This document shows, piece by piece, positions 1 through 64,000 of a stretch of DNA of 64,000 bases. This DNA comes from Eledone cirrhosa (Eukaryota): NCBI GenBank assembly GCA_964016885.1, contig OZ024750.1, positions 53,940,001 to 54,004,000 on the forward strand. The letters run 5' to 3'. Positions within the stretch are counted from its first letter, which is position 1, and every line of letters starts with the position of its first letter. The translations under genes and the position numbers were made by a program. The notes below the pieces were generated by a model. That model saw only the letters and a list, made by a program, of their open reading frames with translations, was not told the origin of the DNA and made no database searches.

Positions 1-3000
1 ATGCTGTCAGGGTTAAATAACATAGACAGTGTCTTTCATGTGAAATATAGTGTCAGGGTTAAATAACATAGGCAGTGTCTTTCATGTGAAATATGGTGTC
101 ATGGTTAAATAACATAGACAGTGTCTTTCATGTGAAATATGGTGCTGTCAGGGTTAAACAACATAGACAGTGTCTTTCATGTGAAATATAGTGTCAGGGT
201 TAAATAACATAGACAGTGTCTTTCATGTGAAATATAGTGTCAGGGTTAAATAACATAGGCAGTGTCTTTCATGTGAAATATAGTGTCAGGGTTAAATAAC
301 ATAGGCAGTGTCTTTCATGTGAAATATAGTGTCAGGGTTAAATAACATAGACAGTGTCTTTCATGTGAAATATGGTGCTGTCAGGGTTAAATAACATAGG
401 CAGTGTCTTTCATGTGAAATATGGTGTCATGGTTAAATAACATAGACAGTGTCTTTCATGTGAAATATGGTGCTGTCAGGGTTAAATAACATAGGCAGTG
501 TCTTTCATGTGAAATATTGTGTCAGGGTTAAATAACATAGGCAGTGTCTTTCATGTGAAATATAGTGTCAGGGTTAAATAACATAGGCAGTGTCTTTCAT
601 GTGAAATATTGTGTCAGGGTTAAATAACATAGGCAGTGTCTTTCATGTGAAATATAGTGTCAGGGTTAAATAACATAGACAGTGTCTTTCATGTGAAATA
701 TAGTGTCAGGGTTAAATAACATAGGCAGTGTCTTTCATGTGAAATATTGTGTCAGGGTTAAATAACATAGGCAGTGTCTTTCATGTGAAATATAGTGTCA
801 GGGTTAAATAACATAGGCAGTGTCTTTCATGTGAAATATTGTGTCAGGGTTAAATAACATAGGCAGTGTCTTTCATGTGAAATATGCTGTCAGGGTTAAA
901 TAACATAGGCAGTGTCTTTCATGTGAAATATGGTGCTGTCAGGGTTAAATAACATAGGCAGTGTCTTTCATGTGAAATATGCTGTCAGGGTTAAATAACA
1001 TAGACAGTGTCTTTCATGTGAAATATGGTGCTGTCAGGGTTAAATAACATAGGCAGTGTCTTTCATGTGAAATATAGTGTCAGGGTTAAATAACATAGGC
1101 AGTGTCTTTCATGTGAAATATAGTGTCAGGGTTAAATAACATAGGCAGTGTCTTTCATGTGAAATATGCTGTCAGGGTTAAATAACATAGGCAGTGTCTT
1201 TCATGTGAAATATGGTGCTGTCAGGGTTAAATAACATAGGCAGTGTCTTTCATGTGAAATATGCTGTCAGGGTTAAATAACATAGACAGTGTCTTTCATG
1301 TGAAATATGGTGCTGTCAGGGTTAAATAACATAGGCAGTGTCTTTCATGTGAAATATGGTGCTGTCAGGGTTAAATAACATAGGCAGTGTCTTTCATGTG
1401 AAATATGGTGTCATGGTTAAATAACATAGACAGTGTCTTTCATGTGAAATATGGTGCTGTCAGGGTTAAATAACATAGGCAGTGTCTTTCATGTGAAATA
1501 TAGTGTCAGGGTTAAATAACATAGACAGTGTCTTTCATGTGAAATATGGTGCTGTCAGGGTTAAATCACATAGGCAGTGTCTTTCATGTGAAATATGGTG
1601 CTGTCAGGGTTAAATAACATAGGCAGTGTCTTTCATGTGAAATATGGTGTCATGGTTAAATAACATAGACAGTGTCTTTCATGTGAAATATGGTGCTGTC
1701 AGGGTTAAATAACATAGGCAGTGTCTTTCATGTGAAATATTGTGTCAGGGTTAAATAACATAGGCAGTGTCTTTCATGTGAAATATGCTGTCAGGGTTAA
1801 ATAACATAGGCAGTGTCTTTCATGTGAAATATGGTGCTGTCAGGGTTAAATAACATAGGCAGTCTCTTTCATGTGAAATATTGTGTCAGGGTTAAATAAC
1901 ATAGGCAGTGTCTTTCATGTGAAATATGGTGCTGTCAGGGTTAAATAACATAGGCAGTGTCTTTCATGTGAAATATGCTGTCAGGGTTAAATAACATAGA
2001 CAGTGTCTTTCATGTGAAATATGGTGCTGTCAGGGTTAAATAACATAGGCAGTGTCTTTCATGTGAAATATGCTGTCAGGGTTAAATAACATAGACAGTG
2101 TCTTTCATGTGAAATATAGTGTCAGGGTTAAATAACATAGGCAGTGTCTTTCATGTGAAATATGCTGTCAGGGTTAAATAACATAGGCAGTGTCTTTCAT
2201 GTGAAATATGGTGCTGTCAGGGTTAAATAACATAGACAGTGTCTTTCATGTGAAATATGCTGTCAGGGTTAAATAACATAGGCAGTGTCTTTCATGTGAA
2301 ATATGGTGTCAGGGTTAAATAACATAGACAGTGTCTTTCATGTGAAATATGGTGTCAGGGTTAAATAACATAGACAGTGTCTTTCATGTGAAATATGCTG
2401 TCAGGGTTAAATAACATAGGCAGTGTCTTTCATGTGAAATATGGTGCTGTCAGGGTTAAATAACATAGGCAGTGTCTTTCATGTGAAATATGCTGTCAGG
2501 GTTAAATAACATAGGCAGTGTCTTTCATGTGAAATATGCTGTCATGGTTAAATAACATAGGCAGTGTCTTTCATGTGAAATATGCTGTCAGGGTTAAATA
2601 ACATAGGCAGTGTCTTTCATGGGAAATATGCTGTCAGGGTTAAATAACATAGGCAGTGTCTTTCATGTGAAATATGGTGTCAGGGTTAAATAACATAGAC
2701 AGTGTCTTTCATGTGAAATATGGTGCTGTCAGGGTTAAATAACATAGGCAGTGTCTTTCATGTGAAATATGCTGTCAGGGTTAAATAACATAGACAGTGT
2801 CTTTCATGTGAAATATGCTGTCAGGGTTAAATAACATAGGCAGTGTCTTTCATGTGAAATATGCTGTCAGGGTTAAATAACATAGACTGTCTTTCATGTG
2901 AAATATAGTGTCAGGGTTAAATAACATAGGCAGTGTCTTTCATGTGAAATATGCTGTCAGGGTTAAATAACATAGGCAGTGTCTTTCATGTGAAATATGG

Positions 3001-6000
3001 TGCTGTGAGGGTTAAATAACATAGACAGTGTCTTTCATGTGAAATATGCTGTCAGGGTTAAATAACATAGGCAGTGTCTTTCATGTGAAATATGGTGCTG
3101 TCAGGGTTAAATAACATAGGCAGTGTCTTTCATGTGAAATATGGTGTCAGGGTTAAATAACATAGACAGTGTCTTTCATGTGAAATATGCTGTCAGGGTT
3201 AAATAACATAGGCAGTGTCTTTCATGTGAAATATAGTGTCAGGGTTAAATAACATAGGCAGTGTCTTTCATGTGAAATATAGTGTCAGGGTTAAATAACA
3301 TAGACAGTGTCTTTCATGTGAAATATGCTGTCAGGGTTAAATAACATAGACAGTGTCTTTCATGTGAAATATGCTGTCAGGGTTAAATAACATAGACAGT
3401 GTCTTTCATGTGAAATATGCTGTCAGGGTTAAATAACATAGACAGTGTCTTTCATGTGAAATATGCTGTCAGGGTTAAATAACATAGACAGTGTCTTTCA
3501 TGTGAAATATGCTGTCAGGGTTAAATAACATAGGCAGTGTCTTTCATGTGAAATATGCTGTCAGGGTTAAATAACATAGACTGTCTTTCATGTGAAATAT
3601 GCTGTCAGGGTTAAATAACATAGACAGTGTCTTTCATGTGAAATATGGTGCTGTCAGGGTTAAATAACATAGACAGTGTCTTTCATGTGAAATATGCTGT
3701 CAGGGTTAAATAACATAGACAGTGTCTTTCATGTGAAATATGCTGTCAGGGTTAAATAACATAGGCAGTGTCTTTCATGTGAAATATGGTGCTGTCAGGG
3801 TTAAATAACATAGGCAGTGTCTTTCATGTGAAATATGGTGTCAGGGTTAAATAACATAGACAGTGTCTTTCATGTGAAATATGCTGTCAGGGTTAAATAA
3901 CATAGGCAGTGTCTTTCATGTGAAATATAGTGTCAGGGTTAAATAACATAGGCAGTGTCTTTCATGTGAAATATAGTGTCAGGGTTAAATAACATAGACA
4001 GTGTCTTTCATGTGAAATATGCTGTCAGGGTTAAATAACATAGACAGTGTCTTTCATGTGAAATATGCTGTCAGGGTTAAATAACATAGACAGTGTCTTT
4101 CATGTGAAATATGCTGTCAGGGTTAAATAACATAGACAGTGTCTTTCATGTGAAATATGCTGTCAGGGTTAAATAACATAGACAGTGTCTTTCATGTGAA
4201 ATATGCTGTCAGGGTTAAATAACATAGACAGTGTCTTTCATGTGAAATATGCTGTCAGGGTTAAATAACATAGACAGTGTCTTTCATGTGAAATATAGTG
4301 TCAGGGTTAAATAACATAGACAGTGTCTTTCATGTGAAATATGGTATCAGGGTTAAATAACATAGACAGTGTCTGTCATGTGAAATATGCTGTCAGGGTT
4401 AAATAACATAGACAGTGTCTTTCATGTGAAATATGCTGTCAGGGTTAAATAACATAGACAGTGTCTTTCATGTGAAATATGGTGTCAGGGTTAAATAACA
4501 TAGACAGTGTCTTTCATGTGAAATATGCTGTCAGGGTTAAATAACATAGACAGTGTCTTTCATGTGAAATATGCTGTCAGGGTTAAATAACATAGACAGT
4601 GTCTTTCATGTGAAATATGGTGCTGTCAGGGTTAAATAACACAGACAGTGTCTTTCATGTGAAATATGGTGCTGTCAGGGTTAAATAACATAGACAGTGT
4701 CTTTCATGTGAAATATGGTGCTGTCAGGGTTAAATAACATAGACAGTGTCTTTCATATGAAATATGCTGTCAGGGTTAAATAACATAGGCAGTGTCTTTC
4801 ATGTGAAATATAGTGTCAGGATTAAATAACATAGGCAGTGTCTTTCATGTGAAATATGCTGTCAGGGTTAAATAACATAGACAGTGTCTTTCATATGAAA
4901 TATAGTGTCAGGGTTAAATAACATAAACAGTGTCTTTCATGTGAAATATGCTGTCAGGGTTAAATAACATAGACAGTGTCTTTCATGTGAAATATAGTGT
5001 CAGGGTTAAATAACATAGGCAGTGTCTTTCATGTGAAATATGCTGTCAGGGTTAAATAACATAGGCAGTGTCTTTCATGTGAAATATGCTGTCAGGGTTA
5101 AATAACATAGGCAGTGTCTTTCATGTGAAATATGGTGCTGTCAGGGTTAAATAACATAGGCAGTGTCTTTCATGTGAAATATGGTGCTGTCAGGGTTAAA
5201 TAACATAGACAGTGTCTTTCATGTGAAATATAGTGTCAGGGTTAAATAACATAGGCAGTGTCTTTCATGTGAAATATGCTGTCAGGGTTAAATAACATAG
5301 ACAGTGTCTTTCATATGAAATATGCTGTCAGGGTTAAATAACATAGACAGTGTCTTTCATGTGAAATATGCTGTCAGGGTTAAATAACATAGACAGTGTC
5401 TTTCATGTGAAATATGGTGCTGTCAGGGTTAAATAACATAGACAGTGTCTTTCATGTGAAATATGCTGTCAGGGTTAAATAACATAGACAGTGTCTTTCA
5501 TGTGAAATATGCTGTTAGGGTTAAATAACATAGACAGTGTCTTTCATGTGAAATATAGTGTCAGGGTTAAATAACATAGGCAGTGTCTTTCATGTGAAAT
5601 ATGGTGCTGTCAGGGTTAAATAACATAGGCAGTGTTTTTCATGTGAAATATTGTGTCAGGGTTAAATAACATAGACAGTGTCTTTCATGTGAAATATGCT
5701 GTCAGGGTTAAATAACATAGGCAGTGTCTTTCATGTGAAATATGGTGCTGTCAGGGTTAAATAACATAGACAGTGTCTTTCATGTGAAATATAGTGTCAG
5801 GGTTAAATAACATAGGCAGTGTCTTTCATGTGAAATATTGTGTCAGGGTTAAATAACATAGGCAGTGTCTTTCATGTGAAATATTGTGTCAGGGTTAAAT
5901 AACATAGGCAGTGTCTTTCATGTGAAATATGCTGTCAGGGTTAAATAACATAGACAGTGTCTTTCATGTGAAATATAGTGTCAGGGTTAAATAACATAGG

Positions 6001-8047
6001 CAGTGTCTTTCATGTGAAATATGCTGTCAGGGTTAAATAACATAGACAGTGTCTTTCATGTGAAATATGCTGTCAGGGTTAAATTAGATAGACAGTGTCT
6101 TTCATGTGAAATATGCTGTCAGGGTTAAATAACATAGACAGTGTCTTTCATGTGAAATATGCTGTCAGGGTTAAATAACATAGGCAGTGTCTTTCATGTG
6201 AAATATTGTGTCAGGGTTAAATAACATAGGCAGTGTCTTTCATGTGAAATATGGTGATGTCAGGGTTAAATAACATAGGCAGTGTCTTTCATGTGAAATA
6301 TTGTGTCAGGGTTAAATAACATAGACAGTGTCTTTCATGTGAAATATGCTGTCAGGGTTAAATAACATAGGCAGTGTCTTTCATGTGAAATATGGTGCTG
6401 TCAGGGTTAAATAACATAGGCAGTGTCTTTCATGTGAAATATGGTGCTGTCAGGGTTAAATAACATAGACAGTGTCTTTCATGTGAAATATAGTGTCAGG
6501 GTTAAATAACATAGGCAGTGTCTTTCATGTGAAATATGCTGTCAGGGTTAAATAACATAGACAGTGTCTTTCATATGAAATATGCTGTCAGGGTTAAATA
6601 ACATAGACAGTGTCTTTCATGTGAAATATGCTGTCAGGGTTAAATAACATAGACAGTGTCTTTCATGTGAAATATGGTGCTGTCAGGGTTAAATAACATA
6701 GACAGTGTCTTTCATGTGAAATATGCTGTCAGGGTTAAATAACATAGACAGTGTCTTTCATGTGAAATATGCTGTCAGGGTTAAATAACATAGACAGTGT
6801 CTTTCATGTGAAATATAGTGTCAGGGTTAAATAACATAGGCAGTGTCTTTCATGTGAAATATGGTGCTGTCAGGGTTAAATAACATAGGCAGTGTTTTTC
6901 ATGTGAAATATTGTGTCAGGGTTAAATAACATAGACAGTGTCTTTCATGTGAAATATGCTGTCAGGGTTAAATAACATAGGCAGTGTCTTTCATGTGAAA
7001 TATGGTGCTGTCAGGGTTAAATAACATAGACAGTGTCTTTCATGTGAAATATAGTGTCAGGGTTAAATAACATAGGCAGTGTCTTTCATGTGAAATATTG
7101 TGTCAGGGTTAAATAACATAGGCAGTGTCTTTCATGTGAAATATTGTGTCAGGGTTAAATAACATAGGCAGTGTCTTTCATGTGAAATATGCTGTCAGGG
7201 TTAAATAACATAGACAGTGTCTTTCATGTGAAATATAGTGTCAGGGTTAAATAACATAGGCAGTGTCTTTCATGTGAAATATGCTGTCAGGGTTAAATAA
7301 CATAGACAGTGTCTTTCATGTGAAATATGCTGTCAGGGTTAAATTAGATAGACAGTGTCTTTCATGTGAAATATGCTGTCAGGGTTAAATAACATAGACA
7401 GTGTCTTTCATGTGAAATATGCTGTCAGGGTTAAATAACATAGGCAGTGTCTTTCATGTGAAATATTGTGTCAGGGTTAAATAACATAGGCAGTGTCTTT
7501 CATGTGAAATATGGTGATGTCAGGGTTAAATAACATAGGCAGTGTCTTTCATGTGAAATATTGTGTCAGGGTTAAATAACATAGACAGTGTCTTTCATGT
7601 GAAATATGCTGTCAGGGTTAAATAACATAGGCAGTGTCTTTCATGTGAAATATGGTGCTGTCAGGGTTAAATAACATAGACAGTGTCTTTCATGTGAAAT
7701 ATTGTGTCAGGGTTAAATAACATAGGCAGTGTCTTTCATGTGAAATATGGTGCTGTCAGGGTTAAATAACATAGGCAGTGTTTTTCATGTGAAATATTGT
7801 GTCAGGGTTAAATAACATAGACAGTGTCTTTCATGTGAAATATGCTGTCATGGTTAAATAACATAGACAGTGTCTTTCATGTGAAATATGGTGCTGTCAG
7901 GGTTAAATAACATAGGCAGTGTCTTTCATGTGAAATATGCTGTCAGGGTTAAATATCATAGGCAGTGTCTTTCATGTGAAATATGCTGTCAGGGTTAAAT
8001 AACATAGGCAGTGTCTTTCATGTGAAATATGGTGTCAGGGTTAAATA
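1..8047. repeat. Tandem minisatellite, 46-bp unit with a 49-bp variant, roughly 170 copies, truncated at the window start
   Basis: Unit TGTCAGGGTTAAATAACATAG(A/G)CAGTGTCTTTCATGTGAAATAT(GC/AG/GG/TG/GGTGC). TGTCAGGG recurs at 5 and 51. The array ends abruptly at ~8047. Confidence 0.98.
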
Positions 8048-8139
8048 TAATTGTAATTGTTTCACTTTCATTAGCATCTTAACTTTACCTAGCAGAGAAG
8101 TAAAGCACTGAAATATTTGATAGAAATTATAGGATGTTT

Positions 8140-8590
8140 TGTTGAGGTGAATTAGCAGGTATTGTACAAGTTTAATAGCAAATTTCTGCTGTACAGGAGC
8201 AATAGTAGTTATTGTATATGTGTTGTACAGGTAAAACAGTAAGCTATGTATGTGTTGCAAAGGTAAAATAGCAGATGTTATATAAGTGTAATAACATACC
8301 TACCGATGAAATAGCAGGTGGTGTACAGATGAAATAGCCAGTATAGTGTAGATGTTGTATGATGAAATAGGAGGTGTTGTACAGGTGAAATAACAGGTAT
8401 TGTATAGATGTTGTACAGGTGAAATATTAGTACATGTTGTATAGCAGATTTACAAGTGGGATAGCAGATATACAGTGGTACAGGCGAGATAGCAGGTATA
8501 GTATAGGTGTTGTACAGGTGAGATATTAGGTATGATGTAGGTGTTGTACATGTAAGGTTTCTATCATACGTGAACAGGTGGCATGTATTG
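8140..8590. repeat. Degenerate ~20-25-bp tandem repeat (GTGTTGTACAGGTGAAATAGCAG-like)
   Basis: TGTACAGGTGAAATA and AATAGCAGG motifs recur with many substitutions. Confidence 0.7.
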
Positions 8591-9195
8591 TACTGGTAAA
8601 ATATGTGTTGTTTAGAAACTGAACAAGTGAGAGCTAGGGTGTGTTGTATGTTGATATATATAATGGTACAAGTATATCTGTGGAATATTCAACCACTTAA
8701 ATCAATCATGGGCCACAACACTACTAAAAAAACATTCACAGTAAATTTTCAAGAAGTGAAATGGGTCATGTGTGACCCCACAGGTCATAGTTTGCCCATC
8801 ACTGACCTTAATTCACAAGTCAGGTGTTCAATTGATAAAACAATTGAATGTTCAATGAAATCATTGGAGAGTCTATGATTATATTTGAAATAGCTAGTCT
8901 TATGAATTAGATGTTGGATATACATATGTGTGTGTTTAAATATATGTATTTACATAGTGTTAGTATGTATGTACATATATATGTTTTTGCATGTGTGTAT
9001 TATATATGCTTGCATGTAATGTATACATATCTATGTTTGTGTATATATATTTGTGTGTGTTATATGTAGGCTAAACAGAATTACATAATGGAACATAAAG
9101 ATGTTGTTCAATCAACTCATCAGCAAATTGTTCCTTCTAAATATATTAATACATTTCACAAACCTTTAGGCCTAGTTATCTGTTCTTGTTTCCTT

Positions 9196-9300
9196 TACAT
9201 ATAAGATATATTATATATGTATTACATATAAGATATATTATATATGTATTATATATAACATATATTATATATGTATTATATATAACATATATTATATATA
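9196..9300. repeat. AT-rich ~27-bp tandem repeat
   Basis: TACATATAAGATATATTATATATGTAT-like unit repeated about 4 times. Confidence 0.8.
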
Positions 9301-9814
9301 TCAGACTTATACATGCTTCTGTTGACTACACAGAGCTCTTTTGTCATTTTGTTCCACAAAATAAACAACAACAATTTGTGTATAGCCTATACTTGTTATT
9401 AGCTAATGTCTTTAGTCATTTTTACCAGTGGTACTTTGTGGGGATTTCTTTCTCCTGCATTATATAGAAGTAACATTCATGGTGAGATGTTTTAATTTTG
9501 TTTGTACTCCATGTCAGGCTTTTCAAGTGCTATATTCATTTCATGGTCTGCATTTTTCAATTTCTCTTTTCATATCCCCTTGTGAAATCTCCCCACTAAA
9601 CTTATCTGTTTGTTGTTGTTGCTGTTGTTTTTGTTGTTGTTACATAGTATTTTCTAAAGTACCTTACAGAGACATTAATGTCAGTTGTTTTATTCCATGT
9701 TGATGATGATAATGTTTCTCTTAGCTATTCTAATAATGTTTTAGTTTATGTGTTAGCGAATGTCTGCAATGTGGTTCTAAGCCCTATTTCTCTATGGGAA
9801 ATGTTAATGTGTTC

Positions 9815-9960
9815 CCCCCTCTATCCCACATATTCTGCCTCTCCCCCCTCTATCCCACAGATATGCTGCCTCTCTCCCCTCTATCCCACATATTCTGTCT
9901 CTCCCCCTCTATCCCACATGTTCTGTCTCCTCCCTCTATCACACAGATATGCTGCCTCTT
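9815..9960. repeat. ~30-bp tandem repeat CCCCTCTATCCCACA(TATTC/GATATGC)TG(C/T)CTCT, about 5 copies
   Basis: Directly visible repeated unit. Confidence 0.85.
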
Positions 9961-10210
9961 CTACCACCACTACAATAGTCTCTGCTCTTCGTAGCTTGCT
10001 GGACCCATGCTATCTCTTCTAAGGCTCTAATGAACTCATTTCTCATCCTCTTATGTTGTGTCCAGTCCCTCAACACCTGCACTAACTGCTATGCTCAGTC
10101 CTTCTTCTGCAGAGCATCTTCCCACTGGAACTCTCCCTGCTCTTAATTTTCACAAATAAGTAGACTTACAACATTTTAAACAAAACATCAACAGCCTTGA
10201 TCTCTCTAAT
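9930..10210 (+). mobile_element. 3' fragment of a non-LTR retrotransposon (CR1/L2/Jockey-type ORF2 C-terminus)
   Basis: Frame-broken translation PLSHR..FYHHYNSLCSS..YAQSFFCRASSHWNS..DLQHFKQNIN matches the SFFxRxxxxWNSLP...LxxFKxxIN tail typical of these LINEs. Confidence 0.65.
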
Positions 10211-10319
10211 GTGAGAGTGCCTGTGAAGGCCATGGTCACTGTCCTTTTCTTCCAATCTACCAAGTAGAAAAACAACCAGATTTGCCTATAATGTTACTGA
10301 GTTCTTTCAGAGTTCTTAT

Positions 10320-10470
10320 ATGTATGTGTCATGCTGAATCTCCCTGAGAACTACAATAAGGGTACAAGTGTTTGTGCAATGCTCAGCCACTTACACATTA
10401 ATTTTACAAGCTGGCAGTTCTGTTGATTAAATCAACTGGAAGAGACATCAGAAACAACAGATGGCCATCA
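10320..10470 (+). mobile_element. 3' fragment of tRNA-derived SINE family B (same family as 31670-31970)
   Basis: GTGTCATGCTGAATCTCCCTGAGAACTAC...ATGCTCAGCCACTT is the reverse complement of the body of the 31670-31970 copy. Confidence 0.7.
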
Positions 10471-10676
10471 ACAATATCTTATTAAGTTCTTAAAGTTCAG
10501 AAGATCAAATCTGGAGGTTAGATCAGATACTTCAAAAGTTGTGTTGTGACTTTTATGATTGTTTTAATCTGAAAGTTTGTGATCACCATAATTTCTTTTA
10601 CTGTCTTGCCCTGTTTTAGTTGAAGAATCTCCAACACCTGGAGTTCTCATGTTGTCTAGTTTTCACCTGTATAAAC

Positions 10677-10823
10677 CAAGCATGGGCAACCTTTTACAAA
10701 ATAGTGGGCCACATGAGATATGGCTCAGCTTAAGGCAAGTTGCACTCCTAAGAAAATTAAAGGTAATTTTTTGTTAGGTGTGCCATTCAGAAAGCCAAAC
10801 AGGCCACAGTTTGCCAATGACTA
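10677..10823. mobile_element. hAT (Charlie-like) MITE
   Basis: Imperfect TIRs CAAGCATGGGCAAC / GTTTGCCAATGACTA. Imperfect 8-bp flanks GTATAAAC (10669-10676) and GTATATAT (10824-10831). Confidence 0.6.
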
Positions 10824-11656
10824 GTATATATTATTAGATCATTTTTGTTTGTGGTGTTTTGGAATGGTGCAGTTGTTCCTCATCTTACTGTAGTCTAAAT
10901 ATCTGGTTTCAACAAATTTCATTCCCATTTCTCTAGAATTTGTTTTATTTTTCATCTACATGACTAACTTCAGAAAATCAAGGGTGGCACCCATGACCCT
11001 TTCTTTTACCTCTCAGACTATTGGCAGGGAGATAAATGGGGTAATATGATTCCTTTGCTTTTTCATATGGATAATATTGGCCCTGACAGCATTAGGTCCT
11101 CCATAAAAACTAAAAGTAAAAATAAGAGTTGTTTTGAACTATGAGCAAGAAATGGTATCGAAACCATTCTGTTACAGATTATGATGACTCAACCCACCAT
11201 GACAGTATGGGAAGCAGGTATAAAATGGGTTTAACAAGAAGAGTGTAAAGAGTTATACTGACTTGCTGCTACGCTGCAGGAATCCTTGTTGAAAACATTT
11301 TATTAGTCTTGTCTGTTGTCTCAGAATTAAGATGGTATCCCACATCTTTGGTTAGTTGCTGAATAGCAGTTGTTACTGGATTGAGGTCTTAAGCTATTTA
11401 TAAAACTTTCATAATCCACCCATGAGGTATAGTATTAAAGATTTTCTGATGACCTGGCCATACTGCAGCCAAACTCCTGCAGGGGCTTTATTATTTCTTC
11501 TATCATTTTGTTAAGTAGCTGTTTTTGTAAGAATACATAACATATCTAAGGTATATGAGATGTTTTCACAAGTATATATATTGGCAGTAGCACTTAAGCA
11601 TATAGGGGCATATATGAAAGCATATACTTTATGCTTATGTACACCCCTATTATGCT

Positions 11657-11659
<3 letters not shown>

Positions 11660-11704
<45 letters not shown>
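11660..11704. repeat. (TA)n microsatellite
   Basis: Directly visible. Confidence 0.95.
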
Positions 11705-11708
<4 letters not shown>

Positions 11709-11991
11709 GTTCATATTATGAGGACTGAGAAAACTACAAATCAGAGTAGTACTTGATGTATATTTAGATAAAGAGTTCGTAAAATCCAAACGACAGGCTC
11801 TCCATTCGAATTTTATTGAATCCCTCTCTCTCGCTATATATATATGGGATAACAAATTATCATTATAGGTAATCCAGTTAGAGGTTGTGAATACTCCGTA
11901 TTGTGGATAGTTTTAATGTAAGCCGTTGTTTGACTTAACACGAGGTTTCCTTAGTTAGGTTGCGATTTCTCGGGTTAATCTTGGAGAAATA

Positions 11992-12212
11992 ATAGTGAAA
12001 GAGTGAAGAATAACATGGTCAACAGAACAAAAAGGGTTTTATTTACAGTATTAACAATTGTGTCATTGATTAAGTTGTCTAAAAATTGCTAATGACTTGA
12101 AGTTGTGTCACTCAATTTTAAATACAATGTAAGCCTAATCAAACAATTGTTAATACTGTAAATAAAACCCTTTTTGTACTGTTGACCATGTTATTCTTCA
12201 CTCTTTCACTAT
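11992..12212. repeat. ~70-bp near-perfect inverted repeat (foldback) with an ~80-bp spacer
   Basis: ATAGTGAAAGAGTGAAGAATAACATGGTCAACAG...TTAACAATTG has its reverse complement ending ...TCACTCTTTCACTAT at 12212. Confidence 0.9.
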
Positions 12213-12789
12213 ATATACTAGCAACCATACCCGGCGTTGCCCGGGTGTAAGTCTACCATTAGTAAATCATTTTTTTTAAACAGAAAACAACGTAGCACGA
12301 ACCCCCAAAAAAACATTTATTTTTAACCATAAGAAATATGTGTTGTTTGATGTAAAAATGGTAAAATGTTATGGCATATGAAAGGTGAATGAGTGTAAAA
12401 GTGTGACGTTGACGCGGTGAAGCTCCAAATGCGAACTATGCCACAAGGAAGTCAGCAGCCCAAAAGTGAGTCACATGGAATTTATGACAATAATGTGGGA
12501 TGTTTGACAATTCAGGGACTGAAGTCGTTGCGGGATGACGGAGATAATGTATGGCGACTTTGAGTGAAAGGTACAAATGAGGGGGGTGCCATACATTTGC
12601 TACAGTAGAAACATGTAAATTTTTTGTTATGCATTGCGTATATGTAGGCATTCTAATGATTTATGTAGTTTGAAATGCTTACCATTCTGTATAGTTGTGG
12701 CAGCCAATAGAAACTGTGACGTTGCTTTCCTTAGACTGGTTGCAGTGACATAGACCAAACATGAAGGACGCTCAAAATTCATCAACACA

Positions 12790-13300
12790 AATTCTGCAGC
12801 AACCTCAATTGCAAAAGTAACAGAGAATAACGAATAGCGATTATTACGCCAAAAGAAAAATGCTGAGGCAACTTCTATTGCACGAGATGCAGAAAACGAA
12901 ACACAACGTTCGATGCGACAGCAAATAAATGCTGAGGCAACTGCTGCTGCTTGAGGTGCAGAAAACGATTCTCAACCCTCACTGCAACAGAAAGCAAATA
13001 TTGAGGCAACGTCTATTGCAGGAGATGCAGAAAACGAACCACAGTGTTCATTACGGCGGCATAGAAATGCTGAGGCAGCTTCCGCAGCTCGAGCTGCATC
13101 AACCGAAACAAAGCGTCAATTGCGGCAGCAAAGAAATGGGAGTCAACTTCCGCAGCTCGAGCTGCATCAACCGAAACACAGCGTCAACTGTGGCAGTAAA
13201 GAACTGTGAGTCAACGTCTGCTGTTTGAACTTTATCAAGCAAAACACAGCGTCAACTGCGGCAGCAAAGACATGTGAGTCAACGTCTGCTGCACACGCTG
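12790..13300 (+). pseudogene. Decayed coding region of 69-bp (23-aa) tandem repeats, STPR-like, antisense to RepHel
   Basis: Units start at 12790, 12859, 12928, 12997, 13066 and 13135, e.g. NAEATSIARDAENETQRSMRQQI. In-frame stops are present. Confidence 0.7.
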
Positions 13301-13497
13301 GCGAATCCATGGAAAACTGACTCAAGCAACCAGAGGGGAACGTGCATTTCAATACCATGCAGCTCAAAGTGGTCACAACGTTTACAGTCGAAAAGTATGG
13401 TGTTATGAATTTCAAAAAGGCAGTATGTACAATTTGGTAATTATTAAAAGCAGCGAGGTATTTGATTGTTAGAAGATGGTTTGTGTCGCAGTGTTGA

Positions 13498-16420
13498 TTA
13501 CAGAACTTCTTGGTACACAATGTTTGTGGTTTTACCGTTTGGAGCAAATGCATAAAGGTTTCTTTTGCTTCTCACTCTGGAACATCCAACATGTAGCTGA
13601 CCGTGCGAAAAGCATGGCTCTTCTAGGTTTATTCCCGCGACGGACAATGTTTGCCCCTGAGACTTATTTATCGTCATAGCGAAACTACAACGAACTGGAA
13701 ACTGGAGCCTCCTAAATGAAAAGGGGATCTCTGATGTTGACGGACAAAGGGGAATCCTTGGGATAAAAACATTTTCCCCTTTCCACACCCCGAGAGAATC
13801 GTCGCCTCGATCAAGTTTTGCGTTAGTTTATTTACTGTAAGGTGGGTGTAGATTCCTCAAAAGCATAATTGGGCATCCTTGCTTAAGTTCCAATCGATGA
13901 GATGGCAACCCGGAGGGGTTCAATGAGTTAAGAAACTCAATTGGGTAGTTAATGGAGTCTGTGACTGTATCTATGGACTTGTATGTACACGAAGCTGTAG
14001 GAAGAGACTTAAGCAGTTGTCCGTTGATTTTGTCGACAGTCTCATTTTTCGGAGTCAGTATTGCCCTTTCGCACAGCCAGTTTGGATTTTGGTAGTTAGT
14101 GCTCAACTCAGGGAATACTGTATCTGTCAAGTCGTCAGCACTGTCGACTAAATTGCAGACCGGCTCGAGAGAGATTTTTTCATCTTCATCAAGTGGCACT
14201 TTGTCGTTGCCAAGTGTCAATAGGTTGGTAGCAAACTCTGATGACACTTGGTCACCAAGCATCTGAGCTCTCATGTAGAGAGCGTTAATGTTGTGACATA
14301 ACGCCAAAGCGGAGATGACTTTAAGCATGCTCAAATAGCTTCAGCCCTTGTTCCTTTGGGAATAACAGGGAGGGTTTGTCTAAATCTCCGGATAAAAGGA
14401 CAGTCACGCCTCCCATGGGATCCTGGGAGTCTCTTATGTCTCTTAAAGTCCGGTCCAGTGCCTCCAAACTCCTTTATGAGCCATGGTACAGTCGTCCCAA
14501 AAAAATAAGTTCACACCTTTTAAGCAGTTCTGCCTTTTCTGATCCTTTGGTAATATTACAGCAGGGTGTGTCATTTGCTGTCATATTGAGGGGGAGTTTG
14601 AAGACTGAATGTGCTGTCCTGCTCCCAGGAAGCAAGGTTGCTGCAATACCGGAAGACGCAACAGCAAGTGCAAGGAGAAGCCGTATGACAAAAGTCTTCC
14701 CTGTGCCTCCAGGGCCGTCTAAGAAAAAGATTCCTCCCGTACGGCGGTGGACACAGTCAGCAATAGTGTTATATGCTCGTTCCTTTCCTGCAGCACCATT
14801 GGTTCATGTTCAGTGACATATGTTAGTCAAGCTGTCAGTGTCGTAGGATAGTTCCCGAAGTATTTCTGCGGAAATGATGTCGGAGCCTGTTCTGTTGGTT
14901 TGGGGCAGGCCATATGTCTGCAGTGCATTTCCCACCCATTGCAGCAATCATATTTTCAATTTCAATAAGTGCTTTGTTGTAGATTTCATCTGTGAAGCCT
15001 ACTTCCATGTCAGGAAGTTGTAATTGTGCTTGATGCCTGAAGTCCTCAGAGAGGTCATCTCTGTACTTGAGCCACAAGAAGGAAGGATCGGGCAATTCAC
15101 CAGTGTACAGTAAGACAGCAAAAAGCTTCCTAAGGCTGTGTGGCATTTGTGAAACAACTGTTTCTGCTAAAGTGGCATCCCATTGAGCACCATCTTCCAG
15201 TAGTCCACGCCTGAGGCAGGCCTCTCTCTGTACGTGTTGCAAATTTGGCCATCAACACTTCTTAGGTGTTGAAAACTGGTTGGTCCTCTAAGCATACGCA
15301 GGTAGTAACATTCTTGGTAGATGGGGGGCACTGTGTTAAAATCTGGATGACCATCAACGCTTTCACCTTTGATTCTTGGCTTCCATGAATACTTTTCCCA
15401 TTTGTAGAAAGAAGGGACTTGGGGATACAGCAAAGTGCGAGTGAATGCGTCGCCTTGACATAGTTGAAAGAATGCAGTAAGAGTTGTGTTCCTTGGCTGC
15501 AAAGCCCTCAGAAAAGCTGTTTGTTTTGTATAGTACACTCTTTGGCCGTTTTCCAGGTGCACAGCAAGGTGTTGGACAGCAGGGTATCTTCTGTGCATTG
15601 AGAAACGGTAAATTCGCCAAAAGGTCTCGCTGGTACTTATATCATGCTGATTGGTACTGTGCAACTTCATCCCGTTTGTTTCCTTCTTTAAGCCTGAACA
15701 CAGTGACATCCGGGCCCTTATTTATATACTTGCAGACATATTTGATTGATTTAATAGAGTTGCACCATTCAACATTTATGTGGGAGTTGAACGCCTTGAG
15801 TAGTAATGGGCAGTACGGTACAATCCATCGGTTGTCAATTTCATGTTTTCCAACCAGTGCTGTTAGTCCTCCGTCCTCAGGGCTTATTCGTCTGTATGAT
15901 GGGTATCCATCATCAGCAGTTTGAGTTTTGCGAAGGAAGGCTTTTGGGTATTTTTTTGAGCAAATACCGTTGTTCAAACACGGGGAGTTAGATTTGAAGC
16001 CACGTCCACAAGGACCGTGAACCATGTGTGCCGTAACCCTGTCTAATAGGGTTTTGTCAGTTTGCGGGTTTGGAAGCTCTGCGGATATAATCTTGTCGAT
16101 GTCATCTGTGGTGATTTTTGTCGACAACCAAATAAGAATGTGAGCATGGGGGAGTCCCCGCTTCTGCCAATCAATTGTGTACATGTAACATTGCACAAGT
16201 CCAAATATCTGGCCCTTTGTGATAAGGTCCATTAATTTGTATACTTTTTTAGCTCGAAAACTCTGGATGAGAAGTCATGACGACCGCTGGGCTGTTGTCC
16301 TGGAAGGAGTTCATGGGCAATTTCTTGCCATGAAGGATTGCATGTAAAAGTAATAAATAGGTCTGGTTTACCGTACTCGCGCACATACGTCATTGCGTCC
16401 TGGGTTCTCCTGGGCTTGGC
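13498..16420 (-). pseudogene. Helitron Rep/PIF1 helicase (RepHel), frameshifted, N-terminus missing
   Basis: KPDLFITFTCNPSW (Rep motif 1), WQKRGLPHAHILIWL (HUH), KYVCKYINKG (catalytic tyrosines), Walker A GPGGTGKTF (~14690-14718), ERAILTPKN, and QFPVRCSFAMTINKSQGQT (PIF1 C-terminal motifs). Confidence 0.95.
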
Positions 16421-16968
16421 CTCAAACGGGAACATTCCAAGTGTACAACTCATACATACATATAAATACATACTTTATATATATATACATACATATAAAT
16501 ACATACATTATATACACACACTCACGCACGCATGTGTGCACGTACACACACATGTTAATAGATTTAACTCTTACTGGAACGCTGCACGAACACACACACA
16601 TGCGCACGCGCACACATATGCGCACATGTTAATTATTTATAGCTTTTCTTCCCCTCTTCCACTGTCATGTATCAAACACAGCGTCTGTCGCTCTCTCTCT
16701 CTCCTGCTATCCCCCTCTTTTAGTCTGTCTGTTTCTTTCACTCTCACTCTTTCTTTTTCATTTTTATAGATATATAAATTTTTTCTGTGCAAAGTCGTAC
16801 CTATAGTCAGTTTTATCGATTTTTTACTTGGACAAAGGGGGAGTCGATCATTCGCAATATCGTGCCGACCTGCTCTTATAAATTTGTGGTTGATTACAAA
16901 AAAAATTTTGAAAATGGGCCTTACGGGTCAAAAGTTGCTGCGGAACAGACAGACATTTTCATTTATTT

Positions 16969-17658
16969 ATCATCATCATCATCATCATCATCATCATCGT
17001 TTAACGTCCATTTTCCACGCTTGCATGGGTTTGGACAGGAGTTTTCCCACTTGAGGCAAGATTGGTTGACTTGCTCGTATAGGACTGTCTGGCGGGTTTT
17101 CTACGGCTGGATGCCCTTCCTAACACCAACCACATTTACAGTGTGGACTGGGAGGTTTTTACCGTGTTACCTACACGGCCACATTACAGCGTAGATTGTG
17201 TGTTTTTTGTCATGACACCTACACGACCTCATTTGTTTCGGACTGGATGTTGTGGTACCAACATAACTTCACATTGGAAGGGGTGGTGTGGATGGGGTGG
17301 GGGTAGTGGGAAGGGGGTGTATTTTTGTTAGAGGTGCCTACTGACTAGGTTTCGCTTTGTACTTAGGCAAGGCGGGTCTTCTGTATTACTGTGTAGCGCC
17401 AAAGATCTCGGTCCAGTGACATTGTCTTGGAGAGGTGTAAGTGTGTGAGATCAGAATTTATCAAGTCGTCCCAGGTTTTTCTGGGTCTGCCTACTCCGTG
17501 GCTACCGTCTATTTTTATCGCCCTGCACTTTTTTATACAGCTGTCGTCTTTCATGCGCATCACGTGACCGTACCAACGTAGTCTTCTCTCGAGTAAACAA
17601 CATCTGATCCCTCTTATTCCTAATTTCTCCCTTAGTTCATTTATGCTTTGCCGTTCAC
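16969..17658 (-). mobile_element. RTE-clade LINE copy 1, 5'-truncated (~0.7 kb), (GAT)n tail
   Basis: (CAT)n at 16969-16998 on the plus strand. ORF end LRWYGHVMRM...GRPRKTW. Near-identical to the 3' end of copy 2. Confidence 0.93.
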
Positions 17659-17664
17659 ATTTTT

Positions 17665-17798
17665 TATTTCTTGTCCAATTCTTTAAAGTTTTATCTTAGT
17701 TTCTTGTCCTATTCTTTTAAAGTTTTATCTTAGTTTCTTGTCCTATTCTTTTAAAGTTTTATTTTAGTTTCTTGTCCTGTATTTTTAAAGGTTTATAT
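17665..17798. repeat. ~34-bp tandem repeat, about 4 copies
   Basis: TTTCTTGTCCTATTCTTTTAAAGTTTTATCTTAG repeated. Confidence 0.9.
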
Positions 17799-18117
17799 TC
17801 CAACAATATTACTTTTTTTTGCTGTACGCATTTTTCTATCTGGTCTACTATTTTTTAAGGCAATGCAAGCAACAATTATCTAATAATTAAATGATCATAG
17901 TGAATTACTGACAAGTGATTGACATTTTAAAGTTCTTTTGAGTATAATTGCAATCTAGTTGAGGCAACTGGCTTAATGACAAAGCTAGTAAATCATGAAT
18001 GCATTTGAGATGATTAGTGCATAATAGTGAATTGGTGAAACTTGTGCTTTTCAATGGTGTTACAACAATAGATGTAAGTTATATAGTAGTAATACTTTAT
18101 CATTTTAACTTTTTAGA

Positions 18118-18477
18118 ATGGACAAAAACCCATGCAAAGAAATGACTTTGACTGCAGTGATTCTCTCCAATTTACTTACAAAGCAAAACGTGGTCAAATA
18201 CCTTATCATCTCTGATAAAATGCCCATTGAATCACTGAAAATCGGATGCATGGAATTCCTCATAAAATGCACCTATGAATTGGAAGCCATCACATATATC
18301 AATGGATATAGGGAGTTGTTCACACTGGAAGACCATCACTTCATTTGTGACTTCATCAGTTATCTCCACGATTATCTCAGACACCCAATGCCATTGATGA
18401 GAGGTGATCCAATGTGTGAGCATGTAACTAATCTTATAGAAGTTGTTATCGACCACCTGGCTTTTAGTGACATTTGA
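18118..18477 (+). CDS. Unknown 119-aa ORF preceded by a 43-nt GT-AG mini-intron (18074-18116)
   Basis: Open, complex, protein-like composition in an AT-rich context. GTAAGT...TTTTAG lies immediately upstream and AATAAA at ~18563 downstream. No family recognised. Confidence 0.45.
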   Translation: MDKNPCKEMTLTAVILSNLLTKQNVVKYLIISDKMPIESLKIGCMEFLIKCTYELEAITYINGYRELFTLEDHHFICDFISYLHDYLRHPMPLMRGDPMCEHVTNLIEVVIDHLAFSDI

Positions 18478-18657
18478 CTGATTTGACTGATAATGATGTA
18501 TTTTTTAAAAGTATGTGTACATTCTTGTTACTATTTTAAGGCAATGCAAGCAACAACTATTTAATAAAATTTAAATTTAAAAATGACCATTGTGCATTAC
18601 TAGTATGATGACATTTTATTAAGTCACAAAATTAGTCAGTCAGCCATAGAACAAGGA

Positions 18658-19329
18658 TCAGGTGGCAAAAACATTGGCAAAAATTTGTGTCAATTTAAGA
18701 TTTCCAACATTGTTCAAATGAATCATATCTGGTTTGAAGTCAGATTTGTCAAATTTTGACCAATTTTCAATGTTGTGAAGATTGGGCAACTTCAATTTTT
18801 GAATCATTTCTTTCATGCAGTAATTAAACTTTTCCAAACGAGAATTTCTCTTGCCCAAGTCATTTTTATTTTCAATTACACTTTGTGGACGTGGAATGAC
18901 ACCACTGTAGAAAATTGGTGTACAGTGGTGCTTTTCCGCTATTTTCTGTAGCCTTGCAAAGAGACTCTTCCCCTGTTTTTCTGGTATTGTGCCTCGAATG
19001 GGCACTTTGTCCTTAATTTACAAATAAATGATTAATAAAAAATACTTGGGCAAAAATTATTGTATTACTTTGCACAGCTTTGTAGTGCCAACGGTGCGAC
19101 GAGGATTCAGATCATTAGAGCCGACATGAACCACCAATACTTTCACAAAAGGACAACAGATAACAATGTTGGCGATTAACATTACCTGGCCCTGACGGGC
19201 CCCAAGTATACAAAATATCTAAGTATTTTTGTTGGTATGATAAGTAAATACATTTGAATTAATATTTTTATACCTTCTGGTCATTCGATTTCGCCACATT
19301 TCTAATTATGGATTTGTAAAAACTGGCAT
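18658..19329 (-). pseudogene. Three-exon SGNH/GDSL esterase-like gene (exons ~19329-19274, 19218-19069, 19011-18658), probable 1-nt frameshift in exon 1
   Basis: Spliced translation ..SIIRNVAKSNDQK|IFCILGAR..VLVVHVGSNDL..K|DKVPIRG..DFKPDMIHLNNVG contains SGNH blocks I (S), II (G), III (GxND) and V (DxxH). Introns are GT..AG of 55 and 57 nt. Confidence 0.75.
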
Positions 19330-19500
19330 GAATGTGAATTTGATCAGTCCAATTGCCCGATTTTAGTGAAAAGTTTTGATTCGAAATGGAAATACTCCAT
19401 TTCCGTGCCATGAAAAAAATGAATAAGCCAATCAAAAAGCCGTGAAATATCATTTTTAATTAAGCGAAATTAGTGGATGCAAATCTCAGAAAATATTGTA

Positions 19501-19561
19501 CACTATTCGCACCTATCGGTACAAAAATATAGCGCACTATTCGCACCTATTGGTACAAAAA
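19501..19561. repeat. 27-bp direct repeat x2 upstream of the esterase gene
   Basis: CACTATTCGCACCTAT(C/T)GGTACAAAAA at 19501 and 19535. Confidence 0.85.
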
Positions 19562-20300
19562 ATCGCACGACTTAATAATACTAGAAGTGCAAACTATCTG
19601 TTGAATACCTGGTATATGAAGAGCAACCGATACGATCGGTCTTGAAGAAGAATGAAGAATGAAGTGAAATTTTGGTCTGGTTGTTGTCATCGGTGTTTCG
19701 CAGAGATGCCGGCACGAACAAAGGTGTCGGTCCGATAAAGGTGTCAGTCAGACAGTGTCACAGTCGGTGCGACAAAGCGATCGATGCGATTAAAAAAAAT
19801 TTAACTCACATGTTTACCTATATTTTCGCAAACTATTGATAGATTGGTACAAAAAATAGCTTTGATAATAAACATAATTTTTTAACGAAGTATTTAAAAA
19901 GCATTTTAGCAGTGAAAAGTGAAGTAATGTTTCACACTGACACAAGTAGGGCCGTTCAGAAATGACGTAGTCAATTAGGAGGAGGGGATTCGGCGATTTG
20001 ACTAACGTAATCACAATCACAAGAGTTCCGCCGAAAAAAATTTGTCATTTCTGGATTACCTCCCCTAGCGTCACGCTTACTACTCATTCACTTGAACTCA
20101 AGATTTATCAGCAAACTTTGATTATAAACTTTTTCCCGCTGGACCAAATTTCTAGATTTTTAAGCTAAAAGATGCGTAATGATCTACTGTTCATGCTCAT
20201 ATAAGTTTTATCTCAGTTAAATAAAGTAGAGCTGCGCTGTACTGTCGTAAACAGACGATTGCCAACAAAAACACGACCACAACAATATTGCTAAACGGAC

Positions 20301-22479
20301 ATCATCATCATCATCATCATCATCGTTTAACGTCCATCTTCCACGCTTGCATGGGTTTGGACGGGAATTTTCCCACTTGAGGCAAGATTGGTTGTCTTGC
20401 TCAGGACTGTCTGGTGGGTTTTCTACGGCTGGATGCCCTTCCTAACACCAACCACTTTTACAGTGTGGACTGGGAGGTTTTTACTGTGTTACCTACATGG
20501 CCACATTACAGTGTGGACTGTGTGTTTTTTTGTCGTGACACCTACACGACCTCATTTATTTAGGACTGGATGTTGTGGTACCAACATAACTTTACATCGA
20601 AAGGGGTGGTGTGGATGGGGTGGGGGTAGTGGGAGGGGGTGTATTTTTGTTAAGAGATGCCTACTGACTGTAGGTTTTGCTTTTTACTTAGGCAAGGCGG
20701 GTCTTCTGTATGACTGTAGTGCCAAAGATCTCGGTCCAGTGACATTGTCTTGGAGAGGTGTAAGCGTGTGAGGTCGGAATTTATCATGTCGTCCCAGGTT
20801 TTTCTGGGTCTGCCTACTCCGTGGCTACCATCTATTTTTATCGCCCTGCACTTTTTTATACAGCTGTCGTCTTTCATGCGCATCACGTAACCATAGCAAC
20901 GTAGTTTTCTCTCGAGTAAACAACATCTGATCCCTCTTATTCCTAATTTCTCCCTTAGTTCATTTATGCTTTGCCGTTCACGTATATTACTATTACACAT
21001 CCAACGGTACTTGCAAGCTTCGTTCCTCTCCAGTTTGCGTATATACTCTGCACACAATGCCCAAGTCTCACTGCCATGTAACATTGCTGTTCGTATGCAG
21101 GCATCATATAGCCTGCCTTTCATTTTTAGAGAGAAACCTTTAACGGCCAATAGTGGTATAAGCTCTCTGAACTTTTTCCATCCCGTTCTGACTCTAGCTA
21201 CTGTACTTTCAGAGTGCCCTCCACCACTGCTGATTTTGTAACCCAGGTAACGGAAGGTGTCCACTATTTCTATAGAACCATCTGTGCAATGGAATGAGCT
21301 AGTATTCTGTGGGCAGTATTCTGTAGTATTCTTGCTGCTACTTATTGCCCTTGAGCACCGGCCACATATAAAATCTATATTCTTAGTTAGCTTACCTGTG
21401 ATCCCACTAGATCTTTTATGCACCCATACTTTGCATTTGGGACATAAAATGGAGTTTCTGCCTACTCTTTTCCTACACACTGAGCATGGCCATTTCCCAG
21501 ATGGAACCAGTGCCCTATTTTCCTTCCTACAAACTAGAACTTTAGTCTTAGACAGGTTAATTTTAAGGCCTTTTGATTCTAGGCCATGCTTCCATGTTTG
21601 GAATTTCTTCTGTTATAGCCTGAAGAGCAATAATAAACAGGAGGGGGCTAAGGACAGAGCCTAGATGATCACCTACTTTTACGCTAAATTCTTCACTATA
21701 TTCATTGTTAATTCTAACATTGCTGACTGTATCTTTATACATGGCTTGTTTAGCTCTCACAAGCCATTCATCAACACCTAGTTTTCTGAGAGCCCACCAG
21801 ATAATGGGGCGTGGGACTCTGTCAAAGGCTTTCTCCAAGTCAACAAAAGCTAAATATAGGGGTTTACTTTTAGCTAGGTACTTCTCCTGTAGTTGTCGTA
21901 CAATGAAAAGAGCGTCTGTGGTACTTTTACCTGACACAAACCCAAACTGCATTTCATCTAGATCAATTCGCTCTCTGATTAGTTGCGCTATTACTTTTTC
22001 TGTGACCTTCATGACCTGGTCAATTAATTTAATGCCTCTATAGTTTCCCCTATCTAGGGCATCTCCTTTACCCTTGTAGCAGTTAAAGATGATGATGCTA
22101 CGCCAGTCCTTCGGAACGACCCCATTCTGTATGACTTGGTTTACTATCCGGGTGACTATAGAGTGTCCCACCGTTCCAGATGCTTTCATCATTTCAGCAA
22201 CTATTTCCGAAGGCCCAGCCGCCTTGCCTGTCTTCATATTTTTGATCGCCTTACTTATTATACTACCTTCAACTTGCACTGCTGGTCCCTCTATTCGATC
22301 GATGTGGGGGAGACTGTCTTTCTCCCATTTATTTTCCTCATTTAGTAGCCTTTCGTAGTGACACTTCCAAGCTACCTTCTTATCAGCGTCAGTGATCGCA
22401 AGTTCACCATCATCATTAAGGACACACTTCTCCCTGACAATATCACGGTTTTCCTTGACACATTGCCTAGCAATCCTGA
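20301..22479 (-). mobile_element. RTE-clade LINE copy 2, 5'-truncated (~2.2 kb), YADD motif deleted
   Basis: RT motifs KGKGD..NYRGIKL, QFGF, FVDLEKAFDRV, GSVLSPLLF. A Cys-rich insertion (CxxC..CxxCxxWVHKR) is present. (GAT)n tail. Confidence 0.95.
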
Positions 22480-22528
22480 TATATATATATATATATATAA
22501 ATTATTTTCGCTCTACATGGCTGAATAC

Positions 22529-23000
22529 AATAAATGTAATCTGATCTGAGTTTTTCAAATATTAATAATAATATTCGATTTGTTTGCAATTTTTTTTTTT
22601 ATGTAGCAAAGCCGGCCATTGATCGCTCGTATACAGGAAACTGACTAGCCAGTCTGCTGATATGCAAATCTGGTTGATCAGTGGATCTGCATATATGCAG
22701 ATCTGACTCATCAGCCAGTCTGCTAATATGCAAATCAGGCCGATCAGTCACTGTATTTTTGAAAATATCATATATTTTCACTTGCTCTGACAGTTGGCAG
22801 GTGAACAGTAAACTGTACTGATGAAGGGTGATACCCAGAAACATTAGTGTCTGCAGTTTTGTTTACATCACAACACAAGAGCAAAAATAAGGGGCTCATT
22901 CTACTGACATGGCTTTAAAATTGAGGCTTGTTTGCATAATTACAAACAAATCGAAAATTATTATTAATATTCGAAAAACTCAGATCAGATTACATTTATT
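22529..23000. mobile_element. Non-coding foldback element (~63-bp inverted termini) flanked by (TA)n, carrying a hammerhead; probably PLE-derived
   Basis: AATAAATGTAATCTGATCTGAGTTTTTC...TTTGTTTGCAATT (22529-22591) and its reverse complement at 22938-23000. Confidence 0.7.
22810..22859 (+). ncRNA. Type I hammerhead ribozyme (minimal, dimer-type)
   Basis: AAACUGUA-CUGAUGA-aGGGU gau ACCCa-GAAA-CAUUAGUG-UC-UGCAGUUU: 8-bp stem I, intact core, near-palindromic stem III, GUC site at 22851. Confidence 0.85.
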
Positions 23001-23269
23001 ATATATATATATATATATACACACAGACATACACTCACACTTGTAGTTTTATGTCAGTTGTGTTTGCTATCTGCATTAGCTTAGTATCATATAAAACATG
23101 AAGAAATGTCAGATAGAATTTAGTCTTCCGTTTTCTAGTTTGAACATGCCTACCAACATTGGTATAATTATGTTAAATTAGTATAACTGTATAATTATGT
23201 TAATTAGGTATATAATTATCACAAACTTGGCATTTCCTGAGGTCTATTGGCATAAGGAAAATGTTGAAT

Positions 23270-23535
23270 GGACCTCTGTTGGTTTCAACGATGAGTATTC
23301 TAGATACATGCACCCTTAATATAATTCCCAGGGAAATTCAGCGTGAGACTGTGTTTGACAAAGATGGCCCTGCAAATTAATTACAGGTTCAACTCATTTT
23401 TTCCAGCTGAATGAACTGGATCAATATGAAATACTGTTTTTGTCCTTGAGCAAAACAGTATTTCAATGCACTGCCAGGAATCAAACTCATGACCCTCAGC
23501 TGAATACCCTAACTATGAAGCCACTTGCCTTCGCA
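23270..23535 (-). mobile_element. tRNA-derived SINE family B, diverged
   Basis: Similar to 31670-31970 (GGGAAATTCAGCGTGA, CAACTCATTTT, GAATACCCTAAC). Confidence 0.7.
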
Positions 23536-24293
23536 CTAAGATACAATAAAGGACTCACATATGTCAATAGATGCCTCCTGAGAATAAAATTGATTTGGAG
23601 CTTTTATTGATATAGAAAATAAAATCCATTATTAGGATTGTCAAAACCATTTCTATCAACAGAAAATATCATTAAAATAATTTGCTAAATAATTTATCAA
23701 TTTTCTGAGAGCAGTTTTTGGAAAGGAATTAATTTGGCAACTTTCACTCATAGAACATTTCAGTTTTTTTTTACAAAACATTCAAATTAAATTTGAGTTG
23801 TATATTTATTATGCAAATTCCATTTAGGTGAAAATTTTCACAAAGTTGAGTATCAAGAATTTCCCAATGTTTCCAAGTACTCTCTCTCTCTCTCTCTCAA
23901 CCCCATAAACTGAGGAGCTATGTTTAAACTGATAAACTGAGGTTTTTAATACACCTAACAGTTTCCATTGAAGATATTAAATAAATATTTTCAAAAGTTA
24001 GGATTTATTGTTTTCTATCTTATTGAAAATGTTCTGTTGTTGATTAGATTAGATATTAATGTAACATCTTGGAGAAAAACTCTTTCAAATATGTTATCAT
24101 AGAAAATTTCTATAAATCATTTTCAAACTTCAGCTTCATACTTGTTCAGTAAATTGTGTGTTAAAAATGAAACACCTACCATATATATATATATATACAC
24201 ATATATATATATATATATATACATACATATGCCACAGTGATAGATTAAGTTACGTGCACTTTGTATTTATATTATTTTTGAATAATTACTTAA

Positions 24294-24526
24294 CACTTTT
24301 GATACAAGCCTTAAACTGTTTTTTGTTATACAATACAAATCTGTTTTACAAGTTTTTATTTATCTAAAAAGCTTCCATCTTAATTTTATGTAAGAACCTT
24401 TGTTAAGTTATATTCCAAACACCAGCTTAATAATGAGAAACTTAGTTATATTACTAAGTCCCTCCAAATTCTTCAATATTTTCAAAAATTATAGACCATG
24501 TCATTAGAAATATAGTCATGAAAGTG
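24294..24526. mobile_element. piggyBac-like MITE remnant
   Basis: TTAA|CACTTT ... AAAGTG|TTAA termini (TTAA duplication with a short TIR). Confidence 0.5.
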
Positions 24527-25828
24527 TTAAAACACACATATACAATTGCATCCACTTTAATTTCATTTTTTTATAATATTATATAATCAAACCTCAGTTA
24601 TCCAAACCATAGTTATCTAAACAAGATCTTAAGGTGTTGTCATTATTTAATTCACCATGCTGTATATGATGATGACACCATGTGTAACCTGAACTACACA
24701 ATAATTACGGTGTTACTATTTTATCATATGTATACAATGCTTCAGAGTATATTTCAAGCAGTAAATTGGCATAGCCATTAGAGTGTCAGAATAAATGTAC
24801 TGGTATTTATGTCTGCTCACTGTACTCTGAGTTCAAATCTCTCCAAAGTTATCTATACCTTTCAACCTCAATAAACAAATGCTAGTCCTGGGGCAGTGGA
24901 TTGGTGAAGATTCAGACAAGATGTTTTGTTGTTCCTGATCTGGGTCTGTATGTTCTATGTTTAAATCCTGCCTCCTATACCAGAAATTGCAACTGTCTGC
25001 TAATATCAGTAATAGAAAGACCAATAGAAGCTCAGTTTCATGTTACATTCTACTCCTTTCATTTCATTTTTTTTTTCTGAATGCCTAAAGAGCATATGAA
25101 AAGTTGTTACATGAAAGAGGTTATTACTTAATGCTGGAGTTATGATCATATTTTTTGTTTACAATTATCAAAAATACCATGAGTTGATCAATCTGGGAGA
25201 TTGATTTCAGTCAGTGAGTCACTTTAAACAGTATTATTCAAGCCATTTTTCAAGGCAACATTTTATGGCTAGATTCCTTCCTGATGTCAACTGTTTTAGT
25301 CACTTGTTACAAGATGGAGGGATATGGTGTAACTATTCTGAAGCAGACACACACTGAAGTATTTGAAATTCTTTTGAAATCACTGGCATTTTTATTCAGT
25401 CTATAACCTTGTTCTGAGAATCTGTTTCAAGTAATTGGGGTTGTTGATGTTGCCACATCTGAAAAGAAGACCAATGCTATTCACAATTAAACAGAAAAGC
25501 GAAATTTGACAGCATCTAGATTGTGGTAAAAAGGCATTAAAGATTGTATGAGAATACACTTTATTGATAGAATAAAGTATGGGTAGCTGACTGTAAAAGC
25601 TGCTACACCAGTACACACACACATAAAAGAAAAGTCAACAAAGAAAAATAACACAGAAGAACAATACAACACAATGATGATATATGTCAGTTTAGTGCTT
25701 GATGTAGTAGGAAAGGAATTAATGTTTTGGCTGCTAGTCCTTCATTGGAAGATAGGATGAGAGAGAGAAGAAGAAATAAGAAGATAGGAGGAAAGCATGT
25801 ATTGTGTTAGCTATTTTGAAAGGTGTGT

Positions 25829-25909
25829 ATATATATACAATACATACACACACACACATATATATATACATACATACATACATATATATATATACATATA
25901 TATATATAT

Positions 25910-25973
<64 letters not shown>
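25829..25973. repeat. (TA)n/(CA)n microsatellite
   Basis: Directly visible. Confidence 0.95.
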
Positions 25974-25975
<2 letters not shown>

Positions 25976-26708
25976 ATCACTCAACAAGGATGAGCTGTTA
26001 TGTCCAGTAGTGCTAAGTTTAATATTCTGATCACAGACTTGGTAAGAGTGATGAAGAATGTGTCCCACATGTGCGATCCAACTGAAATGGAAAGACACAT
26101 CCAACACTTCATCAATCACATGCAGTTCTCTGGCTACAACCAAAGAGACTGAATCATGGTATACAAAGGGGCCATGGCAAAATAAAAGACCCTCATAGAG
26201 ATGGACATGAAAGGGATTTGTCCATTGTACAGGAGCAAATCATGGAATAGCATAGATAGGACTCGCCAAAAGATAGGGAAAGCCACTTCATGGTACATCA
26301 ACCAGAGATACCAGAGTGTCGTGTTCGTGGATGCTACCCTTGGAGGTGAACTAGCTAGCCAATTTAGAAAGGCCCTAAGAAAAACCTATTTAAATATTAA
26401 AATGGTAGAAAAGCCTGGAATTACCATAAAATCCCTGATCAGTAAAACATACCCCTTTAAGAAAACCCACTGTACAAGTAAGAAATGTGTTATATGTGGA
26501 ATAAATCCTCAAATAAATTGTAAAACTAGAAATGTAGTCTATAGTATACGATGTACAGAGGGTACTTGCAGAAACATGACAACAACATACATAGGAGAGA
26601 CAGCCCATAGCATATGGGAGGGAATAGACCAACACTGGTTTGAACTAAAAGGACAAAAAGACGGTTCAGTACTATAATGAACACGCCAGAATAAAACATG
26701 ATGGTAAT
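25974..26708 (+). mobile_element. Penelope-like element fragment (RT C-terminus plus GIY-YIG endonuclease, Neptune-like), abutting (TA)n and interrupted by RTE copy 3
   Basis: MQFSGY..GICPLYRSKSW..CVICG..CKTRNVVYSIRC..YIGET..QH (VVY/YIG motifs), with stops. Confidence 0.85.
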
Positions 26709-29700
26709 ATCATCATCATTTTCGTTTATCGTCCATCTTCTACGCTAGCATGGGTTAGACGGGAATTGTCCCACTTGAGGCAAGGTTGGTCGGGTGACCG
26801 TGTCTCGCTCGTATAGGACTGTCTGGCGGGTTCTCTATGGCTGGATGCCCTTCCTAATGTCAACCACATTTACAGTGTGGACTGGGAGCTTTTTACCATG
26901 TTACCTACACGGCCACATTATAGCGTGGACTGTGTGACACCTACACGACCACATTTATTTACGACTGGATGATGTGGTACCAACATAACTTTACAGAGAG
27001 AGGGTGGTGTTGGTGGGAGTGGAAGGATGGAGTAGGGGTAGTGGATTGGGGTGAATATTTGGTTTGAAGGAGCATACTGACTGTAGGTTAATTTTGCTCG
27101 TAGGGAAGGTGGGTCTTCTGTATACTGCGTGGCGCCAAAGATCTCGATCCGGTGATATTATCTTAGAGAGGTGCAAGTGTGCAAGGTTGGAATTTATCAT
27201 GTCTTCCCAGGTTTTTCTGGATCTACCTACTCTGTAACTTCCATCAATTTTGATCGCCCTGCACTTTTTTATACAGCTGTCGTCTTTCACGCACATCACG
27301 TGACCATACCAACGTAATCTACTCTTAAGTAAACAGCATCTGATCCCTCTTATTCCTAATTTCTCACTTAGTTCGTTTATGTTTTGCCATTCGTGTATTA
27401 TTACATATCCAACGGAGCATGCATGTTTCGTTCCTTTCCAGTCTGCGCAGATCCTCTGCACGTAATGCCCAGGTCTCACTGCCATGTAGCATTGCTGTTT
27501 GTATACAGGCATCATACAATCTGCCTTTCATTTTTAGAGAGAAACCTTTTTAAGGCCAACAGCGGTATAAGCTCTCTGAACTTTTTCCATCTCGTTCTAA
27601 CTCTGGCTACTGTACTTTCAGAACACCTTCCACCACTGCTGATTTTGTCACCCAAGTAACGGAAAGTGTCCACTATTTCTATAGAACCATCTGGGCAGTA
27701 GAATGAGCTAGTATCCTGTGGGCACTTGCTACTTATTGCACCTAAGCATCAGCCACATATAAAGTCTACGTTCTTAGATAGTTTACCTGTGATCCCACTA
27801 CATCTTTTTTGTACCCATAGTTTGCATTTGGGACAAAGAATGGAATTTCTGCTTACTCCTTTCCTACACACTGAGCATGGCCATTTCCCAGAGGCCACCT
27901 GTGCCCTATTTTCCTTTCTACAAACTAGAACTTTAGTCTTAGACAAGTTAACTTTAAGACCTTTTGATTCTAGGCTTCCATGTTTGGAATTTCTGCTCTA
28001 GTTCCACCATAGATTCAGCTATGGGAGTTAGATCATCTGCATATAGGAGCTCCCATGGGCAGCCGGTCTTGAACTCCTCTGTTATAGCCTGAAGGGCAAT
28101 AATAAACAGGAGGGGGCTAAGGACAGAGCCTTGATGATCACCTACTTTTACACTAAATTCTTCACTATATTCATTGTTAATTCTAACATTGCTGACTGTA
28201 TCTTTATACATGGCTTGCATAGCTCTCACAAGCCATTCATCTACTCCTAGTTTTCTAAGGGCCCACCAAATAATGGAGTGTGGGACTCTGTCAAAGGCTT
28301 TCTCCAAGTCAACAAAAGCTAAGTAGAGGTGTTTACTTTTAGCTAGGTACTTCTTCTGTAGTTGTCGTACAAGGAAAAGAGCATTTGTCGTACTTTTAAC
28401 TGACACAAACCCAAACTGCAGTTCATCTAGATCAATTCGATCTCTGATTAGTTGTTCTATAACTCTTCCTGAGACTTTCACGAGCTGGTCAACTAACTTA
28501 ATGCCTCTATAGTTTACCCTATCTTGAGCATCTCCTTTACCCTTGTAGCAGTTAACGATGGTGCTGCTATGCCTGTCCTTTGGTATGGCCCCATTCTGTA
28601 TTACTTGGTTTACTATCTGAGTGACCATAGTATGTCCCACCATTCCAGATGCTTTCAACATCTCAGCAACTATCTCCAAAGGCCCAGCTGCCTTGCTTGT
28701 CTTCATATCTTTGATTGCCTTACTTATTATACTACCTTTAACTTGCACCGCTGGTCCCTCTCGTAGTGACACTTCCAAACTACCTTCTTATCAGTATAAG
28801 TGAGGGCAAGTACACCATCATCATTACGGACATACTTCTCCTCGACAATATCACGGTTTTCCTTGACACATTGTCTTGCAATCCTGAACACCTCACGTTT
28901 TTGGTCCTCGCATTGTAGAACATGCTTGAACTTTCTTTCCTCTGCTTCTCTTCTTGCAAGGTACACTTGTCTCCTAGCTTCTCTCCTGGCCACTTGATAG
29001 TGTTCTCTACTTCCCCCATCCTGCCATACTTTCCAAGCCTGCATTTTGGCCTTGATTGTCTCCTCCACCTTACTGTACCACCACCAACTTACTCTCCTCC
29101 TGCCTATAGGTCTGTTGCCTTCAGCAGGTTAACTTTCAAGTATTCCCACTGTTCCTCTATATTGTACGTCTCTATTTGCTCTTCCTTACTGTCAAAAGCA
29201 TCAAGTAATATGCTTTTAAATTTGTTACTGGCTGTGGGGTCCTTCAACTTCCATATTCTTCTCCTCAAGTAGTCCTCCTCTGTCGTCGAGTATGTCTAGC
29301 CCTAACTATGAGGCTATGTTGGGAGGTGCATTCTTCAGGGGGGAGGGGTTAGTGTTTACAACAGACACTCTGTCATGTCTTCTAATAAGGATATAATCTA
29401 TCTGGCTGGCGTGTTCCCCTGATCTATAAGTGATTAAGTGATTGTCTCGTTTTTTGAAGTTTGTGTTACAGATAGTTAGGTTATTAGCATCACAGAATTC
29501 CAGGATTCTGAAGCCTTCCTCATTTCTAGTACCAAACCCATAACCTCCATGGATTCCGTCATAGCCGTCAGAATGTTGTCCAACATGACCATTTAGGTCA
29601 CCAGCAATAACTATGTAGTCACTGTCGGTTATTTGGGAGGTAGTGAGCATTAACGTCTCATAGAATCTGTCTTTTATAACGCTAGGCAGTCCAGATTGGG

Positions 29701-30360
29701 GTGCATAAGCGGATATTATTGTCACAGTAGTTCTATTTAGGACAAGTCTTATTTTGATTATTCTGTCGTTCACTCTATTTACGTCAATTACCTTATCTAC
29801 ACATTTTTCTGCTAACATAATTCCTACTCCACCCAGCCCATTTTCATTTCCCACCCAGAAAAGTTTATAGCATCGTTTTTTATCCACAATGAATCTAGCA
29901 GACCCACCCCTCCACCTAGTCTCTTGAACACAGCAAACATCAACTTCTTTACGTTCAAGCATCTCTACAACCTCGTTAGAGCGACCTTTTAAAGTGCCTA
30001 TATTCATGGTACCAACTCTGAAGTCTTGGATTTCTTTTGGTGGGTGGAATAAAATAATAGCTAAACATAGAAACGACTCAACAGGTACACAAATTAGGGG
30101 GGTGGGGGTGGCTACAGAAATAGAATTAGGAAAACCTAGGCTAAACAGAAAACATGAATGGAATAACAACAACCATACACAAACACACAATGGTGATCTA
30201 AGAGAAATATAAATAAATATACAACGATGCAATAACATCCACATATAAACACATACTAGTGAGCAAAGGTAGATTATAAACACATACAGACTCAGACACC
30301 AAAAATAAATTAATAAATAAAAAATGTTATAGGAACACAACGGAAGGAAACTAATCACCG
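26709..30360 (-). mobile_element. RTE-clade LINE copy 3, near full length (APE endonuclease plus RT), inactivated
   Basis: APE motifs GTMNIGTL, CVQETRW, SAYAPQ, GDLNGHVG, SQIDYIL. RT motifs FVDLEKAFD, QGSVLSP, LYADDL. Frameshifts and a (GAT)n tail. Confidence 0.96.
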
Positions 30361-31369
30361 AAGGTGTTACAGATATGTGTGATGAAAGAACTTTGAGAAA
30401 CTATATAGTTTTAACTATATAGTTAAAAAAAATATATAACAATAGTTGTATTTAGAAGTTTATTCTTATTCTTACATTATAGTTTAGATAGTGCTTCAGT
30501 GAAGCATATATTTGCTAAGCTTCATCAGAGAAGTATTAAGGTTCTATGGATTAGTTATTTTTGGTCGTTTTGGTGTCAACTTGTCAAAGGGGAGGCAAAC
30601 ACATCATCATAATTACTTAACTGGGAACAATTTGAAGGATCAATACAGTCAATAAATTGACTCTTTTAGTAATGGAGAAAAAAAGCAATGCTACCTCACT
30701 TTCAAAATTCGTCTGGAGCCAGAAGGATTGAATGTAGAAAGGAAAGCAAAATATATATAATGAGTGGAGAAGTGGCTGCAATCTGTGCACTATGAAGAAA
30801 CTAAAAATTCTATCGCTGCCATTTAAATCATCAACAAAAGAAAAGAAAACCTTCCTCCTTGTTTTGCACAAAAAACTATTACGAGCCTTTAAGCACAGCC
30901 CCACTCGAATTGAACCCCATATCCAACCGCACTAAACTCCACCATCCCCCTATTCAATACATCCAGCATAGCAACGTATGAGCCCAACATTACAATGTGA
31001 ATACTAAATGCAGTGCATCAGACAGATGGTGCTGGATGAGCCACATACCTGCCAGTGGCCAAACACAGCTTGTAGATATAACACAGTACTGTGTGAAATA
31101 CAATGTTTAAAACATACAACCTTTCAGGACCAGTATAACTGGACACAAGTCCCTATATTGTGACATATCTTTACCCTGCCCATTCTAGCACTAGTAAATA
31201 TTTCAAAACATTTAAACCCCCTAAGAAATACTGTGAGAGCAGGATTGCATATGATCCATGACTGCTAATCATAAGAGCTGAAGAGAGGACTGTCACTTAA
31301 TATGATCCAAAATATCTTAAATGGTACCTTGGCATTTATATAAAGAATTGTGTGTTGACATGACACTCT

Positions 31370-31408
<39 letters not shown>

Positions 31409-31669
31409 CTGACAAGGAAACAATAGCAGCAGCTATAAAAGGGACTGTAGAAGCACCCTCCCCCCCCCCCCCCCCAGGGCACCAAACATAACTGCTGATA
31501 CTGTAGTCCCTATTATTATTGCTGTATTATTAGACCCCTAATTGGTTTGGACAATGAGCATTCATTTGTTTGATCAATTGACTATTCAACTCATTAATTA
31601 ATAAGTGGCTGAGTATTCCACAAATATGTGTAATTAACAAGCCAGAAGTGTATTAGACAGGAAGGCTCT

Positions 31670-31970
31670 CCATCAGTTATGACGACAAGTATTCCTGTTG
31701 ATGCAATCAACAGAACAACCTGTTCATGAAATTAACTTGGAAGTGGCTGAGCATTCCACAAACACCTGTACCTTTAATATAGTTCTCAGGGAGATTCAGT
31801 GTGACACAGACTGTGACAAGGTTGTCTCTTCGAATTACAGGTACAACTCATTTTGCCAGCTGAGTGAGCAACATGAAATTAAGTGTCAAGGACGCACTGC
31901 CGGGTAGCAAACTCACGACCTTATGATCGTGAGTCGAATACCCTAACCACAAAGCCATGCACCTTCACTA
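31670..31970 (-). mobile_element. tRNA-derived SINE family B
   Basis: The minus strand begins GTGAAGGTGCATGGCTTTGTGGTTAGGG (A-box) ... GGTCGTGAGTTTG (B-box-like). Related copies lie at 10320, 23270, 35090, 36270 and 43370. Confidence 0.8.
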
Positions 31971-31998
31971 CATGATCAAAGGAAGATAATTTCAATTT

Positions 31999-32208
31999 TA
32001 TTATTATTATTATTACCACTTTAAATAGTTTGAAAAAAATTATTATTATTATTACCACTTTAAATAGTTTGAAAAAAATTATTATTATTATTACCACTTT
32101 AAATAGTTTGAAAAAAATAATTAGAAAATTGAAGTCTCATCTCACGTGAGGTTATTTGTTACTCTGGAAGGGTCTCATCTCACGTGAGGTTATTTGTTAC
32201 TCTGGAAG
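31999..32208. repeat. 39-bp x3 tandem repeat followed by a 38-bp x2 tandem repeat
   Basis: ACCAC at 32015/32054/32093. GTCTCATCTCACGTGAGG at 32134/32172. Confidence 0.9.
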
Positions 32209-32553
32209 ACATTCTGATTTTTTAAAATTATTTATTTACTCCTTCAGATGTGACTGAAAAATGAATGAAATTGCACACACATGAAAATATAGTCATCACA
32301 ATGCAGATAGCTATAATAATAGGTAAGGTACCCTTGGAGATGGAAAAAAGTAGACAGAAACATGTGCAGGGAATCATACCTCACATCATATACCAGGTGA
32401 ACACATTATACGAGAGGCTCTTTGGTGTAATTGTTAAGCAGATTCACTTGGCATATGAGAGATATTTGGCTTGATTCTACTCTTTTCTGTCTCTTTACCC
32501 GATTTATACAAACATTATTTGTGATCAACTATCATTATAGTTATCAGCATTGT

Positions 32554-32646
32554 AGGAAAACTGCCAATCCTAGGGCGGTCGATAAAATAAAGTACCAGTA
32601 ATACGCTGGGATAATTGCTGGCCTTGTGCCAGTAGAAGTAGAAACA
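32554..32646 (+). mobile_element. Truncated SINE family A with a 20-bp flanking direct repeat
   Basis: GTCGATAAAATAAAGTACCAGTAAT..CTTGTGCC body. ATTATAGTTATCAGCATTGT at 32534 and 32647. Confidence 0.8.
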
Positions 32647-32682
32647 ATTATAGTTATCAGCATTGTGACAACTATATTTTAA

Positions 32683-32713
<31 letters not shown>

Positions 32714-33079
32714 TTAATATTGGTCTAAATTCTAATTTAAGACAGCATACACTTCATTTCAGAAATATTCTGCACTTCTACCAAAATATCATATATCACC
32801 AACAATAATGTTTATATTTTTCTACTTTCAAGAAAATAACATATATTTTCACTATAATGCCTATATATTCTCCACTTCCACAAGTATATGTGTGTCTATA
32901 TATACACAAATATTTATATATATTACTCCTATAATGTTTACCTGTTGCTCTCACAAATATATATATATCTGTACAGGATTAACCAAAATTGTGTGAATGT
33001 GTATGGAAACAGACACATTGGGTGTATAAATGTGTCATATTTACTTGTGTATTTCTCCACAAATTGAAAAGAAAATAAT

Positions 33080-33257
33080 TGTTTCCACTTTAGGCACAAG
33101 GCCAGCAAATACCCAGTGCATTACTGGTACTTTATTTTATCGACCCCGTAAGGATGAAAGGCAAAGTCAACCTCGGCGGGACTTGAACTCAGATCGTAAA
33201 GGGACGTAACTATGCTGGAAAGCATGGCGTCCGACCCTCTACCGATACTGCCAATCC
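33080..33257 (-). mobile_element. tRNA-derived SINE family A, young copy
   Basis: Minus-strand A-box TGGCAGTATCGG and B-box GAGTTCAAGTCC. TSD GAAAATAAT (33071/33258). Near-identical to 41923-42098. Confidence 0.9.
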
Positions 33258-34344
33258 GAAAATAATGAACAGTCTTAATTGATTTACACTTCTTTCTGGT
33301 TATGCTGATATGTTTTTGTGCTCAACGTGTGTATTTACATATATATTCACAGAGTTTCATTTAAGCCTCTGCAATGTATACAGATATGTGTTTATAGTAT
33401 ATTTCAGCTGCTTAGTTCACAATTTAATATATACCACTTTAATGTTTATTATTTTGCAACAGTTTTTCATTTTCCAAAACAGAATTGATGTCAATAGTTT
33501 AGACAGTTAACTCTTTGAATTATAAACTAGCTTCTGTGTTGTGTGAGCGTGAGACGACATCTTCAACATCATTGACTAGTCCACGTTATCAGTGGACATG
33601 ATCGAGCATTACACCAACCGTGAGTGTCACTCAAACCTTTACAAATGTCAGGTTAAGTATCCACTCCACTCAGTACTGACATTGCCTTTTTTAACCCCAT
33701 TTTGCAGACTATCTTTTGGTTCCTTAAAACCATTCCTTGCTCTACTGGATCTATGGGTTACTTCTTCTACACCTTGCTTCCCTGCTTTTTTGCTTTTCTT
33801 ATATCAGACACTTTTTTCATTCTGTCAACTAAATATCAAAATATTCCAACCACTGGTTGCTTTCCAAAACTCTGCTCACATTATCTTATAATTAATGAGC
33901 TAAGCAAAACCCTGTAAAATGCTGCCTTTCATAATCAAGTTTCTTTGTAAAAATGGTTAAATTCCTGGAAATGAACTCTTTTGACTCCATACTTCTATCC
34001 TTTCAAGAGCATGTCTACCTTAATATTTATCGAACCATGGCATGAAAATTTGAAGAAAAAAATATACCAACTTTTCATTTTGAAAACCCCTGAACTGTTG
34101 ACAATTATGGCATGTGAGTTACTACATAAGATTCATTTTACTGAAAAGTTTAATGTCAAAATCTGTCAGTGTCATAAAAAACTTCTACAAAATTACATCT
34201 GTTACTCAGTTGCATAAGACTCAGTTGTATGCTTTTGGCAAGGGTTTTAAGTGTCCATGCAGTCATGAGCAGACACAGATACCGTCTTGCTCCTACTTCC
34301 TTTGATCAAGCAGAACATACAGGATTGACAGCTGAGAGAGGGCT

Positions 34345-34480
34345 GCATTAGCACTAGACTGGGACATTCTTTATTGACTCCAAAAGTATGAAAGGCAAAG
34401 TGGACTTCAGTGGGATTCGAACTCAGAACATAGAGACCTAGAAGAAATATCCAATACTCTAACAACTTGGCCTCAGCTGC
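34345..34480 (-). mobile_element. SINE family A, diverged
   Basis: ATGAAAGGCAAAGTGGAC..GGATTCGAACTCAGA. Confidence 0.65.
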
Positions 34481-35971
34481 CCTGTCAGTGTCCTGTACAC
34501 TGAACAAAATATTTAATACTGCTATAATTATTTTTACAAAATAATTGTGCATCTTATTAGGAATTGATCAACAAGATCTCAGACCCCATTCTTTGAATAA
34601 CGTGGAACTCGTCAAATCAGACCAAGGAAACAACGTTTCCATTCGTCTTTCCATTGCTGATACTATCTACTGATTGTAACTTCTGGCAGACTTATAATCT
34701 AAAAAAAATATGCTATATATTGTTATATACATGCATCAAGCCCTAAGTTCAAATCTCATTTTGTCTTTTGTCCTTTCAAGGGTTGATAAATAAAATACCT
34801 TAGTAATAAGAAAAATTGTTAGAACTTTGGACAAGAATGCCATGAGTAAAAATATTCTTTGACTGGTTTCAGTCATTTAATTACAACTACGCTGGGGCAC
34901 TGCCTTCATGTAAAAAGAAATGCCACTTTTGGTTTAACAGTGAAACACTAAACTGTCTTATAGACAATTTATGAAATTATGGCATAAGAACTGAAATGAA
35001 GGAAATGAAATTTAAAGCTTACAGCTATGAAGTTGCAGCTCATAGATTTCTAGAATGCTTTAATGATAAAGGCTCCAATCCCACCATGAAATGCTGTGTG
35101 AAACGAAATGTCTTGCTCAAGAACGCAACATGCCACCTGGTCCAGGAATCAAACCTTAACCACTAGGCCATCTTCACATAGCATAAGAATTGGAATAAAA
35201 AACACAACTGTTGATGAAGAAAACCAGTAAACAGTCTTGTAGACAATTTTTTAATTATGACATAACATTTGGAAGAAGTACTACAACTTATGGCTTAGAA
35301 AAGCAGTAAACTATATTACAGATAATTTATAGAATTATAGCATAAAATTATCATTTTACATCCATTTTCCATACTGGCAGTTGTTGGTCAAGTTATCACA
35401 TTCCAAGACTAGACATGTCAGAGAGACCTCATCTTATACATCCCATATTTAGCATGGCTTCTATGACTGGATCACCTTTACTAATGGAGAATTGTATTTT
35501 ATAAGAATTGAAAAAGAAAATATAATTTTTGGTTAAGAAAACCAATGGTAAAAGAATTGGAAGAGAAAATACAATTTTTGGTTAAGAAAACCACCAAACA
35601 GTCTTGCAGAAAATTCACTGTATGATATTCCATTTGTAAGAAGACTTTAGGGCTATGTCTGTGAAAACACAGCGGACACTATTTGCATAATGGCCAGGAG
35701 TAATTCTTAAAGTAAATAGATTTTCTCTGATTAATTATTTAATGTGCATTTAGCAAATGATAACGTAAACAGACGTCAACCATCTGAAATAAGAACATCA
35801 ACACAAAGTTTATTTAAATGATCTGCCAAAAATAGCAGGGAAGAATTTCGGTAGTTTATTTACAATGAATCTGAGTGTAAAAAACAACAAAAACAAATAG
35901 AAAATATGTAAAAGCTTCTTGAAACACTTCTGTTACATAAGACGTGATAGGATGTTATTGTTGTTATTATA

Positions 35972-36170
35972 GTGGATTGCAGTATCAGTAGAGCGTTGGA
36001 CAACTTTGCAGCATAGTTACAGCAGTTTACGTTCTGAGTTCAAATCCCACCAAGGTTAGCTTTGCCTTACGAGGTCGAGAAAATAAAGTACCAGTAATGC
36101 ACTGGGGTTGATTTAATCAACTTTCCCCCTCCCCAAAATTGTTGCCTAAATCAGAAACCATTATTATTAT
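35972..36170 (+). mobile_element. SINE family A with (TTA)n tail
   Basis: GGATTGCAGTATCAGTAGAG..CTGAGTTCAAATCC..AAATAAAGTACCAGTAATGCACTGG. Confidence 0.8.
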
Positions 36171-36269
36171 TGTTATTATAGGATGTTAATTTTGCAGAAT
36201 CTGTAGGATGCCATGGTTAATGCTAAATGACTCACAGTTTTAGGCCCTTTACCATCTTAGTGAAAGTGC

Positions 36270-36960
36270 CTACTAATGTTTAGGGTGTTGAGCTCACAAT
36301 TGGATAGTCATGGGTTCAATTCTAACAACAGGCAGTGTGTTGATCAAAAACTTCATTGCATGTTGCTCTAGTACCAATGGACTGGTGTCATGTCTATGAG
36401 GGGAACAGTACTCTGCTTCTCTTACATAAACCTGAGATAAGCTGCAGCTTGATAAACCTCTAGCCTCAAGAAAGACTGTTAAACTACCTGCAGGGTTTCA
36501 CTTTATTCTCGTGTTCAGAGGTTGATGAAATAAGTACCAGTCATATTATGAGCTACACTGAAACATCAATACACCATTCCTTTACAAATTTGGTGACTTG
36601 TGCTCAAGTTAGAAGACATAAGGATGAAAGGCAAAGTTTACCTCGTCTGAGTTCAAATCCCACCGAGGTAAACTTTGCTTTCATCCTTACAGGGTCGATA
36701 AAATAAAGTACCAGTAATGCACTGGGATAATTGCTGGTCTTGTGCCAAAAGTAGAAACAATTACTATGGCAGTAATGAATTGACAGGAATACTAGTAAGG
36801 TGCCTATAACTACTACTACTAAAACTATAGGGAGGACAATATGTTTGTCTCTTGCTTCTATGTTCTCGACTCAAATCCTGCCTAGATGGACTTTGTATAT
36901 AATCCTTCTGCAGGCCGTTAAAGATAAATGCCAGTAACATATTGGGATTGATTCAACTGG
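36270..36960 (+). mobile_element. Cluster of SINE fragments (families A and B)
   Basis: B-boxes GGGTTCAATTC (36311), GAGTTCAAATCC (36648) and GACTCAAATCC (~36868), plus repeated AAGTACCAGT motifs. Confidence 0.65.
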
Positions 36961-37319
36961 CTGTATAACCTGAACCAACAAAGGAAGTCTCTTGGATCAC
37001 GTCCTATCTTGAAGAAAGGAAAAACAGCAAAAATGCACATTTTACAATGTAGTCAATGATGAAGAAAAAGACTGGATAATCACGGAATCCATTTAACTGT
37101 AGGTCTGCTTAATGAGGATTGGGGCCAAGCAACAATATCCTATAATCGCTGGCATGTTTCAACAGAAAATATCCAGGTGTTATGTTTACTTCTTAAACCC
37201 TGCTTTTCTGACATCATAACCATGGCACTGCTCCAGCCACTCATGATGTTCTACCACACTTTCTCACGAGCCCCACCTCACTATATCCACACTTCACTTC
37301 ATACCGATTTTACAATCTT

Positions 37320-38767
<1,448 letters not shown>

Positions 38768-38963
38768 AAAAAGAAGTTGAAAATGCAATTGAAGTCTTTA
38801 AGAAGGTTTATTTATAATATCTTATAACTTTACCAGTTTCACAAATTTCATGATTTTCAAAAGTTAAGAAATGGAGCAATGTGTGGCTATGGTGACTTGT
38901 AAAGTTATAGGTTATTATAAATAAACCTTCTTAAAGACTCCAATTGCATTTTTAACTTTTTTT
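38768..38963. repeat. ~70-bp inverted repeat foldback abutting (TA)n, with a decayed hammerhead
   Basis: AAAATGCAATTGAAGTCTTTAAGAAGGTTTATTTATAAT..ATAACTTTAC and the reverse-complement arm GTAAAGTTAT..ATTATAAATAAACCTTCTTAAAGACTCCAATTGCATTTT. Confidence 0.85.
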
Positions 38964-39222
38964 TGCTATATTTTTACCTGTCTGGGATATATTAGAAATC
39001 CTTACATTTGAATATATGAATATATATATGTATATGTTGCTACATACATTTAGATACTGCTTATAAATCCACTATTACTGAAGACTTAAGTAAATCAGGT
39101 AAACCAATTTATAGCACATTGTTGGCAGTGAATAAATTACTGTGTTAGCAGGGTTGTATTTCAATATTATACTGTATTACATAATTAGTATATCAGTAGA
39201 TTTTAAGCAAATACTATACGTT

Positions 39223-39262
39223 GCTCTGATGATCGCCAAACAGCATGAAACAGACTGTTAGC
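39223..39262 (+). ncRNA. Degenerate minimal type I hammerhead
   Basis: GCU-CUGAUGA-ucgccaaacagcau-GAAA-CAGACUG-UU-AGC. The core is intact but stems I and II are weak. Confidence 0.5.
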
Positions 39263-39678
39263 TTCTCTCCCTTCTTTTGCCGAAAAGAAGTAAGTGACGT
39301 AGTCACTACTTTAAAAATGATAGCGCATTGTCTTCAAAATGTTTTTAATTAAACATATGGTATATTGCCAAATATACTATACATACATTCATGTATACAT
39401 TGCTATTTCAGAGCACCAATCCTAATATATATATATGGGTATTTATGTATATGTATATATATAGACATGTGAAAACACCTTAACTCTATCTGAACATTTC
39501 CCTGTTTCAAATATATACATATATATATATATAAACAATGAGTTATATGCTTTGTTGATGAGTATTCAACAGGGTTATGTTCATAACATATATGAAGCAC
39601 TCTACACATAAATTTTATCTGGAGTATTATAATATTAACAATAGTAATAAATGGAAAATATTACTATAGCATCATATT

Positions 39679-39738
39679 TATTTTATTATACATATTTCAA
39701 GGATACTAAATTATAGTATGCTTTCATCAGATAAAATA
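39679..39738 (-). ncRNA. Type I hammerhead ribozyme (inverted pLTR copy)
   Basis: Exact reverse complement of 42554-42613. Confidence 0.8.
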
Positions 39739-41679
39739 CAATATTTGATGTATAAGATAGTGACATACCCAGAGTATAAACCTCCACAGTCAGCTTACAA
39801 TGGATATAATTTAATAGGGATATATTAAATAGATAATAAGACCGTTATTATAGACACTTGAAAATTTAGAAAAATAGTGTAGTTATATTGGTCGTGGGGC
39901 AGCTGTTAAAGGGTGATGTATTAACTAGTGGAGATATATGTATAAATATATATAACCATAAAAATATACACGTATATATGGTTATATCCGTGTATATAGA
40001 TCCATATATATATACAGACGCACATCTTATGTTTTCGTGTTAGGAAAAATATTTATATTGGTTATATCAAAAATTGTTATGGGTAATTATAAGCATATAT
40101 GTATATATAGTTACATATATAGATATATATATGTAAATAACTAATTTTATGAATAAATGTATGAGAGATTTATCCATATATTATTATTTACTCTTATAAA
40201 TTAACTCTTATTAATTATAACGTTAAAAGATTTTTTTCTAAAACTATATTCTAAAGGTGATTATACATAATATAGATAAAGGTACTTGTTATGTTGATTA
40301 AATATATATATATATGTTTATATCTAGTGGAACCTATAATTATATTTGTATATTGTTATATATATGGTAAATAAGTGAATTATATATATATACTTATTAG
40401 ATAGCTAATAATTTAAGGAAACTGCCGGAAATTGCTTGTATCGTGATGATGCATTATTCATAGTAAATAACCATAGCAATAGTGCCGTTAATAAAAAAAG
40501 AAAATCATTATAGACTTCTTTAATAATTATGGCCTTAAACTATAAATAGAAAACAATAATAGAATAGCTAATTTCCTAGACGTTACCTATACTACCCATT
40601 CCATAAGTTAAACGAAAATCTAAACTATGTTAGCTTTTATTCCAACCACCCTAGAAACGTAAAGAAAGCTATAGTCAATAGTGTCCAACATAGAATTTCA
40701 AGACTCTCCGCTAATAAACAATATATTCGATAATAAAGCAGAATACTATAACAAAGCCCTAACAGAGCAGGATACAATAATGAAATTAATTACATACAAA
40801 TGGATAATTATACCCCATATGCAAAAGTATATAATAATAATATAAATAAACTACATAACCAGAATAACTATGATGTAAACAAAAATGTAAAAATCACACA
40901 GAAAAGTCAGAACCCGCTCTATAATTTGGTTTTCACCACCAACTTCCATAGGAATTAAGACATGTTTAGCACAGCAGTTCTTTAAAGCTCTCGATAAATG
41001 TTTTTTAAAACCCATAGATATTACCAGATTCTTAATAGACACACAATTAAACTCTCATACTCAACAACTATGAACGTAGCCCAAAATATAGCAAAAATTA
41101 ATAATAGGAATCTCAAATTAAACCAATTGGAAATAACCCCCACAATAACAATAATATTGGTAATAGCATTAGTAATAATAATAATTTACACTTGAATAAT
41201 AGAGCTATATCATCAAATAATAACAAGAAATTGTAATTGTAAAAACAGTCTTTCTTGCCCGTTAGATAATAATTGCTTCAATAGAAATTTAGTATATTTA
41301 GTACTTTTAAAACTAATGATAAACTGTATAATTACATAAGGACGACTTCATCGAAATTTAAAGAACATTGGTATAACCATAAACATACACTTAAATGAAT
41401 AGATAAGAAATTCTCAACTTCCCTATCACAATTAATTTGGTCTTTAAAAAACAAAAACATTAATTATTCAATATCTTGGCAAAAACTTCAAAGTGCATCA
41501 CCATACCTAAATTCCTCTATTTCCAGAATCTGTCATCTCTGTAATGAAGAAATCTTCCATATTATTACTAACACAGGATCTATTATTAATAAAAAGAATG
41601 AGGTTTTTAGCTCTTGTTTACATAGGATTTCTAAATCTTTTCATAAAATGTATAGTTAAATTATTAGCTATCTGTAGTA

Positions 41680-41739
41680 TACTCTTTTACTCTTTTACCT
41701 GTTTCAGCCATCCGGCTGAGGCCATGCTGGGGCACCGCC
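41680..41739. mobile_element. Short SINE-like repeat fragment inserted between the PLE ORF and the right arm
   Basis: GC-rich TTTACCTGTTTCAGCCATCCGGCTGAGGCCATGCTGGGGCACCGCC with a (TACTCTTT) end. A diverged relative lies at ~34855-34905. Confidence 0.6.
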
Positions 41740-41922
41740 CTTATTTACCATATATATAACGATATACAAATATAATTATAGGTTCCACTAGATATAAACA
41801 TATATATATATTTAATCAACATAACAAGTACCTTTATCTATATTATGTATAATCACCTTTAGAATATAGTTTTAGAAAAATTTTTTTATAAAACGTTATG
41901 AGTAATAAGAGTAAATAATAAT

Positions 41923-42098
41923 TGTTTCTACTTTAGGCACAAGGCCAGCAATTACCCAGTGCATTACTGGTACTTTATTTTATCGACCCCGTAAGGATGA
42001 AAGGCAAAGTCAACCTCGGCAGGATTTGAACTCAGATCGTAAAGGGACGTAACTATGCTGGAAAGCATGGCGTCCGACCCTCTACCGATACTGCCAAT
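41923..42098 (-). mobile_element. tRNA-derived SINE family A inserted in the right PLE arm
   Basis: 13-bp TSD AGTAAATAATAAT (41910-41922, 42099-42111). Absent from the left arm. Confidence 0.93.
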
Positions 42099-42553
42099 AG
42101 TAAATAATAATATATGGATAAATCTCTCATACATTTATTCATAAAATTAGTTATTTACATATATATATCTATATATGTAACTATATATACATATATGCTT
42201 ATAATTACCCTACAACAATTTTTTATATAACCAATATAAATATTTTTCCTAACACGAAAACATAAGATGTGCGTCTGTATATATATATGGATCTATATAC
42301 ACGGATATAACCATATATACGTGTATATTTTTATGGTTATATATATTTATACATATATCTCCACTAGTTAATACATCACCCTTTAACAGCCGCCCCACGA
42401 CCAATATAACCACACTATTTTTCTAAATTTTCAAGTGTCTATAATAACGGTCTTATTATCTATTTAATATATCCCTATTAAATTATATCCATTGTAAGCT
42501 GACTGTGGAGGTTTATACTCTGGGTATGTCACTATCTTATACATCAAATATTG

Positions 42554-42613
42554 TATTTTATCTGATGAAAGCATACTATAATTTAGTATCCTTGAAATAT
42601 GTATAATAAAATA
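42554..42613 (+). ncRNA. Type I hammerhead ribozyme in the PLE pseudo-LTR
   Basis: UAUUUUAU-CUGAUGA-AAGCAUACUA uaauu UAGUAUCCUU-GAAA-UAUGUA-UA-AUAAAAUA: 8-bp stem I, 9/10-bp stem II, loopless palindromic stem III, AUA site at 42605. Confidence 0.82.
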
Positions 42614-42730
42614 AATATGATGCTATAGTAATATTTTCCATTTATTACTATTGTTAATATGTATATATATATATATGAATTGTATTATGTTTGGTCTACA
42701 ATTAATATAACTTATTTTTCCTTGCTTCAG

Positions 42731-43304
42731 ATCAACCCCTGATTTCGGAAGTCTTGCAAAAGAAGCCCTCTTAAAGAACTGCAGTAAAGCTCAAGCCAGG
42801 TTGGATCACCTACAAACAGCACACACTATCCCATCCAGTGGCATTAGTACCAAGAACAAATCCAACCGTTTAGAAACATCCAAACATGCACGATGTCGAT
42901 CAGTACCTGGTCCCTGGCCAACTGATGTTTCTCATATAGAGGGCCAAATTGAATCAGGGGAAGGCCAATTCTCTTGCCCAAATTCTCCTTTAGATCTTAA
43001 ACAAATGACTCTTGATTCCAAAAAGCCTACAGACTTGAAGAAAATTCCCTCATCTTCTTCATCTCCAACAAACAGCCAGATGGGGTCTCCAAAACCAAAG
43101 AAAACAATTTTCGAAGGATTTCGAAATACTTTACGGAAGTCAAAAGGAGATCTTTCTGGCACTAAATCATCTGAAAGTTTCACCAATGCTCATTCAATGC
43201 CGGATATTGTACAAGAAAATAAGGAAAGATCCAACAGTGATTCCATATCTTCAAACAGAACCACTGGAATGGACATTAGCCAATCAGATTTAGAAACCAT
43301 TCCG
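42731..43304 (+). CDS. Internal coding exon of a host gene (Ser/Pro/Lys-rich, probably disordered region); product not recognised
   Basis: Acceptor TTTTTCCTTGCTTCAG at 42730 and donor CCG|GTAAGT at 43305. 191 open codons STPDFGSLAKEALLKN...SQSDLETIP. Confidence 0.85.
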
Positions 43305-43369
43305 GTAAGTTTCGTTGTTTTTAACAATTAATTTTTTTACCTCATCATTATTAAAAAGGTCAAGTTTGT

Positions 43370-43623
43370 TCCTAGCCCAGAGACTCATCAGTTTGAAGCT
43401 TATCCCAGTTTTATTGACATTAAGTGACTGAGTGTACGTTATTTCCCCCACCCTTAGACGGAACTCCCCTCTATTGCAGTGTTACTTCTCCCCCCCCCCC
43501 CCCTCCCAGCTGCTGCTGCTGCAACATGAAATAAAATGCCTGGCTGTGAGACACAATAAACTACGTCATCAGAGAATCAAACTCATAACCTTACAATTGT
43601 AAAGTCAACACCCTAACCACTAG
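43370..43623 (-). mobile_element. Diverged tRNA-derived SINE (family B-like head) abutting the 28-bp array
   Basis: CAACATGAAATAAAATG..GAATCAAACTCATAACCTTAC..CCCTAACCACTAG. Confidence 0.65.
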
Positions 43624-46600
43624 TCCTGTTAGTACTATAGTCTCTCATCAGTCCTGTTAGTACTATAGTCTCTCCTCCAACCTGTTAGTACTATAGTCTC
43701 TCATCAGTCCTGTTAGTACTATAGTCTCTCATCCAACCTGTTAGTACTATAGTCTCTCATCAGTCCTGTTAGTACTATAGTCTCTCATCAGTCCTGTTAG
43801 TACTATAGTCTCTCATCAGTCCTGTTAGTACTATAGTCTCTCATCCAACCTGTTAGTACTATAGTCTCTCATCCAACCTGTTAGTACTATAGTCTCTCAT
43901 CAGTCCTGTTAGTACTATAGTCTCTCATCAGTCCTGTTAGTACTATAGTCTCTCATCCAACCTGTTAGTACTATAGTCTCTCATCAGTCCTGTTAGTACT
44001 ATAGTCTCTCATCAGTCCTGTTAGTACTATAGTCTCTTATCCAACCTGTTAGTACTATAGTCTCTCATCAGTCCTGTTAGTACTATAGTCTCTCATCAGT
44101 CCTGTTAGTACTATAGTCTCTCATCCAACCTGTTAGTACTATAGTCTCTCATCCAACCTGTTAGTACTATAGTCTCTCATCAGTCCTGTTAGTACTATAG
44201 TCTCTCATCAGTCCTGTTAGTACTATAGTCTCTCATCCAACCTGTTAGTACTATAGTCTCTCATCCAACCTGTTAGTACTATAGTCTCTCATCAGTCCTG
44301 TTAGTACTATAGTCTCTCATCAGACCTGTTAGTACTATAGTCTCTCATCCAACCTGTTAGTACTATAGTCTCTCATCAGTCCTGTTAGTACTATAGTCTC
44401 TCATCAGTCCTGTTAGTACTATAGTCTCTCATCCAACCTGTTAGTACTATAGTCTCTCATCCAACCTGTTAGTACTATAGTCTCTCATCCAACCTGTTAG
44501 TACTATAGTCTCTCATCCAACCTGTTAGTACTATAGTCTCTCATCCAACCTGTTAGTACTATAGTCTCTCATCCAACCTGTTAGTACTATAGTCTCTCAT
44601 CAGACCTGTTAGTACTATAGTCTCTCATCAGTCCTGTTAGTACTATAGTCTCTCATCCAACCTGTTAGTACTATAGTCTCTCATCCAACCTGTTAGTACT
44701 ATAGTCTCTCATCCAACCTGTTAGTACTATAGTCTCTCATCCAACCTGTTAGTACTATAGTCTCTCATCCAACCTGTTAGTACTATAGTCTCTCATCCAA
44801 CCTGTTAGTACTATAGTCTCTCATCCAACCTGTTAGTACTATAGTCTCTCATCAGTCCTGTTAGTACTATAGTCTCTCATCCAACCTGTTAGTACTATAG
44901 TCTCTCATCCAACCTGTTAGTACTATAGTCTCTCATCCAACCTGTTAGTACTATAGTCTCTCATCAGTCCTGTTAGTACTATAGTCTCTCATCAGTCCTG
45001 TTAGTACTATAGTCTCTCATCCAACCTGTTAGTACTATAGTCTCTCATCCAACCTGTTAGTACTATAGTCTCTCATCCAACCTGTTAGTACTATAGTCTC
45101 TCATCAGTCCTGTTAGTACTATAGTCTCTCATCAGTCCTGTTAGTACTATAGTCTCTCATCAGTCCTGTTAGTACTATAGTCTCTCATCAGTCCTGTTAG
45201 TACTATAGTCTCTCATCAGTCCTGTTAGTACTATAGTCTCTCATCCAACCTGTTAGTACTATAGTCTCTCATCCAACCTGTTAGTACTATAGTCTCTCAT
45301 CCAACCTGTTAGTACTATAGTCTCTCATCAGACCTGTTAGTACTATAGTCTCTCATCAGTCCTGTTAGTACTATAGTCTCTCATCAGTCCTGTTAGTACT
45401 ATAGTCTCTTATCAGTCCTGTTAGTACTATAGTCTCTCATCAGACCTGTTAGTACTATAGTCTCTCATCAGTCCTGTTAGTACTATAGTCTCTCATCAGT
45501 CCTGTTAGTACTATAGTCTCTCATCAGTCCTGTTAGTACTATAGTCTCTCATCAGTCCTGTTAGTACTATAGTCTCTCATCCAACCTGTTAGTACTATAG
45601 TCTCTCATCCAACCTGTTAGTACTATAGTCTCTCATCCAACCTGTTAGTACTATAGTCTCTCATCAGTCCTGTTAGTACTATAGTCTCTCATCAGACCTG
45701 TTAGTACTATAGTCTCTCATCAGTCCTGTTAGTACTATAGTCTCTCATCAGACCTGTTAGTACTATAGTCTCTCATCAGTCCTGTTAGTACTATAGTCTC
45801 TCATCAGTCCTGTTAGTACTATAGTCTCTCATCCAACCTGTTAGTACTATAGTCTCTCATCAGTCCTGTTAGTACTATAGTCTCTCATCAGTCCTGTTAG
45901 TACTATAGTCTCTCATCAGTCCTGTTAGTACTATAGTCTCTCATCCAACCTGTTAGTACTATAGTCTCTCATCCAACCTGTTAGTACTATAGTCTCTCAT
46001 CCAACCTGTTAGTACTATAGTCTCTCATCCAACCTGTTAGTACTATAGTCTCTCATCAGACCTGTTAGTACTATAGTCTCTCATCCAACCTGTTAGTACT
46101 ATAGTCTCTCATCAGTCCTGTTAGTACTATAGTCTCTCATCCAACCTGTTAGTACTATAGTCTCTCCTCCAACCTGTTAGTACTATAGTCTCTCATCCAA
46201 CCTGTTAGTACTATAGTCTCTCATCAGTCCTGTTAGTACTATAGTCTCTCATCAGTCCTGTTAGTACTATAGTCTCTCATCAGTCCTGTTAGTACTATAG
46301 TCTCTTATCCAACCTGTTAGTACTATAGTCTCTCATCAGTCCTGTTAGTACTATAGTCTCTCATCAGTCCTGTTAGTACTATAGTCTCTCATCCAACCTG
46401 TTAGTACTATAGTCTCTCATCCAACCTGTTAGTACTATAGTCTCTCATCAGTCCTGTTAGTACTATAGTCTCTCATCCAACCTGTTAGTACTATAGTCTC
46501 TCCTCCAACCTGTTAGTACTATAGTCTCTCATCCAACCTGTTAGTACTATAGTCTCTCATCAGTCCTGTTAGTACTATAGTCTCTCATCAGTCCTGTTAG

Positions 46601-49600
46601 TACTATAGTCTCTCCTCCAACCTGTTAGTACTATAGTCTCTCATCCAACCTGTTAGTACTATAGTCTCTCATCAGTCCTGTTAGTACTATAGTCTCTCAT
46701 CAGTCCTGTTAGTACTATAGTCTCTCATCCAACCTGTTAGTACTATAGTCTCTCATCCAACCTGTTAGTACTATAGTCTCTCATCAGTCCTGTTAGTACT
46801 ATAGTCTCTCATCCAACCTGTTAGTACTATAGTCTCTCCTCCAACCTGTTAGTACTATAGTCTCTCATCCAACCTGTTAGNNNNNNNNNNNNNNNNNNNN
46901 NNNNNNNNNNNNNNNNNNNNNNNNNNNNNNNNNNNNNNNNNNNNNNNNNNNNNNNNNNNNNNNNNNNNNNNNNNNNNNNNNNNNNNNNNNNNNNNNNNNN
47001 NNNNNNNNNNNNNNNNNNNNNNNNNNNNNNNNNNNNNNNNNNNNNNNNNNNNNNNNNNNNNNNNNNNNNNNNNNNNNNNNAGTCTCTCATCCAACCTGTT
47101 AGTACTATAGTCTCTCATCCAACCTGTTAGTACTATAGTCTCTCATCAGTCCTGTTAGTACTATAGTCTCTCATCAGTCCTGTTAGTACTATAGTCTCTC
47201 ATCCAACCTGTTAGTACTATAGTCTCTCATCCAACCTGTTAGTACTATAGTCTCTCATCCAACCTGTTAGTACTATAGTCTCTCATCAGTCCTGTTAGTA
47301 CTATAGTCTCTCATCCAACCTGTTAGTACTATAGTCTCTCATCAGTCCTGTTAGTACTATAGTCTCTCATCCAACCTGTTAGTACTATAGTCTCTCATCA
47401 GTCCTGTTAGTACTATAGTCTCTCATCCAACCTGTTAGTACTATAGTCTCTCATCCAACCTGTTAGTACTATAGTCTCTTATCAGTCCTGTTAGTACTAT
47501 AGTCTCTCATCAGTCCTGTTAGTACTATAGTCTCTCATCCAACCTGTTAGTACTATAGTCTCTCATCCAACCTGTTAGTACTATAGTCTCTCATCAGTCC
47601 TGTTAGTACTATAGTCTCTCATCCAACCTGTTAGTACTATAGTCTCTCCTCCAACCTGTTAGTACTATAGTCTCTCATCAGTCCTGTTAGTACTATAGTC
47701 TCTCATCAGTCCTGTTAGTACTATAGTCTCTCATCAACCTGTTAGTACTATAGTCTCTCATCCAACCTGTTAGTACTATAGTCTCTCCTCCAACCTGTTA
47801 GTGCTATAGTCTCTCATCAGTCCTGTTAGTACTATAGTCTCTCATCAGTCCTGTTAGTACTATAGTCTCTCATCCAACCTGTTAGTACTATAGTCTCTCA
47901 TCCAACCTGTTAGTACTATAGTCTCTCATCAGTCCTGTTAGTACTATAGTCTCTCATCCAACCTGTTAGTACTATAGTCTCTCATCCAACCTGTTAGTAC
48001 TATAGTCTCTCATCAGTCCTGTTAGTACTATAGTCTCTCATCCAACCTGTTAGTACTATAGTCTCTCCTCCAACCTGTTAGTACTATAGTCTCTCATCAG
48101 TCCTGTTAGTACTATAGTCTCTCCTCCAACCTGTTAGTACTATAGTCTCTCATCAGTCCTGTTAGTACTATAGTCTCTCATCCAACCTGTTAGTACTATA
48201 GTCTCTCATCAGTCCTGTTAGTACTATAGTCTCTCATCCAACCTGTTAGTACTATAGTCTCTCATCAGTCCTGTTAGTACTATAGTCTCTCATCAGTCCT
48301 GTTAGTACTATAGTCTCTCATCCAACCTGTTAGTACTATAGTCTCTCATCCAACCTGTTAGTACTATAGTCTCTCATCAGTCCTGTTAGTACTATAGTCT
48401 CTCATCCAACCTGTTAGTACTATAGTCTCTCATCCAACCTGTTAGTACTATAGTCTCTTATCAGTCCTGTTAGTACTATAGTCTCTCATCAGTCCTGTTA
48501 GTACTATAGTCTCTCATCCAACCTGTTAGTACTATAGTCTCTCATCCAACCTGTTAGTACTATAGTCTCTCATCAGTCCTGTTAGTACTATAGTCTCTCA
48601 TCCAACCTGTTAGTACTATAGTCTCTCATCCAACCTGTTAGTACTATAGTCTCTCATCCAACCTGTTAGTACTATAGTCTCTCATCCAACCTGTTAGTAC
48701 TATAGTCTCTCATCCAACCTGTTAGTACTATAGTCTCTCATCCAACCTGTTAGTACTATAGTCTCTCATCCAACCTGTTAGTACTATAGCTCTCATCCAG
48801 TCCTGTTAGTACTATAGTCTCTCATCCAACCTGTTAGTACTATAGTCTCTCATCAGTCCTGTTAGTACTATAGTCTCTCATCAGTCCTGTTAGTACTATA
48901 GTCTCTCATCAGTCCTGTTAGTACTATAGTCTCTCATCCAACCTGTTAGTACTATAGTCTCTCATCAGTCCTGTTAGTACTATAGTCTCTCATCAGTCCT
49001 GTTAGTACTATAGTCTCTCATCAGTCCTGTTAGTACTATAGTCTCTCATCCAACCTGTTAGTACTATAGTCTCTCATCCAACCTGTTAGTACTATAGTCT
49101 CTCATCAGTCCTGTTAGTACTATAGTCTCTCATCCAACCTGTTAGTACTATAGTCTCTCATCCACCTGTTAGTACTATAGTCTCTCATCCAACCTGTTAG
49201 TACTATAGTCTCTCATCCAACCTGTTAGTACTATAGTCTCTCATCAGTCCTGTTAGTACTATAGTCTCTCATCAGTCCTGTTAGTACTATAGTCTCTCAT
49301 CAGTCCTGTTAGTACTATAGTCTCTCATCAGTCCTGTTAGTACTATAGTCTCTTATCAGTCCTGTTAGTACTATAGTCTCTCATCAGTCCTGTTAGTACT
49401 ATAGTCTCTTATCAGTCCTGTTAGTACTATAGTCTCTCATCAGTCCTGTTAGTACTATAGTCTCTCATCAGTCCTGTTAGTACTATAGTCTCTCATCAGT
49501 CCTGTTAGTACTATAGTCTCTCATCAGTCCTGTTAGTACTATAGTCTCTCATCCAACCTGTTAGTACTATAGTCTCTCATCAGTCCTGTTAGTACTATAG

Positions 49601-52600
49601 TCTCTTATCAGTCCTGTTAGTACTATAGTCTCTCATCAGTCCTGTTAGTACTATAGTCTCTTCATCAGTCCTGTTAGTACTATAGTCTCTCATCAGTCCT
49701 GTTAGTACTATAGTCTCTCATCAGTCCTGTTAGTACTATAGTCTCTCATCCAACCTGTTAGTACTATAGTCTCTCATCAGTCCTGTTAGTACTATAGTCT
49801 CTCATCAGACCTGTTAGTACTATAGTCTCTCATCCAACCTGTTAGTACTATAGTCTCTCATCCAACCTGTTAGTACTATAGTCTCTCATCCAACCTGTTA
49901 GTACTATAGTCTCTCATCAGTCCTGTTAGTACTATAGTCTCTCATCAGTCCTGTTAGTACTATAGTCTCTCATCAGTCCTGTTAGTACTATAGTCTCTTA
50001 TCAGTCCTGTTAGTACTATAGTCTCTCATCAGTCCTGTTAGTACTATAGTCTCTTATCAGTCCTGTTAGTACTATAGTCTCTCATCCAACCTGTTAGTAC
50101 TATAGTCTCCCATCCAACCTGTTAGTACTATAGTCTCTCATCAGTCCTGTTAGTACTATAGTCTCTCATCAGTCCTGTTAGTACTATAGTCTCTTATCAG
50201 TCCTGTTAGTACTATAGTCTCTCATCAGTCCTGTTAGTACTATAGTCTCTTATCAGTCCTGTTAGTACTATAGTCTCTCATCCAACCTGTTAGTACTATA
50301 GTCTCCCATCCAACCTGTTAGTACTATAGTCTCTCATCAGTCCTGTTAGTACTATAGTCTCTCATCAGTCCTGTTAGTACTATAGTCTCTTATCAGTCCT
50401 GTTAGTACTATAGTCTCTCATCAGTCCTGTTAGTACTATAGTCTCTTATCAGTCCTGTTAGTACTATAGTCTCCCATCCAACCTGTTAGTACTATAGTCT
50501 CCCATCCAACCTGTTAGTACTATAGTCTCTCATCAGTCCTGTTAGTACTATAGTCTCTCATCAGACCTGTTAGTACTATAGTCTCTCATCCAACCTGTTA
50601 GTACTATAGTCTCTCATCCAACCTGTTAGTACTATAGTCTCTCATCCAACCTGTTAGTACTATAGTCTCTCATCAGTCCTGTTAGTACTATAGTCTCTCA
50701 TCAGTCCTGTTAGTACTATAGTCTCTCATCAGTCCTGTTAGTACTATAGTCTCTTATCAGTCCTGTTAGTACTATAGTCTCTCATCAGTCCTGTTAGTAC
50801 TATAGTCTCTTATCAGTCCTGTTAGTACTATAGTCTCTCATCCAACCTGTTAGTACTATAGTCTCTCATCAGTCCTGTTAGTACTATAGTCTCTCATCCA
50901 ACCTGTTAGTACTATAGTCTCTCATCCAACCTGTTAGTACTATAGTCTCTCATCCAACCTGTTAGTACTATAGTCTCTCATCCAACCTGTTAGTACTATA
51001 GTCTCCCATCCAACCTGTTAGTACTATAGTCTCCCATCCAACCTGTTAGTACTATAGTCTCTCATCAGTCCTGTTAGTACTATAGTCTCTCATCAGATCT
51101 GTTAGTACTATAGTCTCTCATCCAACCTGTTAGTACTATAGTCTCCCATCCAACCTGTTAGTACTATAGTCTCTCATCAGTCCTGTTAGTACTATAGTCT
51201 CTCATCCAACCTGTTAGTACTATAGTCTCTCATCAGTCCTGTTAGTACTATAGTCTCTCATCAGTCCTGTTAGTACTATAGTCTCTCATCAGTCCTGTTA
51301 GTACTATAGTCTCTCATCAGTCCTGTTAGTACTATAGTCTCTCATCCAACCTGTTAGTACTATAGTCTCTCATCAGTCCTGTTAGTACTATAGTCTCTCA
51401 TCCAACCTGTTAGTACTATAGTCTCTCATCCAACCTGTTAGTACTATAGTCTCTCATCAGTCCTGTTAGTACTATAGTCTCTCATCAGTCCTGTTAGTAC
51501 TATAGTCTCTCATCAGTCCTGTTAGTACTATAGTCTCTCATCAGTCCTGTTAGTACTGTAGTCTCTCATCAGTCCTGTTAGTACTATAGTCTCTCATCAG
51601 TCCTGTTAGTACTATAGTCTCTCATCCAACCTGTTAGTACTATAGTCTCTCATCCAACCTGTTAGTACTATAGTCTCTCATCCAACCTGTTAGTACTATA
51701 GTCTCTCATCCAACCTGTTAGTACTATAGTCTCTCATCCAACCTGTTAGTACTATAGTCTCTCATCCAACCTGTTAGTACTATAGTCTCTCATCCAACCT
51801 GTTAGTACTATAGTCTCTCATCAGTCCTGTTAGTACTATAGTCTCTCATCAGTCCTGTTAGTACTATAGTCTCTCATCCAACCTGTTAGTACTATAGTCT
51901 CTCATCAGTCCTGTTAGTACTATAGTCTCTCATCAGTCCTGTTAGTACTATAGTCTCTCATCCAACCTGTTAGTACTATAGTCTCTCATCCAACCTGTTA
52001 GTACTATAGTCTCTCATCAGTCCTGTTAGTACTATAGTCTCTCATCCAACCTGTTAGTACTATAGTCTCTTATCAGTCCTGTTAGTACTATAGTCTCTCA
52101 TCAGTCCTGTTAGTACTATAGTCTCTCATCCAACCTGTTAGTACTATAGTCTCTCATCCAACCTGTTAGTACTATAGTCTCTTATCAGTCCTGTTAGTAC
52201 TATAGTCTCTCATCAGTCCTGTTAGTACTATAGTCTCTCATCCAACCTGTTAGTACTATAGTCTCTTATCAGTCCTGTTAGTACTATAGTCTCTCATCAG
52301 TCCTGTTAGTACTATAGTCTCTCATCCAACCTGTTAGTACTATAGTCTCTCATCCAACCTGTTAGTACTATAGTCTCTTATCAGTCCTGTTAGTACTATA
52401 GTCTCTCATCAGTCCTGTTAGTACTATAGTCTCTCATCCAACCTGTTAGTACTATAGTCTCTTATCAGTCCTGTTAGTACTATAGTCTCTCATCAGTCCT
52501 GTTAGTACTATAGTCTCTCATCCAACCTGTTAGTACTATAGTCTCTCATCCAACCTGTTAGTACTATAGTCTCTCATCAGTCCTGTTAGTACTATAGTCT

Positions 52601-55600
52601 CTCATCCAACCTGTTAGTACTATAGTCTCTCATCCAACCTGTTAGTACTATAGTCTCTCATCCAACCTGTTAGTACTATAGTCTCTCATCAGTCCTGTTA
52701 GTACTATAGTCTCTCATCCAACCTGTTAGTACTATAGTCTCTCATCAGTCCTGTTAGTACTATAGTCTCTCATCCAACCTGTTAGTACTATAGTCTCTCA
52801 TCAGACCTGTTAGTACTATAGTCTCTCATCAGTCCTGTTAGTACTATAGTCTCTCATCCAACCTGTTAGTACTATAGTCTCTCATCAGACCTGTTAGTAC
52901 TATAGTCTCTCATCAGTCCTGTTAGTACTATAGTCTCTCATCCAACCTGTTAGTACTATAGTCTCTCATCCAACCTGTTAGTACTATAGTCTCTCATCAG
53001 TCCTGTTAGTACTATAGTCTCTCATCCAACCTGTTAGTACTATAGTCTCTCATCCAACCTGTTAGTACTATAGTCTCTCGTCCAACCTGTTAGTACTATA
53101 GTCTCTCATCCAACCTGTTAGTACTATAGTCTCTCATCCAACCTGTTAGTACTATAGTCTCTCATCAGTCCTGTTAGTACTATAGTCTCTCATCAGTCCT
53201 GTTAGTACTATAGTCTCTCATCAGTCCTGTTAGTACTATAGTCTCTCATCCAACCTGTTAGTACTATAGTCTCTCATCAGTCCTGTTAGTACTATAGTCT
53301 CTCATCCAAACTGTTAGTACTATAGTCTCTCATCAGTCCTGTTAGTACTATAGTCTCTCATCCAACCTGTTAGTACTATAGTCTCTCATCCAACCTGTTA
53401 GTACTATAGTCTCTTATCAGTCCTGTTAGTACTATAGTCTCTCATCAGTCCTGTTAGTACTATAGTCTCTCATCCAACCTGTTAGTACTATAGTCTCTCA
53501 TCCAACCTGTTAGTACTATAGTCTCTCATCAGTCCTGTTAGTACTATAGTCTCTCATCCAACCTGTTAGTACTATAGTCTCTCATCAGTCCTGTTAGTAC
53601 TATAGTCTCTCATCCAACCTGTTAGTACTATAGTCTCTCATCCAACCTGTTAGTACTATAGTCTCTTATCAGTCCTGTTAGTACTATAGTCTCTCATCAG
53701 TCCTGTTAGTACTATAGTCTCTCATCCAACCTGTTAGTACTATAGTCTCTCATCCAACCTGTTAGTACTATAGTCTCTCATCCAACCTGTTAGTACTATA
53801 GTCTCTCATCAGTCCTGTTAGTACTATAGTCTCTCATCCAACCTGTTAGTACTATAGTCTCTCATCAGTCCTGTTAGTACTATAGTCTCTCATCCAACCT
53901 GTTAGTACTATAGTCTCTCATCAGACCTCTTAGTACTATAGTCTCTCATCAGTCCTGTTAGTACTATAGTCTCTCATCCAACCTGTTAGTACTATAGTCT
54001 CTCATCAGACCTGTTAGTACTATAGTCTCTCATCAGTCCTGTTAGTACTATAGTCTCTCATCCAACCTGTTAGTACTATAGTCTCTCATCCAACCTGTTA
54101 GTACTATAGTCTCTCATCAGTCCTGTTAGTACTATAGTCTCTCATCCAACCTGTTAGTACTATAGTCTCTCATCCAACCTGTTAGTACTATAGTCTCTCA
54201 TCCAACCTGTTAGTACTATAGTCTCTCATCCAACCTGTTAGTACTATAGTCTCTCATCCAACCTGTTAGTACTATAGTCTCTCATCCAACCTGTTAGTAC
54301 TATAGTCTCTCATCAGTCCTGTTAGTACTATAGTCTCTCATCAGTCCTGTTAGTACTATAGTCTCTCATCAGTCCTGTTAGTACTATAGTCTCTCATCCA
54401 ACCTGTTAGTACTATAGTCTCTCATCAGTCCTGTTAGTACTATAGTCTCTCATCCAACCTGTTAGTACTATAGTCTCTCATCAGACCTGTTAGTACTATA
54501 GTCTCTCATCAGTCCTGTTAGTACTATAGTCTCTCATCCAACCTGTTAGTACTATAGTCTCTCATCAGACCTGTTAGTACTATAGTCTCTCATCAGTCCT
54601 GTTAGTACTATAGTCTCTCATCCAACCTGTTAGTACTATAGTCTCTCATCCAACCTGTTAGTACTATAGTCTCTCATCAGTCCTGTTAGTACTATAGTCT
54701 CTCATCCAACCTGTTAGTACTATAGTCTCTCATCCAACCTGTTAGTACTATAGTCTCTCATCCAACCTGTTAGTACTATAGTCTCTCATCCAACCTGTTA
54801 GTACTATAGTCTCTCATCCAACCTGTTAGTACTATAGTCTCTCATCCAACCTGTTAGTACTATAGTCTCTCATCAGTCCTGTTAGTACTATAGTCTCTCA
54901 TCCAACCTGTTAGTACTATAGTCTCTCATCAGTCCTGTTAGTACTATAGTCTCTCATCCAACCTGTTAGTACTATAGTCTCTCATCCAACCTGTTAGTAC
55001 TATAGTCTCTCATCCAACCTGTTAGTACTATAGTCTCTTATCAGTCCTGTTAGTACTATAGTCTCTCATCAGTCCTGTTAGTACTATAGTCTCTCATCCA
55101 ACCTGTTAGTACTATAGTCTCTCATCAGTCCTGTTAGTACTATAGTCTCTCATCAGTCCTGTTAGTACTATGGTCTCTTATCAGTCCTGTTAGTACTATA
55201 GTCTCTCATCAGTCCTGTTAGTACTATAGTCTCTTATCAGTCCTGTTAGTACTATAGTCTCTCATCCAACCTGTTAGTACTATAGTCTCTCATCAGTCCT
55301 GTTAGTACTATAGTCTCTCATCCAACCTGTTAGTACTATAGTCTCTCATCCAACCTGTTAGTACTATAGTCTCCCATCCAACCTGTTAGTACTATAGTCT
55401 CTCATCAGTCCTGTTAGTACTATAGTCTCCCATCCAACCTGTTAGTACTATAGTCTCTCATCAGTCCTGTTAGTACTATAGTCTCTCATCAGACCTGTTA
55501 GTACTATAGTCTCTCATCCAACCTGTTAGTACTATAGTCTCTCATCCAACCTGTTAGTACTATAGTCTCTCATCCAACCTGTTAATACTATAGTCTCTCA

Positions 55601-58600
55601 TCCAACCTGTTAGTACTATAGTCTCTCATCAGTCCTGTTAGTACTATAGTCTCTCATCAGTCCTGTTAGTACTATAGTCTCTCATCAGTCCTGTTAGTAC
55701 TATAGTCTCTTATCAGTCCTGTTAGTACTATAGTCTCTCATCAGTCCTGTTAGTACTATAGTCTCTTATCAGTCCTGTTAGTACTATAGTCTCTCATCCA
55801 ACCTGTTAGTACTATAGTCTCTCATCCAACCTGTTAGTACTATAGTCTCTCATCCAACCTGTTAGTACTATAGTCTCTCATCTAACCTGTTAGTACTATA
55901 GTCTCTCATCAGTCCTGTTAGTACTATAGTCTCTCATCAGTCCTGTTAGTACTATAGTCTCTCATCAGTCCTGTTAGTACTATAGTCTCTCATCAGTCCT
56001 GTTAGTACTATAGTCTCTCATCCAACCTGTTAGTACTATAGTCTCTCATCAGTCCTGTTAGTACTATAGTCTCTCATCCAACCTGTTAGTACTATAGTCT
56101 CTCATCAGTCCTGTTAGTACTATAGTCTCTCATCCAACCTGTTAGTACTATAGTCTCTCATCCAACCTGTTAGTACTATAGTCTCTCATCAGTCCTGTTA
56201 GTACTATAGTCTCTCATCAGTCCTGTTAGTACTATAGTCTCTCATCAGTCCTGTTAGTACTATAGTCTCTCATCAGTCCTGTTAGTACTGTAGTCTCTCA
56301 TCAGTCCTGTTAGTACTATAGTCTCTCATCAGTCCTGTTAGTACTATAGTCTCTCCTCCAACCTGTTAGTACTATAGTCTCTCATCCAACCTGTTAGTAC
56401 TATAGTCTCTCATCAGTCCTGTTAGTACTATAGTCTCTCATCAGTCCTGTTAGTACTATAGTCTCTCATCAGTCCTGTTAGTACTATAGTCTCTCATCAG
56501 TCCTGTTAGTACTATAGTCTCTCATCCAACCTGTTAGTACTATAGTCTCTCATCAGTCCTGTTAGTACTATAGTCTCTCATCAGTCCTGTTAGTACTATA
56601 GTCTCTCATCAGTCCTGTTAGTACTATAGTCTCTCATCAGTCCTGTTAGTACTATAGTCTCTCATCCAACCTGTTAGTACTATAGTCTCTCATCAGTCCT
56701 GTTAGTACTATAGTCTCTCATCAGTCCTGTTAGTACTATAGTCTCTCATCAGACCTGTTAGTACTATAGTCTCTCATCCAACCTGTTAGTACTATAGTCT
56801 CTCATCCAACCTGTTAGTACTATAGTCTCTCCTCCAACCTGTTAGTACTATAATCTCTCATCAGTCCTGTTAGTACTATAGTCTCTCATCAGTCCTGTTA
56901 GTACTATAGTCTCTCATCAGACCTGTTAGTACTATAGTCTCTCATCCAACCTGTTAGTACTATAGTCTCTCATCCAACCTGTTAGTACTATAGTCTCTCC
57001 TCCAACCTGTTAGTACTATAGTCTCTCATCAGTCCTGTTAGTACTATAGTCTCTCATCAGACCTGTTAGTACTATAGTCTCTCATCCAACCTGTTAGTAC
57101 TATAGTCTCTCATCCACCCTGTTAGTACTATAGTCTCTCATCAGTCCTGTTAGTACTATAGTCTCTCATCAGTCCTGTTAGTACTATAGTCTCTCATCCA
57201 ACCTGTTAGTACTATAGTCTCTCATCAGTCCTGTTAGTACTATAGTCTCTCATCAGTCCTGTTAGTACTATAGTCTCTCATCCAACCTGTTAGTACTATA
57301 GTCTCTCATCAGTCCTGTTAGTACTATAGTCTCTCATCAGTCCTGTTAGTACTATAGTCTCTCATCCAACCTGTTAGTACTATAGTCTCTCCTCCAACCT
57401 GTTAGTACTATAGTCTCTCATCAGTCCTGTTAGTACTATAGTCTCTCATCCAACCTGTTAGTACTATAGTCTCTCATCCAACCTGTTAGTACTATAGTCT
57501 CTCATCAGTCCTGTTAGTACTATAGTCTCTCATCAGTCCTGTTAGTACTATAGTCTCTCATCAGTCCTGTTAGTACTATAGTCTCTCATCAGTCCTGTTA
57601 GTACTATAGTCTCTCATCAGACCTGTTAGTACTATAGTCTCTCATCCAACCTGTTAGTACTATAGTCTCTCATCCAACCTGTTAGTACTATAGTCTCTCA
57701 TCAGTCCTGTTAGTACTATAGTCTCTCATCAGTCCTGTTAGTACTATAGTCTCTCATCCAACCTGTTAGTACTATAGTCTCTCATCCAACCTGTTAGTAC
57801 TATAGTCTCTCATCCAACCTGTTAGTACTATAGTCTCTCATCAGTCCTGTTAGTACTATAGTCTCTCATCAGTCCTGTTAGTACTATAGTCTCTCATCCA
57901 ACCTGTTAGTACTATAGTCTCTCATCCAACCTGTTAGTACTATAGTCTCTCATCCAACCTGTTAGTACTATAGTCTCTCATCAGTCCTGTTAGTACTATA
58001 GTCTCTCATCAGTCCTGTTAGTACTATAGACTCTCATCAGTCCTGTTAGTACTATAGTCTCTCATCAGTCCTGTTAGTACTATAGTCTCTCATCAGACCT
58101 GTTAGTACTATAGTCTCTCATCCAACCTGTTAGTACTATAGTCTCTCATCCAACCTGTTAGTACTATAGTCTCTCATCAGTCCTGTTAGTACTATAGTCT
58201 CTCATCAGTCCTGTTAGTACTATAGTCTCTCATCCAACCTGTTAGTACTATAGTCTCTCATCCAACCTGTTAGTACTATAGTCTCTCATCCAACCTGTTA
58301 GTACTATAGTCTCTCATCAGTCCTGTTAGTACTATAGTCTCTCATCAGTCCTGTTAGTACTATAGTCTCTCCTCCAACCTGTTAGTACTATAGTCTCTCA
58401 TCCAACCTGTTAGTACTATAGTCTCTCATCCAACCTGTTAGTACTATAGTCTCTCATCAGTCCTGTTAGTACTATAGTCTCTCATCCAACCTGTTAGTAC
58501 TATAGTCTCTCATCAGTCCTGTTAGTACTATAGTCTCTCATCCAACCTGTTAGTACTATAGTCTCTCATCAGTCCTGTTAGTACTATAGTCTCTCATCAG

Positions 58601-61600
58601 TCCTGTTAGTACTATAGTCTCTCATCCAACCTGTTAGTACTATAGTCTCTCATCAGTCCTGTTAGTACTATAGTCTCTCATCCAACCTGTTAGTACTATA
58701 GTCTCTCATCAGTCCTGTTAGTACTATAGTCTCTCATCCAACCTGTTAGTACTATAGTCTCTCATCAGTCCTGTTAGTACTATAGTCTCTCATCAGTCCT
58801 GTTAGTACTATAGTCTCTCATCCAACCTGTTAGTACTATAGTCTCTCATCAGTCCTGTTAGTACTATAGTCTCTCATCCAACCTGTTAGTACTATAGTCT
58901 CTCATCAGTCCTGTTAGTACTATAGTCTCTCATCCAACCTGTTAGTACTATAGTCTCTCATCAGTCCTGTTAGTACTATAGTCTCTCATCCAACCTGTTA
59001 GTACTATAGTCTCTCATCAGTCCTGTTAGTACTATAGTCTCTCATCAGTCCTGTTAGTACTATAGTCTCTCATCCAACCTGTTAGTACTATAGTCTCTCA
59101 TCAGTCCTGTTAGTACTATAGTCTCTCATCCAACCTGTTAGTACTATAGTCTCTCATCAGTCCTGTTAGTACTATAGTCTCTCATCCAACCTGTTAGTAT
59201 TATAGTCTCTCATCAGTCCTGTTAGTACTATAGTCTCTCATCAGTCCTGTTAGTACTATAGTCTCTCATCCAACCTGTTAGTACTATAGTCTCTCATCAG
59301 TCCTGTTAGTACTATAGTCTCTCATCCAACCTGTTAGTACTATAGTCTCTCATCAGTCCTGTTAGTACTATAGTCTCTCATCCAACCTGTTAGTACTATA
59401 GTCTCTCATCAGTCCTGTTAGTACTATAGTCTCTCATCCAACCTGTTAGTACTATAGTCTCTCATCAGTCCTGTTAGTACTATAGTCTCTCATCAGTCCT
59501 GTTAGTACTATAGTCTCTCATCCAACCTGTTAGTACTATAGTCTCTCCTCCAACCTGTTAGTACTATAGTCTCTCATCAGTCCTGTTAGTACTATAGTCT
59601 CTCATCCAACCTGTTAGTACTATAGTCTCTCATCCAACCTGTTAGTACTATAGTCTCTCATCAGTCCTGTTAGTACTATAGTCTCTCATCAGTCCTGTTA
59701 GTACTATAGTCTCTCATCAGTCCTGTTAGTACTATAGTCTCTCATCAGTCCTGTTAGTACTATAGTCTCTCATCAGACCTGTTAGTACTATAGTCTCTCA
59801 TCCAACCTGTTAGTACTATAGTCTCTCATCCAACCTGTTAGTACTATAGTCTCTCATCAGTCCTGTTAGTACTATAGTCTCTCATCAGTCCTGTTAGTAC
59901 TATAGTCTCTCATCCAACCTGTTAGTACTATAGTCTCTCATCCAACCTGTTAGTACTATAGTCTCTCATCCAACCTGTTAGTACTATAGTCTCTCATCAG
60001 TCCTGTTAGTACTATAGTCTCTCATCAGTCCTGTTAGTACTATAGTCTCTCCTCCAACCTGTTAGTACTATAGTCTCTCATCCAACCTGTTAGTACTATA
60101 GTCTCTCATCCAACCTGTTAGTACTATAGTCTCTCATCAGTCCTGTTAGTACTATAGTCTCTCATCAGTCCTGTTAGTACTATAGTCTCTCATCCAACCT
60201 GTTAGTACTATAGTCTCTCATCCAACCTGTTAGTACTATAGTCTCTCATCCAACCTGTTAGTACTATAGTCTCTCATCAGTCCTGTTAGTACTATAGTCT
60301 CTCATCAGTCCTGTTAGTACTATAGTCTCTCCTCCAACCTGTTAGTACTATAGTCTCTCATCCAACCTGTTAGTACTATAGTCTCTCATCAGTCCTGTTA
60401 GTACTATAGTCTCTCATCAGTCCTGTTAGTACTATAGTCTCTCCTCCAACCTGTTAGTACTATAGTCTCTCATCCAACCTGTTAGTACTATAGTCTCTCA
60501 TCCAACCTGTTAGTACTATAGTCTCTCATCAGTCCTGTTAGTACTATAGTCTCTCATCAGTCCTGTTAGTACTATAGTCTCTCATCCAACCTGTTAGTAC
60601 TATAGTCTCTCATCCAACCTGTTAGTACTATAGTCTCTCATCCAACCTGTTAGTACTATAGTCTCTCATCAGTCCTGTTAGTACTATAGTCTCTCATCAG
60701 TCCTGTTAGTACTATAGTTTCTCCTCCAACCTGTTAGTACTATAGTCTCTCATCCAACCTGTTAGTACTATAGTCTCTCATCAGTCCTGTTAGTACTATA
60801 GTCTCTCATCAGTCCTGTTAGTACTATAGTCTCTCATCAGTCCTGTTAGTACTATAGTCTCTCATCAGTCCTGTTAGTACTATAGTCTCTCATCCAACCT
60901 GTTAGTACTATAGTCTCTCATCAGTCCTGTTAGTACTATAGTCTCTCATCAGTCCTGTTAGTACTATAGTCTCTCATCAGACCTGTTAGTACTATAGTCT
61001 CTCATCCAACCTGTTAGTACTATAGTCTCTCCTCCAACCTGTTAGTACTATAGTCTCTCATCCAACCTGTTAGTACTATAGTCTCTCATCCAACCTGTTA
61101 GTACTATAGTCTCTCATCCAACCTGTTAGTACTATAGTCTCTCATCAGTCCTGTTAGTACTATAGTCTCTCATCAGTCCTGTTAGTACTATAGTCTCTCC
61201 TCCAACCTGTTAGTACTATAGTCTCTCATCAGTCCTGTTAGTACTATAGTCTCTCATCAGTCCTGTTAGTACTATAGTCTCTCATCCAACCTGTTAGTAC
61301 TATAGTCTCTCATCAGTCCTGTTAGTACTATAGTCTCTCATCAGTCCTGTTAGTACTATAGTCTCTCATCAGTCCTGTTAGTACTATAGTCTCTCATCAG
61401 TCCTGTTAGTACTATAGTCTCTCCTCCAACCTGTTAGTACTATAGTCTCTCATCCAACCTGTTAGTACTATAGTCTCTCATCAGTCCTGTTAGTACTATA
61501 GTCTCTCATCCAACCTGTTAGTACTATAGTCTCTCATCAGTCCTGTTAGTACTATAGTCTCTCATCAGTCCTGTTAGTACTATAGTCTCTCATCAGTCCT

Positions 61601-64000
61601 GTTAGTACTATAGTCTCTCATCAGTCCTGTTAGTACTATAGTCTCTCATCCAACCTGTTAGTACTATAGTCTCTCATCCAACCTGTTAGTACTATAGTCT
61701 CTCATCCAACCTGTTAGTACTATAGTCTCTCATCAGTCCTGTTAGTACTATAGTCTCTCATCCAACCTGTTAGTACTATAGTCTCTCATCCAACCTGTTA
61801 GTACTATAGTCTCTCATCAGTCCTGTTAGTACTATAGTCTCTCATCCAACCTGTTAGTACTATAGTCTCTCATCCAACCTGTTAGTACTATAGTCTCTCA
61901 TCAGTCCTGTTAGTACTATAGTCTCTCATCCAACCTGTTAGTACTATAGTCTCTCATCCAACCTGTTAGTACTATAGTCTCTCATCAGTCCTGTTAGTAC
62001 TATAGTCTCTCATCAGTCCTGTTAGTACTATAGTCTCTCATCAGTCCTGTTAGTACTATAGTCTCTCATCAGTCCTGTTAGTACTATAGTCTCTCATCAG
62101 TCCTGTTAGTACTATAGTCTCTCATCAGTCCTGTTAGTACTATAGTCTCTCATCCAACCTGTTAGTACTATAGTCTCTCATCCAACCTGTTAGTACTATA
62201 GTCTCTCATCCAACCTGTTAGTACTATAGTCTCTCATCAGTCCTGTTAGTACTATAGTCTCTCATCCAACCTGTTAGTACTATAGTCTCCATCCAACCTG
62301 TTAGTACTATAGTCTCTCATCAGTCCTGTTAGTACTATAGTCTCTCATCAGTCCTGTTAGTACTATAGTCTCTCATCCAACCTGTTAGTACTATAGTCTC
62401 TCATCAGTCCTGTTAGTACTATAGTCTCTCATCAGTCCTGTTAGTACTATAGTCTCTCATCCAACCTGTTAGTACTATAGTCTCTCATCAGTCCTGTTAG
62501 TACTATAGTCTCTCATCCAACCTGTTAGTACTATAGTCTCTCATCCAACCTGTTAGTACTATAGTCTCTCATCAGTCCTGTTAGTACTATAGTCTCTCAT
62601 CCAACCTGTTAGTACTATAGTCTCTCATCCAACCTGTTAGTACTATAGTCTCTCATCAGTCCTGTTAGTACTATAGTCTCTCATCAGTCCTGTTAGTACT
62701 ATAGTCTCTCATCAGTCCTGTTAGTACTATAGTCTCTCATCAGTCCTGTTAGTACTATAGTCTCTCATCCAACCTGTTAGTACTATAGTCTCTCATCAGT
62801 CCTGTTAGTACTATAGTCTCTCATCAGTCCTGTTAGTACTATAGTCTCTCATCAGTCCTGTTAGTACTATAGTCTCTCATCCAACCTGTTAGTACTATAG
62901 TCTCTCATCCAACCTGTTAGTACTATAGTCTCTCATCAGTCCTGTTAGTACTATAGTCTCTCATCCAACCTGTTAGTACTATAGTCTCTCATCCAACCTG
63001 TTAGTACTATAGTCTCTCATCAGTCCTGTTAGTACTATAGTCTCTCATCCAACCTGTTAGTACTATAGTCTCTCATCCAACCTGTTAGTACTATAGTCTC
63101 TCATCCAACCTGTTAGTACTATAGTCTCTCATCCAACCTGTTAGTACTATAGTCTCTCCTCCAACCTGTTAGTACTATAGTCTCTCATCCAACCTGTTAG
63201 TACTATAGTCTCTCATCCAACCTGTTAGTACTATAGTCTCTCATCAGTCCTGTTAGTACTATAGTCTCTCATCCAACCTGTTAGTACTATAGTCTCTCAT
63301 CAGTCCTGTTAGTACTATAGTCTCTCATCCAACCTGTTAGTACTATAGTCTCTCATCAGTCCTGTTAGTACTATAGTCTCTCATCAGTCCTGTTAGTACT
63401 ATAGTCTCTCATCCAACCTGTTAGTACTATAGTCTCTCATCCAACCTGTTAGTACTATAGTCTCTCATCAGTCCTGTTAGTACTATAGTCTCTCATCAGT
63501 CCTGTTAGTACTATAGTCTCTCATCAGTCCTGTTAGTACTATAGTCTCTCATCCAACCTGTTAGTACTATAGTCTCTCATCAGTCCTGTTAGTACTATAG
63601 TCTCTCATCAGTCCTGTTAGTACTATAGTCTCTCATCAGTCCTGTTAGTACTATAGTCTCTCATCAGTCCTGTTAGTACTATAGTCTCTCCTCCAACCTG
63701 TTAGTACTATAGTCTCTCATCCAACCTGTTAGTACTATAGTCTCTCATCAGTCCTGTTAGTACTATAGTCTCTCATCCAACCTGTTAGTACTATAGTCTC
63801 TCATCAGTCCTGTTAGTACTATAGTCTCTCATCAGTCCTGTTAGTACTATAGTCTCTCATCAGTCCTGTTAGTACTATAGTCTCTCATCAGTCCTGTTAG
63901 TACTATAGTCTCTCATCCAACCTGTTAGTACTATAGTCTCTCATCCAACCTGTTAGTACTATAGTCTCTCATCCAACCTGTTAGTACTATAGTCTCTCAT
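43622..64000. repeat. 28-bp tandem minisatellite, over 700 copies, two major interspersed variants, truncated at the window end
   Basis: Unit CCTGTTAGTACTATAGTCTCTCATC(AGT/CAA). CCTG recurs at 43681 and 43709. Confidence 0.99.
46881..47080. other. Assembly gap (200 N)
   Basis: Run of N inside the array. Confidence 1.

What the first reader, a model, noticed from the sequence alone, without database searches (positions are those of the whole stretch)
39632..42730. Sense hammerhead 125 nt from a host splice acceptor, inside a ~745-bp intronic hairpin containing its own antisense copy
Seen: the near-identical inverted pLTR arms each carry the same hammerhead. The plus-strand copy would cut after 42605, 125 nt upstream of the 3' splice site at 42730, and the right arm ends 70 nt before the exon. 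Inference: in the host pre-mRNA, the left arm is transcribed first and can pair with the ribozyme and silence it, forming a long dsRNA next to the branch-point region. That dsRNA is a candidate ADAR substrate; A-to-I editing is extensive in coleoids, if this is one. Cleavage, editing and splicing could therefore be coupled. The loopless stem III suggests dimer-dependent activity.
Basis: partly seen in the sequence, partly recalled or inferred. Interest (0 to 1): 0.75.

Follow-up and report, generated by a model that had tools for sequence, protein, structure and literature searches.

The report
Two-armed Penelope insertion in Trio intron
A broken Penelope-type jumping gene with its usual mirror-image ends sits just before an exon of a Trio-like gene; its RNA likely folds back on itself and would keep its small self-cutting motif silent, so it is probably an ordinary passenger, although its two ends are oddly more alike than the rest of the element suggests.

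Summary
Observation largely right; regulatory reading unsupported. Window 39536-42660 is one decayed Hydra-clade Penelope-like insertion (tail, inverted arm, broken RT/GIY-YIG ORF, direct arm) in a (TA)n tract of a ~103.5-kb intron of a Trio/Kalirin-like gene. Both arms carry the family's standard minimal hammerhead (predicted cut after 42605; acceptor AG 42729-30). The ~745-bp stem is split by a young ~180-bp SINE. The layout is family-typical: 21 of 66 other sampled loci with this family end have the same outward-pointing pair. The ribozyme is predicted to need a dimer partner, has no sense partner in 264 kb examined, and loses to the antisense arm (-122 vs -13 kcal/mol); the predicted branch point and AG lie outside the stem. 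Editing of the stem is likely, but that is known for Penelope repeats; no RNA data were available. One real oddity: the arms differ by ~0.8% and share a ~30-nt deletion found nowhere else in the assembly, while the nearest other copy is ~8% away, which points to arm-to-arm gene conversion or a missing source copy. The scan noted two-armed Penelope-type insertions in this genome before, and homogenised arms around a Penelope in another genome.

The parts
39515..39535 (.). (TA)n target tract, left flank
   Evidence: sequence
39536..39631 (-). Family 'tail' extension, on the left arm only
   Evidence: 3 differences in 91 columns from the majority of 13 other tails
39632..40375 (-). Left (inverted) pseudo-LTR arm; antisense to the right arm in the host pre-mRNA
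39670..39750 (-). Hammerhead copy in the left arm (core 39730-39695); reads as anti-ribozyme on the Trio strand
40376..41740 (+). 5'-truncated, frameshifted RT and GIY-YIG ORF remnant with 3' UTR; YRDD at 40439, CxCX5C at 41232, CxxC at 41531, CxH at 41615 (Hydra-clade motifs)
41741..42660 (+). Right (direct) pseudo-LTR arm, ending at the family's usual tail-less end
41910..42109 (.). Young ~180-bp SINE-like insertion with 11-nt target duplication (41910-41920 and 42099-42109); makes a one-sided bulge in the stem. The SINE label is from size, target duplication and copy pattern, not from a library hit
   Evidence: 39 other copies at 98-99% among 40 scored
42478..42503 (+). Junction of a ~30-nt deletion shared by both arms and private to this locus
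   Evidence: absent from 12 of 12 aligned relatives; 2 matches genome-wide, the two arms
42543..42622 (+). Sense minimal type I hammerhead: core 42562-42568 and 42594-42597, palindromic 8-nt stem III with two G-U pairs in the dimer, predicted cut after 42605
42661..42730 (+). Host intron end: (TA)n tract, candidate branch A at 42705 or 42714, pyrimidine tract, AG 42729-42730
42731..43304 (+). 574-nt exon of a Trio/Kalirin-like gene, between the second GEF region and the SH3/Ig/FN3/kinase exons; phase 2 to phase 0

Best explanation
This is a decayed Hydra-clade Penelope-like retrotransposon that landed in a (TA)n tract near the end of a Trio-like intron, and its RNA likely folds back so that the element's own hammerhead would stay silent and the host exon would splice normally. 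Shown: the layout, the motifs, the host exon, and that the same layout recurs across the family. Inferred: insertion by the Penelope machinery produced both arms, one with the tail and one without. Predicted: as the intron is transcribed, the left arm is made 2-3 kb earlier, pairing starts at the inner ends, steps over the SINE bulge and captures the hammerhead as it emerges. ADAR likely edits the AU-rich stem, and editing of core adenosines would disable the ribozyme further (own knowledge of the hammerhead core). The branch point and AG stay outside the stem. The hammerhead is cargo that serves the element family's RNA, not the host gene. Why the arms are so alike is unresolved: arm-to-arm gene conversion about 0.5, recent copying of a decayed source missing from the assembly about 0.4, selection on pairing about 0.1.
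For: Same outward-pointing pair in 21 of 66 other loci carrying this family end, among 75 examined. Tail on one arm only in 9 of 9 distinct same-family pairs read by eye. Inverted 5' copies and one-sided tails are described as typical (PMC8557442). The hammerhead equals the family mode: 5 of 58 intact-core copies are identical over 60 nt, and its stem III is the commonest type, 36 of 58. Duplex with the left arm -122.1 versus own fold -13.2 kcal/mol; the stem III dimer helix is worth only -2.2. Unpaired probability with the arm: core 0.00, cut site 0.00; branch region 0.34 to 0.30; tract/AG 0.51 to 0.51. One sense intact-core hammerhead in 264 kb; the other copies found are antisense. A single minimal hammerhead showed no cleavage, and dimers showed low cleavage (PMC4209133). 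The Anolis Penelope hammerhead needed protein, and no RNA-seq ends were seen at its cut site (PMC11167929). ORF broken by several stops and frameshifts.
Against: No RNA-level test was possible, so silence and normal splicing are predictions. The arms are far more alike than independent decay predicts: 5 substitutions in 599 nt against about 48 expected at the 8.0% distance to the nearest copy; selection for pairing would also give this. In human cells an inverted Alu pair 24 nt from an exon shifts its splicing, and the effect changes over 25-75 nt (PMC2533698), so 70 nt is within range. The 5' part of the gene, upstream of the 264 kb examined, was not scanned for a sense partner, and a partner could come in trans from other family transcripts. 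The fold models are equilibrium models on partial sequences.
Confidence: 0.8

Rival explanations
1. One reading: the antisense arm is a conditional safety catch, and editing or unwinding frees the ribozyme so that cleavage next to the acceptor tunes Trio output.
For: Sense orientation 125 nt from a real acceptor; intact core and a predicted dimer fold; arms about ten times more alike than the nearest other copy, the second-lowest ratio of 20 pairs and the lowest among arms of 200 nt or more; precedent in the CPEB3 ribozyme (PMC10919898).
Against: Needs a second sense copy, and none was found in 264 kb. The CPEB3 ribozyme has a 2-3 min half-life and 9931 nt of lead; here the lead is 125 nt and published minimal hammerheads are slow or inactive alone. 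Editing enough to melt the stem would hit core adenosines (own knowledge). No locus-specific change in the ribozyme. The SINE bulge is tolerated in one arm.
Confidence: 0.05
2. The hairpin, not the ribozyme, incidentally perturbs splicing of the exon, as inverted Alu pairs do; a side effect of a passenger insertion.
For: The stem ends 70 nt from the AG; inverted Alu pairs near an exon shift splicing in a distance-dependent way (PMC2533698).
Against: Predicted accessibility of the branch region and AG is nearly unchanged. Skipping shifts the frame before the SH3/Ig/FN3/kinase exons, so a strong effect should be selected against. In the Alu case, sequence elements within Alu2 also mattered.
Confidence: 0.12
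3. Sub-question, arm likeness by conversion: the insertion is as old as its broken ORF, and the arms have been homogenised by arm-to-arm gene conversion, which copied a private deletion into both.
For: The deletion junction occurs only in the two arms. No copy closer than 85-88% over long ORF stretches, 94% over one 255-nt piece, among the 40 best candidates of each of two searches; nearest ORF relatives 6.5-19% away by substitutions. In 19 other pairs the arm-to-arm versus nearest-copy ratio has median 1.0; here it is 0.09 (one pair dropped because its nearest copy was identical). Conversion between palindrome arms is known (PMC3723533, abstract).
Against: Identity runs to the very ends of the arms (no difference in the outer 249 nt), where conversion should be weakest (inference). 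The SINE was neither copied nor removed. Only 3 of the 8 shared substitutions in 283 columns are private, and the unpaired tail is just 3 of 91 from the majority, so the element may be younger than the ORF comparison implies.
Confidence: 0.5
4. Sub-question, arm likeness by youth: a helper element recently re-copied the RNA of an already decayed copy, so both arms inherited the same deletions; the source is lost, polymorphic or unassembled.
For: Uniform ~0.8% arm divergence, inner and outer; a young SINE on top (98-99% to many copies); both ends have family-typical forms.
Against: A source old enough to be this decayed should usually be fixed and present, yet searches find none. Contigs from two samples cross the right junction unbroken, a weak sign against an empty allele.
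Confidence: 0.4

Closest known systems
Hydra-clade Penelope-like elements (Craig et al. 2021, PMC8557442; passages and section 11 read)
   Same: C-terminal GIY-YIG after RT, CxCX5C linker, CxxC and CxH motifs, canonical hammerhead in the pseudo-LTR, (TA)n targets, inverted 5' copy, one-sided tail; the clade is reported from Mollusca.
   Different: Tail ~96 nt rather than 30-40; ORF dead and 5'-truncated; arms unusually alike for the element's decay. No tree against reference Hydra sequences was built.
Minimal hammerheads of metazoan Penelope-like elements (Cervera and de la Pena 2014, PMC4209133; parts 1-2 of 4 read)
   Same: Type I order, long stem II, palindromic loop-less stem III, predicted dimer; close pairs on opposite strands are mentioned there.
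   Different: A10.1-U11.1 instead of the usual G-C, no extra base after A9, and a C-C mismatch at stem II position 4 in 54 of 58 copies. These are family traits, not locus traits.
Inverted intronic Alu pairs (Lev-Maor et al. 2008, PMC2533698; passages) and edited Penelope repeats in lizard and frog (PMC5625713, PMC10636886; passages)
   Same: Repeat-derived intronic fold-back near an exon, a likely ADAR substrate.
   Different: Here one insertion supplies both arms; no editing or splicing effect is shown.
CPEB3 intronic ribozyme (PMC10919898; abstract and passages)
   Same: Self-cleaving motif upstream of an exon in a host intron.
   Different: CPEB3 is an active monomer 9931 nt from its exon with a shown effect; this one is dimer-type, repeat-borne, antisense-paired and untested.
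Arm-to-arm gene conversion in human Y palindromes (PMC3723533; abstract only)
   Same: Inverted arms much more alike than age predicts.
   Different: Arms of 0.75 kb in a retrotransposon; conversion is only one of two live explanations here.

Membership tests
Hydra-clade Penelope-like element | RT followed by a C-terminal GIY-YIG endonuclease in one ORF | tested here: met
   The remnant aligns in order to two full-length 720-750 aa homologues bearing YRDD and, in one, the YIG motif (E 3e-23 and 9e-26). Pfam names neither the remnant, the relatives nor these homologues, so the domain labels rest on motifs.
Hydra-clade Penelope-like element | CxCX5C linker; CxxC and CxH near the C terminus | tested here: met
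   41232, 41531, 41615 against the definition
Hydra-clade Penelope-like element | N-terminal RWK and DKT motifs | tested here: inconclusive
   The window copy is truncated before them; both homologues show DKT, one shows RWR
Hydra-clade Penelope-like element | Insertion into (TA)n; pseudo-LTR with hammerhead; inverted 5' copy; one-sided tail | tested here: met
Hydra-clade Penelope-like element | Phylogenetic placement with reference Hydra RTs | not tested
   No named reference sequences in hand
Minimal type I hammerhead | Conserved core boxes and a UH cleavage site | tested here: met
   AUA triplet in 53 of 58 copies
Minimal type I hammerhead | Stems I and II supported by conservation and covariation | tested here: met
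   Stem II position 5 A-U 43 / G-C 10, position 6 U-A 40 / C-G 11, position 9 U-A 29 / C-G 17, of 58; stem I paired in 50-56 of 58 per position. Positions 1-3 were largely fixed by the search pattern and the copies are related.
Minimal type I hammerhead | G10.1-C11.1 pair and an unpaired base after A9 | tested here: not met
   A-U in 58 of 58, selected by the pattern; described as highly conserved in PMC4209133
Minimal type I hammerhead | Palindromic stem III allowing a dimer | tested here: met
   The two-copy fold forms the 8-bp stem III, -29.0 versus 2 x -13.2 kcal/mol
Minimal type I hammerhead | Self-cleavage | not testable with these tools
   Needs an assay
Host-regulating intronic ribozyme (CPEB3 type) | Able to fold and cut as a monomer in the pre-mRNA | tested here: not met
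   Prediction only: no stem III loop, no sense partner in 264 kb, buried by the antisense arm
Host-regulating intronic ribozyme (CPEB3 type) | Conserved at the orthologous site; effect on host mRNA | not testable with these tools
   No relatives held for this genome; no RNA data
ADAR-edited intronic fold-back | Long near-perfect inverted arms in one intron on the transcribed strand | tested here: met
   co-transcription inferred from gene structure
ADAR-edited intronic fold-back | A-to-G clusters in RNA | not testable with these tools
   No RNA data could be examined

The most novel reading that the evidence does not exclude
The two arms are kept matched, by conversion plus selection, because the antisense arm is a safety catch on a live ribozyme 125 nt from a frame-critical exon of a neural gene; ADAR activity or a helicase sets how often the catch slips, so a dead retrotransposon has become an editing-sensitive switch on Trio output.
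Probability: 0.05. Interest if true: 0.7.

Novelty: new member of a known kind. Interest (0 to 1): 0.22.

Why it matters
As best explained it matters little: it is one of many hammerhead-bearing Penelope-like copies in this genome, and it illustrates why such copies can be tolerated in introns (a dimer-type ribozyme that arrives with its own antisense arm). Two modest uses remain. If conversion explains the arm likeness, arm identity cannot be used to date Penelope insertions, and such hairpins would stay good ADAR substrates long after the element dies. The locus is also a compact minigene test of whether a Penelope hammerhead ever cuts a host pre-mRNA. If the switch model held, it would be a retrotransposon ribozyme linking editing to splicing; I found no such case in the held library, which lacks most subscription journals.

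Tried and rejected
No RNA holder listed. The three runs laid are contigs of unrecorded kind from one study, on 42240-43480 only; they list no A>G differences and no splice joint, which says nothing about editing or splicing. The left arm and left junction were not examined with reads, so an empty allele is only weakly tested. Assembly artefact as the cause of arm likeness: rejected with moderate strength, because one run has a contig with the right-arm letters and another run of the same sample has the left-arm letters at 42391 and 42411, both crossing the deletion junction without a gap; these are single low-depth contigs and may be the assembly's source sample. Editing scars fixed in DNA: no A>G excess in the differences from the family majority (T>C 5 versus A>G 0 in the arm pieces, too few to judge), and the 4 outer-arm differences are not A>G on the transcribed strand in a consistent way. 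A conversion gradient (inner arm older than outer): rejected, 1 of 140 versus 4 of 459 substitutions; the lower inner identity comes from indels. The SINE as proof of great age: rejected, it is 98-99% identical to many copies. Local DNA-level duplication of the right arm: rejected, because the left arm has a family tail that the right arm lacks. Summed contig depth over the hammerhead is very high but is no copy number and was not used. Rfam and Pfam gave no useful hit. A whole-protein search of the genome returned no answer; neighbouring stretches were used instead. Lunse et al. on dimer cleavage is not held; only its title was seen in a reference list. A search for exon-tethering papers gave listings only and is not used. 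No supplements were read; the Hydra sequence files of PMC8557442 could bear on the clade call.

Full report
What is there. The inverted repeat is real: 39628-40195 pairs with 42096-42665 at 98.8% over 570 bp, and 40200-40375 with 41740-41916 at 92.7%. A ~180-bp insertion with an 11-nt target duplication splits the right arm; 39 other places among the 40 scored match it at 98-99%, so it is a young SINE-like repeat. Each arm holds the same hammerhead core. Stem I pairing places the cut after AUA at 42605, with an 8-nt palindromic stem III and no loop. Rfam does not report it, but 58 intact-core copies in 47 of 75 other loci show paired stems with two-sided changes in stem II, and 5 of them are identical to the window copy over 60 nt.

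The element. Between the arms lies a broken ORF on the + strand, with YRDD, CxCX5C, CxxC and CxH motifs in order. It aligns to two full-length homologues found with a relative's open frame. These motifs, the (TA)n target and the hammerhead match the definition of the Hydra clade of Penelope-like elements (PMC8557442, section 11); Pfam names none of these proteins. The left arm continues for ~96 nt into a family tail that the right arm lacks, so the insertion runs from about 39536 to 42660. An inverted 5' copy and a one-sided tail are the described norm. In this genome 21 of 66 other loci with this family end show the same outward-pointing pair (20 measured, 1 failed to align, 1 from a related family; loci were chosen by similarity to the window). 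The first search had 2035 candidates, of which 40 were scored, and an exact 36-mer occurs 26 times, twice here.

The host. The exon 42731-43304 encodes a stretch 53% identical to a protein named Kalirin/Trio. Further exons follow in order on the + strand across the 264 kb examined. A micro-exon ending about 60.8 kb upstream of the window joins it in phase, giving an intron of ~103.5 kb that holds both arms. Co-transcription is inferred from this gene structure, not seen in RNA. The exon is 574 nt, so skipping shifts the frame. That the animal is a coleoid is an inference from a mollusc homologue, the 3.0-Gb genome and earlier AI notes; it was not tested.

How it likely works. Predicted: the left arm is made first and pairs with the right arm as it emerges. 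For the ribozyme region the duplex is worth -122.1 kcal/mol against -13.2 for its own fold, and the core and cut site become fully paired. Without the arm the ribozyme would still need a second copy: the two-copy fold forms stem III, but that helix is weak (-2.2), and the only sense intact-core hammerhead found in 264 kb is this one. Published minimal hammerheads do not cut detectably as monomers and cut poorly as dimers (PMC4209133, parts 1-2 of 4); the Anolis Penelope ribozyme needs protein and left no read ends at its site (PMC11167929, passages). The CPEB3 precedent has a 2-3 min half-life and 9931 nt of lead (PMC10919898), against 125 nt here. Candidate branch adenosines at 42705 and 42714, the pyrimidine tract and the AG are host sequence outside the stem, and their predicted accessibility barely changes. 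Editing of the stem is likely: young repeats are the main ADAR targets in animals (PMC9989829, passages), octopus is rich in near-perfect fold-backs, and Penelope repeats are heavily edited in lizard and frog (PMC5625713, PMC10636886, passages). That makes editing expected rather than surprising, and editing of core adenosines would harm the ribozyme (own knowledge). A side effect on splicing cannot be excluded, since inverted Alu pairs act over similar distances (PMC2533698, passages).

The real oddity. The arms differ at 5 of 599 sites, yet the nearest other copy is 8.0% away over 440 nt of arm and 6.5-19% away in the ORF. Both arms share a ~30-nt deletion absent from 12 of 12 aligned relatives, and its junction matches only these two places in the genome at up to one mismatch. 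Both also lack a second ~25-nt family stretch at the SINE site, with different local junctions. In 19 other pairs the ratio of arm-to-arm to nearest-copy distance has median 1.0; here it is 0.09. One spacer-less pair is lower (0 of 101 nt), one pair was dropped because its nearest copy was identical, and arm lengths differ between pairs. No near-identical source was found. Contigs show both arm versions, which argues against an assembly artefact. Gene conversion between arms (known from Y palindromes, PMC3723533, abstract) and recent copying of a missing decayed source both fit. Against conversion, identity runs to the arm ends, only 3 of 8 shared substitutions are private, and the unpaired tail is only 3 of 91 from the majority. 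Selection on pairing is possible but is not needed. I noted the conversion idea before an earlier AI note on another genome raised it; that note is a lead, not support.

Verdict. A new member of a known kind. I found no paper on a Penelope hammerhead acting on host splicing, or on conversion between Penelope arms, in the held library. Interest 0.22; the switch model has probability about 0.05 and would deserve about 0.7.

Noticed in passing
window 43625-64000 and beyond: A 28-bp satellite of at least 20 kb (728 copies, 93% matches) starts ~320 nt after the Trio exon and fills most of the next intron; its minus strand carries the first hammerhead core box but no regular second box, probably by chance.
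   Followed up: no
window 1-8047: A 46/47-bp satellite (172 copies) in the same long intron, which at ~103.5 kb is far longer than the 1-28 kb introns around it.
   Followed up: no
window 13500-16300, minus strand: Fragments that look like a Helitron Rep/helicase (label from recalled motifs, no library hit).
   Followed up: no
window 17360-17700, 20650-22500, 27000-30400, minus strand: Fragments of RTE-like LINE reverse transcriptase and endonuclease frames (label recalled).
   Followed up: no
L036, about 55.4 and 57.4 kb upstream of the window: Two more related hammerhead copies in the same intron, both antisense to the gene; one has an intact core.
   Followed up: partly
window 40190-40230: The left arm has small local duplications exactly opposite the site where the SINE sits in the right arm; possibly a repair scar.
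   Followed up: partly
L010, L014, L022, L028: Other hammerhead families with the same stem I but different stems II and III lie within 1.5 kb of this family's copies, which suggests nested insertion into shared (TA)n targets.
   Followed up: no
window 33074-33266: A second copy of the same SINE-like repeat, 96% identical, 9 kb upstream.
   Followed up: no
L150 and L140: Short two-armed copies with 0 of 101 and 2 of 158 arm differences, lower than their nearest-copy distances; further candidates for arm homogenisation.
   Followed up: partly
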